Below are positions 1 to 64,000 of a stretch of 64,000 nt of DNA, piece by piece (within the stretch, counting starts at the first letter, position 1; the number at the start of each line of letters is the position of its first letter). A program made the position numbers and the translations under genes. The notes beneath the pieces were generated by a model. The model worked only from the letters and a program-made list of their open reading frames with translations. It ran no database searches and was not told the DNA's origin. Source of the stretch: Malacoraja senta (Eukaryota); assembly GCA_038087875.1 (NCBI GenBank), contig CM075988.1, forward strand, positions 8,620,001 to 8,684,000, written 5' to 3'.

Positions 1-485
1 AAAGATAGTCCAAGCGTCTCCAATCAGGTAGATAGTCGTTCAGGACTGCTCTCTAGTTGTAGTAGGATGGTTCAGTTGCCTGATAACAGCTGGGAAGATA
101 CTGCCCCTGAATCTGGAGGTGTCAAGTCAAGTCACTTTTATTTCCATAGCAAATTTAAAAAAAAACTCTCGTTGGCCAAAGTGCTTTACATTGGTGGAGG
201 TACTAACGCTATGCAACAGTGGTTCATAGATTAAGTACATACATAAATACATACATATAGCCCTCCCTCAGAGGACGTCAAGAAAGGCTTGAGAGTAAAG
301 ATGAGTTTTAAGTCTCGACTTAAAGGAGTCAATGGAGGGGGCAGTTCTGATGGGAAGAGGGATGCTGTTCCACAGTCTAGGAGCTGCAACCGCAAAGGCT
401 CGGTCGCCTTTTCACACTTCTATACATTTTTCCTGATGGGAGAGAGGAGAAGAGTGAGTGGCCAGGGTGAGACTCATCCTTGATA
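1..485 (-). mobile_element. Rex1/Babar-like LINE 3' fragment, split by an L2 insertion (122-409)
   Basis: 1-121 and 409-485 join to match the uninterrupted copy near 44790-44950 (atctggaggtgt...tttcacacttctatac). Confidence 0.7.
122..409 (-). mobile_element. L2 LINE 3' end
   Basis: Minus strand reads GDRAFAVAAPRLWNSIPLPIRTAPSIDSFKSRLKTHLY, the L2 ORF2 C-terminus, followed by a 3' UTR and (CTTGA)n tail. Confidence 0.85.
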
Positions 486-489
486 AAGT

Positions 490-605
490 AGGAGGAAACA
501 TGGGCATACGGAGGAAATCCATGCACTCAGAGAGAAAACTTGCAAACTCCACACAGACAGCACCTGAAGACACGATCAATACTGGGTCTCTGCACTGAGA
601 GACTG
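490..605 (-). mobile_element. Degenerate HE1-like V-SINE fragment
   Basis: gcaaactccacacagacagcacc block is shared with the other SINE copies. Confidence 0.6.
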
Positions 606-1259
606 ATAACAGATGGTAGATAACATACCTTTTTCCTAATGGGAGAGTGGAGATGAGGGGAGTGGCCAGGGTGCCTGCAAGGTCCCTCTTTGCTCTTGGC
701 AGCCCGTCCGCTGGGTTGGTCTCGGCGGCCCGTCCAGCGTTCAGCTCCGCGGCACATCCCGGGAGACATGAGTGAGTATTGAGGGGGTGATGAAAACATT
801 GAATTGGGGCAAAGAAGCAAGTGCAGTGAAATATTTAACGTGCAGGAGCGCAACAGAAAATTAGTTGGGGAGAAAAAGTTTGATATGCTAAAATTAAAGT
901 GTACTCGGAATTGGCTATTCCCCGTACATGGAACAGATGGAGATGCATCAAAGAACATGTGATATCACCAAAGTCCCAAGAGAAGACTCAAACAGAACAA
1001 CCTGACCACAAGCAGAAAAAGAAAGGTGATATTATGACTAATGGTAGGTCCAAAGATGTAAGTTATTTGTCATTCATTTTCAAACAAGAACATAACATGC
1101 ATATCATTGTGATGTGTATGGACATGAATGATTAGATCAATCTTGGCTCAAGCATTCCTTCCACACAGGTTTCAGAGGTGTAGCAATGCTGTAGCATCAG
1201 TGGTTCTTGATTTTCGAGGTTCTCTTTACATCTTTGGTTCCTCCATTGAGTCATAGAGT

Positions 1260-1655
1260 CACCTTCTCTGTGGATTGTCACCTTGTCATGGTGGAGAAGC
1301 TTGTGTGGTCCTGAGATCTAGAGAGTAATGTAGTCTGGAGCTTTGCCACCCATGGCGGTAAGGACGAGGGGGAGGTCTCTGACAAAGAGCAATCCAACCA
1401 AGACCTCAACGGTAGAACAGGCGGAGGATGATGACTGGCTTTAGTGGAGCCTCACAACGGCTGGGAAGGCGGATGAAGGCTGCAACAGGAAAGGGTCCCC
1501 GGTCGTATTGGACTCCATGCCACTCGCTCCTGACCCAGATCTGTCAAGGACAGTGTGGTGGCTGTCTGTGCACCAGTCTCCCCACGTTAAACAAAGTCAT
1601 GTACAGGTGTCCTCAGGAGAGGACAGTCATACTCGTTTTGAGTGACCGCCGATGA
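1260..1655 (+). mobile_element. Non-autonomous RTE-derived bipartite retroposon (RTE 5' UTR joined to RTE 3' end)
   Basis: 5' part (gtcaccttgtcatggtggagaagcttgtgtggtcc...gacaaagagcaatcc) resembles RTE/Expander 5' UTRs. It ends gagtgaccgccgatga, has no ORF, and tgagtcata occurs at both ends. Confidence 0.55.
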
Positions 1656-1696
1656 GTCATACAGTCATATAGTATGGCTATATGACTCTATGACTC

Positions 1697-1890
1697 TAGG
1701 AAACAGGCTCTTCGGCCCAACTAGACCATGCCAACTAAAATGGCCCATCTACACTAGTCCCATATCCCTCTAAACCTTTCCTATCCATGTAGGAAATGTC
1801 CAAATGTCTTTTAAATGTTGTTACAGTACATGTCCCAACTACCTCCTCTGGCAGCTCATTTCATATACCCACCACCCTCTGTGGAAAGAA
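1697..1890 (-). mobile_element. CR1 LINE 3' end
   Basis: ggaaacaggc..cggcccaac..ccatatccctctaaacc..cccaccaccctctgtg is the CR1 3' end, repeated at 54720 and elsewhere. Confidence 0.8.
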
Positions 1891-2120
1891 GACCCATTCT
1901 AGCTTCCTCTCATGAATGAGCACCACTTTTAATGTGGCCATGCCAAACAGGACAATCCAATGCTTGTTGTTCCCAGTGTGTGTGACAACTTTGAAACTCT
2001 TTGGGGATGTTCCAATAGAGTTTATGAATCTCACTTTCTCTCCATCACATGACTGTTTACCCTCAGTCAGCTCTTCATAAAGTAGCTGCTTTGGAATTCT
2101 GTCATCAGACATTGTTGTGA
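1890..2120 (-). mobile_element. RTE (BovB-like) ORF fragment
   Basis: ORF 1861..2112 MSDDRIPKQLLYEELTEGK is the RTE post-RT motif. Confidence 0.75.
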
Positions 2121-2225
2121 CAAATAAGGTGAGAGGGGGAAAGTAGGTAAGAAATTTTAATCCTGTGCCTTCAGCATTTTGACAAGATATACATTTGGTA
2201 CATGTAAACAGAGACTATATAGAAC

Positions 2226-2431
2226 CAAGGAACTGCAAATCCTGGTTACAAAAGAAGACACAGCGTGCAGGAGTTATTCAGCGGGTCAGGCAGCCTCTGT
2301 GGAGAACATGGATAGGTGACGTTTCGGGTTGAGATGTTCAGTCTGAAGAAGGGTCCCAAACTTAAATGTCACCTATCCATGTTTTCCAGAGATGCTGCCT
2401 GACCTGCTGAGTTACTGCAGCACTTTGTGTG
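2226..2431. mobile_element. Penelope pLTR inverted dimer (palindrome)
   Basis: cagcgggtcaggcagc..ggataggtgacgtttc is mirrored by gtcacctatccatg..gctgcctgacctgctgag. The same sequence is attached to GIY-YIG ORF remnants at 52570 and 59301. Confidence 0.8.
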
Positions 2432-3075
2432 TTCATTGGATGGAAGGTATCAGGCATGGGAAAAAAGGTGCAACTTTTTTGTGGGATGTAACATAGGAGG
2501 ACAAAAACGCCCATTCAGCCCCTCGAGACTGCTCTGCCCTTTAATCATGGCTGATCTATTTAATCATGCAAGAACTGTAGTAATTAATGGGATATCAGTT
2601 TACGTTCAATATTGAGAGATCCTATTGATGTTAAGAAACGTGTGTGATATATGAATCCATTGTTTTGATTTGTTAACGTAGCAGCAAAGATATGAAGGAA
2701 AACAAATACAAATGCACAAACATAAAATGCTAGAAGAACTAAACCAGTCAAGTAGCATCTGTGAAGAGAGAAATTAGTTACTGTTACGCAAACCATTTCT
2801 GAGGAAGGATTGCTGACCTGAAACAAAAACTGTTTTCTCTTTTGATAGATGCTGTTCGACTGGCTGTTCCTCCAGCATTTGTTAGTATTGAATTGATGCA
2901 CATTAAATGTGAAGTGTACAGTTGTACAGGTAGGCAGCGACTGGTTTATTGATATACGGGACATAATGATGAACTATTATGCCTACGTTATATTTTGGTG
3001 TTTACAGTTAAGAGAATCAGAAGTAGATTATGCATAGTTACATTTATAGAACATAGAATAGTACAGCACAGGAAA

Positions 3076-3631
3076 AGGGCCACTTGGGCGATCTAATCCG
3101 CGAGTTCTGGCGAGGTTTCCCTCGACTTATACTCGCAGCACGGCCGACACGAGGTCGTAGGAGGTCTTCGTAACTCTCCTTCATGCTCAAGAGTGGTCTC
3201 CGCATACCCGAGGCCTCAGCTAGGTCGCGGCATTTTTTTCAATATGGTAAAAAAAATGCCCGCGAGTAAAAAAGGTCGCCATGGAAAAAAATCGATACAT
3301 TTTTTAACTCATAGGTTTAGTCGTAGTAGGTCGTATTGGGGCGGCATGTTAGTCGTAGGTAATCGAGGGTAGTCGATGGTAGGCGAAGGTAGTCGTAGAT
3401 AGTCTTCATCATCGTCAAAGGGAGGTCGAAGGAGATCGAAGGAGGTCGTCTTCACTCTCCATTATTCACTGTCCAATTTTCCCGAAGTTAGTCGTAGCTA
3501 GTCGTAGCTAGTCGAAGCTGGCTTTAACATAGTCGAAGCTGGCTTTAACATAGTCGAAGCAGGTCTTAGACATGTCATTTTTTCAAACTCTTGTAAACTC
3601 GCCAATTAGTCGCCCAAGTGGGGCAGCCCCT
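3076..3631. mobile_element. PIF/Harbinger-type MITE
   Basis: TIRs aggg-ccacttgggcga / tcgcccaagtggggcagcccct, right flank TTA. CpG-rich interior with tagtcg repeats. Inserted in a CR1 tail. Confidence 0.75.
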
Positions 3632-4239
3632 TTACTGAACATGATGATAAGTTAAACTAAACTTCTCTGCTCGCATGTGATCCATATCCCTCCATTCCCT
3701 TCATACCCATGTGCATATCTAAGATGCCACCCCAGGCAATACATTAATTGTAGAGTCTGAAGAGGGACCCAGCACAAAACGCTGTCTTCCTTTCCTTCCA
3801 CACATTCTGCCTGACCCACTGAGTTCCTGCAGCACTTTGTGTTTAGTGCAATGCATTTACTGTGCCTGACTGTGAGAGTATGGTTTGTAAACTTTAATTA
3901 CCTGTACAATTTACGTTTTATGTACTTACTTAATAGAAATAATATAATACATAGATAATTATTGTTGTTGTGGGTCTGGTACTTTTTTAGGGGAAGCAAT
4001 ATAGTGAATAACTAGTGTGTTATTTAAGAATATGACTACTGATATTTTATTTCTATCAACCACTGCAGTTACCTGAATGTTATTTACCTTCAACAATGGA
4101 TTTAATGTAGGGTGAGAAATTCTACCCTGTTCACTTTGCTTACTAAATAGCAACATAGCGAAGCTACTGACTTTACACTATACATTGTTTCCTTGAAGTG
4201 TAGGGGGCTGTACAGTCTAAAAGTATCTGATTGATATTA

Positions 4240-4380
4240 CCCAAAACAAACAGCTCCATTGTGTCAACATAACTACAGCCATTTCACTTCAAATGTGTTT
4301 TACCACATTGGCCTTGGAGTGTACTGGGTCCTGCTGGGAACATGAAAGATGCTTTATAGATGGCAGCTCTTTTTTCTCTC
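4240..4380 (+). mobile_element. Old DeuSINE/SacSINE-like 3' relic
   Basis: cttcaaa..cattgg..gggtcctg..tgaaagatgctttataga resembles the L2-derived 3' tail of DeuSINEs; highly diverged. Confidence 0.35.
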
Positions 4381-5034
4381 TTTGAGTATGATACACAGCA
4401 ACTGTGGGAATTGAAATGTGGCTTCATCTGCACAATACATGTATATAAAACATTACCAGGTCTGGTCTACAACAATACATTTTTTATCCGCTGTAAGAAT
4501 GAAATGGTGCTGAGGGAATATTGAATGGGTCCTCGGTGACCAGGAATTCCCTGCAATCATGATATCCTGCAACAACTTAGAACACCAGTGGTGAATTCCC
4601 AATAAATTTACTGGAAAACTGAATACATACTAAGTCTAGTTACTGATTGGAATGGACAATAACCAATATTTAATCGGGTTTCGGAACTTAAAAGCTAAAT
4701 CTGCTTCAGAGAACCGTAACCGTGTTTCATCTCAAGTGTGATCTTCATATTTATTCTTTGAGATATGTTATTATATTATAACTTTCTATTCACTTCTTGA
4801 AGTGGTGACACCAGCCATCTCAAAAATTTAGCAAGTACGAAAAAGGATGACAAGACTTAAGATTACGAAAGTAAATTTGCTACTAATGCTCCAAATACTC
4901 CATTCTGGTGTCCAACCTGCCAGAGGTGTAATACCTGGATATCTTTGGCATCCATGATAAATATTGGTAGATGGCTATTAATGCATCCCAAAGTGGCTCA
5001 ACAACATACTGCATTTACATGGAACATTTAATAC

Positions 5035-5330
5035 AGAACATAGCACAGTACGGCATACAACCGGCACCATCAGCCCACAATCTTTGTGTCCAACATGATA
5101 AACTGATCTCATCTGCCTGTACATGATCCATATCCCTCTATTCCCTGCACTTCCATGTGCCTATCTAAAAACCTCTTAAACGCCACTTTCATATCTGTCT
5201 CCACCACCACCCGTGGTAATACTTTCCAGGCCCCCACCACTCTGCTGTGTAAAAAACTTGCCCCGCATATATCCATTAAACTTTCCCCCTATTACCAGAT
5301 AGCTACGTCCTCTAGTTTTGGACATTTGGA
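5035..5330 (-). mobile_element. CR1 LINE 3' fragment
   Basis: ORF 5176..5361 (GGKFNGYMRGKFFTQ) plus a CR1 3' UTR. Confidence 0.8.
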
Positions 5331-5977
5331 CACTACGGTAAGATGTCGCAGGACTTCTCAATGTAAATTAATGGTATAAAATTGTAGATAATGTCCGATA
5401 ATAGTGGGGATACAGTTGTTTATTTTCCTTTGTGGAGAGAAGTTGTAAGTATCTGAACACTGAAATAGCCTAAAAGAAAACTTGAATAAATTTGCGATGA
5501 CCAGTGACTAGAATTGTGGGCAGAGGTATGGTAACGAATATTTAGATCCAGGTGACGCTTGTCCACAATATAAGTGATACGTGGCAATGGTTCTTGAAGT
5601 ATCTAGTCCACGTTAAAGGCTTAGGCAGTAGATGTGTCAAATGCACAAGGTTTCTGGGGAAGTCTAAGCCAACAACATCGAAGCTTGCACTTTTCAGTGC
5701 TGTTAACCTAAGCCAGAGGGCACACGTGACCAAAAGCTTTATCAAAGTGCTCGGCTTCAAGGTGTAGAAGGCAAGGGCAAAGGAAAGAAATGCCAAACAA
5801 TACATCCACTAGAACCTAAAGTCTCCTTTCACAGGGGATTGTATTCATCTTTCCTTCAAAGAATGTGTTGGACAAATTGATGGGATAGGGTGGGGGTGCT
5901 GGAGTGTAGTTGGAGATGTGGTACAGTGCTGTTAGCAAAGGGGACAGAAGGAGAATAGGGAACAGGTGTCATAAGGG

Positions 5978-6530
5978 AGACACAAAGAACTGCAGATGAT
6001 GGAATCTTGCACAGTAAACAAAGGGCTGGAGTAACACAGCGGGTAACGCAGCATTTCTGGAGACATTTCAGGTCAGGGCTCTTCTTCAGATTTAGAGAGG
6101 GGTAAGAACTGGACAAGAAGTTGGGTCTCTGGACAAGAAGCCTGGCAGGTGAAAGTTGGAGGAATAAAGAAATTATGCTGGTTTATACCAAAGATAGACA
6201 TTCCAAAATGTCACCCACCCTTTTCCTCCAGAGATGCTGCCTGACCTGCTGAGTCACTCCAGCACTTTGTGTCTATTGTGAAAACTGGATACAAGTTAGG
6301 AGGTTTAGATTGCAGATGAATAGGAGACAAAAGGGGGTAAAAGGAGACAAGGAGATTAAAGATAAGAAGGAAAGAGTAATGAAAGAGGAGTAAAATGTAA
6401 AACCAGAGAAAGGGATATTGGAATGGGAGGTGGAAGGGGGTGCAGAATAGTGGGATAACTGGGTGTGCGGGGTTGGGAGGGGGGGAATTGTGATAACTTG
6501 GGTCTGTGATAACTGTGTGCAGCACCATTT
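5978..6530. mobile_element. Penelope pLTR copies and purine-rich pLTR remnant
   Basis: gaactgcagatg, ctggagtaac and ccagagatgctgcctgacctgctgag blocks in both orientations. Confidence 0.6.
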
Positions 6531-7112
6531 ACATGTGAACAGACAGGAGGCTCCGATTATATCGGGGAAGTTGAGAGGAATTAGTTACTCAGCAAAGGAG
6601 CACCGTTAGGGTCTCGGCGGCCAAGCTAATTCTCTCTGTACATTAATGTGCTTGAGTAATATTCCTGTTTTATATGAGGATTTAACTTATCAAATTAAAT
6701 ATTAATGGTTGCAAGCTAACAGTCAGGCAGCATAGCGCTGGTGATACATATTAAGTGACAGGGAGAAACGTGCTAATTTTTGAAGGGTTCTGGAGAGGGC
6801 TCATGCTTAAGACTTTAACCTTCCCCAGACAAGGACCAAACCTCCTGTGCTTTTATAACTTTCATTTTATATTTGCAGAATTTGTATTTCCTGTTTTTAT
6901 TTAATTTTACTTCTGCCTATTCGGTGGAGGTACAAATGTCCCTGCCTGCAAGTGACAGGGATGCAGCATTAATTACACAGCAGGCAAGAAGAGAGAGATA
7001 TCGAAGCCCATCAATGTATTAATACGCATCCTCCTCTCAGCCGCAGTGACATCTCCCAGTGTTAGTTGTTAGACTTGGGCCTCAGCTTCTCTGCGAAAGT
7101 CACAGGGGTCTA

Positions 7113-7390
7113 TGCCAGATTCAGGGACAGTTTCTACCCAGCTGTTATCAGGCAACTGAATCACCCTAACACACTGAGAGCAGTGCTGAACTACTATCTA
7201 CCTCATTGGTGACCCTCGGACTATTCTTGATTGGGCTTTGCTGGCTTTACCTTGCATAAAATGTTATTCCCTTATCATGTATCTATACACTGCAAATGGC
7301 TCGATTGTAATCATGTATTGTCTTTCCGCTGCACACAACAAAAGCTTTTCAGTGTACCTCGGTACACGTGACAATAAACTAAACCAAACT
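7113..7390 (+). mobile_element. Rex1/Babar-like 3' end
   Basis: ccagattcagggacagtttc..cagctgttatcaggcaactgaa..gtgacaataaactaaac; same family as 1-485, 17335-17675 and 44590-45005. Confidence 0.7.
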
Positions 7391-7434
7391 ATGCCACGAA
7401 CAAGCATCAAATGTAACTTTGTCAGTTAGAAACT

Positions 7435-7620
7435 AGTTCAGTTCAGTTTAGTTTATTGTCACGTGTACTGAGGTCGAGTGAAAAGCTTTTTGTTGCATGC
7501 CAACCAGTCAGCAGAAAGACAATACAAGATTACAATCAATCCATTTATGGTGTATAGATATATGATCAGGGAATAATGTTTAGTGCAAGGTAAAACTAGC
7601 AAAGTCCGGTCAAGGATCCA
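7435..7620 (-). mobile_element. Rex1/Babar-like 3' end, tail-to-tail with 7113-7390
   Basis: gtttattgtcacgtgtactgagg.. is the reverse complement of the preceding tail. Confidence 0.7.
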
Positions 7621-8054
7621 ACCGATCAATTAAAAATTGAGAGCCTTAGAATGGAAAGGGAGGGAAAGGTCTCTTCATTTTTGCATTTGAAAAAGTGATT
7701 AGTCTATCAAAACACGAGAGCATGTCAACAAGATTAATGAGATTGTGTCCGGTGACATCTGCTATACTTAGCCAAGCAGACAGCAGATATTCCCGCTCGA
7801 AGGAATGGGGATACAACATGCAAATTCTAATCTATATGTAGATTGGAGTAAGCGGGGTTAAACAGTGTGATACATCATGAGGTTTAACACAGGAATCTGA
7901 GCTCACACAGAACGGCACATGCACATTCTGGAATTTGTGTTAAAAAGCAAGTATTTACTTTTTCCCTTTCCACATCTTGTGGGAAATGATCACATTAGAC
8001 AGAGGGGGATAAGGTCATGGCTCATGAACCAGGCATTTCCATAACACCTCAAAT

Positions 8055-8320
8055 CATTTTAAACCCAGTAAAATTACTTTGAAATGTTGTAATGCCGAAA
8101 AAACACTGCAGACAATTTCCACACAGCACAGCCACAGAAGCACAAGTGGAATAAATAACAGTTCATATTGGTAATAAGCAGACAGGAAAGTGAATGCTTG
8201 GGAGCACTCCCACTCACCTTCGAAGAGCATTATGTACCTGGAAGATCTGCTTATGCATTGATCCTTATCTAAGCATTTCTCTATGACCCTCGGCACTGAG
8301 TGATAAGATAAAAGCACAGA
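8055..8320 (-). mobile_element. DeuSINE (SacSINE1-like) relic
   Basis: tactttgaaatgttgtaatg..gcagacaatttccacacagca is homologous to 25645-25850 and resembles the Deu domain. Confidence 0.45.
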
Positions 8321-8458
8321 CATTTGGGGAATTGGTAGATAAACAGTTCTTGCTTTTGTCTCATCTTGTTTTATTTTTCTTACTTTCGTTCCTGCCCTCT
8401 TCCCCTGCTGTGTGAAACAGCTTTGGCCGCAAGGGTAGGTTCAATGAATCCACCTAAA

Positions 8459-8764
8459 GTGGTGCAGTGTTAGGGTTGATGCCTTACAGCACCAGAAGCA
8501 TAGGTTCGATCCTGGCTATGGGTGCTGTCTGTACGGAGTTTCTACGTTCTCCCTGTGACTGCATGGGTTTCCTCTGGGTGCTCTGGTTTCCTCCGACACT
8601 CCAAAATCGTACAGGTTTGTAAGTTAGTTGCCTTCGGTAAAAATTGTAAATTGTCTCTAGAGTGTAGGATAATGCTAGTGTTCGGGGGTGATCGCTGGTC
8701 GGCGCAGACTTAGTTGGCCGAAGGACCTGTTTCCATGCTGTCTCTCTAAAGTCTAATGTTTAAA
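8459..8764 (+). mobile_element. HE1-like tRNA-derived V-SINE
   Basis: B-box GGTTCGATCC, V-domain gggtttcctctgggtgctctggtttcctcc, CR1-derived tail ggccgaaggacctgtttcc. Confidence 0.85.
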
Positions 8765-9217
8765 GCCTGTTGCTAATCTCAGTTTTACTTCATTGGGGTC
8801 TAATTGTAATACCCCATTGGTATTGGCCAGGGTACAGTTACTTAGATGTAAATGAAACATGATCCTTTCTTGGTTGGTACCTGTGTACATGTTGGTGAGG
8901 ACTTGATGCAATTGAACCAATGCTAACATCCGGGGCTAGTGCATCTCTCACACTGTGGTCCCATACTTCTCATCTGGTCCAGATGAGGGATCTTTGCTAA
9001 TATATATAATATAGCTATTGAGTAGAGCCTCCTTTGGTCTGCTCAATAGCTTGAAAACAGCTCAGTGGACACCAAGAAGTTCTCATCCATTAAAAACCCT
9101 TAACCTTGTATCCATGTCTGTCCAACACTTGATAAAAGTGCATTGTCTCAAGCCAGCTTTCGGGATAGGTATAGGAAGCTCAATGTAATGAGAGATCAGT
9201 GCAGAGGCTTTGTGAAG

Positions 9218-9420
9218 GAAGGAACTGCAGATGCTGGTTTATATTGAAAATACACACAAAGTGCTGAAGTAACTCAGTGCGTCAAGCAGCATTTCTGGAG
9301 AAAATGAATAGGTGATGTTTTGGGTCTGAAGAAGGGTTCTGACCCGAAACGTCACCTATACTTTTTCTCCAAAATGTTGCCTGTCCCACTGCGTTACTCC
9401 AGCATTTTGTGTCTATCTTC
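9218..9420. mobile_element. Penelope pLTR inverted dimer with intact hammerhead-like core
   Basis: Palindromic arms around ggtCTGAAGAagggttctgacccGAAACGTCacc (9323-9356). Confidence 0.8.
9323..9356 (+). ncRNA. Minimal type-I hammerhead ribozyme motif (PLE-associated)
   Basis: CUGAAGA, helix II GGGU/ACCC, GAAAC, GUC cleavage triplet, helix I GGU/ACC. Confidence 0.6.
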
Positions 9421-10289
9421 AGTGCAGAGGCTAGTTTTACAAATGGGAAGTCGGTGGGTAAGAATCCCTTTCAGATATCGCATCAATCCTTGAATGCAAG
9501 TGCAGCAAACGGTCCTCTATAGTTGTTGTTAGTAGTACATATGATGGGACACAGGATGGGTGGCAGGAGGGCTGGGTGGGTGGGGGTGGGGAGCAGCCAT
9601 AGCTTATGGTTGTGGCAACTGTCTGAGAATATGCATAAAGCTTGTTTGCAGTTTGATTAATTGGATCAGAATTCCAGTCCAGTCCAGAATTATTCCATTA
9701 CCGCCACTTAATATTATGCAGGACATCTGCCAATGGGTATTTTGTCATTAATGAACCTCATCCCTTAAGTAAGTCCAGCTGTTCGTGGTGTATTTTGCTT
9801 AGTTAACGTTTAATCCTCTCCCAGCACTCCAAATGGAGATGAAAGCAGAGATCTTTTAACTGTTTTTTGTCCCTTTTTTAATACTATTAGTCACATGTAA
9901 ATATGGATTTAATAGAGGTCACTTTTGGTCTTGCGTCAAACAGCCTATAGTAATTCAACACCCGATGTTGCATCTCCCTCTACTTTCAATTCTTTGGACA
10001 TGATGGAGGGAAGAGATACACTGGCTTGTCTCGCTCTATTGTGCAGTCAGAATTCATCTACCACCCCATCCCCACCAGTTTAAAATGTATCGGACATCAA
10101 ATGCTGGAGTAACTCAGTGGGTCAAGCAGCATCCCTTGAAGATATGGACGTTTTGGCTCAAGACACTTAAAATCTATTGCTGAAATTGCTATTGTTTTCA
10201 ATTATCCCATTGAATGCTATTCAGCAGTAGTAACTTTAAAAATTAAGTTTAATTTATTTTGAATGTAAAGAATGGTCCCGATCCGAAAG

Positions 10290-10640
10290 TAGACAAATGT
10301 GCTGGAGAAACTCAGCGGGTGCAGCAGCATCTATGGAGCGAAGGAAATAGGCAACGTTTCGGGCCTAAACCCTTCTTCAGACTGATGGAGGGTGGGGGGG
10401 GGGTGGTGGCGGGGAGAAGAAAGGAAAAGGAGGAGCCCGAGGGCTGAGGGAGAGCTGAGAAGGGGAGGAGACAGCAAGGGCTACCGGAAATTGGAGAATT
10501 CAATGTTTATGCCGCTAGGGTGCAGACTGCCCAAGCGGAATATGAGATGCTGCTCCTCCAAATTCCGGTGGTGCTCACTCTGGCCATGGAGGAGGCCCAG
10601 GACAGAGAGGTCGGATTCGGAATGGGAGGGGGAGTTGACA
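10290..10640 (-). mobile_element. Penelope 3' fragment (GIY-YIG C-terminus plus pLTR), nested in another pLTR
   Basis: Homologous to 59499-59714. Hammerhead-like motif at 10351-10382. Confidence 0.8.
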
Positions 10641-11354
10641 TCTTTTTCTCCAGAGATGCTATCCGACCCACTGAGTTACTACAGCACTTTGTGTCAATCT
10701 TTGGTATAAACCAGCATCTGCAGTTCTTTGTTTCTACATAGTAACTTTACCACATTTGATATTGTTGTTACCACTATTTCCTGTATCATCCCACTAGAAG
10801 TAATCACTGCTCCTGGATTATAGAAGCCTGCTGATACCGCGGCCTATTATCTATCTGTTGACAAGTTATTTGACCAGCTGCAGCATTACATTCCTGTTCG
10901 ATCCCTGTACGAACTCACTCTCTGCAATCCAATCAAGCCAGGATCTTGTTTTCTGTAGAAATAAGGAACTGAAGATGCTGGAGTCCAAAACTTCTGGAGT
11001 AACTCAGCAGGTCAGGCAGCAACTCTGGAGAATGTGGATAGGTAATGTTTCAGGTCGAGACCTTTCTTTGGACTCATTTTTCGTTTTCTGTTCCTGCCTT
11101 AAAGCCACTTTTGGACGATGATGTTGTTCAGCCCAAACTGTGTTAAACACAGAAATAAATGTTTGCTACCTTCCCAACGTACTGCAAGCCTATTTAGTTG
11201 AACCAACTAAAGGACAAATTATCTACCCTATTTATGCCTCTCATAATTTTATATACTTCTGTCGAATCTTTTAGCTCATCTCTTCTTTGTAAAATCTCGC
11301 TGTTCATGACTTGTTGCCCACAAAAGAATTGTGTTTGTAAATCATTGTTATTGC

Positions 11355-11647
11355 AGATACAACATGGAAAACAGGCCGTTCGGCCCTACAAGTCCATGCC
11401 AACCATCGATCACCCTTTCACATATGTTCAATGTTATTCCAATTTCTCATCCACTCCTTACACACTAGAGTGCAATTTACAGAGGCCATTTAACATACTA
11501 ACCCACAGGTCTTTGGGATTTGTGAGGAAACCGAAGCACCCAGAGGAAACCCACACGGTCACAGGGAGAACACACAGACAGTACCCGTGATCCAGTCTCT
11601 GGTACTGTGAGACAGCAGCACTACCAGCTGCACCACTGTGCTGCCCC
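11355..11647 (-). mobile_element. HE1-like V-SINE
   Basis: Reverse complement of the SINE consensus seen at 40389 and 62077. Confidence 0.8.
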
Positions 11648-12389
11648 TTGGTTAACCAGAGCCTTGGAACATACTGAGAATGTTAAAGATGTTATGCAGT
11701 TCAATTATATTGTTCGTGTTATACCATTGATTAGATGAGATATTTAATGAACAAAAGTGTACTGTGACTTTCAATAGTCAATATGGAAAGTGGGCAGGTC
11801 CTGGTCTCAGAAAGGGGCTGGATTTGACCAAGTGAATTCAATGTGAGACATGCAGGAAAGATCAAGACCAGCATAAAGGACATCACACCATCAGCAGCCT
11901 GGGATCAGCTGTTTGTTCAACTGATACAATAGCTCCTCAGTGGCAGTTTATATACAAAGAATTCTGACATCAGAAGAATTCCCAAAAAGCTATAGACAGA
12001 ATTATTTATCAAATCCATCCTGCGGCAAACTCAAGTGAACTTCAAAAAATTCTTCACAGCAGCCAGCAGACAGGCACTAAGGGATTTCCAATAAACACTG
12101 TGGATTAGTGGCAGTAATATGCATCCATTCTGGACTCTGCAGCCAAAGGAATCATATTAAATTATTATATCCTGTTACATTATTGAAGGTCCCAATTCAA
12201 CAATGAGCAAATCCAGTTAGAACTATAAAGATTGTGCAAAGTACCACTTCTAAGTCAGAACAATTCATCAAAATTGAAAACAAATCACTCGTTGCTGAAC
12301 ACAAAGGCGAGATAAGTTGTTGTCCGAGTATTGAGATGTTAACATGAAGGTTCGATCCCATGTTCTAGGCTAACATCAAATTATTCCAA

Positions 12390-14125
12390 AAAGAGACAAA
12401 GTGCTGGAGAAACCAATTTCCTCCAGGGATGAATAAAGTTTTATCGTATCATATCGAATCGTATCGTATGGTAACTCAATGGGTCAGGCAGCATCTCTGG
12501 AGAACATGGGTGTGCAATGTTTCGGGTCAGGACCCTTCTTCGGGCTGATTATGGTCAGGGGGAGGCGGAAGGTTTGCGGAAGCTGGAAGAGAGACAGGGA
12601 CAAGATAACGTCGGTCAAGTGATAGGTGGATACAGGTGAGAGACCGATGGTTGAAGATAGGCCAGAGATGAAAAGACAAAAAGTGTGAGATAAAGAGAAA
12701 AGGATAGAATGGTTGTGGAAAGGGGAGAAATGGGTGCGCATGCAGGTGGGGGATAGGGAAGAGGGGGAGAAAGGGGGAGGAAGGAGGATTTGTTTGTATG
12801 TTAGTTACCTAAAATTGGAGAAATCAATGTTCATACCGTTAGGATGTAGAATTCCCATGCGGAATAGGAGGTGATGTTCCACAGTTGCCATGCATCCTCA
12901 GTCTGACAATAGGGGAGAGCCAGGACAGAAAGGTCAGTATTGGTATGGGAAGGTAAGTTCCCATTGACCGACTGACCAAATGGTGCCGGCACAACAACCT
13001 GGCTCTCAACATCAGTAAGAACAAGGAACTGATTGTGGACTTTGGCAGGGGAAGGATGAGGACCCACAATCCTGTTCATATCAATGTCACGATGGTGGAG
13101 AGGATCAATAACATCAAATTCCAAGGCGTGCATATTTCCAAAGATCTCTCCTGGACCCAGCACACCGATGCAATTATAAAGAAGGCACATCAGCGACTCT
13201 ACTTCCTGAGAAGATTACGGAGATTCGGCATGTCGAAGAGGATTCTCCTAAACTTCTACAGATGCACGGTAGAGAGCATTCTGACTAGTTGCATCATGGC
13301 CTGGTTCGGCAACTTGAACGTCCAGGAGCGAAAAAGATTACAAAAAGTTGTGACCACTGCCCAGTCCATCAACGGCTTTGACCTCCCCACCGTCGAAGGG
13401 ATCTATCATAGTCGCTGCCTCAAAGAGGCAGCCAAAATCATCAAAGACCCACACCATCCTGGCCACACACTCATTTCACCACTGCCATCAGGAAGAAGGT
13501 ACAGGAGCCTGAAGACTATAACGTCCAGGTTCAGGAACAGCCTCTTCCGCACAGCCATCAGGCTACTAAACACAACAACAAATAAGCTCTGAGCTCTGAA
13601 CTGCAAAGACAATATTATTATTGCACTACATTTGTTATTTATTGAACTTTTTCTTCATTTTTCTCTTTGCCCGTTATGTACTATGTTTACATATTCACAT
13701 ATTCCGTTGTGCTGCAGCAAGTAAGAATTTCATTGTCCCATCCGGGACATATGACAATAAAACACTCTTGACTCTTGACTCTTGAAATGGTTAGCAACCA
13801 GGAGATTAAGGAGGCCTTGGTGGACTAAGCGCAAGTGTTTGGCGAAACAGTTCCTAGCCTAGTCTTGGTCCCACCAATGTAAAGGAGGCCACACCATGAA
13901 CACTAAATGCAGTAGATGTGACTAGAGGACGCGCACGTGAACATCTGTTTCACCTGGAAGGCCTGCTGGACTCACTGGATGGATGTGAGGAAGGAGGTAT
14001 AGGGACAGGTGTTACAACTCCTGCGGTTGCAGGGGAAAGTGCCTGGGGATTGGGGTGTTCGGCGGGATGAGTAATTCAACGAGTTGCAGAGGAGCGGAAG
14101 GCGGAAAGGGGTGGGTATGGGGGGA
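12390..14125 (-). mobile_element. Penelope element fragment (pLTR plus GIY-YIG region), interrupted by Rex1
   Basis: The C-terminal part of ORF 12831..13190 (PSHTNTDLSVLAL..CQTE) is the PLE endonuclease tail; it resumes after 13785. Confidence 0.75.
12963..13785 (+). mobile_element. Rex1/Babar LINE, 5'-truncated, young
   Basis: ORF 13035..13592 (KKAHQRLYFLRRLRRF..FYRCTVESILT..LPSGRRYRS), 3' UTR and (CTCTTGA)n tail. Confidence 0.9.
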
Positions 14126-14269
14126 TCAAAATATCCCAATAAGATCCAGTGCTAAGTATTCTGTCGATTTCTTCTGCATTGAGCAAAATATATTTTACGT
14201 TTGACTAAATGCAGAGAGTAGCTGCATCATTTGCCTATCTCACCAGTCACATTGGAATTCACAGGCTCG

Positions 14270-14480
14270 CAAGTTCACAAGTTATAGGAGTAGAATTAGG
14301 CCATTCGGCCCATCGAGTCTACTCCTTCCATTCAATCATGGCTGATCTCTGCCTCCCAATCCCATTTTCCGTCTGGATCCTCTCCAGAGCCAGCACTTCC
14401 TTCCTCAGATATGGAGCTCAGAAATTTGCTCACAGTACTCCAAATGTGGCTTGACCAGCGCCAATATAGAGCCTCAGCAT
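14270..14480 (-). mobile_element. CR1 3' fragment with internal deletion
   Basis: ggccattcggcccatcgagtct..catggctgatct; tactccaaatgtggc. Confidence 0.65.
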
Positions 14481-14549
14481 ATCATAGTGATATCATTTTA
14501 TAAAGAGATCTACACAATCTTTAAGTAAAACACAACATGTTTTACATCA

Positions 14550-15290
14550 ATAGAACTCAGGAACAGGCCCTTCAGGCCACCATGTCCATGCCGAACATGA
14601 TGCCAAGTTAAGCTAATCTGCTCTGCCTGCTTGTGATCCATATTGCTTCATTCCCTGCATATATCAGTACCTATTCAAAAGCCTTTTAAATGCCCCTATC
14701 ATTGCTGCTTCCATCACCACCCCTGGCAGCATGTTCCGGGCATCCACCACTCTCTGTGTAAAAAAACCCATCACCGGCTTATCTCTTTTAAAGTTTGCCC
14801 CTCTCACCTCAGAGCTACACCTTCTAGTCTTTGACTTATTGACCCTGGAAAAAAGATTCTGACTGTCTACCCTATCTATGCCTCTCATAAATGTATATAT
14901 TTATTTTGGGGTCTCTACTCAACTTCCAACATTCCGGGGAAAGCAATCCAAGTTTGTCCAACCTCTCCTTCTAGCTAACACCCTCAAATCCAGGCAGGAA
15001 TCTAATAAACTTATTCTGCACCCTTTCCAAAGCCTCCACATACTTCCTGTAATAGGGTAACCCAAATTGCTCAATATACTCCAAACACGGCCCAACCAAG
15101 GTCCTACAAAGTTGCTAGATTACCTCAAGACTCATATACTCAATGCCCCAAGACTTTCATACTTTTTTGCTTCTTTACCACTCTATCTACTTGAGTTGCC
15201 ATTTTCAGGGAGCTATGGACTTGGACCTCTAGATCCCTGTGTAAATCAATGTTGTTAAGGTTCTTGTCATTAACTGTACAGTTTCCCCTC
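14550..15290 (-). mobile_element. CR1 LINE 3' part
   Basis: ORF 14664..14888 MRGIDRVDSQNLF..FFTQRVV..FKRLL. Confidence 0.85.
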
Positions 15291-15429
15291 TTCATGGAAA
15301 TCTATTGAAAAAGACACTCAGCTTTGAAATACTATATCATTGGTCTTTTATCTAATTCATTGAAATATACTATTAAATGGGAAGTACATATAACATCCAC
15401 CAAAGTCCACTAACACCTTGTATCTACAG

Positions 15430-15635
15430 TACAACAACACCCTCTGACAATATGGGTTCATGGTAAGACGCTAGAAAATGTGGAGCCTCCTCTCATGGAC
15501 ATCGGTCATGAAATTAGCCTTCAATGCACCACAATGGCCTTCGACTATCTGACGGAAAAAGATTTTGATGATCAAGAACTCAAACCCAATGCAAAGCTCA
15601 TTGTCTGCCGGGCAACAGTAATCCCGACGGAGTCA
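15430..15635 (+). mobile_element. Degenerate RTE RT fragment
   Basis: LENVE..LQC..AF..FDDQELKPNAKLIVCRATVIP matches the RTE region after the RT domain. Confidence 0.55.
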
Positions 15636-15915
15636 ATGGTTCGCTTCAGCAGCACTTCAATCCACTAATGTATAGATTCACTGGCAAATATGCCTTGTTA
15701 TATCAGGTGATCCAATGCAAATACATATCTCTCACACTAACATTGTGTTTCAATGGACATTCCTTATCCCATCCTATAATTTTTTCCTGTAGAATAACCA
15801 CAGTTATTTCAATCGCTTTACCTTTAGGATTAGTCAACTCAGATTCTGGTGATTTTTTTCCATATTGATTGCAGTAGTAGTTGCTTCTTTGGATTTATTA
15901 AGATTTATATATTTA

Positions 15916-16316
15916 CTAGACAAAGTGCAGACCCGTTGGGTCTGGACCCCGAACGTGCTCAGACCCCGGGGCAAAAATCGATAGCGAAAGGAAAAAAATG
16001 ACATCGTTTTTGGAGCAGAGCCGGTCGGCAGCAGCCGTTATGGTGGCTAGCCAGCAGGAGGAGACAAAATGAGTGAGTGGGGGGGGGGGGGGGGGGAGAA
16101 GGATTTTATTAAAAATGTCTACATAAACAAGACGAAATTTAATCAGGAGTGGATACTTGGAATGAAAAGTGAAATTTCTACCGAAATGGAAAACATCTCG
16201 GCGTTTCTGCGTGTGATGTTGGCGTAGCAACGAACCAAAGGAAGGCTGGCATCCACAAGACAGGCGGAAACACACACAGAAACACACACACACACAGAGT
16301 TTTAAATATAGATAGA
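15916..16316 (-). mobile_element. Non-autonomous Helitron
   Basis: Minus strand: 5' TC start (A|TCTATCTATATTTAAAACTC) then a (TG)n tract. 3' hairpin cagacccaacgggtctg (15928-15944) then CTAG|T. No TSD. Confidence 0.8.
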
Positions 16317-16679
16317 TTCTTGTGGGTGCAATCCTGTTCAACCGCTGAAGACTCCTACAGGAGGCATTCTCTTAGCTCCTCCTTCAAGTACGCATAAATA
16401 AATGTGATTGGAATTCAAATGGTGGTCCAGGGATTTAAAAAAAAGAGGTTGTTTCTCAGATGTGGAGAGAATCTGATCAGACTGTTTTCATGGACCAGAA
16501 TTCACAAACTTACAGGTAGCCTGACTTGAGCACATTAAATCAGACCAGGGCTCAATGCTTGTACTTTACAAGAAAGAATATCATAGAATTATACTTCTGC
16601 GCAAAATAATTCTACCACAAGGATTGCAGTATATTTAATTTATGTTCAGTTCTACTTAGTTATTCCAGTTGAGTTGCAG

Positions 16680-16930
16680 GACTGGCATCTACCTGACAAT
16701 ATGAAGGATTTCCAAGTATTTCTTCTTCACAAAAATCGGACTAATTACTGCCTAAACTGTCTACTCTCATCTTCAGCAAAGTGATGGAAAGTGTCATCAA
16801 CAATGTTAATGAGTGGCACTTACTCAGTACACCTGCTTACTCATGTCAAGTTTCATCAGAACTATTTGACTCCAGTTCTAATCATGCACATGGTCCAAAC
16901 ATGGACCAAAGAGATGAATTCCGGAGGTTT
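16680..16930 (+). mobile_element. Degenerate CR1-clade RT fragment
   Basis: Reads across frameshifts as GIY.T..K...HK..NY..LL...SKVMESVIN. Confidence 0.55.
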
Positions 16931-17194
16931 CATTTGCGGGTGAGTAGCTGAGAGAAGGAGCACATGTCAGATATATAGACCAGCCTTTTGTTGTCCTTAA
17001 GTGACTACTCCTTATGGTGTGTAAACGGAAGAGAGGCAGTAGACGTGCGGCCTACTGGGAGTGTCAGTGTTGCGGTGTAGCACTGTGCTTGAGGATAAAT
17101 GCAGAGGCATTTGCTTGAGAGGCTCTGGCGAGAAGGCTGAGTGGAGGGGAACAGCAAGATAAGGTAAGATCTTTTTTTTGTAACTTTTCTTTAG

Positions 17195-17822
17195 CAGCAA
17201 GTGGTGGAGCTGCAGTCTCACATTGCAGTGACCCAGTATTGATTGTGCCCTCTGGTGCTGGCTGTGTGGAGTTTGCACACTCTCCCTCTGCGTGCATTGG
17301 TTTCCTCCGAATGCCCACATTTCCTCCTACGTTATCAAGGATAAGTGTCACCCTGGTCACTCCCTCTCCTCCCCACTCCCATCAGGCAAGAGGTATAAAA
17401 GTGTGAAATTGCACACCTCCAGATTTAGGGACAATTTATTTCCAGCTGTTATCAGGCAATGAACCATCCTACCACAACTAGAGAGCAGTGCTGAACTACT
17501 ATCTACATCATTGGAAACCCTCGGACTATCTTTGATCGGATTTTCCTGGCTTTATCTTGCACTAAACGTTATTCATGATATTCCCTTGATCATGTATCTG
17601 TACACTGTGGATGGTTGGCATGCAACAAAAACTTTTCACTGTACCTCCGTACAAGTGACAATAAACTAAACTCAAACCTATTTGGCCTCTGTAAATCGTC
17701 CCTAGTGTGCTCTGCGTGAATACGAAAGTGGGATGACATAGAACTGAACTAATGTGAGCATCGATGGTTGGCATGGACTCGGTGGGCAGATGGATTTCAT
17801 GCTGCATCTTTCAATCAATCAA
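17195..17822 (+). mobile_element. HE1-like SINE interrupted by a Rex1-like 3' end (17335-17675)
   Basis: SINE head 17195-17330 and SINE tail 17680-17822 flank the Rex1-type segment. Confidence 0.65.
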
Positions 17823-17834
17823 AACATTAGTCTG

Positions 17835-18595
17835 AGTGCAGTAGGGGTAGCAGCTAGGGCACTGGTATGCTTCTTCTGCAGGATATAGGGTCGGGGAGAT
17901 TTCCAGTATCCTTGCAGACTACACCTGTGGGAAGCTCGTCCAGGTGCATCCCGTGGCTAAAGGGCCTGTCCCACTAGGCAATTTTTTTTAGGTGACTGTC
18001 ATAGTCGTAGCAGGTCGCAGAAAAAACGCCGACTGGACTAATGGGCCTGTCCCACTTAGGTGATTTTTTAGGCGACTGCTGGCGACTATGACAATGGAAG
18101 TCACCGAAGTCAGCACCAGTGACAACCTACGTCACCTGGAGACAACCTACGTCATCCTGGGAACAACCTACGACAGCACCTATGTCAGGAGAAGACAAGT
18201 TATGACAAGCCCACGGTCACCGACTGTCACCGAAAGGTGTTGAACATTTCAAAATCCAGCGGCGACCAGAAAAACGTTACGTCTCTTTGGGCGACTGAGG
18301 AGACCACTCACGACAGTACAGGTGACTCCCCGGCGACCGCCTAGTCTAAAAAATCGCCTATGTGGGACAGGCCCTTAACTGTGCAAGGGAACAGGTGGTG
18401 CAGCTGCAGCTGGAAAACCTTAGGAACATCTGGGAGAATGAGAGTGTAATAGATGGGAGTTACAGTGAGGTGGTCACACCTAAGGTGTATGCAGAAAGTA
18501 GATGAGTGGCCACCAGAAAAGGAAATAGAGTGAGAGCGCAGGAAACCCTAATGGCCATTCTCCTCTTTTGGAATACTGTTGGCTGGAGCCATATT
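17835..18595 (+). mobile_element. CR1 ORF1 5' relic, split by a MITE
   Basis: DYTCGK ... ENESVIDGSYSEVVTPKV motifs of elasmobranch CR1 ORF1. Confidence 0.6.
17961..18375 (+). mobile_element. PIF/Harbinger-type composite MITE with duplicated left TIR
   Basis: TAA|AGGGCCTGTCCCAC...GTGGGACAGGCCCT|TAA, a perfect TAA TSD. A second internal TIR starts at 18042. Confidence 0.85.
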
Positions 18596-18682
18596 CCCAT
18601 CATAAGGTATAATTGATGAAGCTGCCATATAATTGTTGACGGCTACTGTACAAACCTGACATGCCAATGATTACCGAAGAGA

Positions 18683-18958
18683 TATAGCGTGTAAACAGGC
18701 CTTTCAGCCCACACAGTCCATGCCGACAAAAGATCACCCGTACACTGGTTCTATCCCACACATTAGAGACAATTTTTACAAAAGCCAATCAATCTACAAA
18801 CATGCATGTCTTTGTAATGTGGGAGGAAACCGGAGAATCCAGGTAAACCAGTCCCAGTGAGAATGTACTAACTCCATACAGACAGCACCCCATATTCAGG
18901 ATCAATCCTAGGTCTCTGGCGCTGTAAGGCAGCAAATCTACCGCTGCGACATTGTGAT
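18683..18958 (-). mobile_element. HE1-like V-SINE
   Basis: Reverse complement of the SINE consensus. Confidence 0.8.
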
Positions 18959-19789
18959 TAAAGTGGAGGATAGAGTGATAATTGAATGCTACGTTGCCCT
19001 GGATGGTATTAAGCTTCATTAACACTATTGTGGTGGCGCTCAGTAGTCACCCAAGGAAATGGACAGCATTTTCCAAGAATCATAATTTATGCCTTGTAGG
19101 TGGTGAAAGATCATGAGAAATTGAGAGTTTGGACAATCAGCAGAGTTTATTTTGGCTATCACCTAATCTTGGAGCACAATATTAATCTGGTTCATTTCAT
19201 TTGTGTTGATTGAGACACAAGCAACTGTAGATGCTGAAGTCTGGAGCAGCAAAGAAGGGTCCTGGCCCAAACCTTGGACTGTCCATTTCACTCCACAAAT
19301 GCTGCCTGGCCCATTGAGTTCCTCCAGCACCTCAATTTTTGCTCCATTTGTTGATACAGTGCAGATTATCCACTTGGGAGCATATCTTGTCCTTTCCATC
19401 CAATGTAAACAAAGAATTCGGACTTTCAGTAACCATTGGCACAGCTTTGCACAGTTAGCATTCTCTGGCATTAATTTCTGGATCCTACCCTGTGAAAAAT
19501 GCACATCCATATATTTTGGCAAATGGGTCAGACATGAGTAGTTCTTCACCCAGATAACAAAGGACTACTTTCCGTGATAAATGGTGAATGTCACAGCTCC
19601 TTGTGAAAGTTCTGTCAAGAATTCCTCTTACTGAGGTAACCTCAGTCTGAACCAGAGTTTCTGAACTAATGACCAGTTGCCAACTGGAGTCAGAAAGAAA
19701 CTTTCCAAATTTTATAACTGTTTTCTCCCCTCTTCCTGGAGATGTAATTGCTATTGTAAACGTACGCACAAAACATCAGATGCATATTA

Positions 19790-20000
19790 TAGACACAGAA
19801 TATTGTAGTAACTCAGTGGGTCAGGCAGCATCTCTTGTGAAAAGCAATAGGTGAAGTTTCGAGTTGAGGCCCTTCTACAGACCCGGCCCAAAACTTCACC
19901 TATTCTTTTTCTCCAGAGATGCTGCCTGAGCCTTTGAGTTACTCCAGCATTTTGTGTCTATCTTCTGTATAAACCAGCATCTGCAGTTCTTTCCAACACA
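19790..20000. mobile_element. Penelope pLTR inverted dimer
   Basis: aactcagtgggtcaggcagcatctc / gagatgctgcctgag..gagttactccagc. Confidence 0.75.
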
Positions 20001-21404
20001 CCTAGTCTTCTACACATATTTAGTTCCTTTGAATTCAATTGAGCCAAATGTGTGGAGTTAACCCATCAGGAATATCTCCTCGAACACTGCTTTCAACTAT
20101 GGAGACAAGAGACTGTAGATGCTAGAATCTGAAGCAACACACCATGATACTGGAGGAACTGCTAGATGAAAGATCAATTGCTTCTACAGTTCCTTTTACA
20201 AATGCTGCCTTACCTGCCGAGTTCCTCCAGCAGCTCATTTTTTTGCTGATTTGGCACTTATTGTTGTTTGAATTGTTAGTTTCCTTCGGAAATTTCTGCA
20301 TATTTTGTACTTTTTTTTTGGAGCTGGCACATGTGTAAAGAAGATGTTATTCTGAGCCTAGAGTACCTTTTGTTTCAATACCTGCGCTGCTGTCTAAGTG
20401 CTCGGAAATAGAAGTTACTGGAAGTGTCCGCCACCAAAAGAAACAGGTTTATTTAAGCAGAGATAAAAAGGACTACCGCAGAATTTAAATTCAATTTCTC
20501 CATTCACCAAACTCTGAGACTGAGTTGAATTACATTTTTTGTTTGAAAAAGTAGATGCACATTCAGCTAAAAAATGAGAAGACTGAAAGTGGTTTTACTC
20601 TACATACCAGACAGAATCAGGACAGATCATGAGACAACACAGTGCTCACTATTGGTACAATGAAAGTTTAATTACGTCTTGCCTGAAGGGTAACGATACA
20701 AAATGAAATGCAGCTTTAGAGTGCAGAAGGCCAGATGTCATTAACAATTCTTCATATCACACGAATGAAAAAGGGAGCAATCAGATATCTAATTGTACAA
20801 TTCTAATTACAAGGATTACCATGATTATGGCATTACAAATTGAGAGTGCTGCAGGCAACGGAATAGATTAGCTGCAGTGCAGAGTTTGACAGGGTTGCTA
20901 GAACAGTCGGTTACATCTATGTCACTTCTGTGAGACAGTAACGGAGGAGGTAAGAGTCCAAGGATTTTTTTTTGTATGTAAATGAATTCTGATTGGAAAG
21001 AGGATGTGAGAATTAGTCACGGTGCAGTTTCAGCATCTCTGATTTATTGGATATCGCCAGCAGTTTCACTATCAACTTTGTGCATCAGTCTTCGCAATAG
21101 GGAGTATCTTCCTTAAACATTATGATAATTTTAAATGTATCATAATCTTATAGATCAGTGAGGGACGTTACTCTCATCATAATTTCACCTGCTTTTTGTC
21201 AAAATGCAAGCTTCTACAACACTTTTTTTTTCCAAATCAGTTGTGTGCTTTTCAGGGCAATAGTGTAATGTCGGAAAACACTATTCTTTCCTCACCTATT
21301 GAGTGGATTATGTTCCCCTTGGCTGGGTATTTCACTGGGGAATGTTCCTCTCAACTGCCACAATTACCAAGATCAGGATTCAACCTCCAAAGTACTGTAA
21401 TTTG

Positions 21405-21530
21405 ACTTTGGTAAAAATTGTAAATTGTCCCGAACGTGTAGGATAGTGCTGGTGTACAGGGATCGCCGGCCGGGCGGACTTGATGGGATGGAGGGCCTGT
21501 TTCCGCGCTGTAGTTCTAAATTAACTAAAC
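21405..21530 (+). mobile_element. HE1-like SINE 3' half
   Basis: ttggtaaaaattgtaaattgtcc..agggcctgtttccgcgctgta. Confidence 0.7.
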
Positions 21531-21589
21531 CCCTGAATATCTCTCTCCTGATCTTCTTCCAAGCTGGACCATGGAACCACACATGGGTT

Positions 21590-22100
21590 ACAATACAACA
21601 AGGGGATATTCAGCCCTTTGTGTCCGTGCCAGCACTCCACCAGAGTAGCTCTCCAGTTCCACCTCAAAATCCTTCCTCTGTAGCCCTGTAAGATTTTTGC
21701 CAGCACATATTTATACAATTCCCTCTTCAAGAACAACATGGAGCCTGCCTCCATCAGCTCCATGACAATACATTCCAGATTCTAAACAAATGCTGCGTTC
21801 ATTAATTTCCCTTCCCTTTTACTGCATACCTGTGAACTCCAGTTCTCAAGTACTACATCAAAAGCAACTGTCTTCCATTATCCATTCTGTCTAGCCCCCT
21901 ATCATATTATATCTTTCTATCAAAACTCCCCTTATCCTTCACTTCTCCAAAGAAAGCAGTTCTAGCCCCTCTAATCTATCCTTCCACCTGTAGACTCTCA
22001 TCCCAGATACCATGCACATAAATCTTTCCTGAACCCCATCTAATGCCTTCACATCCAGCCTTTAATATAGCGACCAGAATTGAAGATGATGCTCCAAAGG
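21590..22100 (-). mobile_element. Old CR1 3' relic
   Basis: ORF 21521..21763 (MEAGS..FLKRELYKY..LQGYRG); gcgaccagaattg motif. Confidence 0.55.
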
Positions 22101-23144
22101 ATGCTGTCCATGCCAACTATGTTAAAAGATAACAAGCTCAAATATCATCAGAATGCACAAATGCAGACTTTGACTGTGAAAAGTTCTAGCCAGAGATAAC
22201 AAAGTTGGCCCTGGCGTTGCTTTGAATTCAGAGAAGCAGGACCTAAGAATGAAACTGACAGGTGATGGATTACCCGCGCCCTAATGTTGTCGAGCAGTCC
22301 AGTCCTTCAGGCTGCGGTGAAGCTATTGCACTACGAAACTGAAGTACTCAATTTCAGGCTGAAACAGATGACAAAAGATTAACTTGGTAAATCCAGTGAC
22401 ATGATGTGCTTTTCTCGATTGTCTGGAAAATTGGCCTGATAGAGCTTGTCTTCAAACAATCAGAAGCCAATTTTGTGAGTAAGGTTTCTGCCTCTGGAAT
22501 TAACAGGCAATCCACAACGGGACTGGAAAGAGAATCAATTCAATTTCTATCCTCAAAGTGAGGAAAAATGTGAGGAATTCTATTTGAACATCAGATTTGA
22601 TTATGGAGAAATATAATGAAAGAAAGATAATGAGAACCGACGTAGAATATTTATGATATCTTTAACTTACTTTAAATATTTTAAAATATCTATTTCAGGA
22701 ATAAATAATGTGATGTAAAATAGAACTTTAACTGCGTCCTCTGTCACCTAAATATGAATAATTTACACCAGTTCAAGAGAACACATGGAGTTTCTTAAAA
22801 ATATAATGCTTCTCTGCAATGTCCGCTCTGGCACACCTGATTCAATTCCCTCTTTATGGTAGAAATCATCTTTAAAAGTCCTGCTGGATATCAACCAGTT
22901 GTGAGTGCAAGAGAAAGCATAGCAAATGATTGCCATTTGTGCAACAAGACTTAAAGATCATCTAACTATCAGTATTAATGTAATGTTAAAGCTAATTTCA
23001 TTAAACAAGCCAAAAAGTCCAACAAAATGTTCTGTCCGTAAACCTGCAGTTGACCCACAAGCAAATCTGGATTCTTTTTTTGCTTGATACTTTAAAATGA
23101 TTTTAACTCACAGCACTCGGGCATCTTCACATTTTACACCATTT

Positions 23145-23425
23145 TACATGGATAGGACAGGTTTAGAGGGATATGGGCCAAACACAGGCAAGTGGGACTA
23201 GTGTAGATCGGACCTGTTGGTTGGTGTGGGCAAGTTGGGCTGAAGGGCCTGTTTCCTCTTTAATTCCCTCTTTAATTGATTGAAAAATACAATGTGGAAA
23301 CAGGCCCTTTGTCCCACTGACTACACACCGACCATTGTTCACACGATTTTTTTATGTTAATCCATCTTTGCATCCACTCTCTACATGTTAGGAGCAATTT
23401 ATAAAGGCCAACTAACCTACAAACG
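23145..23425. mobile_element. CR1 3' end (+) abutting a SINE tail (-)
   Basis: catggataggacaggtttagagggatatgggcc..gggcctgtttcc, then ggaaacaggccctt. Confidence 0.7.
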
Positions 23426-24204
23426 ACAATTCAAATTGAAAACCAAGTGATTGGAGATGCTGGAATTGTGAAATAAAGCAGAAAATGCTGGTGATACTCT
23501 ACAGGCCAGGCAGCTTCCATGGAGAAAGAAACATAGTTAATGTTTCAAATCTGATCAAATGTTGTATTCTAATCATAAACTATTTCTTTATCCTTAGATG
23601 CTGCTGAGTATCCATACCATTCTGTGGTTTTGTTTCAATGATCCTAGTCACAGGTTTTGAGGTATCAATAGTACAGGTATCAATAGTATGTTTAATTTTA
23701 AAGTTTTAAATCTTTTAAGATTTTATTCATTCCCCAACTTCATTCTACATTCCTTATTCAGTTACAAGCACCTGTTGGCCTGCACTTACAACAACTCAGA
23801 CTTGAAACTTGGATCGGCGACTCTTGTACACTGTCTCTGTGTACTATTTCTATACACTTGTATTGAATCTAAATTGTGCATATGTATAGAAATATTGTAC
23901 TGAACTGTACGCAAAAATGAATTTCGCTGTACCTCGGTACATGTGACTATAAAGTGCCATTGATTTTACCTCATTCACAGATTTCACATATCGCACTCTG
24001 TTCTCATTGATTGCCTCAGCTTTTACAAGCATGCATGTTCCTCTTCATGCCCAACTGATCTTCATGCCATGCGATTTCTAGCTCCAGAGGCAGACCTGTT
24101 TCACATGCTTTTGATTTTTTGGGATAGTCAAAGCATAATGCACACTTTGTCAGCATTCACAGGGGTAATTGGGAGAGAGACAAAGAGTCATAAACAGCCA
24201 CATC

Positions 24205-24512
24205 CTAGAAACAGGCCCTTCAGCCCAACAGGTAGAACTGGCCATCCATATACCCAAACATAATATAAATTCCATTTGTATTCTTCCCATTTTCCCATCA
24301 ATTCGCTGCAGATTACACCACCCACCTACCCATTAAGGACAATTTACAGTATCCTACAAACCTTTATATCTTTGGGATATGCAAGGAAACTGGAGCACTT
24401 GGAGGAAATCCAAATATCACAGGAAGAACATGCAAACTCTGCACAGACAGCACCTCAGGTCAGGATTGAACCTTGGTATATAAGGCAGCGGGTTTATCAG
24501 CCATGCCACCGT
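24205..24512 (-). mobile_element. Degenerate HE1-like SINE
   Basis: aaactctgcacagacagcacc..gtcaggattgaacc. Confidence 0.6.
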
Positions 24513-24689
24513 CTCCCGTTATTTCCTAATTTTCCATCTGGCCAGAACATATCTCTCCTACTTCTTTTCCATACTTAAAGCTGTTCATGCAAGGAATGTT
24601 AGTAGATGACAAATTCATATATTTTTAGAAGGTGTACTGCTTCAGCTTTATTCATCAGTTAAAACACATTGCTCGCTGGCATCCAATGG

Positions 24690-25320
24690 AATGTCATATC
24701 GATGTTTATTGCAATGAATTTGAAATTTAGAAATAGGGAACGTTGTTGCAATCGTTCAGGGTACTAGTGAGCCCATATCTGGAGTACTGAGTGACATTTT
24801 GATCCCAGATCTAATAAAGGACAGTGCAGCTTTGGAGGAGGTCTAAGAAAGATTCACTGGGCTAATTTCTAGGATGGATGGGTTGTTATAGCAAGAGAGG
24901 TTGGACAGGTATTCTCTAGGGTTCAGAAGAATGACGGTGATCCTAGAGAAACATATAAGATTCTGAGGGGACATGACAGAGTATATGTCAAGGTGTTTAT
25001 GAGTGGGAGAGTCTTGAATGAGGAGTCACCGTTTCAAGATGAGGGGCTAGTCATTTAAAACTGACATGCATAGATATTTATCTTCGCAGAAGGTGGTGAA
25101 TCTCTGGAATTGTCTATCCCAGACAGTTATGGAGTTGAGGGCATGAGAAGTACTTAAGGTGGAGGTTAATAATTTTTGAAAGATCTCTCCCAAAAATGTA
25201 TGGCTATGAGGAACTGGTACAGAATAAGATTGATGCCAGCAAAGATCACCCATGATCAGACTGAATGATGGGCTTGGCGAGGGAGGCCTTGTGACCAATT
25301 CCTGCTGATATTTCCTTGTA
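24690..25320 (+). mobile_element. Old CR1 3' part
   Basis: ctggagtactg..gaaacatataagattctgagggg..cagaaggtggtgaatctctggaat. Confidence 0.75.
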
Positions 25321-25644
25321 AATATATTACTGTAACAATATATATATGCCTATCATCTTAAACCACACACAGTTATTCTCACAGATTAGGTATACGCCAG
25401 TATATTATTAACCAAAAGTGTTTTTGATTCCTTTTGCTAACATGTGCATTTTATTTAGTCCTTATAGCAATATAAATAATAATGAGGATATAACTAGTAA
25501 AATATCAAATAGATTAATTTTGAGCAATTGAATGGCCTTATTCAACTCAACTTTGGTATTTTACTGAGATCATTCGTTTAATGAAAGAAAAATAGGATTA
25601 AGTTAGCAGCTTTTCACGAACTTGAACTTATCAAATGTGTCTAT

Positions 25645-25850
25645 GACAATGAAGTACATGTGAAATACTGTAATATAGAGAAAATATGGCAGCCAATTGC
25701 ACACAGCAAGATCTCACAAACAGTAATCAAATAATAACTACAGAAAATCAAAGGTGCAAGAATAAATGTTTATCAGGAGAAGGAGAGAAACATTTGCTCT
25801 ATGGGCTCCTTTATGGTCAGGCAAGGTATTAGATGGGACCCCAGTTTGAA
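25645..25850 (-). mobile_element. DeuSINE (SacSINE1-like) relic
   Basis: caatgaagtac..tggcagccaattgcacacagcaagatctcacaaacag, a recognisable Deu-domain core. Confidence 0.55.
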
Positions 25851-26019
25851 ATATTGGGTGGGTGAGAGTGTGGGGATCTTGAGATATCTGGTGAAGATAA
25901 ATGTAGAAATATCTGTAGAAAGGACAGGGTGAGAGTGCACGGTAGAAAAATTGAGCAAGGATAATGAAAATTGTGTTTAGAAGGGACGGGGCGTTCAATC
26001 AGCTGCAGCAGGAATTATA

Positions 26020-28260
26020 GTAAAGAAAGAAAATTGAAAATTCTTCATCTGAATGTGTAACACCGTTCATAATAAGATGGATGAATGATAAGACGAATAG
26101 AAATAAATGGGCATGATCTAAGAGCCATTACAGAGAAACGTCTGCAGAGTTACCAAGATTGAGAGCTGAATATTTCAGGTAAGTAATAATAATAATAATA
26201 ACTTTATTTATAGAGCACTTTAAAAACAACCACAGTTGCAACAAAGTGCTGTACATGATTAATCATGGACAAGAAATTATTACATAACAATAAAAACATT
26301 AAACGAAAGAGTAAAAACAATAAAATTAAAAACATTAAAAGCACTAAAAACAGGAGCAAAGTCTCAAGCAGTGTCAAAAGCCAAGGAAATATAAATGTGT
26401 TTTAATACTGGTTTTAAAGATGGACAGTGAGGGGGCCTGTCTGATGTGCAACGGCAGGGTGTTCCAGAGTGCCGGAGCAGCAACAGAGAAGGCTCTATCC
26501 CCTCTGAGCTTCCGCTTAGACCTCGGTACCTCCAGGAGCAGCTGATCAGGAGCGTATGGGTGGAGCAGTTCAGAAAGGTAAGGCGGGGCGAGCCCATTTA
26601 GAGATTTAAAAGCAAATAAAAGAATTTTAAAATGAACTCGAAAGTGCACCGGGAGCCAGTGGAGGGAGGCCAGAATTGGCGTTATGTGCTCCCTCTTTCG
26701 AGTTCCAGTTAAAAGGCGAGCAGCAGCATTTTGAACCAACTGGAGACGAGCCAGTGAAGATCGTGCAACTCCAAAATAGAGTGCGTTACAGTAATCCAGC
26801 CTAGATGTAATAAAGGCATGGATTACTGTTTCAAAATGCTGCCGCTCGAGAATGGGCAATAAACATACTTAAGTAAGTAAGTTTATTGTCCAGGTATTCA
26901 CATACAAGGAATTTAAGGCACACTTTGTATTTAACTTTTAGGATAGACAAAGTGAAAAAGGAAGAGGTTGACATTAAAAGAACAGGTAAGGAGGAAAGGT
27001 CTTGGCTCAGAAAAATTCAAGCAGTTGAATTGGTTTAAGTGATGCTAAGATGCGGCAATATTGGGGGATTTTTTTTATAGCCCACAAACTAGAAATAATC
27101 TAGGGCAGAGTATAAATCAAGACATTGAGGCACATGTAACAACACAATAATCATGGGCAATTTTAATCTAAATACACAGACTGGGCAATCTAAATTAGTA
27201 GTAATAGTGTAGTAGACAAATTCATGGAATTATGTTAAGTATTAAGGAACCAACTAGAGAAAAGTTTGTTAATTAATAAAACAGATTAATTAAAACAGTT
27301 AATTAATGTAGTTAAGCTTTGAGACAAGAGTGTTCTTAATATGATGGATTTTTTATATCAGCAATGATTTAGTTCAATCCAAAACCAGAGACTTAAATCT
27401 TAACAAAACAAATTGTGAAGGTATGAGGCATGAATTGAATAGTTGGTGAGGAAACCATATCAAATGGTATGAGATTACATAAGCAATTACTAAAATTGGA
27501 ATAATTAATTATAATTTACAAAACTATATATTCCTTTTGCGGAACAAGAACCCAACAGAAAACGTGGTCCAGCCATGGTTCACAAGAGAAATTAATTACA
27601 GCAATAAATTAAAGAAAATGGCTTATATTATTGACAAAAAAGAAGTAAGACTGAAGATTGGAAAAATCAACATTTTCTGTTGAGTACTTGTGTCACAAAA
27701 GGGACATATTGTTTTATAAACAATATATTAATTCTTCAGTTTCAGTAACTGGTTATGTAAAGATACCTTTTAATATCATCTCCACAACAGCTATTCATGC
27801 CTCTTATGTTCACGATATTGATAAAGAATGGCAAAATAGAACGAGATTAATCTGATGAGAAATATAAACTGTAAAAGCTTCTATAGATGTGCAAAACAGA
27901 AAATATATGTAAACGTTAAGAGGTCCTTTTACAGACTAAGGCGAGAGTAATTATCTGTGGTAATAAGAAAAATGACAGAGAAATTAATTATTTTGTCTCT
28001 GCCTTTCTGGAAATAGTTCAAAACAACAGGTTCAGAGTAAATGAGTTGAAAGAAGGTGTCATTAGAGAAAACAGTTTGGAGCTATTAATGACTCTGAAAG
28101 ACAATTAGTTACCTGGGACCAAATGATGTGCTCCCAGGAGTTTGAAAGAGGTGGCTCCAGAAATATTGGATGCAATGGTTGCCATCTTCCAAAAATTCAC
28201 ATATTGGAAGGTGGCAAATATAACACGGCCGTTTAAGAAAGGAATATTTGTTGGCCTTTT
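26020..28260 (+). mobile_element. Ancient CR1 ORF2 relic (endonuclease to RT start), AT-decayed
   Basis: NKMDE..IEINGHDL.AITE near 26070-26140, IIMGNFNL near 27150, WKVANIT..FKKG near 28205-28243. Confidence 0.7.
26184..26858 (-). mobile_element. L2 LINE 3' end, young
   Basis: ORF 26374..26859 (IHAFITSRLDYCNAL..LQLVQNAAARLL..HITPILASLHWLPV) with (TTA)n tail. Confidence 0.92.
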
Positions 28261-28354
28261 ATCACAAGAGGACATTAGAACATAAGTAAAGCCATTGGTA
28301 TTTGTTTATTATTGTCACGTGTAACATATTTGTTTATTATTGTCAACATATGAC

Positions 28355-29190
28355 AGTGTGGCACAGGAACAGGAACACACCCTTCAGCCTACAATGTCTG
28401 TGCCAAACATGTTGCCAAGTTAAACTAATCTCATCTGGCAGCACATGGTCCATATATCTCCATTTCCTGCATATCAATATGTCTATCTAAAATGCCTCTT
28501 AAATGCCACTATCGTATCTGCCTCCACCACTACCCTTGGCTGTGCGATCCAGGCACGCAGCCCTCTGTGTAAAAAAAACCTGCCCTGCATATCTCCTTTA
28601 AATTTTGCCGCTCTCACCTATCTATGTCTCTCATAATTTTAAGTGTTCAATTATAATATGTACTATATACTTTGTATGCAGGTCCTCCGCCGATTTTTTT
28701 GGAAACTGGTAGTCCGGCACCTCCTTTATACAGGACTAAATTACGAGAGTGCACTTGTACTCTCCCCCGAAATTCCCCCCGAAAATATGGCTCCTAGTCC
28801 GGGTGAGGCAGCCAATCTCCACCTCATTGCGATCAACCTCCGCGGTTGATTGTCAGATCGAATTTGTCGGCTGAAGCCGGGGCTCTGGAACTCCGGCTTG
28901 GCCGGAGCCAGCAGATCCGTTCCCATAGCCAACTTCCAAGGTCAACTTTGTGGGCCAGTCCCCCCAAGGCCCTGACCTCTGTTAGTCCAGCATAATATGA
29001 CAAGGCTCTGGAACTAAGGGTGCCTGAAAATGGGTGGTGGACCTGTACCTCTATCAGGCCTCCCCTCATTCTCCTACTTTCCAGAGAAAACCCAAGTTTT
29101 TCCCGACCTCTCCTTAAAGCCACCACCCTCTAATCCAGGCAGCATTCAGGTAAACCTCTTCTGCATCCTCTCCAAAGCCTTCATGTCCTG
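28355..29190 (-). mobile_element. CR1 3' part, split by a MITE
   Basis: ORF 28833..29126 begins with CR1 LGFSLESRRMRGGLIEV; CR1 3' UTR at 28355-28620. Confidence 0.7.
28679..29045. mobile_element. Tc1/mariner (pogo/Tigger-like) MITE
   Basis: TIRs CAGGTCCTCCGCCGATTTT / AAAATGGGTGGTGGACCTG; right flank TA, left flank TG. Confidence 0.7.
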
Positions 29191-29687
29191 GCTACTCTCC
29201 ACATCACATGTTGCTGGAGAAGTTGTAAAGATGTTTATCAGTGCCCCGGCAATCTTCTCTTTTGCCTCTCAATAAGCTACGGTGGATCTCATCAGGCTCC
29301 AGGGATTTACCCACCAATCTCTTCAGCAGCCTCCATTTCGATTTTAAACTGCCCTAGCATGTTAGTATTCCCCACACTGATCTCACGATGCATCTTGACC
29401 CGAAACGTCACCCAGTCCTTCTCTCCAGAGATGTTGCCTGCCCTGCTGAATTACTCCAGCATTTTGTCTATTTTCACTTACCTCCATGTCCTTGTCGTCG
29501 GGGATACAGATGCAAAATACTCTTTTATGTTCTGTGATACAGTCCTGTTGCATCAATGTGGAATGATTGCAGATGAACCCAATAATTGGCACTTCCATGC
29601 TGGGCCAAAGGGCCTGTTTCTGTGCTGTGCCACTCTAGATGTTGTCCATCAGTCTTTGATTCTAATCTGTTGACGACGCTTCTCCAA

Positions 29688-29840
29688 AAGTTAGATAGAG
29701 CTCCTAGGGCTAGCGGAATCAAGGGGTATGGGGAGAAGGCAGGTCCGGGGTACTGATTGTAAATGATCAGCCATGATCACATTGAATGGCGGTGCTGGCT
29801 CGAAGGGCTGAATGGCCTACTCCTGCATCTATTGTCTATG
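29688..29840 (+). mobile_element. CR1 3' end
   Basis: gatcagccatgatcacattgaatggcggtgctggctcgaagggctgaatggcctactcctgc. Confidence 0.85.
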
Positions 29841-30400
29841 TGCAGGAGTAGGTTTGGAGCCTGGGAGCTCCACACCGGCGCGGCCTTGTCGACTTCGGAA
29901 GCCGCGGACTCCGGTAAGGAAGCGGCCGTTCCAGGTGGCCCAGCCGCTGAGAGGACTCTCCCGACTCCGGGGCAACAGCACCCGGCGAGAACGGCCAGGA
30001 ACATCGGGCCTCCGTAGAGGCAATAGCGGAGGCCTCAATAGGCCTGACTTTGGGAGAACTGGGGATGGGGACTGGACATTGTGCCTTCTCCCACAGTGGT
30101 AACCATCCAGTGGGGGGATGATTTTTGTGTGTTAGTGATTATTTTAGTCTGTGTCCAAGATGGCTGCTGGAAGGGAGAGTGTACGCTGGCGCGGTTTAGC
30201 AGCCGCTGCTCTCTCTTCACATTGTGTTTCTGATTTTTTAGTTTTGGGATCGAATTCTGTCTTTAATTTGTGTATTGGTGATGTCCTTACTATTTATTTT
30301 ACTCCGATTATATGTTTTTTTACTTGTTAAATACTGTAAGGTGTCCTTGAGACTCTTGAAAGGCGCCCATAAATAAAATTTATTATTATTATTATTATTA
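29841..30400 (+). mobile_element. GC-rich non-coding retroposon with L2-type tail
   Basis: Ends tgtaaggtgtccttgag..gaaaggcgcccataaataaaatt(TAT)n. CpG-rich body, inserted in the CR1 tail. Confidence 0.6.
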
Positions 30401-31034
30401 TGTATCTATGAATTCTGGAAATCCTTTTAACCAATAACCTGACAGCCAGAATCAGCAGTGTCCACTGCTTTCCGTGAGTTGTGATGTAACTTTGTAAACT
30501 GTATTGAGAGACTGATTCTCATTTCTTGCTCCAGGATTGCTCCAATACTCATGTGTGTCACCTGTTCGCTCGCTGATCAGCACATCAACAACCTTTGGTG
30601 CATCGGCCTTCATCATCTTTTTTGCTCTGGGTGCTTACAGAGGTAACAGATGCATCCTGTATACAAACCCATTGTATCACAAACGCGTGCACTACACATC
30701 ACTCATATGTTGTGAAATGAGAATCCATTTGTTTGTGCCTCCAGTTCACAAGCGACATGTACAGCTGACGGCTATTTCCGTGTACTTCCAGCTGATCTCC
30801 TTCATCTTCTTGCTGATGGCAGCACTCTTCTGCCTGGTTGATCTAAGTAAGTGCTGTAACGTCTTTGTCTTTACATTCTCACATCAGCCATATTTCTTTG
30901 CCATCCATGAGATAGAGAGTGTCCCTTGGTCTAGCTTAGATGCATGTCCAGACATTGAACTCGTCTGAGAGCTTTGCTGTGTAGGCCTTGTTTTGATTAA
31001 GTGGGGAAGAACACCAACTTGCACTTAGAACTAG

Positions 31035-31320
31035 TCTGTCCAAAACTTGTTGGTCTTGCAGCAGAGTAAGATGTCCATCAGGGAATGTTGCCGACTGGCC
31101 CGCTCAACACTGTAGGAATACGTGCTGGGGACATATGAAGCTCGGTGCAGCCAACACCAAGGCAATGTGGGGGAGGAGCACAGTCTAGGGTCCTGCCGCT
31201 GCTGGACAATATGACACTATTAATTGTATAGATGTTGAGAATGTCTGAAGAGTTTTTACACAGTTAGGGTTTTTTATTTTTTTTTAATTTTGAATAAAGT
31301 TTATTTTTGAAAATTATAAA
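31035..31320 (+). mobile_element. Tx1/L1-clade LINE 3' end
   Basis: MSIRECCRLARS.L.EYVLGT..KLGAANTKAMWGRSTV* followed by gaataaagtttatttttgaaa. Confidence 0.7.
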
Positions 31321-31349
31321 AGGGAGCATAGAGCAGCATAGGAACAGGA

Positions 31350-31922
31350 TAGACACAAAAAGCTGGAGTAACTCAGCGGGTCAGGCAGCATCTCTGGAGA
31401 AAATGGATAGGTGATGTTTCACAGAGTGCTGGAGTAACTCGGTGGGTCAGGCAGCATCTCTGGAACACATGGATAGGTGATGATTCGCAGAGTGCTCAAG
31501 TAACTCAGCGGGTCAGGCAGCATCTCTGAAGAATATAGATAGGTGACATTTCCCGAAGTGCTGGAGTAACTCAGCGGGTCAAGCAGCATATATGGAGCGA
31601 AGGAAATAGGCAACATTTCGGGCCGAAACCAAGAAGAAGGGTTTCGGCCCGAAACCAAGAAGAACGGTTTCGGCCCGAAACATTGCCTATTTCCTTCGCT
31701 CCATAGATGCTGCTGCACCCGCTGAGTTTCTACAGCACTTTTGTCTACGAAGGAGTAGTTGACATTTCACAGAGTGCTGGGATAACTCAGTGGGTCAGGC
31801 AACATCTCTGGAGAACATGGATAGGTGACGTTTCGCAGAGTGTTGGAGTAACTCAGCGGGTTAGGCAGCATCTCTGGAGAAAAGGAATAGGTGGCGTTTC
31901 AGGTTGAGACCCTTCTTCAGAA
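31350..31922. repeat. Tandem ~66-bp pLTR-derived array
   Basis: Unit cagagtgctggagtaactcagcgggtcaggcagcatctctggagaacatggataggtgacgtttc starting near 31362, 31428, 31494, 31560, 31776 and 31841. Confidence 0.85.
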
Positions 31923-32886
31923 CCTGACATGCCACAAATTTGTGTTTGGTGATTATGTGCTGATTGCCCTGTTAATGGATGTGGCCTTTGGATCTTGTAC
32001 ATACATTAATGTGGACAAGTGTGTGATATTGCACTTTGGGAGGTCAGATGTAAGGGGAAAGTATATAGTAAATGGCAGGACCCTTAGGAGCAGTGATGTC
32101 AAGTCAATTGTCATGTACGTGCATAGGTACAGTGAGTGGCTATGACAACCTTGCTTGCAGCAGCATCACAGGCACAGAGACTCAACACACAAAGCAAATT
32201 AAATATCATTTACACATAAATTCTAAAGATTGTGTAAAACACACTTAGAAATCAAGTCCGTGGTAGTGAACATAGAACGGTAAAGCACAGAAACAGGCCC
32301 TTGGGCATAAAATGTCTGTGGCGTTCATGATGCCAAGAACAACACTTATCTCCTTTCCCATAATCATTATCCCTCTGTGTTCACCACACTCTGTGTTAAC
32401 AGCTTTCCCCACACATCTCCTTCAAACTTTGACCCTCTCACATTAAAGCTATGCCCTCTGATTTGATTTTTCCATCCTGGGAAAAAGGCTCTGACTGTCT
32501 ACTATATCTATGCAATTCATTTATATACTTCTATCAGGTCAGGTTCCCTTTGTGGGCCATACGTTGATACGAGATGGAGGCGCAGGCAAGTCTTGAGTCT
32601 GAAGAAGGGTTTCGGCCCGAAACGTTGCCTATTTCCTACGCTCCATAGATGCTGCTGCACCCGCTGAGTTTCTCCAGCACTTTTGTCTCCCTTTGTGGGC
32701 CAAATGGCCTGTTCCTGTGCTGCACTGTTCTACACAATGCAAGTGTTTGCCTTTAGTTTTCTGAGTCTTGTGAGAAACCTGAAACCAGAATTCATAATTT
32801 CTGATATAGATTCTGCGATATGGATTAGTCGCCATGTAACATGGCAAGGAAGGATTTTTATTTCTGAGAGTTATTAATGTTTGTAA

Positions 32887-34584
32887 TGGCCCTGTCTCAC
32901 GGTGCGAGTCCACCCACAAGTGATCCCGAGTTTAAAACAAATCAAACTCGTGGTAATCATGTAGAATTAACGTAGCGGGAACGTCGGAACTCGTAACGCT
33001 AACGGCAGGTACTCGGGAAACTTGTTAACTCGTGAAAATCTTTCAACATGATGAAATATTTCCACGAGTCAAATTTACTCTTGAAGTAAAATTTTTAAAC
33101 TTTTAAACTCGTTGTAAGAATGTAGTAGCCCGTGAGTTTACCGTAGTGACTCGTGAGTCTACCGTGGGCACTCTTTAACTCAGCGGGACAGGCAGTATCT
33201 CCGGAGAGAAGGAATGGGTGAGGGGATGACGTTTCCAAAATTCTGCTGCGTCTTTGTGTTACTCCAGCACTGTGTGCTCACTTTTTGTCAACCAGCATCT
33301 GCCCTTTCTTGTGTATGACATTATTTGTATCCGTGGCAGTTGTTTGTCACTCCCTTCAGTTTCCCAGGGGGTCGGGACGGGACTGGAGTTGGGAGGGAAA
33401 GGTGGGGGGGGGGAGGGGAAAGAACAAATATATGAAACACCAAAAACGGACAGCAGAGATGTCTTTGCTACAATAATCGGACTATTGGTACGCTGCTGTT
33501 TCCTTAACTACGGTCATGTGAAACGACTCTTGTACATTTAATATACCGACGATGTCTGGCAGTGAATCTCACACTCTCAAATCCGTAGAGAGCCATGAAA
33601 AGCTGGAGTAACTCAGCGGGTCAGACAGCATCTCTGGAGAAATGGTCAAGGCGACTGCAGATTGCCGTCTGAAGAAGGGTCTCGACCCGAAATCTCGCCG
33701 ATTCCTTTTCTCCAGATATGCTGCCTGTCCCGCTGACTTACCCCAGCTTTTTTAGCCTATCTTCGGTTTAAACCAGCATATGCAGTTCCTTCCTGCACCT
33801 CTCAAATCTGTGCCATTATTCAGTACTCCAATTTTTGTTTTATTTTACTAATTCTGGATATCGCCCCATTCGTTGGTCGTACGCCTCCACCCCTGGTGCT
33901 TTAAGTGCATTTGTTTTTTCTTTTACCCCCGGGAGGAAAAAAAATCAAATCCAGGAGTTCATCTGGAGCAGTTCTCGGATATAACAGCGAATGAAGAGAA
34001 ATTGGCGGGTTATTTAGAAATTAATCCTTAAAGAGAGCGTAACTCGTTGGATAAATGAGATCGTCACTAGGCAGCGTCCCCCCTCCTACACCCGTCCCGA
34101 CTCCCTGGGAAACTGAAGGGAGCGACAATCAACTGCCACGGATACAAATAATGTCATACACGAGAAAGGGCAGATGCTGGTTGACAAAAAGTGAACACAC
34201 AGTGCTGGAGTAACACAAAGATGCAGCAGAAATTTGGAAACGTCGTCCCGTCACCCATTCCTTCTCTCCAGAGATACTGCCTGTCCCGCTGAGTTAAAGA
34301 GTGCCCACGGTAGACTCACGAATCACTACGGTAAACTCACGGGCTACTACGTTTTACAACGAGTTTAAAAGTTTAAAATGTTTACTTCAAGAGTAAATTT
34401 GACTCGTGGAAATCTTTCATCATGTTGAAAGATTTTCACGAGTTAACAAGTTTCCCGAGTACCTGCCGTTAGCGTTACGAGTTCCGACGTTCCCGCTACG
34501 CTAATTTTACGTGATTACCACGAGTTTGATTTGTTTTAAACTCGGGATCACTCGTGGGTGGACTCGCACCGTGAGACAGGGGTT
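32887..34584. mobile_element. Foldback PIF/Harbinger-type element with ~495-bp TIRs
   Basis: 32887-33381 is the reverse complement of 34091-34584. Flanks TAA / TTA. Partial copy at 62663. Confidence 0.9.
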
Positions 34585-35249
34585 TTAGTCTAAACCGTTA
34601 CATTTAGTTTAGTGTTTATTGTCATGTGTACCGAGGTACAGTGAAAACCTTCTGTTTGTGTGCTGTCCGGTCACATAAACACTATCATGATTGTAACTTC
34701 TCCCCAGCCCTGTGACCATCCTGCTCCAGAAATTCTAGGGAGCGGGGAGGTAGAAACCAGCTGGACACCAGAATTTGGGATATGGCACTCCAGAGAAATG
34801 TTCAACACTGCACAGCGTTATTCTTTAAAATGTTCAAATGGAGACATCACGTCCTTGTGTCGGCCCTGGTCAAGGACAGTGGTTTGGATCTGATGATGTT
34901 TTAGCTCTGTCACACTTGAGAGTGCTTTTCAGTGGTGGCACCTTCCTCTTGCTTCCTTTCTACTTACTTGCCAGTTTTACTGCTCTTTATCCAGGGCTGC
35001 TTTTAAGATACTGATTGCCTCAGAGTGGAGAGGTTGTGAACAGTATGGAGGTGCAACTAGATGTGCTTTGCCTCATAGCTTCAGTGATCAAGGTTCAATC
35101 CCGACCTCGGCCCATGTCTGAGTAGTGTTTGCACGTTCTCCTTGTGACCGCATGGGTTCCCCCAGTATGTTTCCTGCCGCATCCCTTGGCTCTGTGGTAA
35201 GTTCATGGCTCTGTGAAGGTGGTAAAATAAGTGGATAGGATGGAAAAGA

Positions 35250-35480
35250 AGCTCTGATGATATGCTTGTCTTTGTCATTCGAAGCATTGCGTATACGTGG
35301 ATGTCATGTTATAGCTGTATAAAATATGATTAAACCACATTTGGAGTATCATGTGCAGTTCTGGACAATGTTATACAGGAAAAATGCAGAGGTTTTGGAG
35401 AGGGTGCAGAAGAGGTTCACCAGGATGCTGCCTAGATTAGAGGGCATTAGATATAAGAAGAGGATGGACAAATTGGTTGG
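35250..35480 (+). mobile_element. CR1 ORF2 fragment
   Basis: ORF 35326..: IKPHLEYHVQFW..LERVQKRFTRMLPRLEG. Confidence 0.85.
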
Positions 35481-35796
35481 TGGAGGGTGGTTGGTGGAGG
35501 GTGGGGAGAGGGAGGATAATGGAGGAGGGGAATAGGAGACTGAAGGGGGAGAGTGGGATGCATTCACATTGATCTTATAATTTACAAGTTATTGCCATTT
35601 AAAACTTTAAAAACGTCGCAGTCGCGCTCCCACTTGCCGGCCGCGCCTGCGCAGTTGGGTGAGGGTTACCATGACTCACGTCACAACGGGGATCTCTGGC
35701 GTCACAACAAGAACCCATCAGCCGCCCCCGCGCAGTTGGAGGCTATGGGTGAGTGGTGGAATATTGCGTTGCGGGAATGGGCCTAACTTGGTCTAG
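35480..35796 (+). mobile_element. Probable non-autonomous Helitron 3' fragment
   Basis: CpG-rich segment ending acttggtCTAG|T, similar to the 15916 terminus; hairpin eroded. Confidence 0.45.
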
Positions 35797-35874
35797 TTGC
35801 ATCATATAGTCATACAGCATGGAATAGGTCCTTTGACCCAACACAGCTACAATGAACATCAATCACTCATCTAG

Positions 35875-36921
35875 TAGGTATGTTACAATACTTACCTTCA
35901 GCGGCGCTGCAGTTCTGCCACTGGCCGTGTGCGCAACTTTGGTGCCTTTGAGGGGGGGGGGTGGGGATTAAAATGCCGTTTTCTCCTGCCTGTCCGAGAT
36001 ATATTTTCTCGGGCTGCTAGCTGATCCTGAAAAATCGTTCCGACTTCCGTTCTCGGAAGTTTTTTTTTTAAATCGCGGAACAATTTAATCACTGGAGTCA
36101 AGTAAAAAAGCGACTTCTAATGCCGTCAACGCCGACAACGGGACGGATCTCACGTAGGGGACAAAACATAAGGTAAGTCATTTATTTTACATATAAACTT
36201 GCTTCTTAGGATGACTTTAATCAAAATTTCCTTGGCGAAAATGTGATTTTTGCCCCATATGAACCGGCAGTGATTTTTCCTGCCGATATGGGGTTCAAAT
36301 TCACTGCAACCGCAACTTTCCAATCGATCGCGTTCCATAAAAACCCACTCGCAAGATGATTAAAATGCCCATTAATTTACAGGAATTAAACATTAAATTC
36401 CTTCCATTTGGCCTATAAATTCATGACAATGAGATTTTAAAATCATGTTATATTGTGAATTCTTGTGTGAATGTTATTTGGACACTTAGGCTATTTAAAA
36501 ATGTTAATCTTTTCTTAAGAAATGGATAGATGTTTAGATCTAGTAATTGAATTTTGTAATTAGCTAAAATTAGGTAACTAACTAATTATATGCTTTAATT
36601 TCAGGTCATCCAAGTAAGATTGTTTCATATTTGTTTCAGAATGCTTCAATCTATAATAACTGAAAATGTTTTTCAGTTCTCTTAATTTTTACAAAAGTTA
36701 TGGGCTTTTGACTGTCCTCGATCACAGCTTTTGTGTTAAGTCAATGGAAAAGCAATAGGGAACAAGATGCTAATTTCCGAGTATGAAAATGGCCATAACG
36801 TTTTTAATACTGAAGATATGAAAGTGAATTAGGTGTCAAATTAAAGTTCTTTTTATGCTTTATCTGATGGGATAAATTGTAGACTTGATTTTTAAAATCT
36901 CAAAATGTTGTAACATTGCTA
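35875..36921. mobile_element. Non-autonomous TIR DNA transposon with 7-bp TSD (superfamily uncertain)
   Basis: TIRs TAGGTATGTTACAA / TTGTAACATTGCTA. Direct repeat CATCTAG at 35868-35874 and 36922-36928. Confidence 0.8.
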
Positions 36922-36944
36922 CATCTAGACTTCAGACTTCACTT

Positions 36945-37208
36945 CAGAGATACAGCATAAAACAGGCCCTACAGCCCACCGAGTCTGTGCCGACCAGTGA
37001 TCAACCCGTACACTAACCTACACCCACTATGGACAATTTTACAACTTACTGAAGCCAATTAACCTACAAACCTGTTGGAGCACCCGGAGAAAATTCACAT
37101 GGTCACAAAAATACAAACTCTGTACAGACAGCACCCGTACTCAGGATCGAAACCCAATCTCCGGCGCTGTAAGGCAGTAACTCGACTGCTGCGCCACTGT
37201 GCCACCCT
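36945..37208 (-). mobile_element. HE1-like V-SINE
   Basis: Reverse complement of the SINE consensus, including caggatcgaa B-box. Confidence 0.8.
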
Positions 37209-37871
37209 TGAATCTACATCAATCCTACTTTTCCTCTTGTATATCTATTAACCTCACTCTCTCTATCTGAGTCTCCTGCCATCCAACCATACCAGAGGAT
37301 ACTTACAGCAACCAATTAAGCTGCCAAACTCTATAAACTTTAGAAGAATGGGATGTGATCACATTGAAACTTAAATATTCACACAGGGCTTGACATTGAT
37401 GCAGGGATGACATTCCCTGGTTGGTGCTTCTGCAACCATGGATCACAGGTTCAAAATAAGGGGCTCAGACATTTAGGACTGAATTAAGAACATTTCTTCC
37501 TCAGAAGAGCAGTGAATCAGAGAGGGCTGTGGAGACTGTCATTTGGGTACATAAGAGACAGAAATGACAAGATTTTAGATATTGCGGAAATTAAGGGAAT
37601 AAAAAGTTGGGAAAAGCACAGAGACAGACACTGGGATTGTTGTAGACCATAATAGACCATTAAGAAAATAAGAGACAGTGCACAGTGAGTTCCAGTGACC
37701 CTTGTTCAACCCTGGCCTCTGCTGCTGCCTGTATGGAGTTTGCATGTTCTCCCTGTTTTCTTCTTTGTTTCTTCCTGTTTCTTCCTGTTTTTTTCCTGTT
37801 TCTTCCTGGTTTCTTCCTGGCGATCAGTTCACATCCACATCCTAAATACAGGTGGGTTGCGACATTGTAAT

Positions 37872-38108
37872 AAGAAGGAACTGCAAATGCTCATCTATAT
37901 CAAAAATAGACACAAAGTGCTGGAGTAACTCAGTGGGTCAGGCAGCATCTCTGAAGAAAAAGGATGAGTGACATTTTGGATCAGGACCCTTCATCAGACA
38001 GGAAGACCAGAAGTCTTAAGAAAGGTCGTAACCCAAAACATCACCTACCTATTTTCTCCAGAGATACTGCTTGACCCGCTGAGTTCCTCCAGCACTTTGT
38101 GTCTATCT
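37872..38108. mobile_element. Penelope pLTR inverted dimer
   Basis: Mirror arms agacacaaagtgctggag / ctccagcactttgtgtct. Confidence 0.75.
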
Positions 38109-39914
38109 TGGGTTGTTACATTAACTGGACACTGTGAATTGTCTCTTATATCTAGGTTGGTGGTAACATTTCTGGAGGGTTGTACTGAAAATAAAATGAT
38201 TAATGGATGTTTGAAGGCCTGTGGGGATTCAATGAGCTGATTGGCCTTTTTTGTGTTATTTGGCGCTATGACATGGAGTTAGTGCAGGAGAATGGAACTA
38301 CTGTCTACACAGAAAATTGGGGTGGGGGGTTAAATATTCTATCCTCATGTCTATACCGAAGTATAACATGATATGAATGGTTAATAATTGTCTTGTCATT
38401 TCTTCAAGATGAAATCTTATCATCTCTGTCTCCAATATACCCAGTAAAAGAGATTTGGAATAACTCACTCGTGTAGGTCAAGAGTGTTTAACTGTCATAC
38501 GTACTGAAACAGAACAATGAAATTCTGACTTGCAGCAGCGTAACAGGCTTGTAAACACAGTATTCAATAGAGAACATAATAAACAAACAAAAAAATATAT
38601 ATATATATTAGCGGAAAAACAAAAGTCCGATGTCCCTAGTGCAACCAAGTGTGAGTGTGACATTGTCCCTATGTAGAGCTTTGACAATGTACATGATCCC
38701 ATAATCCAGTGGCATTCATAAGGTTAAAGTCAACTGAAATGAAAACCTGAAATCCGGTCAAATTTACTTGGGCAGTGGATTGCTGTCCAGCTGATCCCAC
38801 AACCCCCTGGAGTATGCCCATCGATCAAGGTCGCATCCCTTAGTTTAGTCTCAGTAGGCCATTGTGGTGTCTACCCTGCAAATACATCTGCGGCTCCGCA
38901 TAGCTCGGCATCATTAATCAAACCAGTGCAGCAACCAGCCTTAGAGAAAGCACATTATCACCTCTGTTTTCTGTCTGTTTTAATTATACTCTCAGTGGGA
39001 AGCCAATGCAAACACACACACACACTGCCACCTCATTGTCTTCAGCTCATCATGGGACCTCAGTGGCTCGAGGCCATAACCTGGTCAAAATGATAGAGAT
39101 ATCTTATGCCCTTTTAAAGAGCCCGGTTGACAACTCCATGTTGTTTTGTCACGGTTATATATTATGATCCGGACCAAGCTAGAATATACAGTTTTTAGCA
39201 AAAAAAATTACCTTCTGCATTTGAATAGAGGTTTATTGGGTATAAATTGCCTTTCAATCTCAATAAAAGCTTTGACAATGAAGACAGATCTTTGGAATGT
39301 GAAAAACATCAAAATGAACAGAAGAGAGAATCCCAATTCCATTTTCTCGTGGAAATTCAAACTAAAATAAAAATACATAAATAAGAAATATATCACTGTC
39401 AAAGTCTCTCAAAGCACTTGACACAGTGAATTGCCTTCACAGCCGAATCTGTAAACATAGCGCCAATGTGCCAGCAATCCCTAACAAACAGAAATCCAAC
39501 AAGCAACCAATCTGGCACAGTCCAATGTTCTTGGCACAGGGCATGTCCTTATTTACCGAAGTAGTCAGTCCAAATGGCTCCATGATGGACCATTTGTGGT
39601 TATTATCTTGTTTACACTGAAACTCAGTGCTGAAATCTGGGCACTGTGTTCAAGTAGGAACACTTAAACACACTTGAGATGGGGCTCTGGGTCATTTTAA
39701 GCCAGGCAGTCGGGTGGAAATGTGCTGAGAAGTGACGCAGAAGATAGAGAGCCTGATGGCTTGACTATTAGCTCGAGAATAACTCTAGCTGACTTCAGAG
39801 AAGTGTGGGTGTTAAAATAGCACACAAACTGATTCCATTGGCTTCCAACCCATGAGTTAGTAAAAATCCCTCTCAATAGGCCAATATGGAATGGCACCTC
39901 TAGTGTAGAAGAAA

Positions 39915-40185
39915 ATAGACACAAAATGCTGGAGTAACTCAGTGGGTCAGGCAGCATCTCTGGGGAAACGAAATGGGTGATGTTTAGTGTCAGAACCCTT
40001 TTTCAGACTGAAAGATAGAGAAGGATGATCTCCTCATTCTGCAATAGACTTCACTGGAGGTCAAGAACCCACTGAAATGGAGGTGACTGATCAGTCTGAA
40101 GAAGGGTCCCGACCCAAATCGTCCTCCATCCATCCGCCCTGCAGATACAACCTGATCCGCTGAGTTCCTCCAGTGCTTTGTGTTT
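39915..40185. mobile_element. Penelope pLTR inverted dimer with spacer
   Basis: ttcagactga..tcagtctgaagaaggg mirror arms. Confidence 0.7.
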
Positions 40186-40388
40186 TGGCAATTCAATTTC
40201 ACTCATTACCCCAATGATTCCTTTCCCAATTCACACTTCACCCTAACTTCATAAGGACTTGATGGTAAAACGATCATTAAATGCAAGTTTCGTTGTTTTG
40301 TCCCATCAGAATCACAAGGAATATTCACCATTCATTTGGGTAGGTGCTGGTATAACATTACTTGGTTGTTGGATGTAACCTGGTGACT

Positions 40389-40700
40389 GGGGCGGCACAG
40401 CGATCGAGTCATTGCCTTACAGCGCTAGAGACCCAGGTTTGATCCTGACTATGGTTGCTCTCTGTACAGAGTTTGTATGTTCTCCCCGTGACTGCGTGGG
40501 CTTTCTCCAGGTAGTCCAGTTTCCGCCCACACTCCAAAGATACACAGATTTGTAGGTTAATTGGCTTTGGTAAAGATTGTAAATTGTCCCCAGTGTGTAG
40601 GATAATGCTATGGGGGTCACTGGTTGGCGCGGACTCGGTGGCCAAAGGGCCTGTTTCCACACTGTATCTCTAAACTAAACTAAACTGAACTACACTACAC
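40389..40700 (+). mobile_element. HE1-like V-SINE, near full length
   Basis: ggggcggcacagc head, ggtttgatcc B-box, V-domain, (CTAAA)n tail. Confidence 0.9.
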
Positions 40701-43700
40701 TGCTCTAACACAGCATTTCATACTTTAGTGTCTTCATACACAGGGTTAATTAAGAAGACTTGGTTTTTTACGATCAACACCATCCTGGACCCCTTTGGTG
40801 ATGTGCGGACACTTGATCTCCTCCACTGCCCTGTCTCTGGACTGACAACATCAGTTTTCCTCAACAATTGTTTCCAGTAGACATGATGTAAATCCTGCCT
40901 GTGGTAAATGTCACTGGCTTCATTAAGAACTATCAGTTGAGACCGCACACTTGCACTGCATCTCCTGAGCATTTTCCCAGATGGAAGCTTTAAACTACTT
41001 CTCAATCAGCCAGGCATATTTCTTCAATTATTTAATAAAGTAATCCCAAGGTTATTCTTTATTTCTATTTCTGTTTAACGCTCACTGGCCATACTTGGGT
41101 AGCTTGCATAAGTGACCATTCTCCACATGTGGGCTTGGACAATGATCATTAATCTTTCATGGGATCTAGCCCATGGAGCTTAACCTTGTCCTTACCTGTG
41201 TAAATGTTACAGCAGTGCCTGCTGTTTCTCATCATTTGTTCTTTCCATGCAGTTGACATTTCTATGGCTGTATGTGTTGCTCATCCCTGGTAGCTTTTAG
41301 AAGGTGATGTTTGGCATCTTTAACGGGGAATGCTATTTGGCAGGCTCAGACAGTCACAAAGTTTGGGTAAAGTGTGATTCATAAACAGTGCTAGTAATGA
41401 AGATGGTCACAATAAAACTGGAGTAACTCAGAGGGTCAGGCTGCATCTCTGGAGAAAAGGAATAGGTGATGTTTCCGGTTGAGACCCTTCTTCAGACTTG
41501 ACCGGTGGTGCTGGTAATGAGTTGTACTGAGCTGGTGGTGGCCATCATTCCAAATAGAACCAATTGTGTACAGCCTTGCACGAAAAGCACATCCAGAACT
41601 TACCAGGTCCCTTTGCAAGAAAGGAACTGACTAGCAGATGTTCTGCTGCTGGACTGTACATGGAACAAGAATGACATCTGACCACACTGGAATTCCCCAG
41701 CAGAAGTAGAGTATTAGCTTAGGTGATCCAACACCAGTCAGCTCTGGTGTGGGACCGGAACCCACATTCATTAGAATCAAGACCTCAGACCAGTGGTGTT
41801 CCCATTACAATCATGGGAAGATGTTGCAATCCGTCCTATAGTTTGTATGGTGTATCAGGCTGAGGAGATGAGAGTCCAGTCTAGTGAAAGGGCCTGTGTA
41901 TGAAATTGAGGCAACCATTTTCATACACAGCTAAGTCCTACGAAGACCCGCTGAGTTACAAAGTAAAATGAGAAGACCGTGAGAAGAACAATTCTTGAGT
42001 ATCAAACTTTCACCACGTAATGAGGAACACTCGCTTGTTCTTTGATAAGGACCATGGAATAGATCCGTAGTTTGAAGAAAAAACAGCTCAAATTACTTAA
42101 CTCGGTGGGTCAGGCAGCATCTCTGGAGGACATGGATAAGTGACAAATCAGGTTGGGTTCCTTCTTCAGAATGATTGTTTGGAGAGTGGCGGTAGCGTGG
42201 GGTGGGGGGGGGGGGGTGGAGGGGGGGAGGAGAAAAGTTTGAAGGGAGGAAGGGCAGGACAAAACCTGGCAGTTAATAGATGTAAGGTAGACACAAAATG
42301 CTGGAGTAACTCAGCGGGACAGGCAGCATCTCTGGAATGAAGGAATGGGTGACATTTCGGGTCGAGAACCTTCTTCAGTCGCCGCTGCCGCCTGTTAATA
42401 TATGGATACAGGTGAGGGGAGTTTTTGATTGGCAGATAGTTGCACAAAGGCCAGAGATGAAAAGATAGAAGATGTGAATAGAGGTGGTGTAAGGACTTAT
42501 TTGCATAAGGGTGATTCCTGTGAGAATGCCTCTCACCAAAAGTGCAGCCTTACATTACACACCACAAAGTGAGTCTGAATCAGAGGGTATCAGAGAAATA
42601 TTACAACTGAACCATTATCGTGACAAAATTAATCAGTTTACAGTTTAGTATCTCCAACTTTAACACAGTGAAATTTAGTTTTAAGAACGTTGAATCATTT
42701 TACGTGACAGATACCTGCTGCATCTAAGTGCCGTAAAAATAACAATTTTGAATCACATCACGTTGTCAAGATTTTCCATTTAAGTACATGACCCATATCC
42801 TGAAATATTTCAAAGATCCAGTAACAAAAGAAGTCATTCCCAGGTTCACTAATCTAGCGGAATCACTGATTATAAAGTGTTAATGGTAGCTGGGGCTATA
42901 AATTGCATTAATTTCCTATACACCATCAAAAATGATTTTGTTTTCAATCACAAAATGTATAATACTGCTGAGTAATAATTCTTGTCCTCGACTATTTTTT
43001 CACAGATGGCAGCATGTGTTCCTGCTGATTGAATCATGAGAAGCTATTGAGTTAACAACTTTTTACCAATTATTTCAATTGTTTAATGGAGCATTTAGTA
43101 ACTGGGTTTTAAGTTTGGTTGGGAATCTGCCAAATAAGGATATTATGTAAATAGGAAATGCTTGCTGACTTCCAAATATTTCTGAAGTTCTGATATTCAG
43201 CCAGAATTAGTGATCTGTAACATTTGGTTAACATTTATCCAAACAATAGTTAAACCGTAAAAGGCCAAAAGTTCAATAAAATACTGCAGCCTAAAGACTC
43301 AGTGTGGGTTATTTTGAGTTTGGTGATAAGTGGAAAAAGAACAACATCATTTTAGTTGACGTACACATTTCCCTAATTTGAAGTCAATGAAAATGGAAAT
43401 CAGTGGATGGATAATAGAGACTGATCACTCCTTTTAACACAATTATAGAAAGTACTGTAAGATTACTACCATTACTTTATAAAGAGATTTCTTAGAACAG
43501 CTAATTACGCACAATTCTCACTATGTTAATATTTTCATTTTGTATTTAGCTTTCCTAAATTCACATGGTTTTAATAGTTTTACATTTCAATAATTTAATT
43601 TTAAAATATACTATTAATTAGAGAAGGTATTTAATTAATTTAGCTTGTGCAAAAGCAGATATGTTTAACTGTTCACTAAGTTAAAGGGGACAGGACCAGT

Positions 43701-43834
43701 GCAAAAGAAATACCTTACTTAGGAGTTGCGAATAATGTAATGTGTGGTTTGCCACAGAATGGGTAACTGTTTATCCAGCGAGTCACTTAATACGATAAGA
43801 ACAAATCACTGAAGAAAGATCCAGCTTCTGGTTG

Positions 43835-44212
43835 TGTAGGATGGAACTGCAGATGCTGGTTTACACAAAGATAGACACAAAATGCTGGAGTATCTTAGCT
43901 GGTCAGGTAGCATCTCTGGAGAAAAGAGGCGACGCTTCGGGTCGAGACCCTTCTTCAGTGAATGTCAGGGGAGAGGGAAACTAGAGGCATGATAATGATC
44001 ACCTCTTCCACGGCCAACATTCGACCACTGTGGACTCCACCTTTCTTGAGTTGTCGGTACCAGCTGTGATTTATTCTGTATCTTTTCATACCTTTTGCTT
44101 CTCTCTCCCCTGTCTCTCTCAGTCTGAAGAAGGGTCTCAACGCGAAACATCACCTATTCCTTTTCTCCAGAGATGCTGCCTGACCCGCTGAGTTATTGCA
44201 GCATTTTGTGTT
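43835..44212. mobile_element. Penelope pLTR inverted dimer
   Basis: Hammerhead-like cores on both arms (about 43930-43958 minus, 44122-44153 plus). Confidence 0.8.
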
Positions 44213-44589
44213 CAGCTTCTTTTCTGGTTTGGAGGAAACAAGGTCTACAAATAAAGTTACAGTGAAACTATGTCAAATGGAACCATTCTAAACACAAGAT
44301 GAACACCACTCTACTGCTGTGATGAAAACTTGTAGGTTTGAGTGAGAGCTTATACGTGAACAGTGAGTTACTAAAATACTCAGATTAGGAATTTGGAGTT
44401 CATTTTCTCCACTGTGTTCTATTAGGTAATATCAAGTTGATGTACTATTAGACCACCAGTGCTCTGAATGTTTCCCAATGATGCTGTTAGAAAAAAAGTT
44501 GTGTGTTTATCGGATAGTAGCGCAGCTGGTCGAGAGGCCAGAGACTCCGGTTCAATCCTGACCTTGGGTGCTGTCTGTGTGGAATTTAA

Positions 44590-45005
44590 TTTAGCTGAGT
44601 TTAGTTTAATGTCACATGTACCGAGGTGCAGTGAATAACTTTTTTGTTGCATGCTGTCCAGTCAGCGGAAAGATGATTACAATCAGGCCATCCACAGAGT
44701 ACAGATACAATATAAAAGGAATAACGGTATTCATAAGTCTGAGGGTAACGTTTAATGCAAGGTAAAGTCCAATTAAAGACAGTCCAGTAGATGGTAGCTA
44801 AGGACTGCTTTCTAGTTGGTGATAGGTTGGTTCAGTTGCCTGATAACAGCTGAGAAGAAACTGTCCCCAAATCTGGAGGTGTGTGTTTTCACACTTCTAT
44901 ACCTCTTGCCTGATGGAAGAGGGAGTGACCGGGGTGAAACTCATCCTTGTTTATGCTGGTGGTGTTACCGAGGCAACGTGAAGTGTAGATGGAGTAAATG
45001 GAAGA
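44590..45005 (-). mobile_element. Rex1/Babar-like 3' end
   Basis: Same family as 7113-7390; follows a SINE head at 44515-44585. Confidence 0.7.
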
Positions 45006-45744
45006 TTGCACGTTGCCCCGTTGCTGTCATTATCAGAACTCAAATGTAAAGAAAAGTGATAAATGCAGGATCAGCAGGCATCTTCAAAAACATGGAATCC
45101 CTGTAAAGGATCAATGCCTTCAGAGAGATATTTAGCCCGAAAAAAATGCATGATCCAGTTTCAGCCACTGCTGTTATCAGTGTAAGTGCAATGATTGACA
45201 GCCAAGGGATAGAGTTAAACTAAAACACAGCGGTTTAGAAAACCATTCCCTTGAATGCTAATCCTGCAGTCCAGCTCTCGCTTTTAAAATTACTGTATCA
45301 TTTGTCTAATAAGTAGCCAGGATTGAACTATTAAACAGGCTCAGGGAGATTCACAGAGGCAGAGATGTGGGAACATTAGGAGTGCAGCATTTAGCACCTT
45401 GTGCCTGGTCTGACACTCAGTAAGTACATGTCTGATCTGCACCTCTGCTCCATTCACCTGCCACAGTGCTATCCTTTGATACCTTTCCTCAGACAAAAAT
45501 CCATCTTTGAAAACCCTCATTAATTCAGCATCCAGAAGAAGCGAATTCCAGATTCCTTTATCTCGTGTTGACATTGGTCTCTGATTCCCTGTCTAATTGG
45601 CTTTGCTCATTATGTATGATGTCCCCTTATTCTTGATCCTACTACCTCAAGGAACGGTTTTGCTGGCTTCATCAAAGAGAATTTATTTAACATTATAAGC
45701 ATCTCAATCTGTCCAGAAATGTTTATTTTTCTTCTGCCCTGCAA

Positions 45745-46070
45745 ACTTTTCATACCTCTAGTTTCCCTTCCCCCCGACTCTGTCTGAGGAAGGAATTTGA
45801 CCCGAAATGTCACCTATTCCTTTTCACCAGAGATGCTGCCTGACCCGCTGAGTCACTCCAGCTTTTTGTGTCCATCTTCAGTGTAAACCAACATCTGCAG
45901 CTCCTTCCTACACAGTCAGTTTGTCAACTCTGTGAGCCATTGTAGAGGAAGGAAGAAAAGGAATAGATGATGTTTCGGGTCTTCAGATCTTGACCCGAAA
46001 CGTCACCTATTCCTTCTCTCCAGAGATGCTGCCTGTCCTGCCATTACGCCAGAATTTTGTGCCTATCTTA
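45745..46070. mobile_element. Penelope pLTR cluster
   Basis: gacccgaaatgtcacc..ccagagatgctgcc, repeated. Confidence 0.7.
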
Positions 46071-47083
46071 GCCATGATAGCCATTATAGGTATTCCACCT
46101 TCAGCTGACACGCAGAGGCAAGGACACATGACATCGTTTTTTTGTGCCTGAGCAGGAAGGTCCCTGGACTGATTGTCAGACTCTGCACCAGTCGAGCACT
46201 GAGCCCAGGATGTTCTGGGTTGTTCAGTTTGGCAGCACTTAATAAATCTACACAGTGGGTTGTCTGGGCTGCTCGAGTGATTAATTTGTTGGTACAATGA
46301 AAACAATCCAACTCCGAGAATTTGTTCCCTTTAGATGGACCTCCAAGCTCACTGCATACAGATCTCACACTGCTTTACAAGAGGTCAGTGCAAGTGCACA
46401 AAGCAGCCGACATGGGCAATATTAGAATAAACAACTTTTTAATGCAATGCCCAGAAGGCTGCCAATAGCCTCTCTAAGCCATAAACGACAGAGAATTGTG
46501 CAAGTCATTCATCCAAATTAAGGTTTTTGTTAACAATCAGTGGTCATTATCCACAAGATTGATGCAGGACTAATCAAACCTTTTAATGGACACCAGGCTC
46601 GTGCTGTTGGGCACTGAATTTAACGGATTACCATGTCAATGGATATTTCATATCCTTTCCTGTAACTGCTAAATAAATTGCTGTCATTTTTTTGGCAGAT
46701 TTATAATGCTCTTATTCACAAACCTAATGTGCAGTGCTCCACCTGCCTTGGTCAACATCGTGCCCAGATTTCCTTCATGATTTTATTTTTCATCTTTTCC
46801 ACAGTGCAGCCAGGGTTAATAGTTGTGCGGCAGGCAGATAGATGTATGTTGGATGCAACTTAATGAGCGAATGTTGATCTTTCCCCTTCCCTCGGCTCTG
46901 AGGATGTGACATGTATAGCTCCTCAACACCAACAATGAATGTACAAAAGTAATTGAATTTGTGCAGCATCTTCCAGAACCCCAGAATGGGTGGTCTATCG
47001 TCAGAGCTTACTTAGTTGGCCAAAGGGCCAATTTCCATGCTGTACAACACCATAACATTACTGGCACACACCAGTTACGGTAA

Positions 47084-47372
47084 CACGGTGGTGCAGTAGG
47101 TGACTTGCTGGCTCACAGCGGCAGAGACGAGGGTTCGATCCTGACTACGGCTGCTTGTCTGTATGGAGTTTGTCTGTTCTCCCTGTGACCAGAGTGAGTT
47201 TTCTTCGGGAGCTCTGGTTTCTTCCGACATTCCAAAGATATATAGGTTTGTAGGTTAACTGGCTTGGTATAATTGGAAATTGTCGATAGTGTTAGTGTGC
47301 AAGGATTGCTGGTCAGCACGGACTCGGTGGGCCGAAGGGCCTGTTTCCACGCTGTATCTTTAAACAAAACAA
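47084..47372 (+). mobile_element. HE1-like V-SINE
   Basis: A-box-like tggtgcagtagg, B-box GGTTCGATCC, CR1-type tail. Confidence 0.85.
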
Positions 47373-47399
47373 GTTATGTACCAGAGAGCTGCCAGAAAT

Positions 47400-47880
47400 C
47401 AAGAGAGTTTAATTATCATATGTACCAAAACAAAATAATGAAATTCTGACCTGCAGTAGCAAAACAGGTTCGTAAATACATAACTCAACAGATAACTCAA
47501 TAAAGTTTAATAAATATAAAACTCCAATATAGTTCAAAACAAAATAAACGTCCTAAGTCCTTCGTGCAACCAAGGCAGTTCATAGTTCTAAGGTTAGTTG
47601 ATATCCATAGTGTTCAATAGCCTGGTGATTGTTGGGAAGAAGCTGTTCCTAAACCTGGAGTCATAGTTCACAGACTATTGTACCTTCTTCCTGATGGTGA
47701 GAACGAAATGAGCGTGTGACCTGGGTTGTGTAGGTCCTTGATGATGCTGGCTGCCTTTTGAGGCAATGCCTCCTATCGATCCCTTCGATGGTGGGGAGGT
47801 CAGTACTTGTGTTGGACCGGGCAGTATCTACACAATCTCCTTCATTCATGGGCATTATAGTTGTCGAACCAGGCAGTGAA
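47400..47880 (-). mobile_element. Rex1/Babar LINE 3' part
   Basis: ORF 47661..47930 includes TDLPTIEGIDRRHCLK. Confidence 0.8.
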
Positions 47881-50800
47881 CACTGTAGTACCATTTTATA
47901 AGATTGGACTGGATTGGAAAATAAATGCATCTGTGTTTTGCCTTTTATATTTACTGTAAAAAATGATCACAGTTAAAAATACTCTTGTAAAATGGATTGT
48001 GTTGATTTTATAAATATTCTTAAGTGGTGCTCTCACTACTTTGAGCCAAGATTGAAATATTACTAAGATCCACTTCAGGGTTAAAGGTTGGTCAGCCCCA
48101 GTGACATCTTTCTCTCACCCTTGAACTGACAACCATTCTGTTTGTCGTTAGTAAAAGATCAGCTGTTTTGATATTACACATTCTCTCATTAAGATGCATC
48201 CATTACACATCTCACTAATGAGTAACTGTGTAGTGTAAAGGCCGTTAAGCAGTATACGTGTCCACGTGTGTGTGTGTGATATTGGATGATAGAGAATTAC
48301 TCCACCGTCTCCTGCCTTTCCAGCACCTGATCATTTGTGACTCTGGGGAGGTAGACTCAAGGTGCAGTGTTGCCTTCTGGGATAGGCCTCAGCTGGGCCT
48401 AGGCTTGGTAAGGAGGCCCACAGAGAGCACCTGGCAGCAGATATCTCCTTGATAGATGGATCACTGTAAAAAATCCGATCGCTTTGGTCATTGCTCCAGT
48501 CTCCAGCATGGGAATTGCCTCCCTCTGGGGAGAAAACGAGACACTGTTTACCCAATCAAAGTGTTTCTAACTGCTCCTGAGAGGATAATGGTTTTGGACT
48601 CGGGCCAAAGAAGATGAAAGTGTGTGTAAACTCTCTCAGCTGTCACCGACAGGAGGAATTAGAGGCACTCCATGAATTTCTATGGACATGGAAAAGCAAT
48701 GAACAAAGATTCTAGCTTGGACCTCAACATTCCTTCTTTCAAGATGATCGGTCCAGCAGACAATTTTTTAACCCTTTCCCAGTCCCTTGTGTTTACTAAA
48801 AGAACAGATTTTCTGTAGCAGAATATACCAGCTGCTGCAGAGCTATCAGTGAAGTTTGATTTCCTTATTGGGCCATTGAAGTTCAGCATGACTATAATAA
48901 CCGAAGTGTTGTGATATGACAAATATCAATTAGTGCTCTGGCAACTTTGGCCATCTGTCTTGGCTAAAGCAACGAACGGCATCTTGATGACAAAACCTTT
49001 ATCAGCACATTGTATTAAAAAAAACTACAAGATAAACATGACTGCCAAGAACTTGCACAAAAAAAGTAGAAATCTCTTAAATATTTAAATCCATTGTTAA
49101 TTCACTGGTCACAATTTAAAAAAAATTAATATGGATAGGATAGCTTTAGGGGGAAGATAGGCACAAAATGCTGGAATAACTCAGCGGGTCAGGCAGCATC
49201 TCTGAATAGTCGCTGAGATTGTCTATGTTCTGATATAGGCAGGAATCTTTCTGAGGGATTTGATGAGGGTTTCAGCAGAGGTTGACATGACCCTAATTGA
49301 TGAGGGACAGGGGCGGGCATTTTGAAGGTGGGCTTGAAGATCGTGAAAGTACACAAAGTGTTGGAGTAACTCAGTGGGTCAGTCAGCTGGAGAACATGGA
49401 TAGGCGATAAAAAGAGGGGAGGGGGGGGATTGTGAATTTTGAAGGCATGATACCACTTGCTGAAGAGAATAAGAGAATCATTTATAATAGGAGATCACAA
49501 AAGCACCAGGCGTGGAACATAGAACAGTACAACACCGGAACAGGCCCTTTGGTCCACAATGGCATTAATTTCAGTCTGAAGAAGGGTCTCGCTCCAAAAT
49601 GACACCCATTCCCTCTCTCCAAAGATGCTGCCTGTCCCACTGAGTTACTCCAGCATTTTGTGTCTACGATGTCTAACACAAACATACTGTAAGTTACAAG
49701 TAAACAACAGACTGCCATTAAAACATACACACTTTCTTGTCAACATTTAGATCAATTAATTATCGCAAATTTCCCAGCACTTTCACCTCAAAGAACATAG
49801 AACATAGTGCAGCACAGGGAAGGGCCCTTCAGCCTAAAATACCAAGATAAAGTAATCTCATCTGCTGCTCAAATACACATATAAGATCCATACACCTCCA
49901 TTCCCAGCATATCCATGTGGCTGTCTAAAAGCCTTAAATGCCACAATCCTCCTCCACCCCTGGCAACACATTGCAAGCACCCACCACTTTCTGTGTAACG
50001 TGATGAAAGGCAAAGTAAAACCAGAAAAGACTGGAAACACTGATCAGATCAGGCAGCATAACTCTGTTTCCTCTTTCCAGAGATGCTGCCTGACCTGCTG
50101 GGTGTTTCCAGAATCTTCAAGTGCCATGGAAGAGATAGATTTGGTGAGTTGTTTGTTGTGCGGCACGTCTGAAGAAGGGTCTCAATCGGAAACATCACCC
50201 ATTCCTTCTCTCCAAAGATGCAGCCTGTCCTACTGAGTTCCTCCAGCATTTTGTGTCTATCTTTGGTGTAATCCAGCATCTGCAGTTCCTTCCTACACAC
50301 TGCCCATTATTTCTGGATGTGCAGTCAAGATGGCCGACCTTCTTCGACAGCTGTTTGTTTTTATTTCTAATTGCTCATAATCATTAGCTGAAAGGGAAAG
50401 AAACAGAACTGCAAAAAAAGCAGCGCAACTGCCAAATCTCCACAGACAAGCAGACCAGACACACACATACCAAATGTGAAAAAGTGACAGCTGTTCTAAC
50501 AAAACAGCACAACAGACAGATGATTCTGCCCAGTGTGATCTCTATAGCCTCCAAGTGCAGCAGATGACTGGCATCATTTATTGGTGTCTGAATGCATTCA
50601 GTCTCCAACCTGTTGCAATCTCCACCAGTCACCTCGTTACATCGAAATCAGCTTCAAACCCATTTTTCAGCTGCGATTTTTGTCCTTTGCAGCTCAGTTT
50701 CTGGAGTAAAACAACACGTGTCCCTCACAGAACACATCCTGCTCAAAAAGTAGCAAGAAACAAATACCACAGATGCTGAAAGTGAATAAAAAGCATGTAC

Positions 50801-51479
50801 CAAACTGGTTTACGGACAAAAGAAGTCAGGCAACTGTGGGGATGGGGTGGGGCGGGGAGGATTTGTAAATTTGTAAGCGCCCTTTATGGGCGACTATTTG
50901 CATACCGTGGCAAAGTATGCAAGCAAAGAATGTTACTGTGGCTTGTCACATGTGACAATAAAGTATTCAATTTAATATCTGTCACACAAATCATTTCTCC
51001 TGCAGAGATGATGCTTGGAGCATTTCTGGTTTTGTGTTTCCCGGTTTCTCATTAAGTATTTTGGCTCTGTAGATAAGTGGACAAATTCTTCTCATTTTAA
51101 CTTGCAGTGCTGTGTCAGGACTGAGAACTCTCGGTCAAAGGACATTTTATAATCAAACATAAATGGCTGCACTTGATTGGTAAGGGTGGTTTTCAATTTG
51201 TTCGTTCTTGTGATTTAATCCTGGAAACATCAGTTCTTTCCTGACTGCATTGCCAAACCCCAGCTTCGGATCTCCTTTTTGGGTTTGGGCTAGAGTACTT
51301 CAGATTATTGATTAATCCAGTTCAATAACACAGTGAAGTGGAGACGATTGATTGATTACCGCATCTGGGGGTTGCAGTCCCTAATTTATGGCCTAGGCTC
51401 AGTTGATACTTAATGGTTGAGTTGGCTCCCTCATAGGTGCTCTGATGAATGCAAGAAATAAAATTATATCACACACACC

Positions 51480-51640
51480 AAAATGTATAAAAATGGCCTT
51501 TATTAAAATCTGACAATGTGCACTTTAACCACACGTGATTGTTTTCTATTACAAATCTCAAATTGTGGAGTACAGGGGCAAATTAATAAATGATGGGTCT
51601 TTGTCCCAAACATTATGGGGTCTTTGTCCCAAACATTATG
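51480..51640 (+). mobile_element. Tc1-like right-end fragment
   Basis: aataaatgatgggtctttgtcccaaacattatgg matches a Tc1-type TIR; 23-bp tandem duplication. Confidence 0.6.
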
Positions 51641-51651
51641 TATACACACAC

Positions 51652-51885
51652 ACAAGCATTCCCTGACTTACATAATCAATGATTTATGTAAACTTGCACT
51701 TAGGTAAGCAATTCTATAAGCCCACTGACACCCACGTGGTCTCTGCCTTAGAGCTCCCACATGGTCTCAACATTGAACACTAAATTTACGTATTCAAAGT
51801 ACTGTAGCACTCACTTTTTGACTTACGTAACATCCAACCCACAAGGGTCCATGGGACGTAACGTACGTAGGTCGGGGAGCATCTA
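51652..51885. mobile_element. Old Tigger/pogo-like MITE
   Basis: Diverged TIRs caagcattccctgacttacata / tacgtaggtcggggagcatcta; all mismatches are transitions. Confidence 0.45.
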
Positions 51886-52565
51886 TGTATGTATTAGATA
51901 TATATATATTATATAGACCTATAATGGGTCTGTAAACCAAGTACTCAAAAGATAACATAATAATAACAGAAGAAAGGTTCAATAAATTATAAAGTAATAT
52001 TAGTGCAAAACAAAACAAATTCCCTAAGTCCCTAGTGCAACAAAGATTGTTTGTATTTCAGACTATTGGCATTTGTAGTGTTCAATAGCCTGTAGTGTTC
52101 AATAACGCTAGATGGGAAGAAGCTGTTCCTGAACCTGGGAGGTCACGTTTTTCAGAATTGTATTTCTTCTTTCGCAATGAAATGAGAGAGTCGACAGGGT
52201 GGTTTGGGTTGTTGATGATGCTGGCTGCCTTTTTGAGACAGCGCCTCCTACAGATGGCAGGGCCGTCAGTGCCTGCGGTGGACACTTTTTATAATCTCCT
52301 TTGCTCCTGGGCGTTCGAGTGGTCAAAACAGGCGGTAATGCAACCAGTCATTATGCTCTCTACTGTACAGCTATAGAAGTTGAAGTGAATATTCATCGAC
52401 ATACCAAATCTCCTCAATCTTCTAAGGAAGTAGAGGCATTGATTGGGCTTTCTTTATGAATGCATCAATGTGCTGGGTCCAGGACAGATCTTCATAGATA
52501 TGCACGCCCAGGAACTTGAAGTTGGTGACTCACTCCATCACTGACCTGTCGATGAAGACAGGTTT

Positions 52566-53300
52566 TGTAGGAAGGAACTGCAGATGCTGGTTTAAACCAA
52601 AGATAGACACAAAAAGTTGGAGTAACTCAGCGGGACAGGCAGCATCTCTGGATAAAAGGAATGGGTGACGTTTCGGGTCGAGACCCTTCTTCAGACTGGT
52701 TAGGGATAAGGGAAATGAGGCATATAGACCACTGGGCTGTAAGCTGACCAAGCGAAATATGAGAAGCTGTTCCTCCAATTTGCGTTTAGCCTCACCCTGG
52801 CAATGGAGGAGACCTAGGACAGAAAGGTCTGTGTGGGAATGGGAAGGAGAATTAACATGTTTAACAACCGGGAGCTCAGGTAATTTTAGGCGGGCTGAGC
52901 GAAGGTGTTCAGATAAACGATTGCCCAGACTATGTTTGGTCTCGCCGATGGATAAGAGCCCACATCTTGAACAATGGATACAATAGATGAGGTTGGAGGA
53001 GGTGCTACTGAACCTCTGCCTAACCTGAAAGGACTGTAGGGATCCCTGAACAGGGTCGAGGGAGGAGGTATAGGGACAGGTGTTGCATCTTCTGTGTTTG
53101 CAGGGGAAGGTACCTGGGGAGGGGGCGGTTTGGGTGGGAAGGGATGAGTTAACAAGGGAGTTGCGGAGGGTACGGTCTCTGCGGAAGGCGGAAAGGGGTG
53201 GAGATGGGAAAATGTGGCTAGTGGTGGGATCACATTGGAGGTGGCGGAAATTTCAGAGGATTATGTGTTGTGTGCGACGGCTGACGGGGTGGAAGGTTGG
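52566..53300 (-). mobile_element. Penelope 3' fragment (GIY-YIG plus pLTR)
   Basis: ORF 52530..52778 begins EEQLLIFRLVSLQPSG; homologous to 59301-60270. Confidence 0.85.
52665..52696 (-). ncRNA. Minimal type-I hammerhead ribozyme motif in pLTR
   Basis: Minus strand: guCUGAAGAaGGGUCucGACCCGAAACGUCac. Confidence 0.65.
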
Positions 53301-53774
53301 TTCGTGGATGCTCAGCCCTTCTAAAGTCAACAATCGGCTCATTGTTGGTCTTACTAATGTTGAGAAAAAGGTTGTTGTTCTGGCACCATTCAATCAGGCA
53401 ATCGATCTCCCTCCTACCCTCATTATCCATAATTCATCCAACAACGTAGAACACATTGAGCTCGTCCAGGAGTGAAGCCAAACTGATGGGTGAGCTATCA
53501 CTTGAGTTTGCTTTGTAAGAAGTAATGGATTTCCCAAAGTGAGGGCAAGGGATGAAATGATAGACATCTGTGATGGTGGAGCAACAATGCTCAGGGGTCT
53601 TTGATCCTCTGGTGCTACATTGACTCAAATGTGAAAGTCAGAGGTATGATTTGTAAGTTTGAATTTGACAAGTAAATTGCTGGTGTTGTTAATAGGGAGG
53701 AGGGTAGTCAGCCTACATAATGATATGTGCACACAGGCCCTGTTTGAACATGTGGGGTATATGTTTCTCAGATT

Positions 53775-54580
53775 AAGTTTAGTTTAGTTTAGAGATATAG
53801 CATGGAAGCAGGCCTTTCGGCCCACTGAGTCCACACCGACCATCAATCACCCATTCGCATTAGTTCTATGTTTTCTCACTTTCACATCCACTCCCCACAC
53901 ACTCATGCTAATTAATCTATAAACCCGCACACGTTTAGGATGTGGGAGGAAACCTGATCGTCCAGAGGAAACCCACATTGGTACGGCTTGGTTCGGCAAC
54001 TTGAGCGTCCAGGAGTGGAAAAGGCTGGAAAAAGTTGTAAACACTGCCAGGTCCATCATCGGCTCTGACCTCACTACCATCGAGGGGATCTATTGCAGTC
54101 GTTGCCTCAAAAAGGCTGGCAGCATCATCAAGGACCCACACCATCCTGGCCACACACACATCTCACCGCTGCCATCAGGTAGAAGGTACAGGAGCCTGAA
54201 ATCTGCAACATCCAGGCTCAGGAACAGCTACTTCCCCACAGCCATCAGATTATTAAACACAACTTCAAACAAACTCTGAACTATAACAGCTATTGTACTT
54301 TATCTGTTTGTTTATTTATGTGTGTATATATATATATATTCTAAGGTATATGGACACACTGATCTGATCTGTATTTATGCCTAAAATATTCTGTTATGCT
54401 GCAGCAAGCAAGAATTTCATTGTCCTATCTGGGACACATGACAATAAACTCTCTTGACTTGACTTGACATGGTCACAGGTAGAACGTGCAAACTCCAAAC
54501 AGACAGCACCCGATGTCAGGATCGAACCCAGCTCACTGGAATGGTGAGGCAGCAGCTCTACCAGCTGCAGCACTGTGGCA
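53775..54580 (-). mobile_element. HE1-like SINE interrupted by Rex1
   Basis: SINE halves 53775-53978 and 54467-54580. Confidence 0.75.
53979..54466 (+). mobile_element. Rex1/Babar LINE 3' end
   Basis: ORF 54001..54279 (SRCLKKAGSIIKDPHHPGH..LPSGRRYRS); (CTTGA)n tail. Confidence 0.9.
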
Positions 54581-54719
54581 ACCTTACTGACTGGAAAGAA
54601 AATCTTGACCCTCTCTACATACCTGGCCCAGCCCATCCTTCTCTGCAGCTTGGTGATCCTACCCAGTGTCACCACCCCTACACCCAAACAGATGTGTCAT
54701 AGATGCACAGCGTAATAGG

Positions 54720-54880
54720 GTCATACAACATGGAAACAGTTCTTTTGGCCAAACTTGCCCATGCTGACCAAGAAGACCCATCGACATAAGTCCCAGCTGC
54801 CTGGGTTTGGCCCATATCCGTCTAAAATTTTCCTATCCATGTACCTGTCCAAAGCTCTTTTAAATGTTGTTATCGTACAT
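54720..54880 (-). mobile_element. CR1 3' end
   Basis: TTFKRALDRYMDRKILDGYGPN in ORF 54721..55350. Confidence 0.8.
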
Positions 54881-55279
54881 GTTGTGTGATGAACCACCAA
54901 GCACTCTGTTTGGGGACTTGCCCCTTTAGCACTCTGCAGCCCATATTTTACTTCCCTTGAAGAGCACACGGAAGAAACCTGCTTAATTCCAGGTCCGGGC
55001 ACTGGCGGGTGCAGAGGGTTGGGGTGGAATGGTGGTGTGGAGTGCAGCGGGATCGATGACGAGTGCATGCATATTGCTGATGTATCACTTGTACACGTGC
55101 ACAGACACCACATGCACAGGAAACAGACGCACACAAAGCCATGCACACATAAGCCAGATAAACATGTACACGGCATCAATATAATCAAATCATGCACAGA
55201 ATCCACATGTACATAGTGATTCCACATGCATATAGCGAATCCAAATGCATGTGCATAACACAGACTGCTTCCAGTTGCA

Positions 55280-55520
55280 GATAGAAACATAGAAACATAG
55301 AAAATAGGTGCAGGAGTAGGCCATTTGGCCCTTCGAGCCTGCACCGCCATTCAATATGATCATGGCTGATCATCCAACTCAGTATCCCGTACCTGCCTTC
55401 TCTCCATACCCCCTGATCCCTTTAGCCACAAGGGCCACATCTAACTCCCTCTTAAATATAGCCAATGAACTGGCCTCAACTACCCTCTGTGGCAGAGAGT
55501 TCCAGAGATTCACCACTCTC
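55280..55520 (-). mobile_element. Young CR1 3' end
   Basis: (ATAGAAAC)n tail; close match to 29688-29840. Confidence 0.9.
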
Positions 55521-56325
55521 TAAAGGGAATGTAAAGGGAAACTTGTACCTAAGTGTATATTAGCTCTGGAATGCTCCAATTTAGTCTTCAGTCTGTTCAA
55601 AAAGGAAAGATCTGCACTGCTCAGGTATAATCTGCGACTTCAAGTGAGTTGAAAGATGATGATGATGATGATGACACGTAATTGTCACTTGTTCCCAGCT
55701 AGGTACAGTGACATTCTTTGTTTTTGCATAAAAAGTACACAAAAGAGTCACCACCAAGGCATCGGCAAAGTTACAAAAAATACGCATCCCCTCTTCGTTC
55801 CCCCCATCCAGTCCCCATATATTCACAGGGGCCTTGTTTTGGTGAGGTCCTGGGGGATATCTGGTTATAGAAAGCCGAGTTTATTCAGCGAGAAATGTTC
55901 AAATCATCCTAACTCAGAGTGTGACTTTTTTATTTGTTCCTGAAAGCTGCAGAGAGAGCTGGGAGTTTGTGGCATTCATCCAATTGAGGGTACTGGGTTT
56001 CAGAGACAGCACGGAGACCCAAACTGGTAACCATCTGGTGGAGGTGCCTGCCCCTCTCTGCCTCGAACTGGGCTATGGGCCTTTTTATGTCTCTCCAAAG
56101 GGTTCTTGTGTCCCTGGGCTGGGCAGATGGGGCTGTGGATTTTTCCATAAACACTGCTGTCAGTGTGACACGCTGTGTGAGACTGGCACTGTGACTTTTA
56201 ACTGATGGCACCTAGTGGCTGGGTTGAGAATTCTGAAAATGACTGCCGAGTATTTTAATTAGATCGTACATCCTTTACCAAGTCAATAGGAAGAATTTCA
56301 CAGGGGAGGGAATGCTGGAGACCAG

Positions 56326-56622
56326 GACTTTAGACTTTAGAGATACAGTGCGGAAACAGGCCCTTAAGTCCATGCCGACCAATGGTCACTCCGTACACTA
56401 GCACTATCCTACACACTAGGGACAATTTACAATTTCACCAAACGCAATTAACCTACAAGCCTGTACGTCTTTGGCGTGTGGGAGGAAACCGGAGCACCCG
56501 GAGAAAACCCACATGATCACAGTGTAAACGTACAAACTCCGTACAGACAGCACCCGTAGTCAGGATCGAACCCGGGTCTCTGGCGCTATAAGGCAGCAAC
56601 TCTACCGCTGCGCCACTGTGCC
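56326..56622 (-). mobile_element. HE1-like V-SINE, young
   Basis: Intact A-box (tggcgcagcgg) and B-box (ggttcgatcc) on the minus strand. Confidence 0.9.
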
Positions 56623-56746
56623 GGAGGGTTTTGTTTCACTGGAGATCACTACTCACCCTTAATGGCTTCATAGTAAGTGGAGAAAGTAGGGGGAAAAGTG
56701 TTATTGTGAAAGCAGCATAATTTTGGTCTCATTTGCATCTCGTTAA

Positions 56747-57025
56747 GGGCAGCATGTCATGCAGCGATAGAGCTGCTGCCTCACAGCGCCAGAGAGCCAG
56801 GTTTGATCCTGACTACAGGTGCTGCCTGTACGGAGTTTGTACATTGTCCCTGTGACCATGTGGATTTTCTCCAGTTTCCTCCCACATTCCAAAGACATGC
56901 AGGTTTGTAGGTTAATTGGCTTCCGAAAATGTCCCCAGTGTGTAGGATAGTGCTAGTGTATGGAGTGATCGCTGGTCGGCGTGCACTCGCTGGGCCCTAG
57001 GGCCTGTTTCCACACTCTATCTCTC
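56747..57025 (+). mobile_element. HE1-like V-SINE
   Basis: gggcagca head, ggtttgatcc, CR1-type tail. Confidence 0.85.
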
Positions 57026-57264
57026 AGAACCTATGTCTTCCACGCTCAAAGAACATCAGTGAATGTTCAAATTTCACTCGTCCTATGGAAACAGACTCAA
57101 GATCACTCATGCAGTCGGGGGTTTAATGATCCTTGAGAAATATTTCCAACGTTAGTCCTTCTCCCTCTGTGACTCCCTTTCTTTTTTTAATCTCTTTCTT
57201 CTTTTGTATGCACTATCCTTGGCTTGTTGAAACAAGGAACTATAGATGCTGGTTTACACAAAAG

Positions 57265-57645
57265 GACACACATGCTGGAGTTGGGCACAAAGTGCTGGGT
57301 AACTAAGTGGGTCAGTAACTAAGTGCTTTAGTATATGAGCAGGGCACAAAGAACTGGAGTAACTCAGAATGACAATAAGTGCTCGGGTAACTCATTGTGA
57401 CACAAAGGGCTGGAGTAACTCAGTCTGACTTAAAGTGCTGGGGTAACTCAGTGGTGCACAAGGTGCTGGAGTAACAGTGTAACACAGTGCTGTAGAAACT
57501 GTGACACAGAGTGCTGGGGTAACTCAGTGGTGCACAGAGTGCTGGAGTAACGTAGTGATGTTTCAGGTCAGCGTCACTCCAGACCTGAAACACTCTGAGT
57601 GCTGGAGTGACGCAGTGTGATACAGAGTGCTGGAGTGACGCAGAC
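57265..57645 (+). repeat. ~28-bp minisatellite derived from the pLTR
   Basis: About a dozen degenerate units of (g)acacaaagtgctggagtaactcagtgt, inside pLTR arms 57232-57720. Confidence 0.8.
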
Positions 57646-57879
57646 CTAAAACATCACTAATCTACACACTCCAGAGATGCTACCTGACCCGCTGAGCTAC
57701 TCCAGCATTCTGTATCTTTGGCTCATTTACATTTCTCCTCTCCTCTCCCAAGACCACGCCACATTTTTTCTCTGATCTTCACTCTGGCAGTGAGGGTAGG
57801 GACACTTTGCTCCATTCCTTGGTCATGGTGACATCGTGCCTAGGACCCTCTACCTACTAAGTTTACAATAAAGGACAAT

Positions 57880-58122
57880 AAGCCAACAAACAGCTAATAA
57901 TGGCCTGTTTCCTTTATCATCGTCACTTTTTTGCATATCTTTCATTCATTGTTCTTTCTCTATATCATCGTCTATATCTCTCGTTTCCCTTTCCCCTGAC
58001 TAGTCTGAAGAAGGGTTTCCCATTCCTTCTCTCCAGAGATGCTGCCTGTCCCGCTGAGTTACTGCAGCTTTTCGTGTCTATCTTCAGTTTAAAGCAGCAT
58101 CTACAGTTCCTTCCTACACATT
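57880..58122 (+). mobile_element. Penelope pLTR
   Basis: ccctgactagtctgaagaaggg..ccagagatgctgcctgtcccgctgag. Confidence 0.75.
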
Positions 58123-58334
58123 CCGCCACAAAGAGCGATCAGGCAGAAAGAGACAGGAAACAGGCTTAGTGTCTGATCCAGGATTTGATGCAAAACCTCA
58201 TCAATTATGTATACATCTTAGAGAATTCATGTCTGCTTCCTCAATTTTACTGTCAAAATGCACCAGCTCCCTTTCCAAATGAACAACACAGCATAATATG
58301 ATTTGGAACAGATAATGTGTGAGATTGCAACCAC

Positions 58335-58672
58335 ATTAGAGCAGGAGCTGAAAGAGACACTGAATTAAACACAGCACTGTATATCTGACAGCACTGACCG
58401 CATGAGGTGGAGAGGTACCCTGAACCAACATGTCAAAACGGGGGAAGAGAAACCGTTGAAAGCAGCGGCAGACAAGCGGGCACACAGAAAGGAGCGCAGC
58501 AACTTCAACAAACCAGAGACCACACACAAATGTGACCTTTGCCACAGAGAGAGTCATTCCCGCATTGGTCTCTTCAGCCACAAGCGACGGTGCTCCAGCC
58601 GAGATTTGGAGCAAGCAGCCAACAACTAGGATGCATCACCCATGATCAGTCATGACCGAGGGGGGCCTACGA
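58335..58672 (+). mobile_element. RTE LINE 3' end
   Basis: ORF 58402..58629 (KRAHRKER..HKCDLCHRESHSRIGLFSHKRRC), the RTE C-terminal zinc-finger-like tail. Confidence 0.85.
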
Positions 58673-59300
58673 AAATATGTATACCTAGGATTGAAAACTT
58701 TTGATTCTGACATTTTTTAATAAATGATCCATTCTTTGCCCAAAGTGTAGAAAGTTTACAGTTGGCAATTTTATTTTTGGATGTAATATAATCTGGTGTT
58801 AATGCACCACGCTCCATCTTCTTCTCAACGTCTATTTAACAAGTGGGATCTGATTTCTGATCTCCTTCCCTTGTAACAAAATGTCTTATAGTTTTTGATC
58901 AGATGCAGTGATTCTACATGATTACCATCGTCTGAAGTGGAGATGAAGCAGAACAAGGTTGGCATATCAGGCCTCAGTTCCCTGCTTGAAGACTGTGCAG
59001 AATCAATTCAGATTTCTCAGCCTGCAGTTTTAAATGACCGCTGCTGGAAAATGTACAGTTATGAATACATTCCATGAGCAGATTGGGCTGCTGTCATTTC
59101 CCTGCCCCCTCAACCCTACTCCATTGACAAACCAATTCCAACCTCCATGTGCAAGGGCCATTAAATAAAATTACCGAGTAATGCCATGAAGAAAAACAGC
59201 AAGCAAGACAGAAAGAAATATGACACACTCCAAGATTTTTTTTTGTTTGCAGTAGCTTAGTTTACAGATACATATGGAAATAGGTCCTTTGGTCCACCAA

Positions 59301-60433
59301 AGGTAGACACAAAATGCTGGAGTGACTCAGCGGGACAGGCAGCATCTCTGGAGAGAAGGAATGGGTGACGTTTCGGGTTGAGACCCTTCTTCAGACTGAT
59401 ATCAGGGGAGTGGGCGGGACAGAGATAGAAAGTGGTCAGAGACAGTAAGACTGGTGGGAGAACTGGGAATGGGGAGGGGATAGAGAGGGAAAGCAAAGCT
59501 ATTTGAAGTTAGAGAAGTTAATGTTCATTCGGCTGGGGTGTAAACTACACAAGCGAAATACGAGGTGCTGTTCCTTCAATTCGCACTGGACCTCACTCTG
59601 ACAAAGGAGGGGGCCCAGGACAGAAAGGTCAGATTGGGAATGGGAGGGGGAGTTGAAGTGCTGAGCAACGGGGAGATCAGGTAAGTTAAGACGGACTGAG
59701 CGGAGGTGTTCCACAAAACGATCGCCGAGCCTGCGCTTGGTCTCGCCGATGAAGAGAAGTTGATACCTGGAACAGTGGATTCAGTAGACAAGGTTGAAGG
59801 AGATGCAGGTGAACCTCTGCTTCACCTGGGAAACTGTTAGGTTCCTTGGATGCAGTCGAGGGGGGAGGTAAAGGGACAGGTGTTTCGTCTCCTGCAGTTG
59901 CAGGGGATAGTACCGGGGGAGGGGATGGTTTGGGTGGGAAGGGACGAGTTGACCAGGGAGTTTCGGAGGGAACGGTCTCTGCGGAAAGCAGAAAGGGGTG
60001 GAGATATGAAGATGTGGCCAGTAGTGGGATCACATTGGAGGTGGCGAAAATGTTGGAGGATGTATGCGACGGCTCATGGGGTGGAAGGTGGGGATAAGGG
60101 AGACTCTGTCCTTGTTACGAATGGGGTTAGGGGGAGCAAGAGCGGAGGTGCGGGATATCGAGGAGACCCTAGTGAGAGCCTCATGTATAATGGAAGAGGG
60201 AAACTCCCGCGTCCTAAAGAATGAGGACATCTCCGATGCCCTGGTATGGAAAACCTCATCCTGGGCGCAGATCTAGACTACACTTCTTCCCATCCTGCTT
60301 CCTGTAAAGACTCTAGCCCCTACTCCCAATTCCAGGATGAGGTCACCCATTCCTTCTATTCAGAGATGCTGCCTGAGTTACTCCAGCATTTTGTGTCTTT
60401 GATTTAAACCAGCATCTGCAATTCTTTCTTACA
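59301..60433 (-). mobile_element. Penelope insertion with 15-bp TSD and 5' inversion, inside a SINE
   Basis: ORF 59499..59714 (EHLRSV..LPVAQHFNSPSHS) is the GIY-YIG C-terminus. TSD CCTTTGGTCCACCAA at 59286-59300 and 60434-60448. Confidence 0.9.
59365..59396 (-). ncRNA. Minimal type-I hammerhead ribozyme motif in pLTR
   Basis: Minus strand: guCUGAAGAaGGGUcucaACCCGAAACGUCac. Confidence 0.6.
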
Positions 60434-60712
60434 CCTTTGGTCCACCAAGTCCACACCAACCACCAATCACCAGTTCACACTAGTTCTATGTTATCCCAGT
60501 TTCTCATCCACTCCCTGCACACTAGGGGCAATTTACAGAGGCCAATTAATGGTCAAACATCTTCAGGATTCAGGAGGAAACCAGGGCACCCACAGGAAAC
60601 CCATGTGGTCATGAGAAGAACTCCATACAGACAGCACCCGAGATCAGAATCGAACCCAGGACTGGCACTGTGAGGCAGCAGCTCAACCACCTTGCGCCAC
60701 TGTACCACCCAG
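60434..60712 (-). mobile_element. HE1-like V-SINE (tail continues at 59257-59300)
   Basis: Reverse complement of the SINE consensus. Confidence 0.8.
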
Positions 60713-60754
60713 TTTCATTCAGTATTAATAGTTGAGGAACATGTAGGAATTAAC

Positions 60755-60935
60755 TTATTTGAAATGGGACCTAGGATCTTTTCCATCCATCTGAGAGGAT
60801 AGACTGACCTGCAGAATTATATCTAATTTGTAATGCAGCATCTCAGGCAATGCTGTATATTTTCTGCACTGCACAAGAATCTCAGACTAAATGTTTTGTT
60901 CAAATCTAGGTTCCCACAACCATCTGACTCAAAGA
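60755..60935 (-). mobile_element. DeuSINE-like relic
   Basis: ggatcttttccatccatctgagagg..gcagcatctc..ctgcactg..cccacaaccatctgactca. Confidence 0.5.
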
Positions 60936-61389
60936 TTCTGAAGAAGGGTCCCGAAGCGAAACGTCACCTATCCATGTTCTCCAGAGATGCTGCCTGACCC
61001 GCTGAATTGCTCCAGCAATTTGTGTCTCTTTTTTTGTAAGACAGCATCTGTAATTCCTTATTTCTGCATGAAGTTAGTTATGGTTAATCTTTAATCTCAA
61101 TTTGCATGAGGTAGGAAATACTCCTGAAAAAGGGTCCTGCCCTGAAATGTTGTCTGACAATTTCCCTCCACAAATGCCGCCTGACCCACTAAGTTCCTGC
61201 AACAGTTTGGTTTCTTTTAATTCACTGGATATATTTGTTTCTTCATGCCATAAGGTCATATGGTCATAAGGAATAGCCTTTCACTACTCTGTATGTTTCA
61301 ATATTCTTCATTCTTCTAAACTCCAGCGAGTTTGCTGCTCACTTCCTGCTGGGACCTAATCAGTGATTTATAAATGTTTCACACAACTT

Positions 61390-61495
61390 TGTATGTGTAT
61401 GTCTGTATATGTGTCTGAGTGTATGTTTCTGAGTGTCACTGTCTTGTGTCTGAGTGTCTGAGTGTCTGTGTCTGAGTGTCTGTGTGCGTATGTGT
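61390..61495. repeat. (GTGTCTGA)n / (GT)n-type microsatellite
   Basis: Seen directly. Confidence 0.85.
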
Positions 61496-62076
61496 AATTC
61501 TGTTCACAAGAAAGCAAATATTAGCAAATAAAAACGTTTAAATAAACACTCCACTGCTTTCTGGAGAAGAGTTTCACATTTTCTGTGTCAAAATATATCA
61601 TTCCCACACTCTGCTTCCTATGCCCTGGTCAATTTCTCATCTGCTCCTCCAACGCCACAGTCGTCAATTTTACTGACAATTCTATTATGTGGTACTTCAG
61701 TAAACACCATTGAAAATCCATATGCATAATATCAAGTGTGCTACTCTTCAAATTGTTCTGCTACTCTGTCAAAGAACTCAGTCAAACACAATTTGCCTTT
61801 CACAAATGTTCTGCTGGCTTTTATCTTTAATCCATATTTTTCCAAGCACCACCGGTCATTTCCCCCCCAAGATTACAATCTCCAAGAGCTTCTCCACCCT
61901 GACCTGACCTGTACTTGCTGCTGTCCTTCAGTATGTCGGCTGAACTTGAAGAGGTTGTTGCAACAGATCCTTTCACCTTTACAGGTTGTATCCCCTTTCA
62001 ACACTCTGTAAAAATCTCTCGTCCCCACATTGGCTTCATCAACAACCTCACAACCCGCAAAACCGGAGTGCAAGCA

Positions 62077-62372
62077 GGGCGGTACGGAGGCGCAGTGGTA
62101 GAATTGCTGCCTTACAGTGAATGCAGCGCCGGAGACCCGGGTTCGATCCGTACGGAGTTTGTACGTTCTTCTCGTGACCTGCATGGGTTTTCTCTGAGAT
62201 CTTCAGTTTCCTACTCCAAAGACATACAGGTATGTAGGTTAATTGGCTTGGTAAATTTAAAAATTGTCCCTAGTGGGTATAGGATAGTGTTAATGTGTGG
62301 GGATCGCTGGTCTGCACGGACCCGGTGGGCCGAAAGGGCCTGTTTCCGCGCTGTATCTCTAAACTAACCTAA
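62077..62372 (+). mobile_element. HE1-like V-SINE
   Basis: gggcggtacggaggcgcagtggtaga head, GGTTCGATCC, (CTAAA) tail. Confidence 0.9.
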
Positions 62373-62404
62373 ATTCCTAGGCACCTGGAGGAATCTCACA
62401 CGGA

Positions 62405-62584
62405 CACCTGGATGGCGTAGGTTGTCACTGGTACTGACTTCGGTAAATTCCATTGTCGTAGTCGGCGGCAGTCGCCTAAAAAATCGCCTAAGTGGCACAG
62501 GCCCATTAGTCCAGTCGCCGTTTTTTCGGCGACCTGCTACAACTATGACAGTCGCCTAAAAAATCGCCTAGTGGGACAGGCCCT
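62405..62584 (-). mobile_element. Second, truncated copy of the double-TIR Harbinger-type MITE
   Basis: Reverse complement of 17961-~18135, including both left TIRs; flank TTA. Confidence 0.85.
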
Positions 62585-62662
62585 TTACCCTCACCTTACA
62601 TTAACAAATGCGTGAAGTATTATTTTTATTTATAGACAAAAAGACACAAAGTGCTGGAGTAA

Positions 62663-63215
62663 AACCCCTGTCTCACGGTGCGAGCTGTCCCACGAGGTAC
62701 CCCGAGTTTAAACAAATTTAACTCGTGGTAATCACGTACGATTAACGTAGCGGGAACGTCGGAACTCGTGGACGCAACTTAGCGACTCTTGGCGCTAACA
62801 GCAGGTACCCGTGACACTTGTTAACTCTTGGAAAAATTCAAACATGTTTAAACTTTTACACGAGTAAAATGTACTCTTGAGGTTAAAATTTGAAACATTT
62901 CAACACGTTGTAAGAACGCATTGGCCCGTGCGTTTACCTTAGTGACTCGTGAGTCTACCGTGGGAACTCTTTAACTCAGCGGGCAGGCAGCATCTCTGGA
63001 TAGAAGGAATGGGTGACGGGATGACGTTTCCAAATTTCTGCTGTGTCTTTGTGTTACTCCAGCACCGTGTGTTCACTTTTTGTCAACCAGCATCTGCCCT
63101 TTCTCGTGTATGACATTATTTGTATCCGTGGCAGTTGATTGTCGCTCCCTTCAGTATCCCAGAGGGTCGGGACGGGACTGGAGTTGGGAGGGAAAGGTGT
63201 GGGGGGGGGGGGAGG
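62663..63215 (+). mobile_element. Truncated copy (one arm) of the foldback element
   Basis: TAA|AACCCCTGTCTCACGGTGCGAG..., colinear with 32887-33415. Confidence 0.85.
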
Positions 63216-63424
63216 AGGGGGGGGTTGGGGTGACTTAATACGGGAGACAAGTGTACTGACTGCGTGGGCAGACACTTTGGTAGTGATTGCCCATGGGGTT
63301 CACTGTCAAGGACTTCATAATGCAGGAAGCATTATAAACAGTGGAGCGATTAACCCTGGAAAGGGGGGAGACTTCTCTCTGAGTTGGACCCATTTGCAGG
63401 AATTTTCTTGAGGTTATTAACGAC

Positions 63425-63560
63425 AGATAAATGGATGGGAAGGGTTTAGAGGGCTATGGGCCACATGCAGGCAAATAGGACTACCCCAAGACGCCAAATT
63501 GGACGGCATGGCCTATCTGGGCCGAAGGACCTGTTTCCGTGTTGTACAGCACCATGACTA
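63425..63560 (+). mobile_element. CR1 3' end
   Basis: gggtttagagggctatgggcc..ggccgaaggacctgtttcc. Confidence 0.75.
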
Positions 63561-64000
63561 AAGCCTATCCAGTGGGATTGACATGTTTTGTATTTTTCCT
63601 TTCTAAAGATGCAGTGTATTTTGGTGACTATTGCACACTGCAGACCAGAAGCGCTTTCAATACCCAGAGAGAAGGGATGGGCGGGTTAGGTGAGCAGGAG
63701 AGTGGGGTTGTTTGCAGTTGCAGATGGAGGGGGCAAGGGCGGTACAGTTCCCAGTCTCAGCTCCTGTTCTACCGAGTGTGTGGACGTGGACGGGTGGCTT
63801 GGTTGGTGTGGCCCATGGTGTGGCAGAGCCTGCGTGCCCGCTGACTCCCATCCCCCCCACCTGGGAGAGAGCCCCCGAGCATCTGCCCCAGGGCGACGGG
63901 CACTGACCTGCTGGAATCGCCGACGTGAAGACAGTGCAAAGCCCCCGCGCCCGGTGCAATGGGCAGGGAGCTGGAGAGGGGAGGGAAGGGGTCACACGCA

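Follow-up and report, generated by a model that had tools for sequence, protein, structure and literature searches.

Behind a remnant of a Penelope-like element (PLE) in the genome of Malacoraja senta lies a short motif (52665..52696, minus strand) resembling a hammerhead ribozyme, and the locus raises the question of whether it is one, to which element it belongs, and whose RNA, if any, it cuts. We estimate with a probability of roughly 0.78 that this and similar motifs in the window (the whole analyzed stretch, 64,000 nt of contig CM075988.1) are minimal type-I hammerheads in the terminal module of a PLE, likely of the Neptune type, and that most copies are short decayed retrocopies predicted not to cut host RNA.

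An independent minimal-hammerhead descriptor (core boxes, 4-bp helix II, palindromic 15.2–16.2, UH, and helix I of at least 2 bp) applied to both strands of the window returned exactly five copies, the same five intact motifs, with the same coordinates and strands, that the preliminary description had proposed and for which it had suggested such a search. No matches were produced in 200 out of 200 Markov-resampled windows; a loose motif pattern yielded 25 matches against 7.4 expected, and a scan of the window with Rfam covariance models gave no hammerhead match at E up to 1. Two intact motifs carry GUC at the site: 52665..52696 (–), with C3 at 52694 and the predicted cut between 52667 and 52666, and 59365..59396 (–; copy 59394), about 130 nt past the ORF stop. 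Two others, constituting a second subfamily, have GUU, which is a poorer hammerhead cleavage site than GUC: 10351..10382 (–; copy 10380), with G–U pairs in both helix I and helix II, and 32597..32628 (+; copy 32599), situated in a short solo insertion. The fifth motif, 9324–9355 (+; copy 9326), lies within a head-to-head pair at 9213..9428 flanked by a 14-bp target duplication.

The motif opens with GU, the first strand of helix I, followed by CUGAAGA, an additional A, and helix II capped by a tetraloop; then come GAAA, CG, U, a C or U, and finally the second strand of helix I, AC or GC. All five intact copies contain the catalytic boxes (CUGANGA, GAAA, and UH), the unpaired base between A9 and 10.1, and the G10.1–C11.1 pair. 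Helix III is replaced by palindromic 15.2–16.2, which is CG in five copies out of five, in agreement with the earlier claim of reduction to an ACGU palindrome. The claimed pairing of helix II also stands, but the quoted 5-bp stems do not: such a stem would leave a 2-nt loop, and therefore helix II is assigned 4 bp with a tetraloop. Similarly, of the 2–4 bp suggested for helix I, 2 bp is observed in four intact copies, while the upper range is not; in copy 9326 helix I has 5 bp, the extra pairs being supplied by the adjacent inverted copy. We also considered an extended bulged helix I and rejected it, as a 6–7 bp pairing could be drawn by eye for two UTR types only. The helix-II loop does vary over a paired stem, as previously stated; still, two of its four positions form a CpG whose mismatch frequency (0.35) is like that of other CpGs, so a part of this variation is decay, and the other two positions, with mismatch 0.33, fit differences between subfamilies.

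Minimal hammerheads of PLE pseudo-LTRs (pLTRs) were published in 2014 (PMC4209133), and the motifs in the window have every sequence feature of this class that was examined: the core boxes, the extra base after A9, G10.1–C11.1, palindromic 15.2–16.2 in place of helix III, location in a terminal repeat, a predominance of solo copies, and opposite-strand pairs. In the Schistosoma families helix II has 7–8 bp and helix I 4–5 bp, both longer than the 4 and 2 bp seen here; helix I is thus at the low end of the range from 2 bp in the fly (D. virilis) variant to 4–5 bp in S. mansoni. Canonical type-I hammerheads from Rfam share the catalytic core and topology, but possess helix III and a 6-bp helix I, both lacking here. 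If this window is typical, the density would be far above the 4,000–9,000 copies per genome of coelacanth and Xenopus (PMC4209133). Two supplementary files of that paper were searched and contain no shark, skate or Callorhinchus term, and we found no paper on cartilaginous-fish hammerheads in a search of the open-access literature; shark or ray motifs may be listed in other supplementary data.

The element itself is recognizable from the ORF remnants found directly upstream, on the same strand, of three out of five intact motifs (52694, 59394, and 10380), so that the motif sits in the pLTR, in sense orientation to an RT–GIY-YIG ORF. The 3' remnant at 52713..53297 (–), identified by translation and protein comparison, comprises a CX4CX2C linker and the GIY-YIG endonuclease, is 56% identical to amino acids 254–447 of a shark protein (P0001), and lacks the final codons and most of the UTR. 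The ORF at 52530–53252 (–) has 57–61% identity to proteins from Rhincodon, Mobula, Stegostoma, and Chiloscyllium, with a GIY-YIG Pfam match below cutoff (E 0.019). The remnant is followed by the pLTR 3' module (52565..52697, minus strand, from the profile), consisting of the hammerhead, a conserved block to approximately +90 and a tail of about 35 nt, optional in these elements, that reaches +128, positions here and below being counted from C3 of the hammerhead core. A second, frameshifted remnant (59412..60272, minus strand, by protein comparison) retains the C-terminal part of RT, the linker, GIY-YIG, and a pyrimidine-rich UTR, with an inverted partner module at 60340–60433 (+), while upstream of motif 10351..10382 (–) an ORF end is found at 10484–10636 and an inverted partner module at 10643–10731 (+). 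No remnant of the RT core was found in the window. ORF remnants at 12957–13592 (+), which matches Pfam ALKBH8_N, and at 26374–26868 (–) are presumably LINE-like.

The linker motif CX2-5CxxC occurs in Neptune and Nematis and is absent in Penelope/Poseidon (10.1101/2021.04.23.441226). The CX4CX2C of our element matches this Neptune-type criterion, together with the C-terminal GIY-YIG, and suggests that the element is likely of the Neptune type, a label given by one linker motif, not by a tree. A comparable system is the Poseidon element PAc of Anolis (Frangieh et al., 2024; PMC11167929), which likewise has a pLTR hammerhead, two 3' ends 30–40 nt apart, and copies apparently made from uncleaved RNA. 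It differs in its clade, Penelope/Poseidon, and in having an ORF that starts inside helix II, whereas here, in those tailed copies that were inspected, translation from the first ATG past the motif would meet a stop after 17 codons.

Conservation of the motif was assessed between families. A metagenome pattern search with helix II left free produced 108 loci in 30 clusters, and all three free helix-II pairs are formed in 15 of the 30 unselected clusters, compared to about 5% per cluster by chance, this count retaining bacterial-looking chance matches. A weak match to the PLE endonuclease region was found upstream on the same strand in three of the 108 loci, and on the opposite strand in one; no matches to the motif were observed in viral contigs. 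In an alignment of 15 sequences, two helix-II pairs have two-sided changes, and the structure scores 0.38, compared with 0.03–0.11 for slid structures; as only three of the sequences are from the window and the other 12, representing metagenome families, were chosen for paired helix II, the paired fraction of this set is circular. Among the intact window copies themselves, changes in helix II are one-sided only. The combination of the sense-strand position behind a GIY-YIG remnant and covariation of helix II across families bears out the identification as PLE minimal type-I hammerheads made in the preliminary description. One metagenome locus (L002) and 51 related loci form a large unrelated family of minimal hammerheads, in which many copies break at the 5' edge of the ribozyme or adjoin an inverted partner. 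This view is biased by the search pattern, which forces GT before the core, and the upstream diversity of the 52-locus family was accordingly given no weight as evidence.

Within the window, several types of upstream UTR cannot be aligned with each other, and what they have in common is limited to TCAGT, the motif, and the adjoining downstream block; the motif is therefore conserved between master elements. The excess conservation of the core between subfamilies that the preliminary description had called for is thus seen in part: the motif is kept, but the block behind it is conserved too.

A profile search, with the profile seeded with 12 window copies, identified 67 fragments of one Penelope end-module on both strands (2227..63097; 5,858 bases in total) and none in the reversed window. 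Thirty-seven fragments are on the minus strand and 30 on the plus strand (p = 0.46). The core is spanned by 29 fragments, five intact and 24 decayed, well in line with the more than ten decayed copies mentioned earlier. Copies stop near +90 or extend to +128, and tails of 30–40 nt are known for PLEs (PMC11167929, PMC3846280). Hence features of EN+ PLE insertion are present: a 30–40 bp tail in some copies, and pLTRs that are inverted head-to-head and bounded by target duplications. Module neighbors within 200 nt form 16 head-to-head, 2 tail-to-tail, and 14 direct pairs; when three copies belonging to a single composite repeat are set aside, 13 head-to-head versus 2 tail-to-tail pairs are left (p = 0.007). 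Clear target duplications, of 14 and 10 bp, surround two of the seven units examined. In a separate search for target duplications only the insertion at 32599, with a 17-bp duplication and a 34-nt filler, scored above the null range, the other candidates resting on their position directly behind the 3' end. Fillers of 6–34 nt separate the motif from the candidate target duplication at 32599 (+), 41495 (–), 42378 (–), 11071 (–), and 3757 (+); that at 32599 includes an ATG and looks exon-like. At 42071–42380 (–) a short module copy interrupts a second copy within its UTR; the insertion is accompanied by a duplication of 11 bp, and a GC-rich filler of 13 nt precedes the motif.

The profile also revealed a 66-bp tandem array of module pieces from +19 to +84, hence with the 3' half of the hammerhead only (31344..31921, minus strand), which sits behind one decayed whole motif and is interrupted in the middle by a second-subfamily inverted insert (31556–31749). 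A decayed array of approximately 28-bp units from the module part +61 to +90 is seen at 57229–57719. Rearranged module pieces are also contained in a CpG-rich composite repeat with three copies (about 33000–33400, 34080–34590, and 62660–63200), the first two of which point toward one another, with a head-to-head PLE pair between them. Six matches to Rfam microRNA families, all far below gathering scores, include four on module copies or inverted pairs; of the matches at 50030–50112, 31569–31726, 33612–33736, 34399–34446, and 7352–7475, most are inverted-repeat hairpins, which would yield long double-stranded RNA if transcribed.

Such arrays may be compared to non-LTR retrozymes (10.64898/2026.07.22.740005), which are also of PLE pLTR origin, are commonly monomeric, and are present in the one chondrichthyan genome included in that survey. 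Retrozymes are defined there by at least two tandem units with whole ribozymes, while the only array in the window repeats the 3' half, and no two consecutive units each with a complete hammerhead are found in the window. In other parts of two genomes we observe head-to-tail joints of 94–101 nt (59397 to 59300/59304), possible retrozyme-like whole-module dimers, which could be active.

Decay of the copies is concentrated at CpGs. Changes of the CpG type at 11.1/G12 or in the palindrome are found in 19 out of 29 core-spanning copies, and mismatch at these CpGs is 0.31 and 0.37, similar to the 0.30 at a CpG outside the ribozyme. Inserted copies thus appear to decay without selection, fastest at CpGs overlapping G12 and the palindrome. 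The non-CpG mismatch is lower in the core, 15/266 (0.056), than in the downstream block, 96/985 (0.097; p = 0.04); this could reflect selection on copies, a comparison confounded by the core-bearing profile seeds and by subfamily differences in the block. In nearest-neighbor folding, which ignores tertiary contacts, magnesium, and chaperones, the probability of helix II is at most 0.08 for all five intact copies in 300-nt context, the best values for 43-nt pieces being 0.64 and 0.30, and copy 9326 is predicted to be trapped in a long hairpin. When a dimer is modeled, the 3.1 kcal/mol gained from helix III is set against a cost of about 3.2 kcal/mol for each helix I, while competing pairings are predicted to be 5–12 kcal/mol more stable than the helix-III dimer. 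Hence, the intact copies are predicted not to fold or cut alone.

What, then, could the motif do? Two explanations compete with a function for the element. The preliminary description had suggested that so many copies form a real load, cutting host pre-mRNAs, whether distant copies pair with each other or act in trans. Its premise of high copy number is upheld by the 67 fragments in 64 kb and, moreover, by the 257,790 contigs of one sequencing run (X1) that match a single 1.1-kb copy; extrapolation from this one window, if typical, gives about 78 intact motifs per Mb, a dimer requires just the 5' half from one copy and the 3' half from another, and related Xenopus retrozymes are depleted from introns (10.64898/2026.07.22.740005). 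The proposed action in pre-mRNAs is not supported by the rest of the data: 24 of the 29 core-spanning copies are broken, fragments are not biased toward either strand (a weak test, as the gene direction is not known), predicted folding is unfavorable, and the intact copies, which occur on both strands, have their nearest intact same-strand partners 6.7 kb (52694/59394) and 23 kb (9326/32599) away. No host exon was found among 300 of the 350 mostly non-repeat ORFs of at least 45 amino acids, which gave one sub-cutoff zinc-finger match, a scan that cannot separate introns from intergenic DNA; a possible host exon follows a pyrimidine tract and AG at 61925–61990 (+), without Pfam support. Published experiments also speak against such a load, as PLE minimal hammerheads are inactive as monomers and weak as dimers in vitro (PMC4209133), the anole element has no RNA-seq reads ending at the cut site (PMC11167929), and only one of nine Xenopus retrozyme dimers was cleaved (10.64898/2026.07.22.740005). 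Cleavage of host RNA by these copies is unlikely, and a genuine pre-mRNA load very much so. Alternatively, the motif might be a vestige that never cleaves and is conserved only via overlap with an element promoter or protein-binding site. This would explain why conservation is about equal in the core and in the block that follows the ribozyme, and is consistent with unimpaired in vitro insertion of anole hammerhead mutants (PMC11167929) and with Naiad elements thriving without hammerheads (10.1101/2021.04.23.441226). Nevertheless, helix II covaries across unrelated families whose downstream sequence is unrelated, and the anole motif does cleave, only with protein and in dependence on C3–G8 (PMC11167929), so we consider a vestige quite improbable.

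The most likely explanation is that the ribozyme serves the element by weak, protein-assisted or dimer cleavage of the element's own RNA. Selection would keep the motif in a few active master elements, whose RNA would be cut after GUC or GUU as a dimer joined by its ACGU palindromes, in all likelihood only when an element protein assists, as the behavior of known systems suggests (PMC4209133, PMC11167929). Reverse transcription likely begins at about +90 or +128, the putative priming sites downstream of the motif, and RT would copy uncleaved RNA through the motif, usually stopping 2–3 bases before C3 and often switching strand, which would produce head-to-head pairs. In this way the genome would be filled with short hammerhead-headed copies decaying at CpGs.

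The 5' ends of the copies are of particular interest. Most copies, both in the window and among contigs from two species, have about 95–130 bp and start 2–3 bases before the catalytic core, at the TCAGT. In the window, 19 of 29 copies lose similarity 0–5 bases before C3, without the pyrimidine-rich UTR, ten of them at –2/–3, and some of these adjoin an inverted partner, whereas none of the 67 fragments starts at the cleavage site. Contigs of four sequencing runs were aligned to 59200–60300 at 80% likeness. Summed depth, which is not copy number, is 55–72 million over the module versus 0.8–1.6 million just upstream (runs X1 and X3). The upstream loose ends among those listed for these two runs are at –2, –3, and –5, and –1 and +28 may also be common. 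Unrelated sequence is entered at –2 and –3 by at least 1,182 and at least 1,184 contigs in X1, and by at least 1,497 and at least 1,508 contigs in X3, with flank agreement of 0.30–0.31, while the loose ends at –5 enter a shared other UTR. The commonest first flank base at –2/–3 is G on the element strand in five of the five rows listed, the window being 57% A+T. A lone extra G is seen at two joints among those listed in the contig alignments, and, in the window, in five of the ten copies starting at –2/–3, with one G inside a microhomology; the excess in the window is not significant (p = 0.19 for 5/11).

TCAGT fits the initiator consensus. An initiator-like TCACT is noted in a rotifer pLTR (PMC3846280), and an extra G is reported as a mark of capped full-length L1 insertions (PMC11702581). 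We tentatively propose, as a possibility with the odds somewhat against it, that the element's RNA opens directly with the ribozyme, Pol II initiating at A (or the next G) of TCAGT, three bases before C3. Cleavage would then decap the RNA by removing its first ~30 bases; RT, primed at +90/+128, would reach the cap, add a cap-templated G, and jump, yielding hundreds of thousands of ribozyme-headed mini-copies whose ends would record the start and priming sites. Such a start would also account for a helix I of just 2 bp and for the sharpness of the copies' 5' ends. We found no cap-start model for PLEs in the open-access literature searched.

A competing explanation sees in the same boundary a 3' splice site, made up of a pyrimidine tract, CAG, and UCUGA, comparable to that of Penelope in Drosophila virilis; short copies would then stem from RNAs whose ribozyme had been joined by splicing to other exons, which complete helix I. 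The fly intron indeed finishes at helix I (PMC4209133), a pyrimidine-rich tract lies upstream in ten of the 29 copies, exon ends (AG or G) would mimic the –2/–3 boundaries, and the 6–34-nt fillers in five copies could be seen in the same light. On the other hand, truncated copies have no common upstream exon, no such joint occurs among the 15 joints listed out of 687, and the flank letter at –4 is mostly G in three runs, while exon ends following the splice consensus would favor A at that position. We hold a splice site to be unlikely, yet it stays in contention.

As a ribozyme discovery these motifs are ordinary, since the motif itself, its place in Penelope-like elements, and the weak activity of dimers are already published. 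Still, in their many short, sharp-ended copies nature has recorded the RNA template. Should the copies' 5' ends indeed be the capped start of the transcript, three bases ahead of the core, the ribozyme would be a self-decapping switch, a role beyond that of a cutter of tandem precursors.
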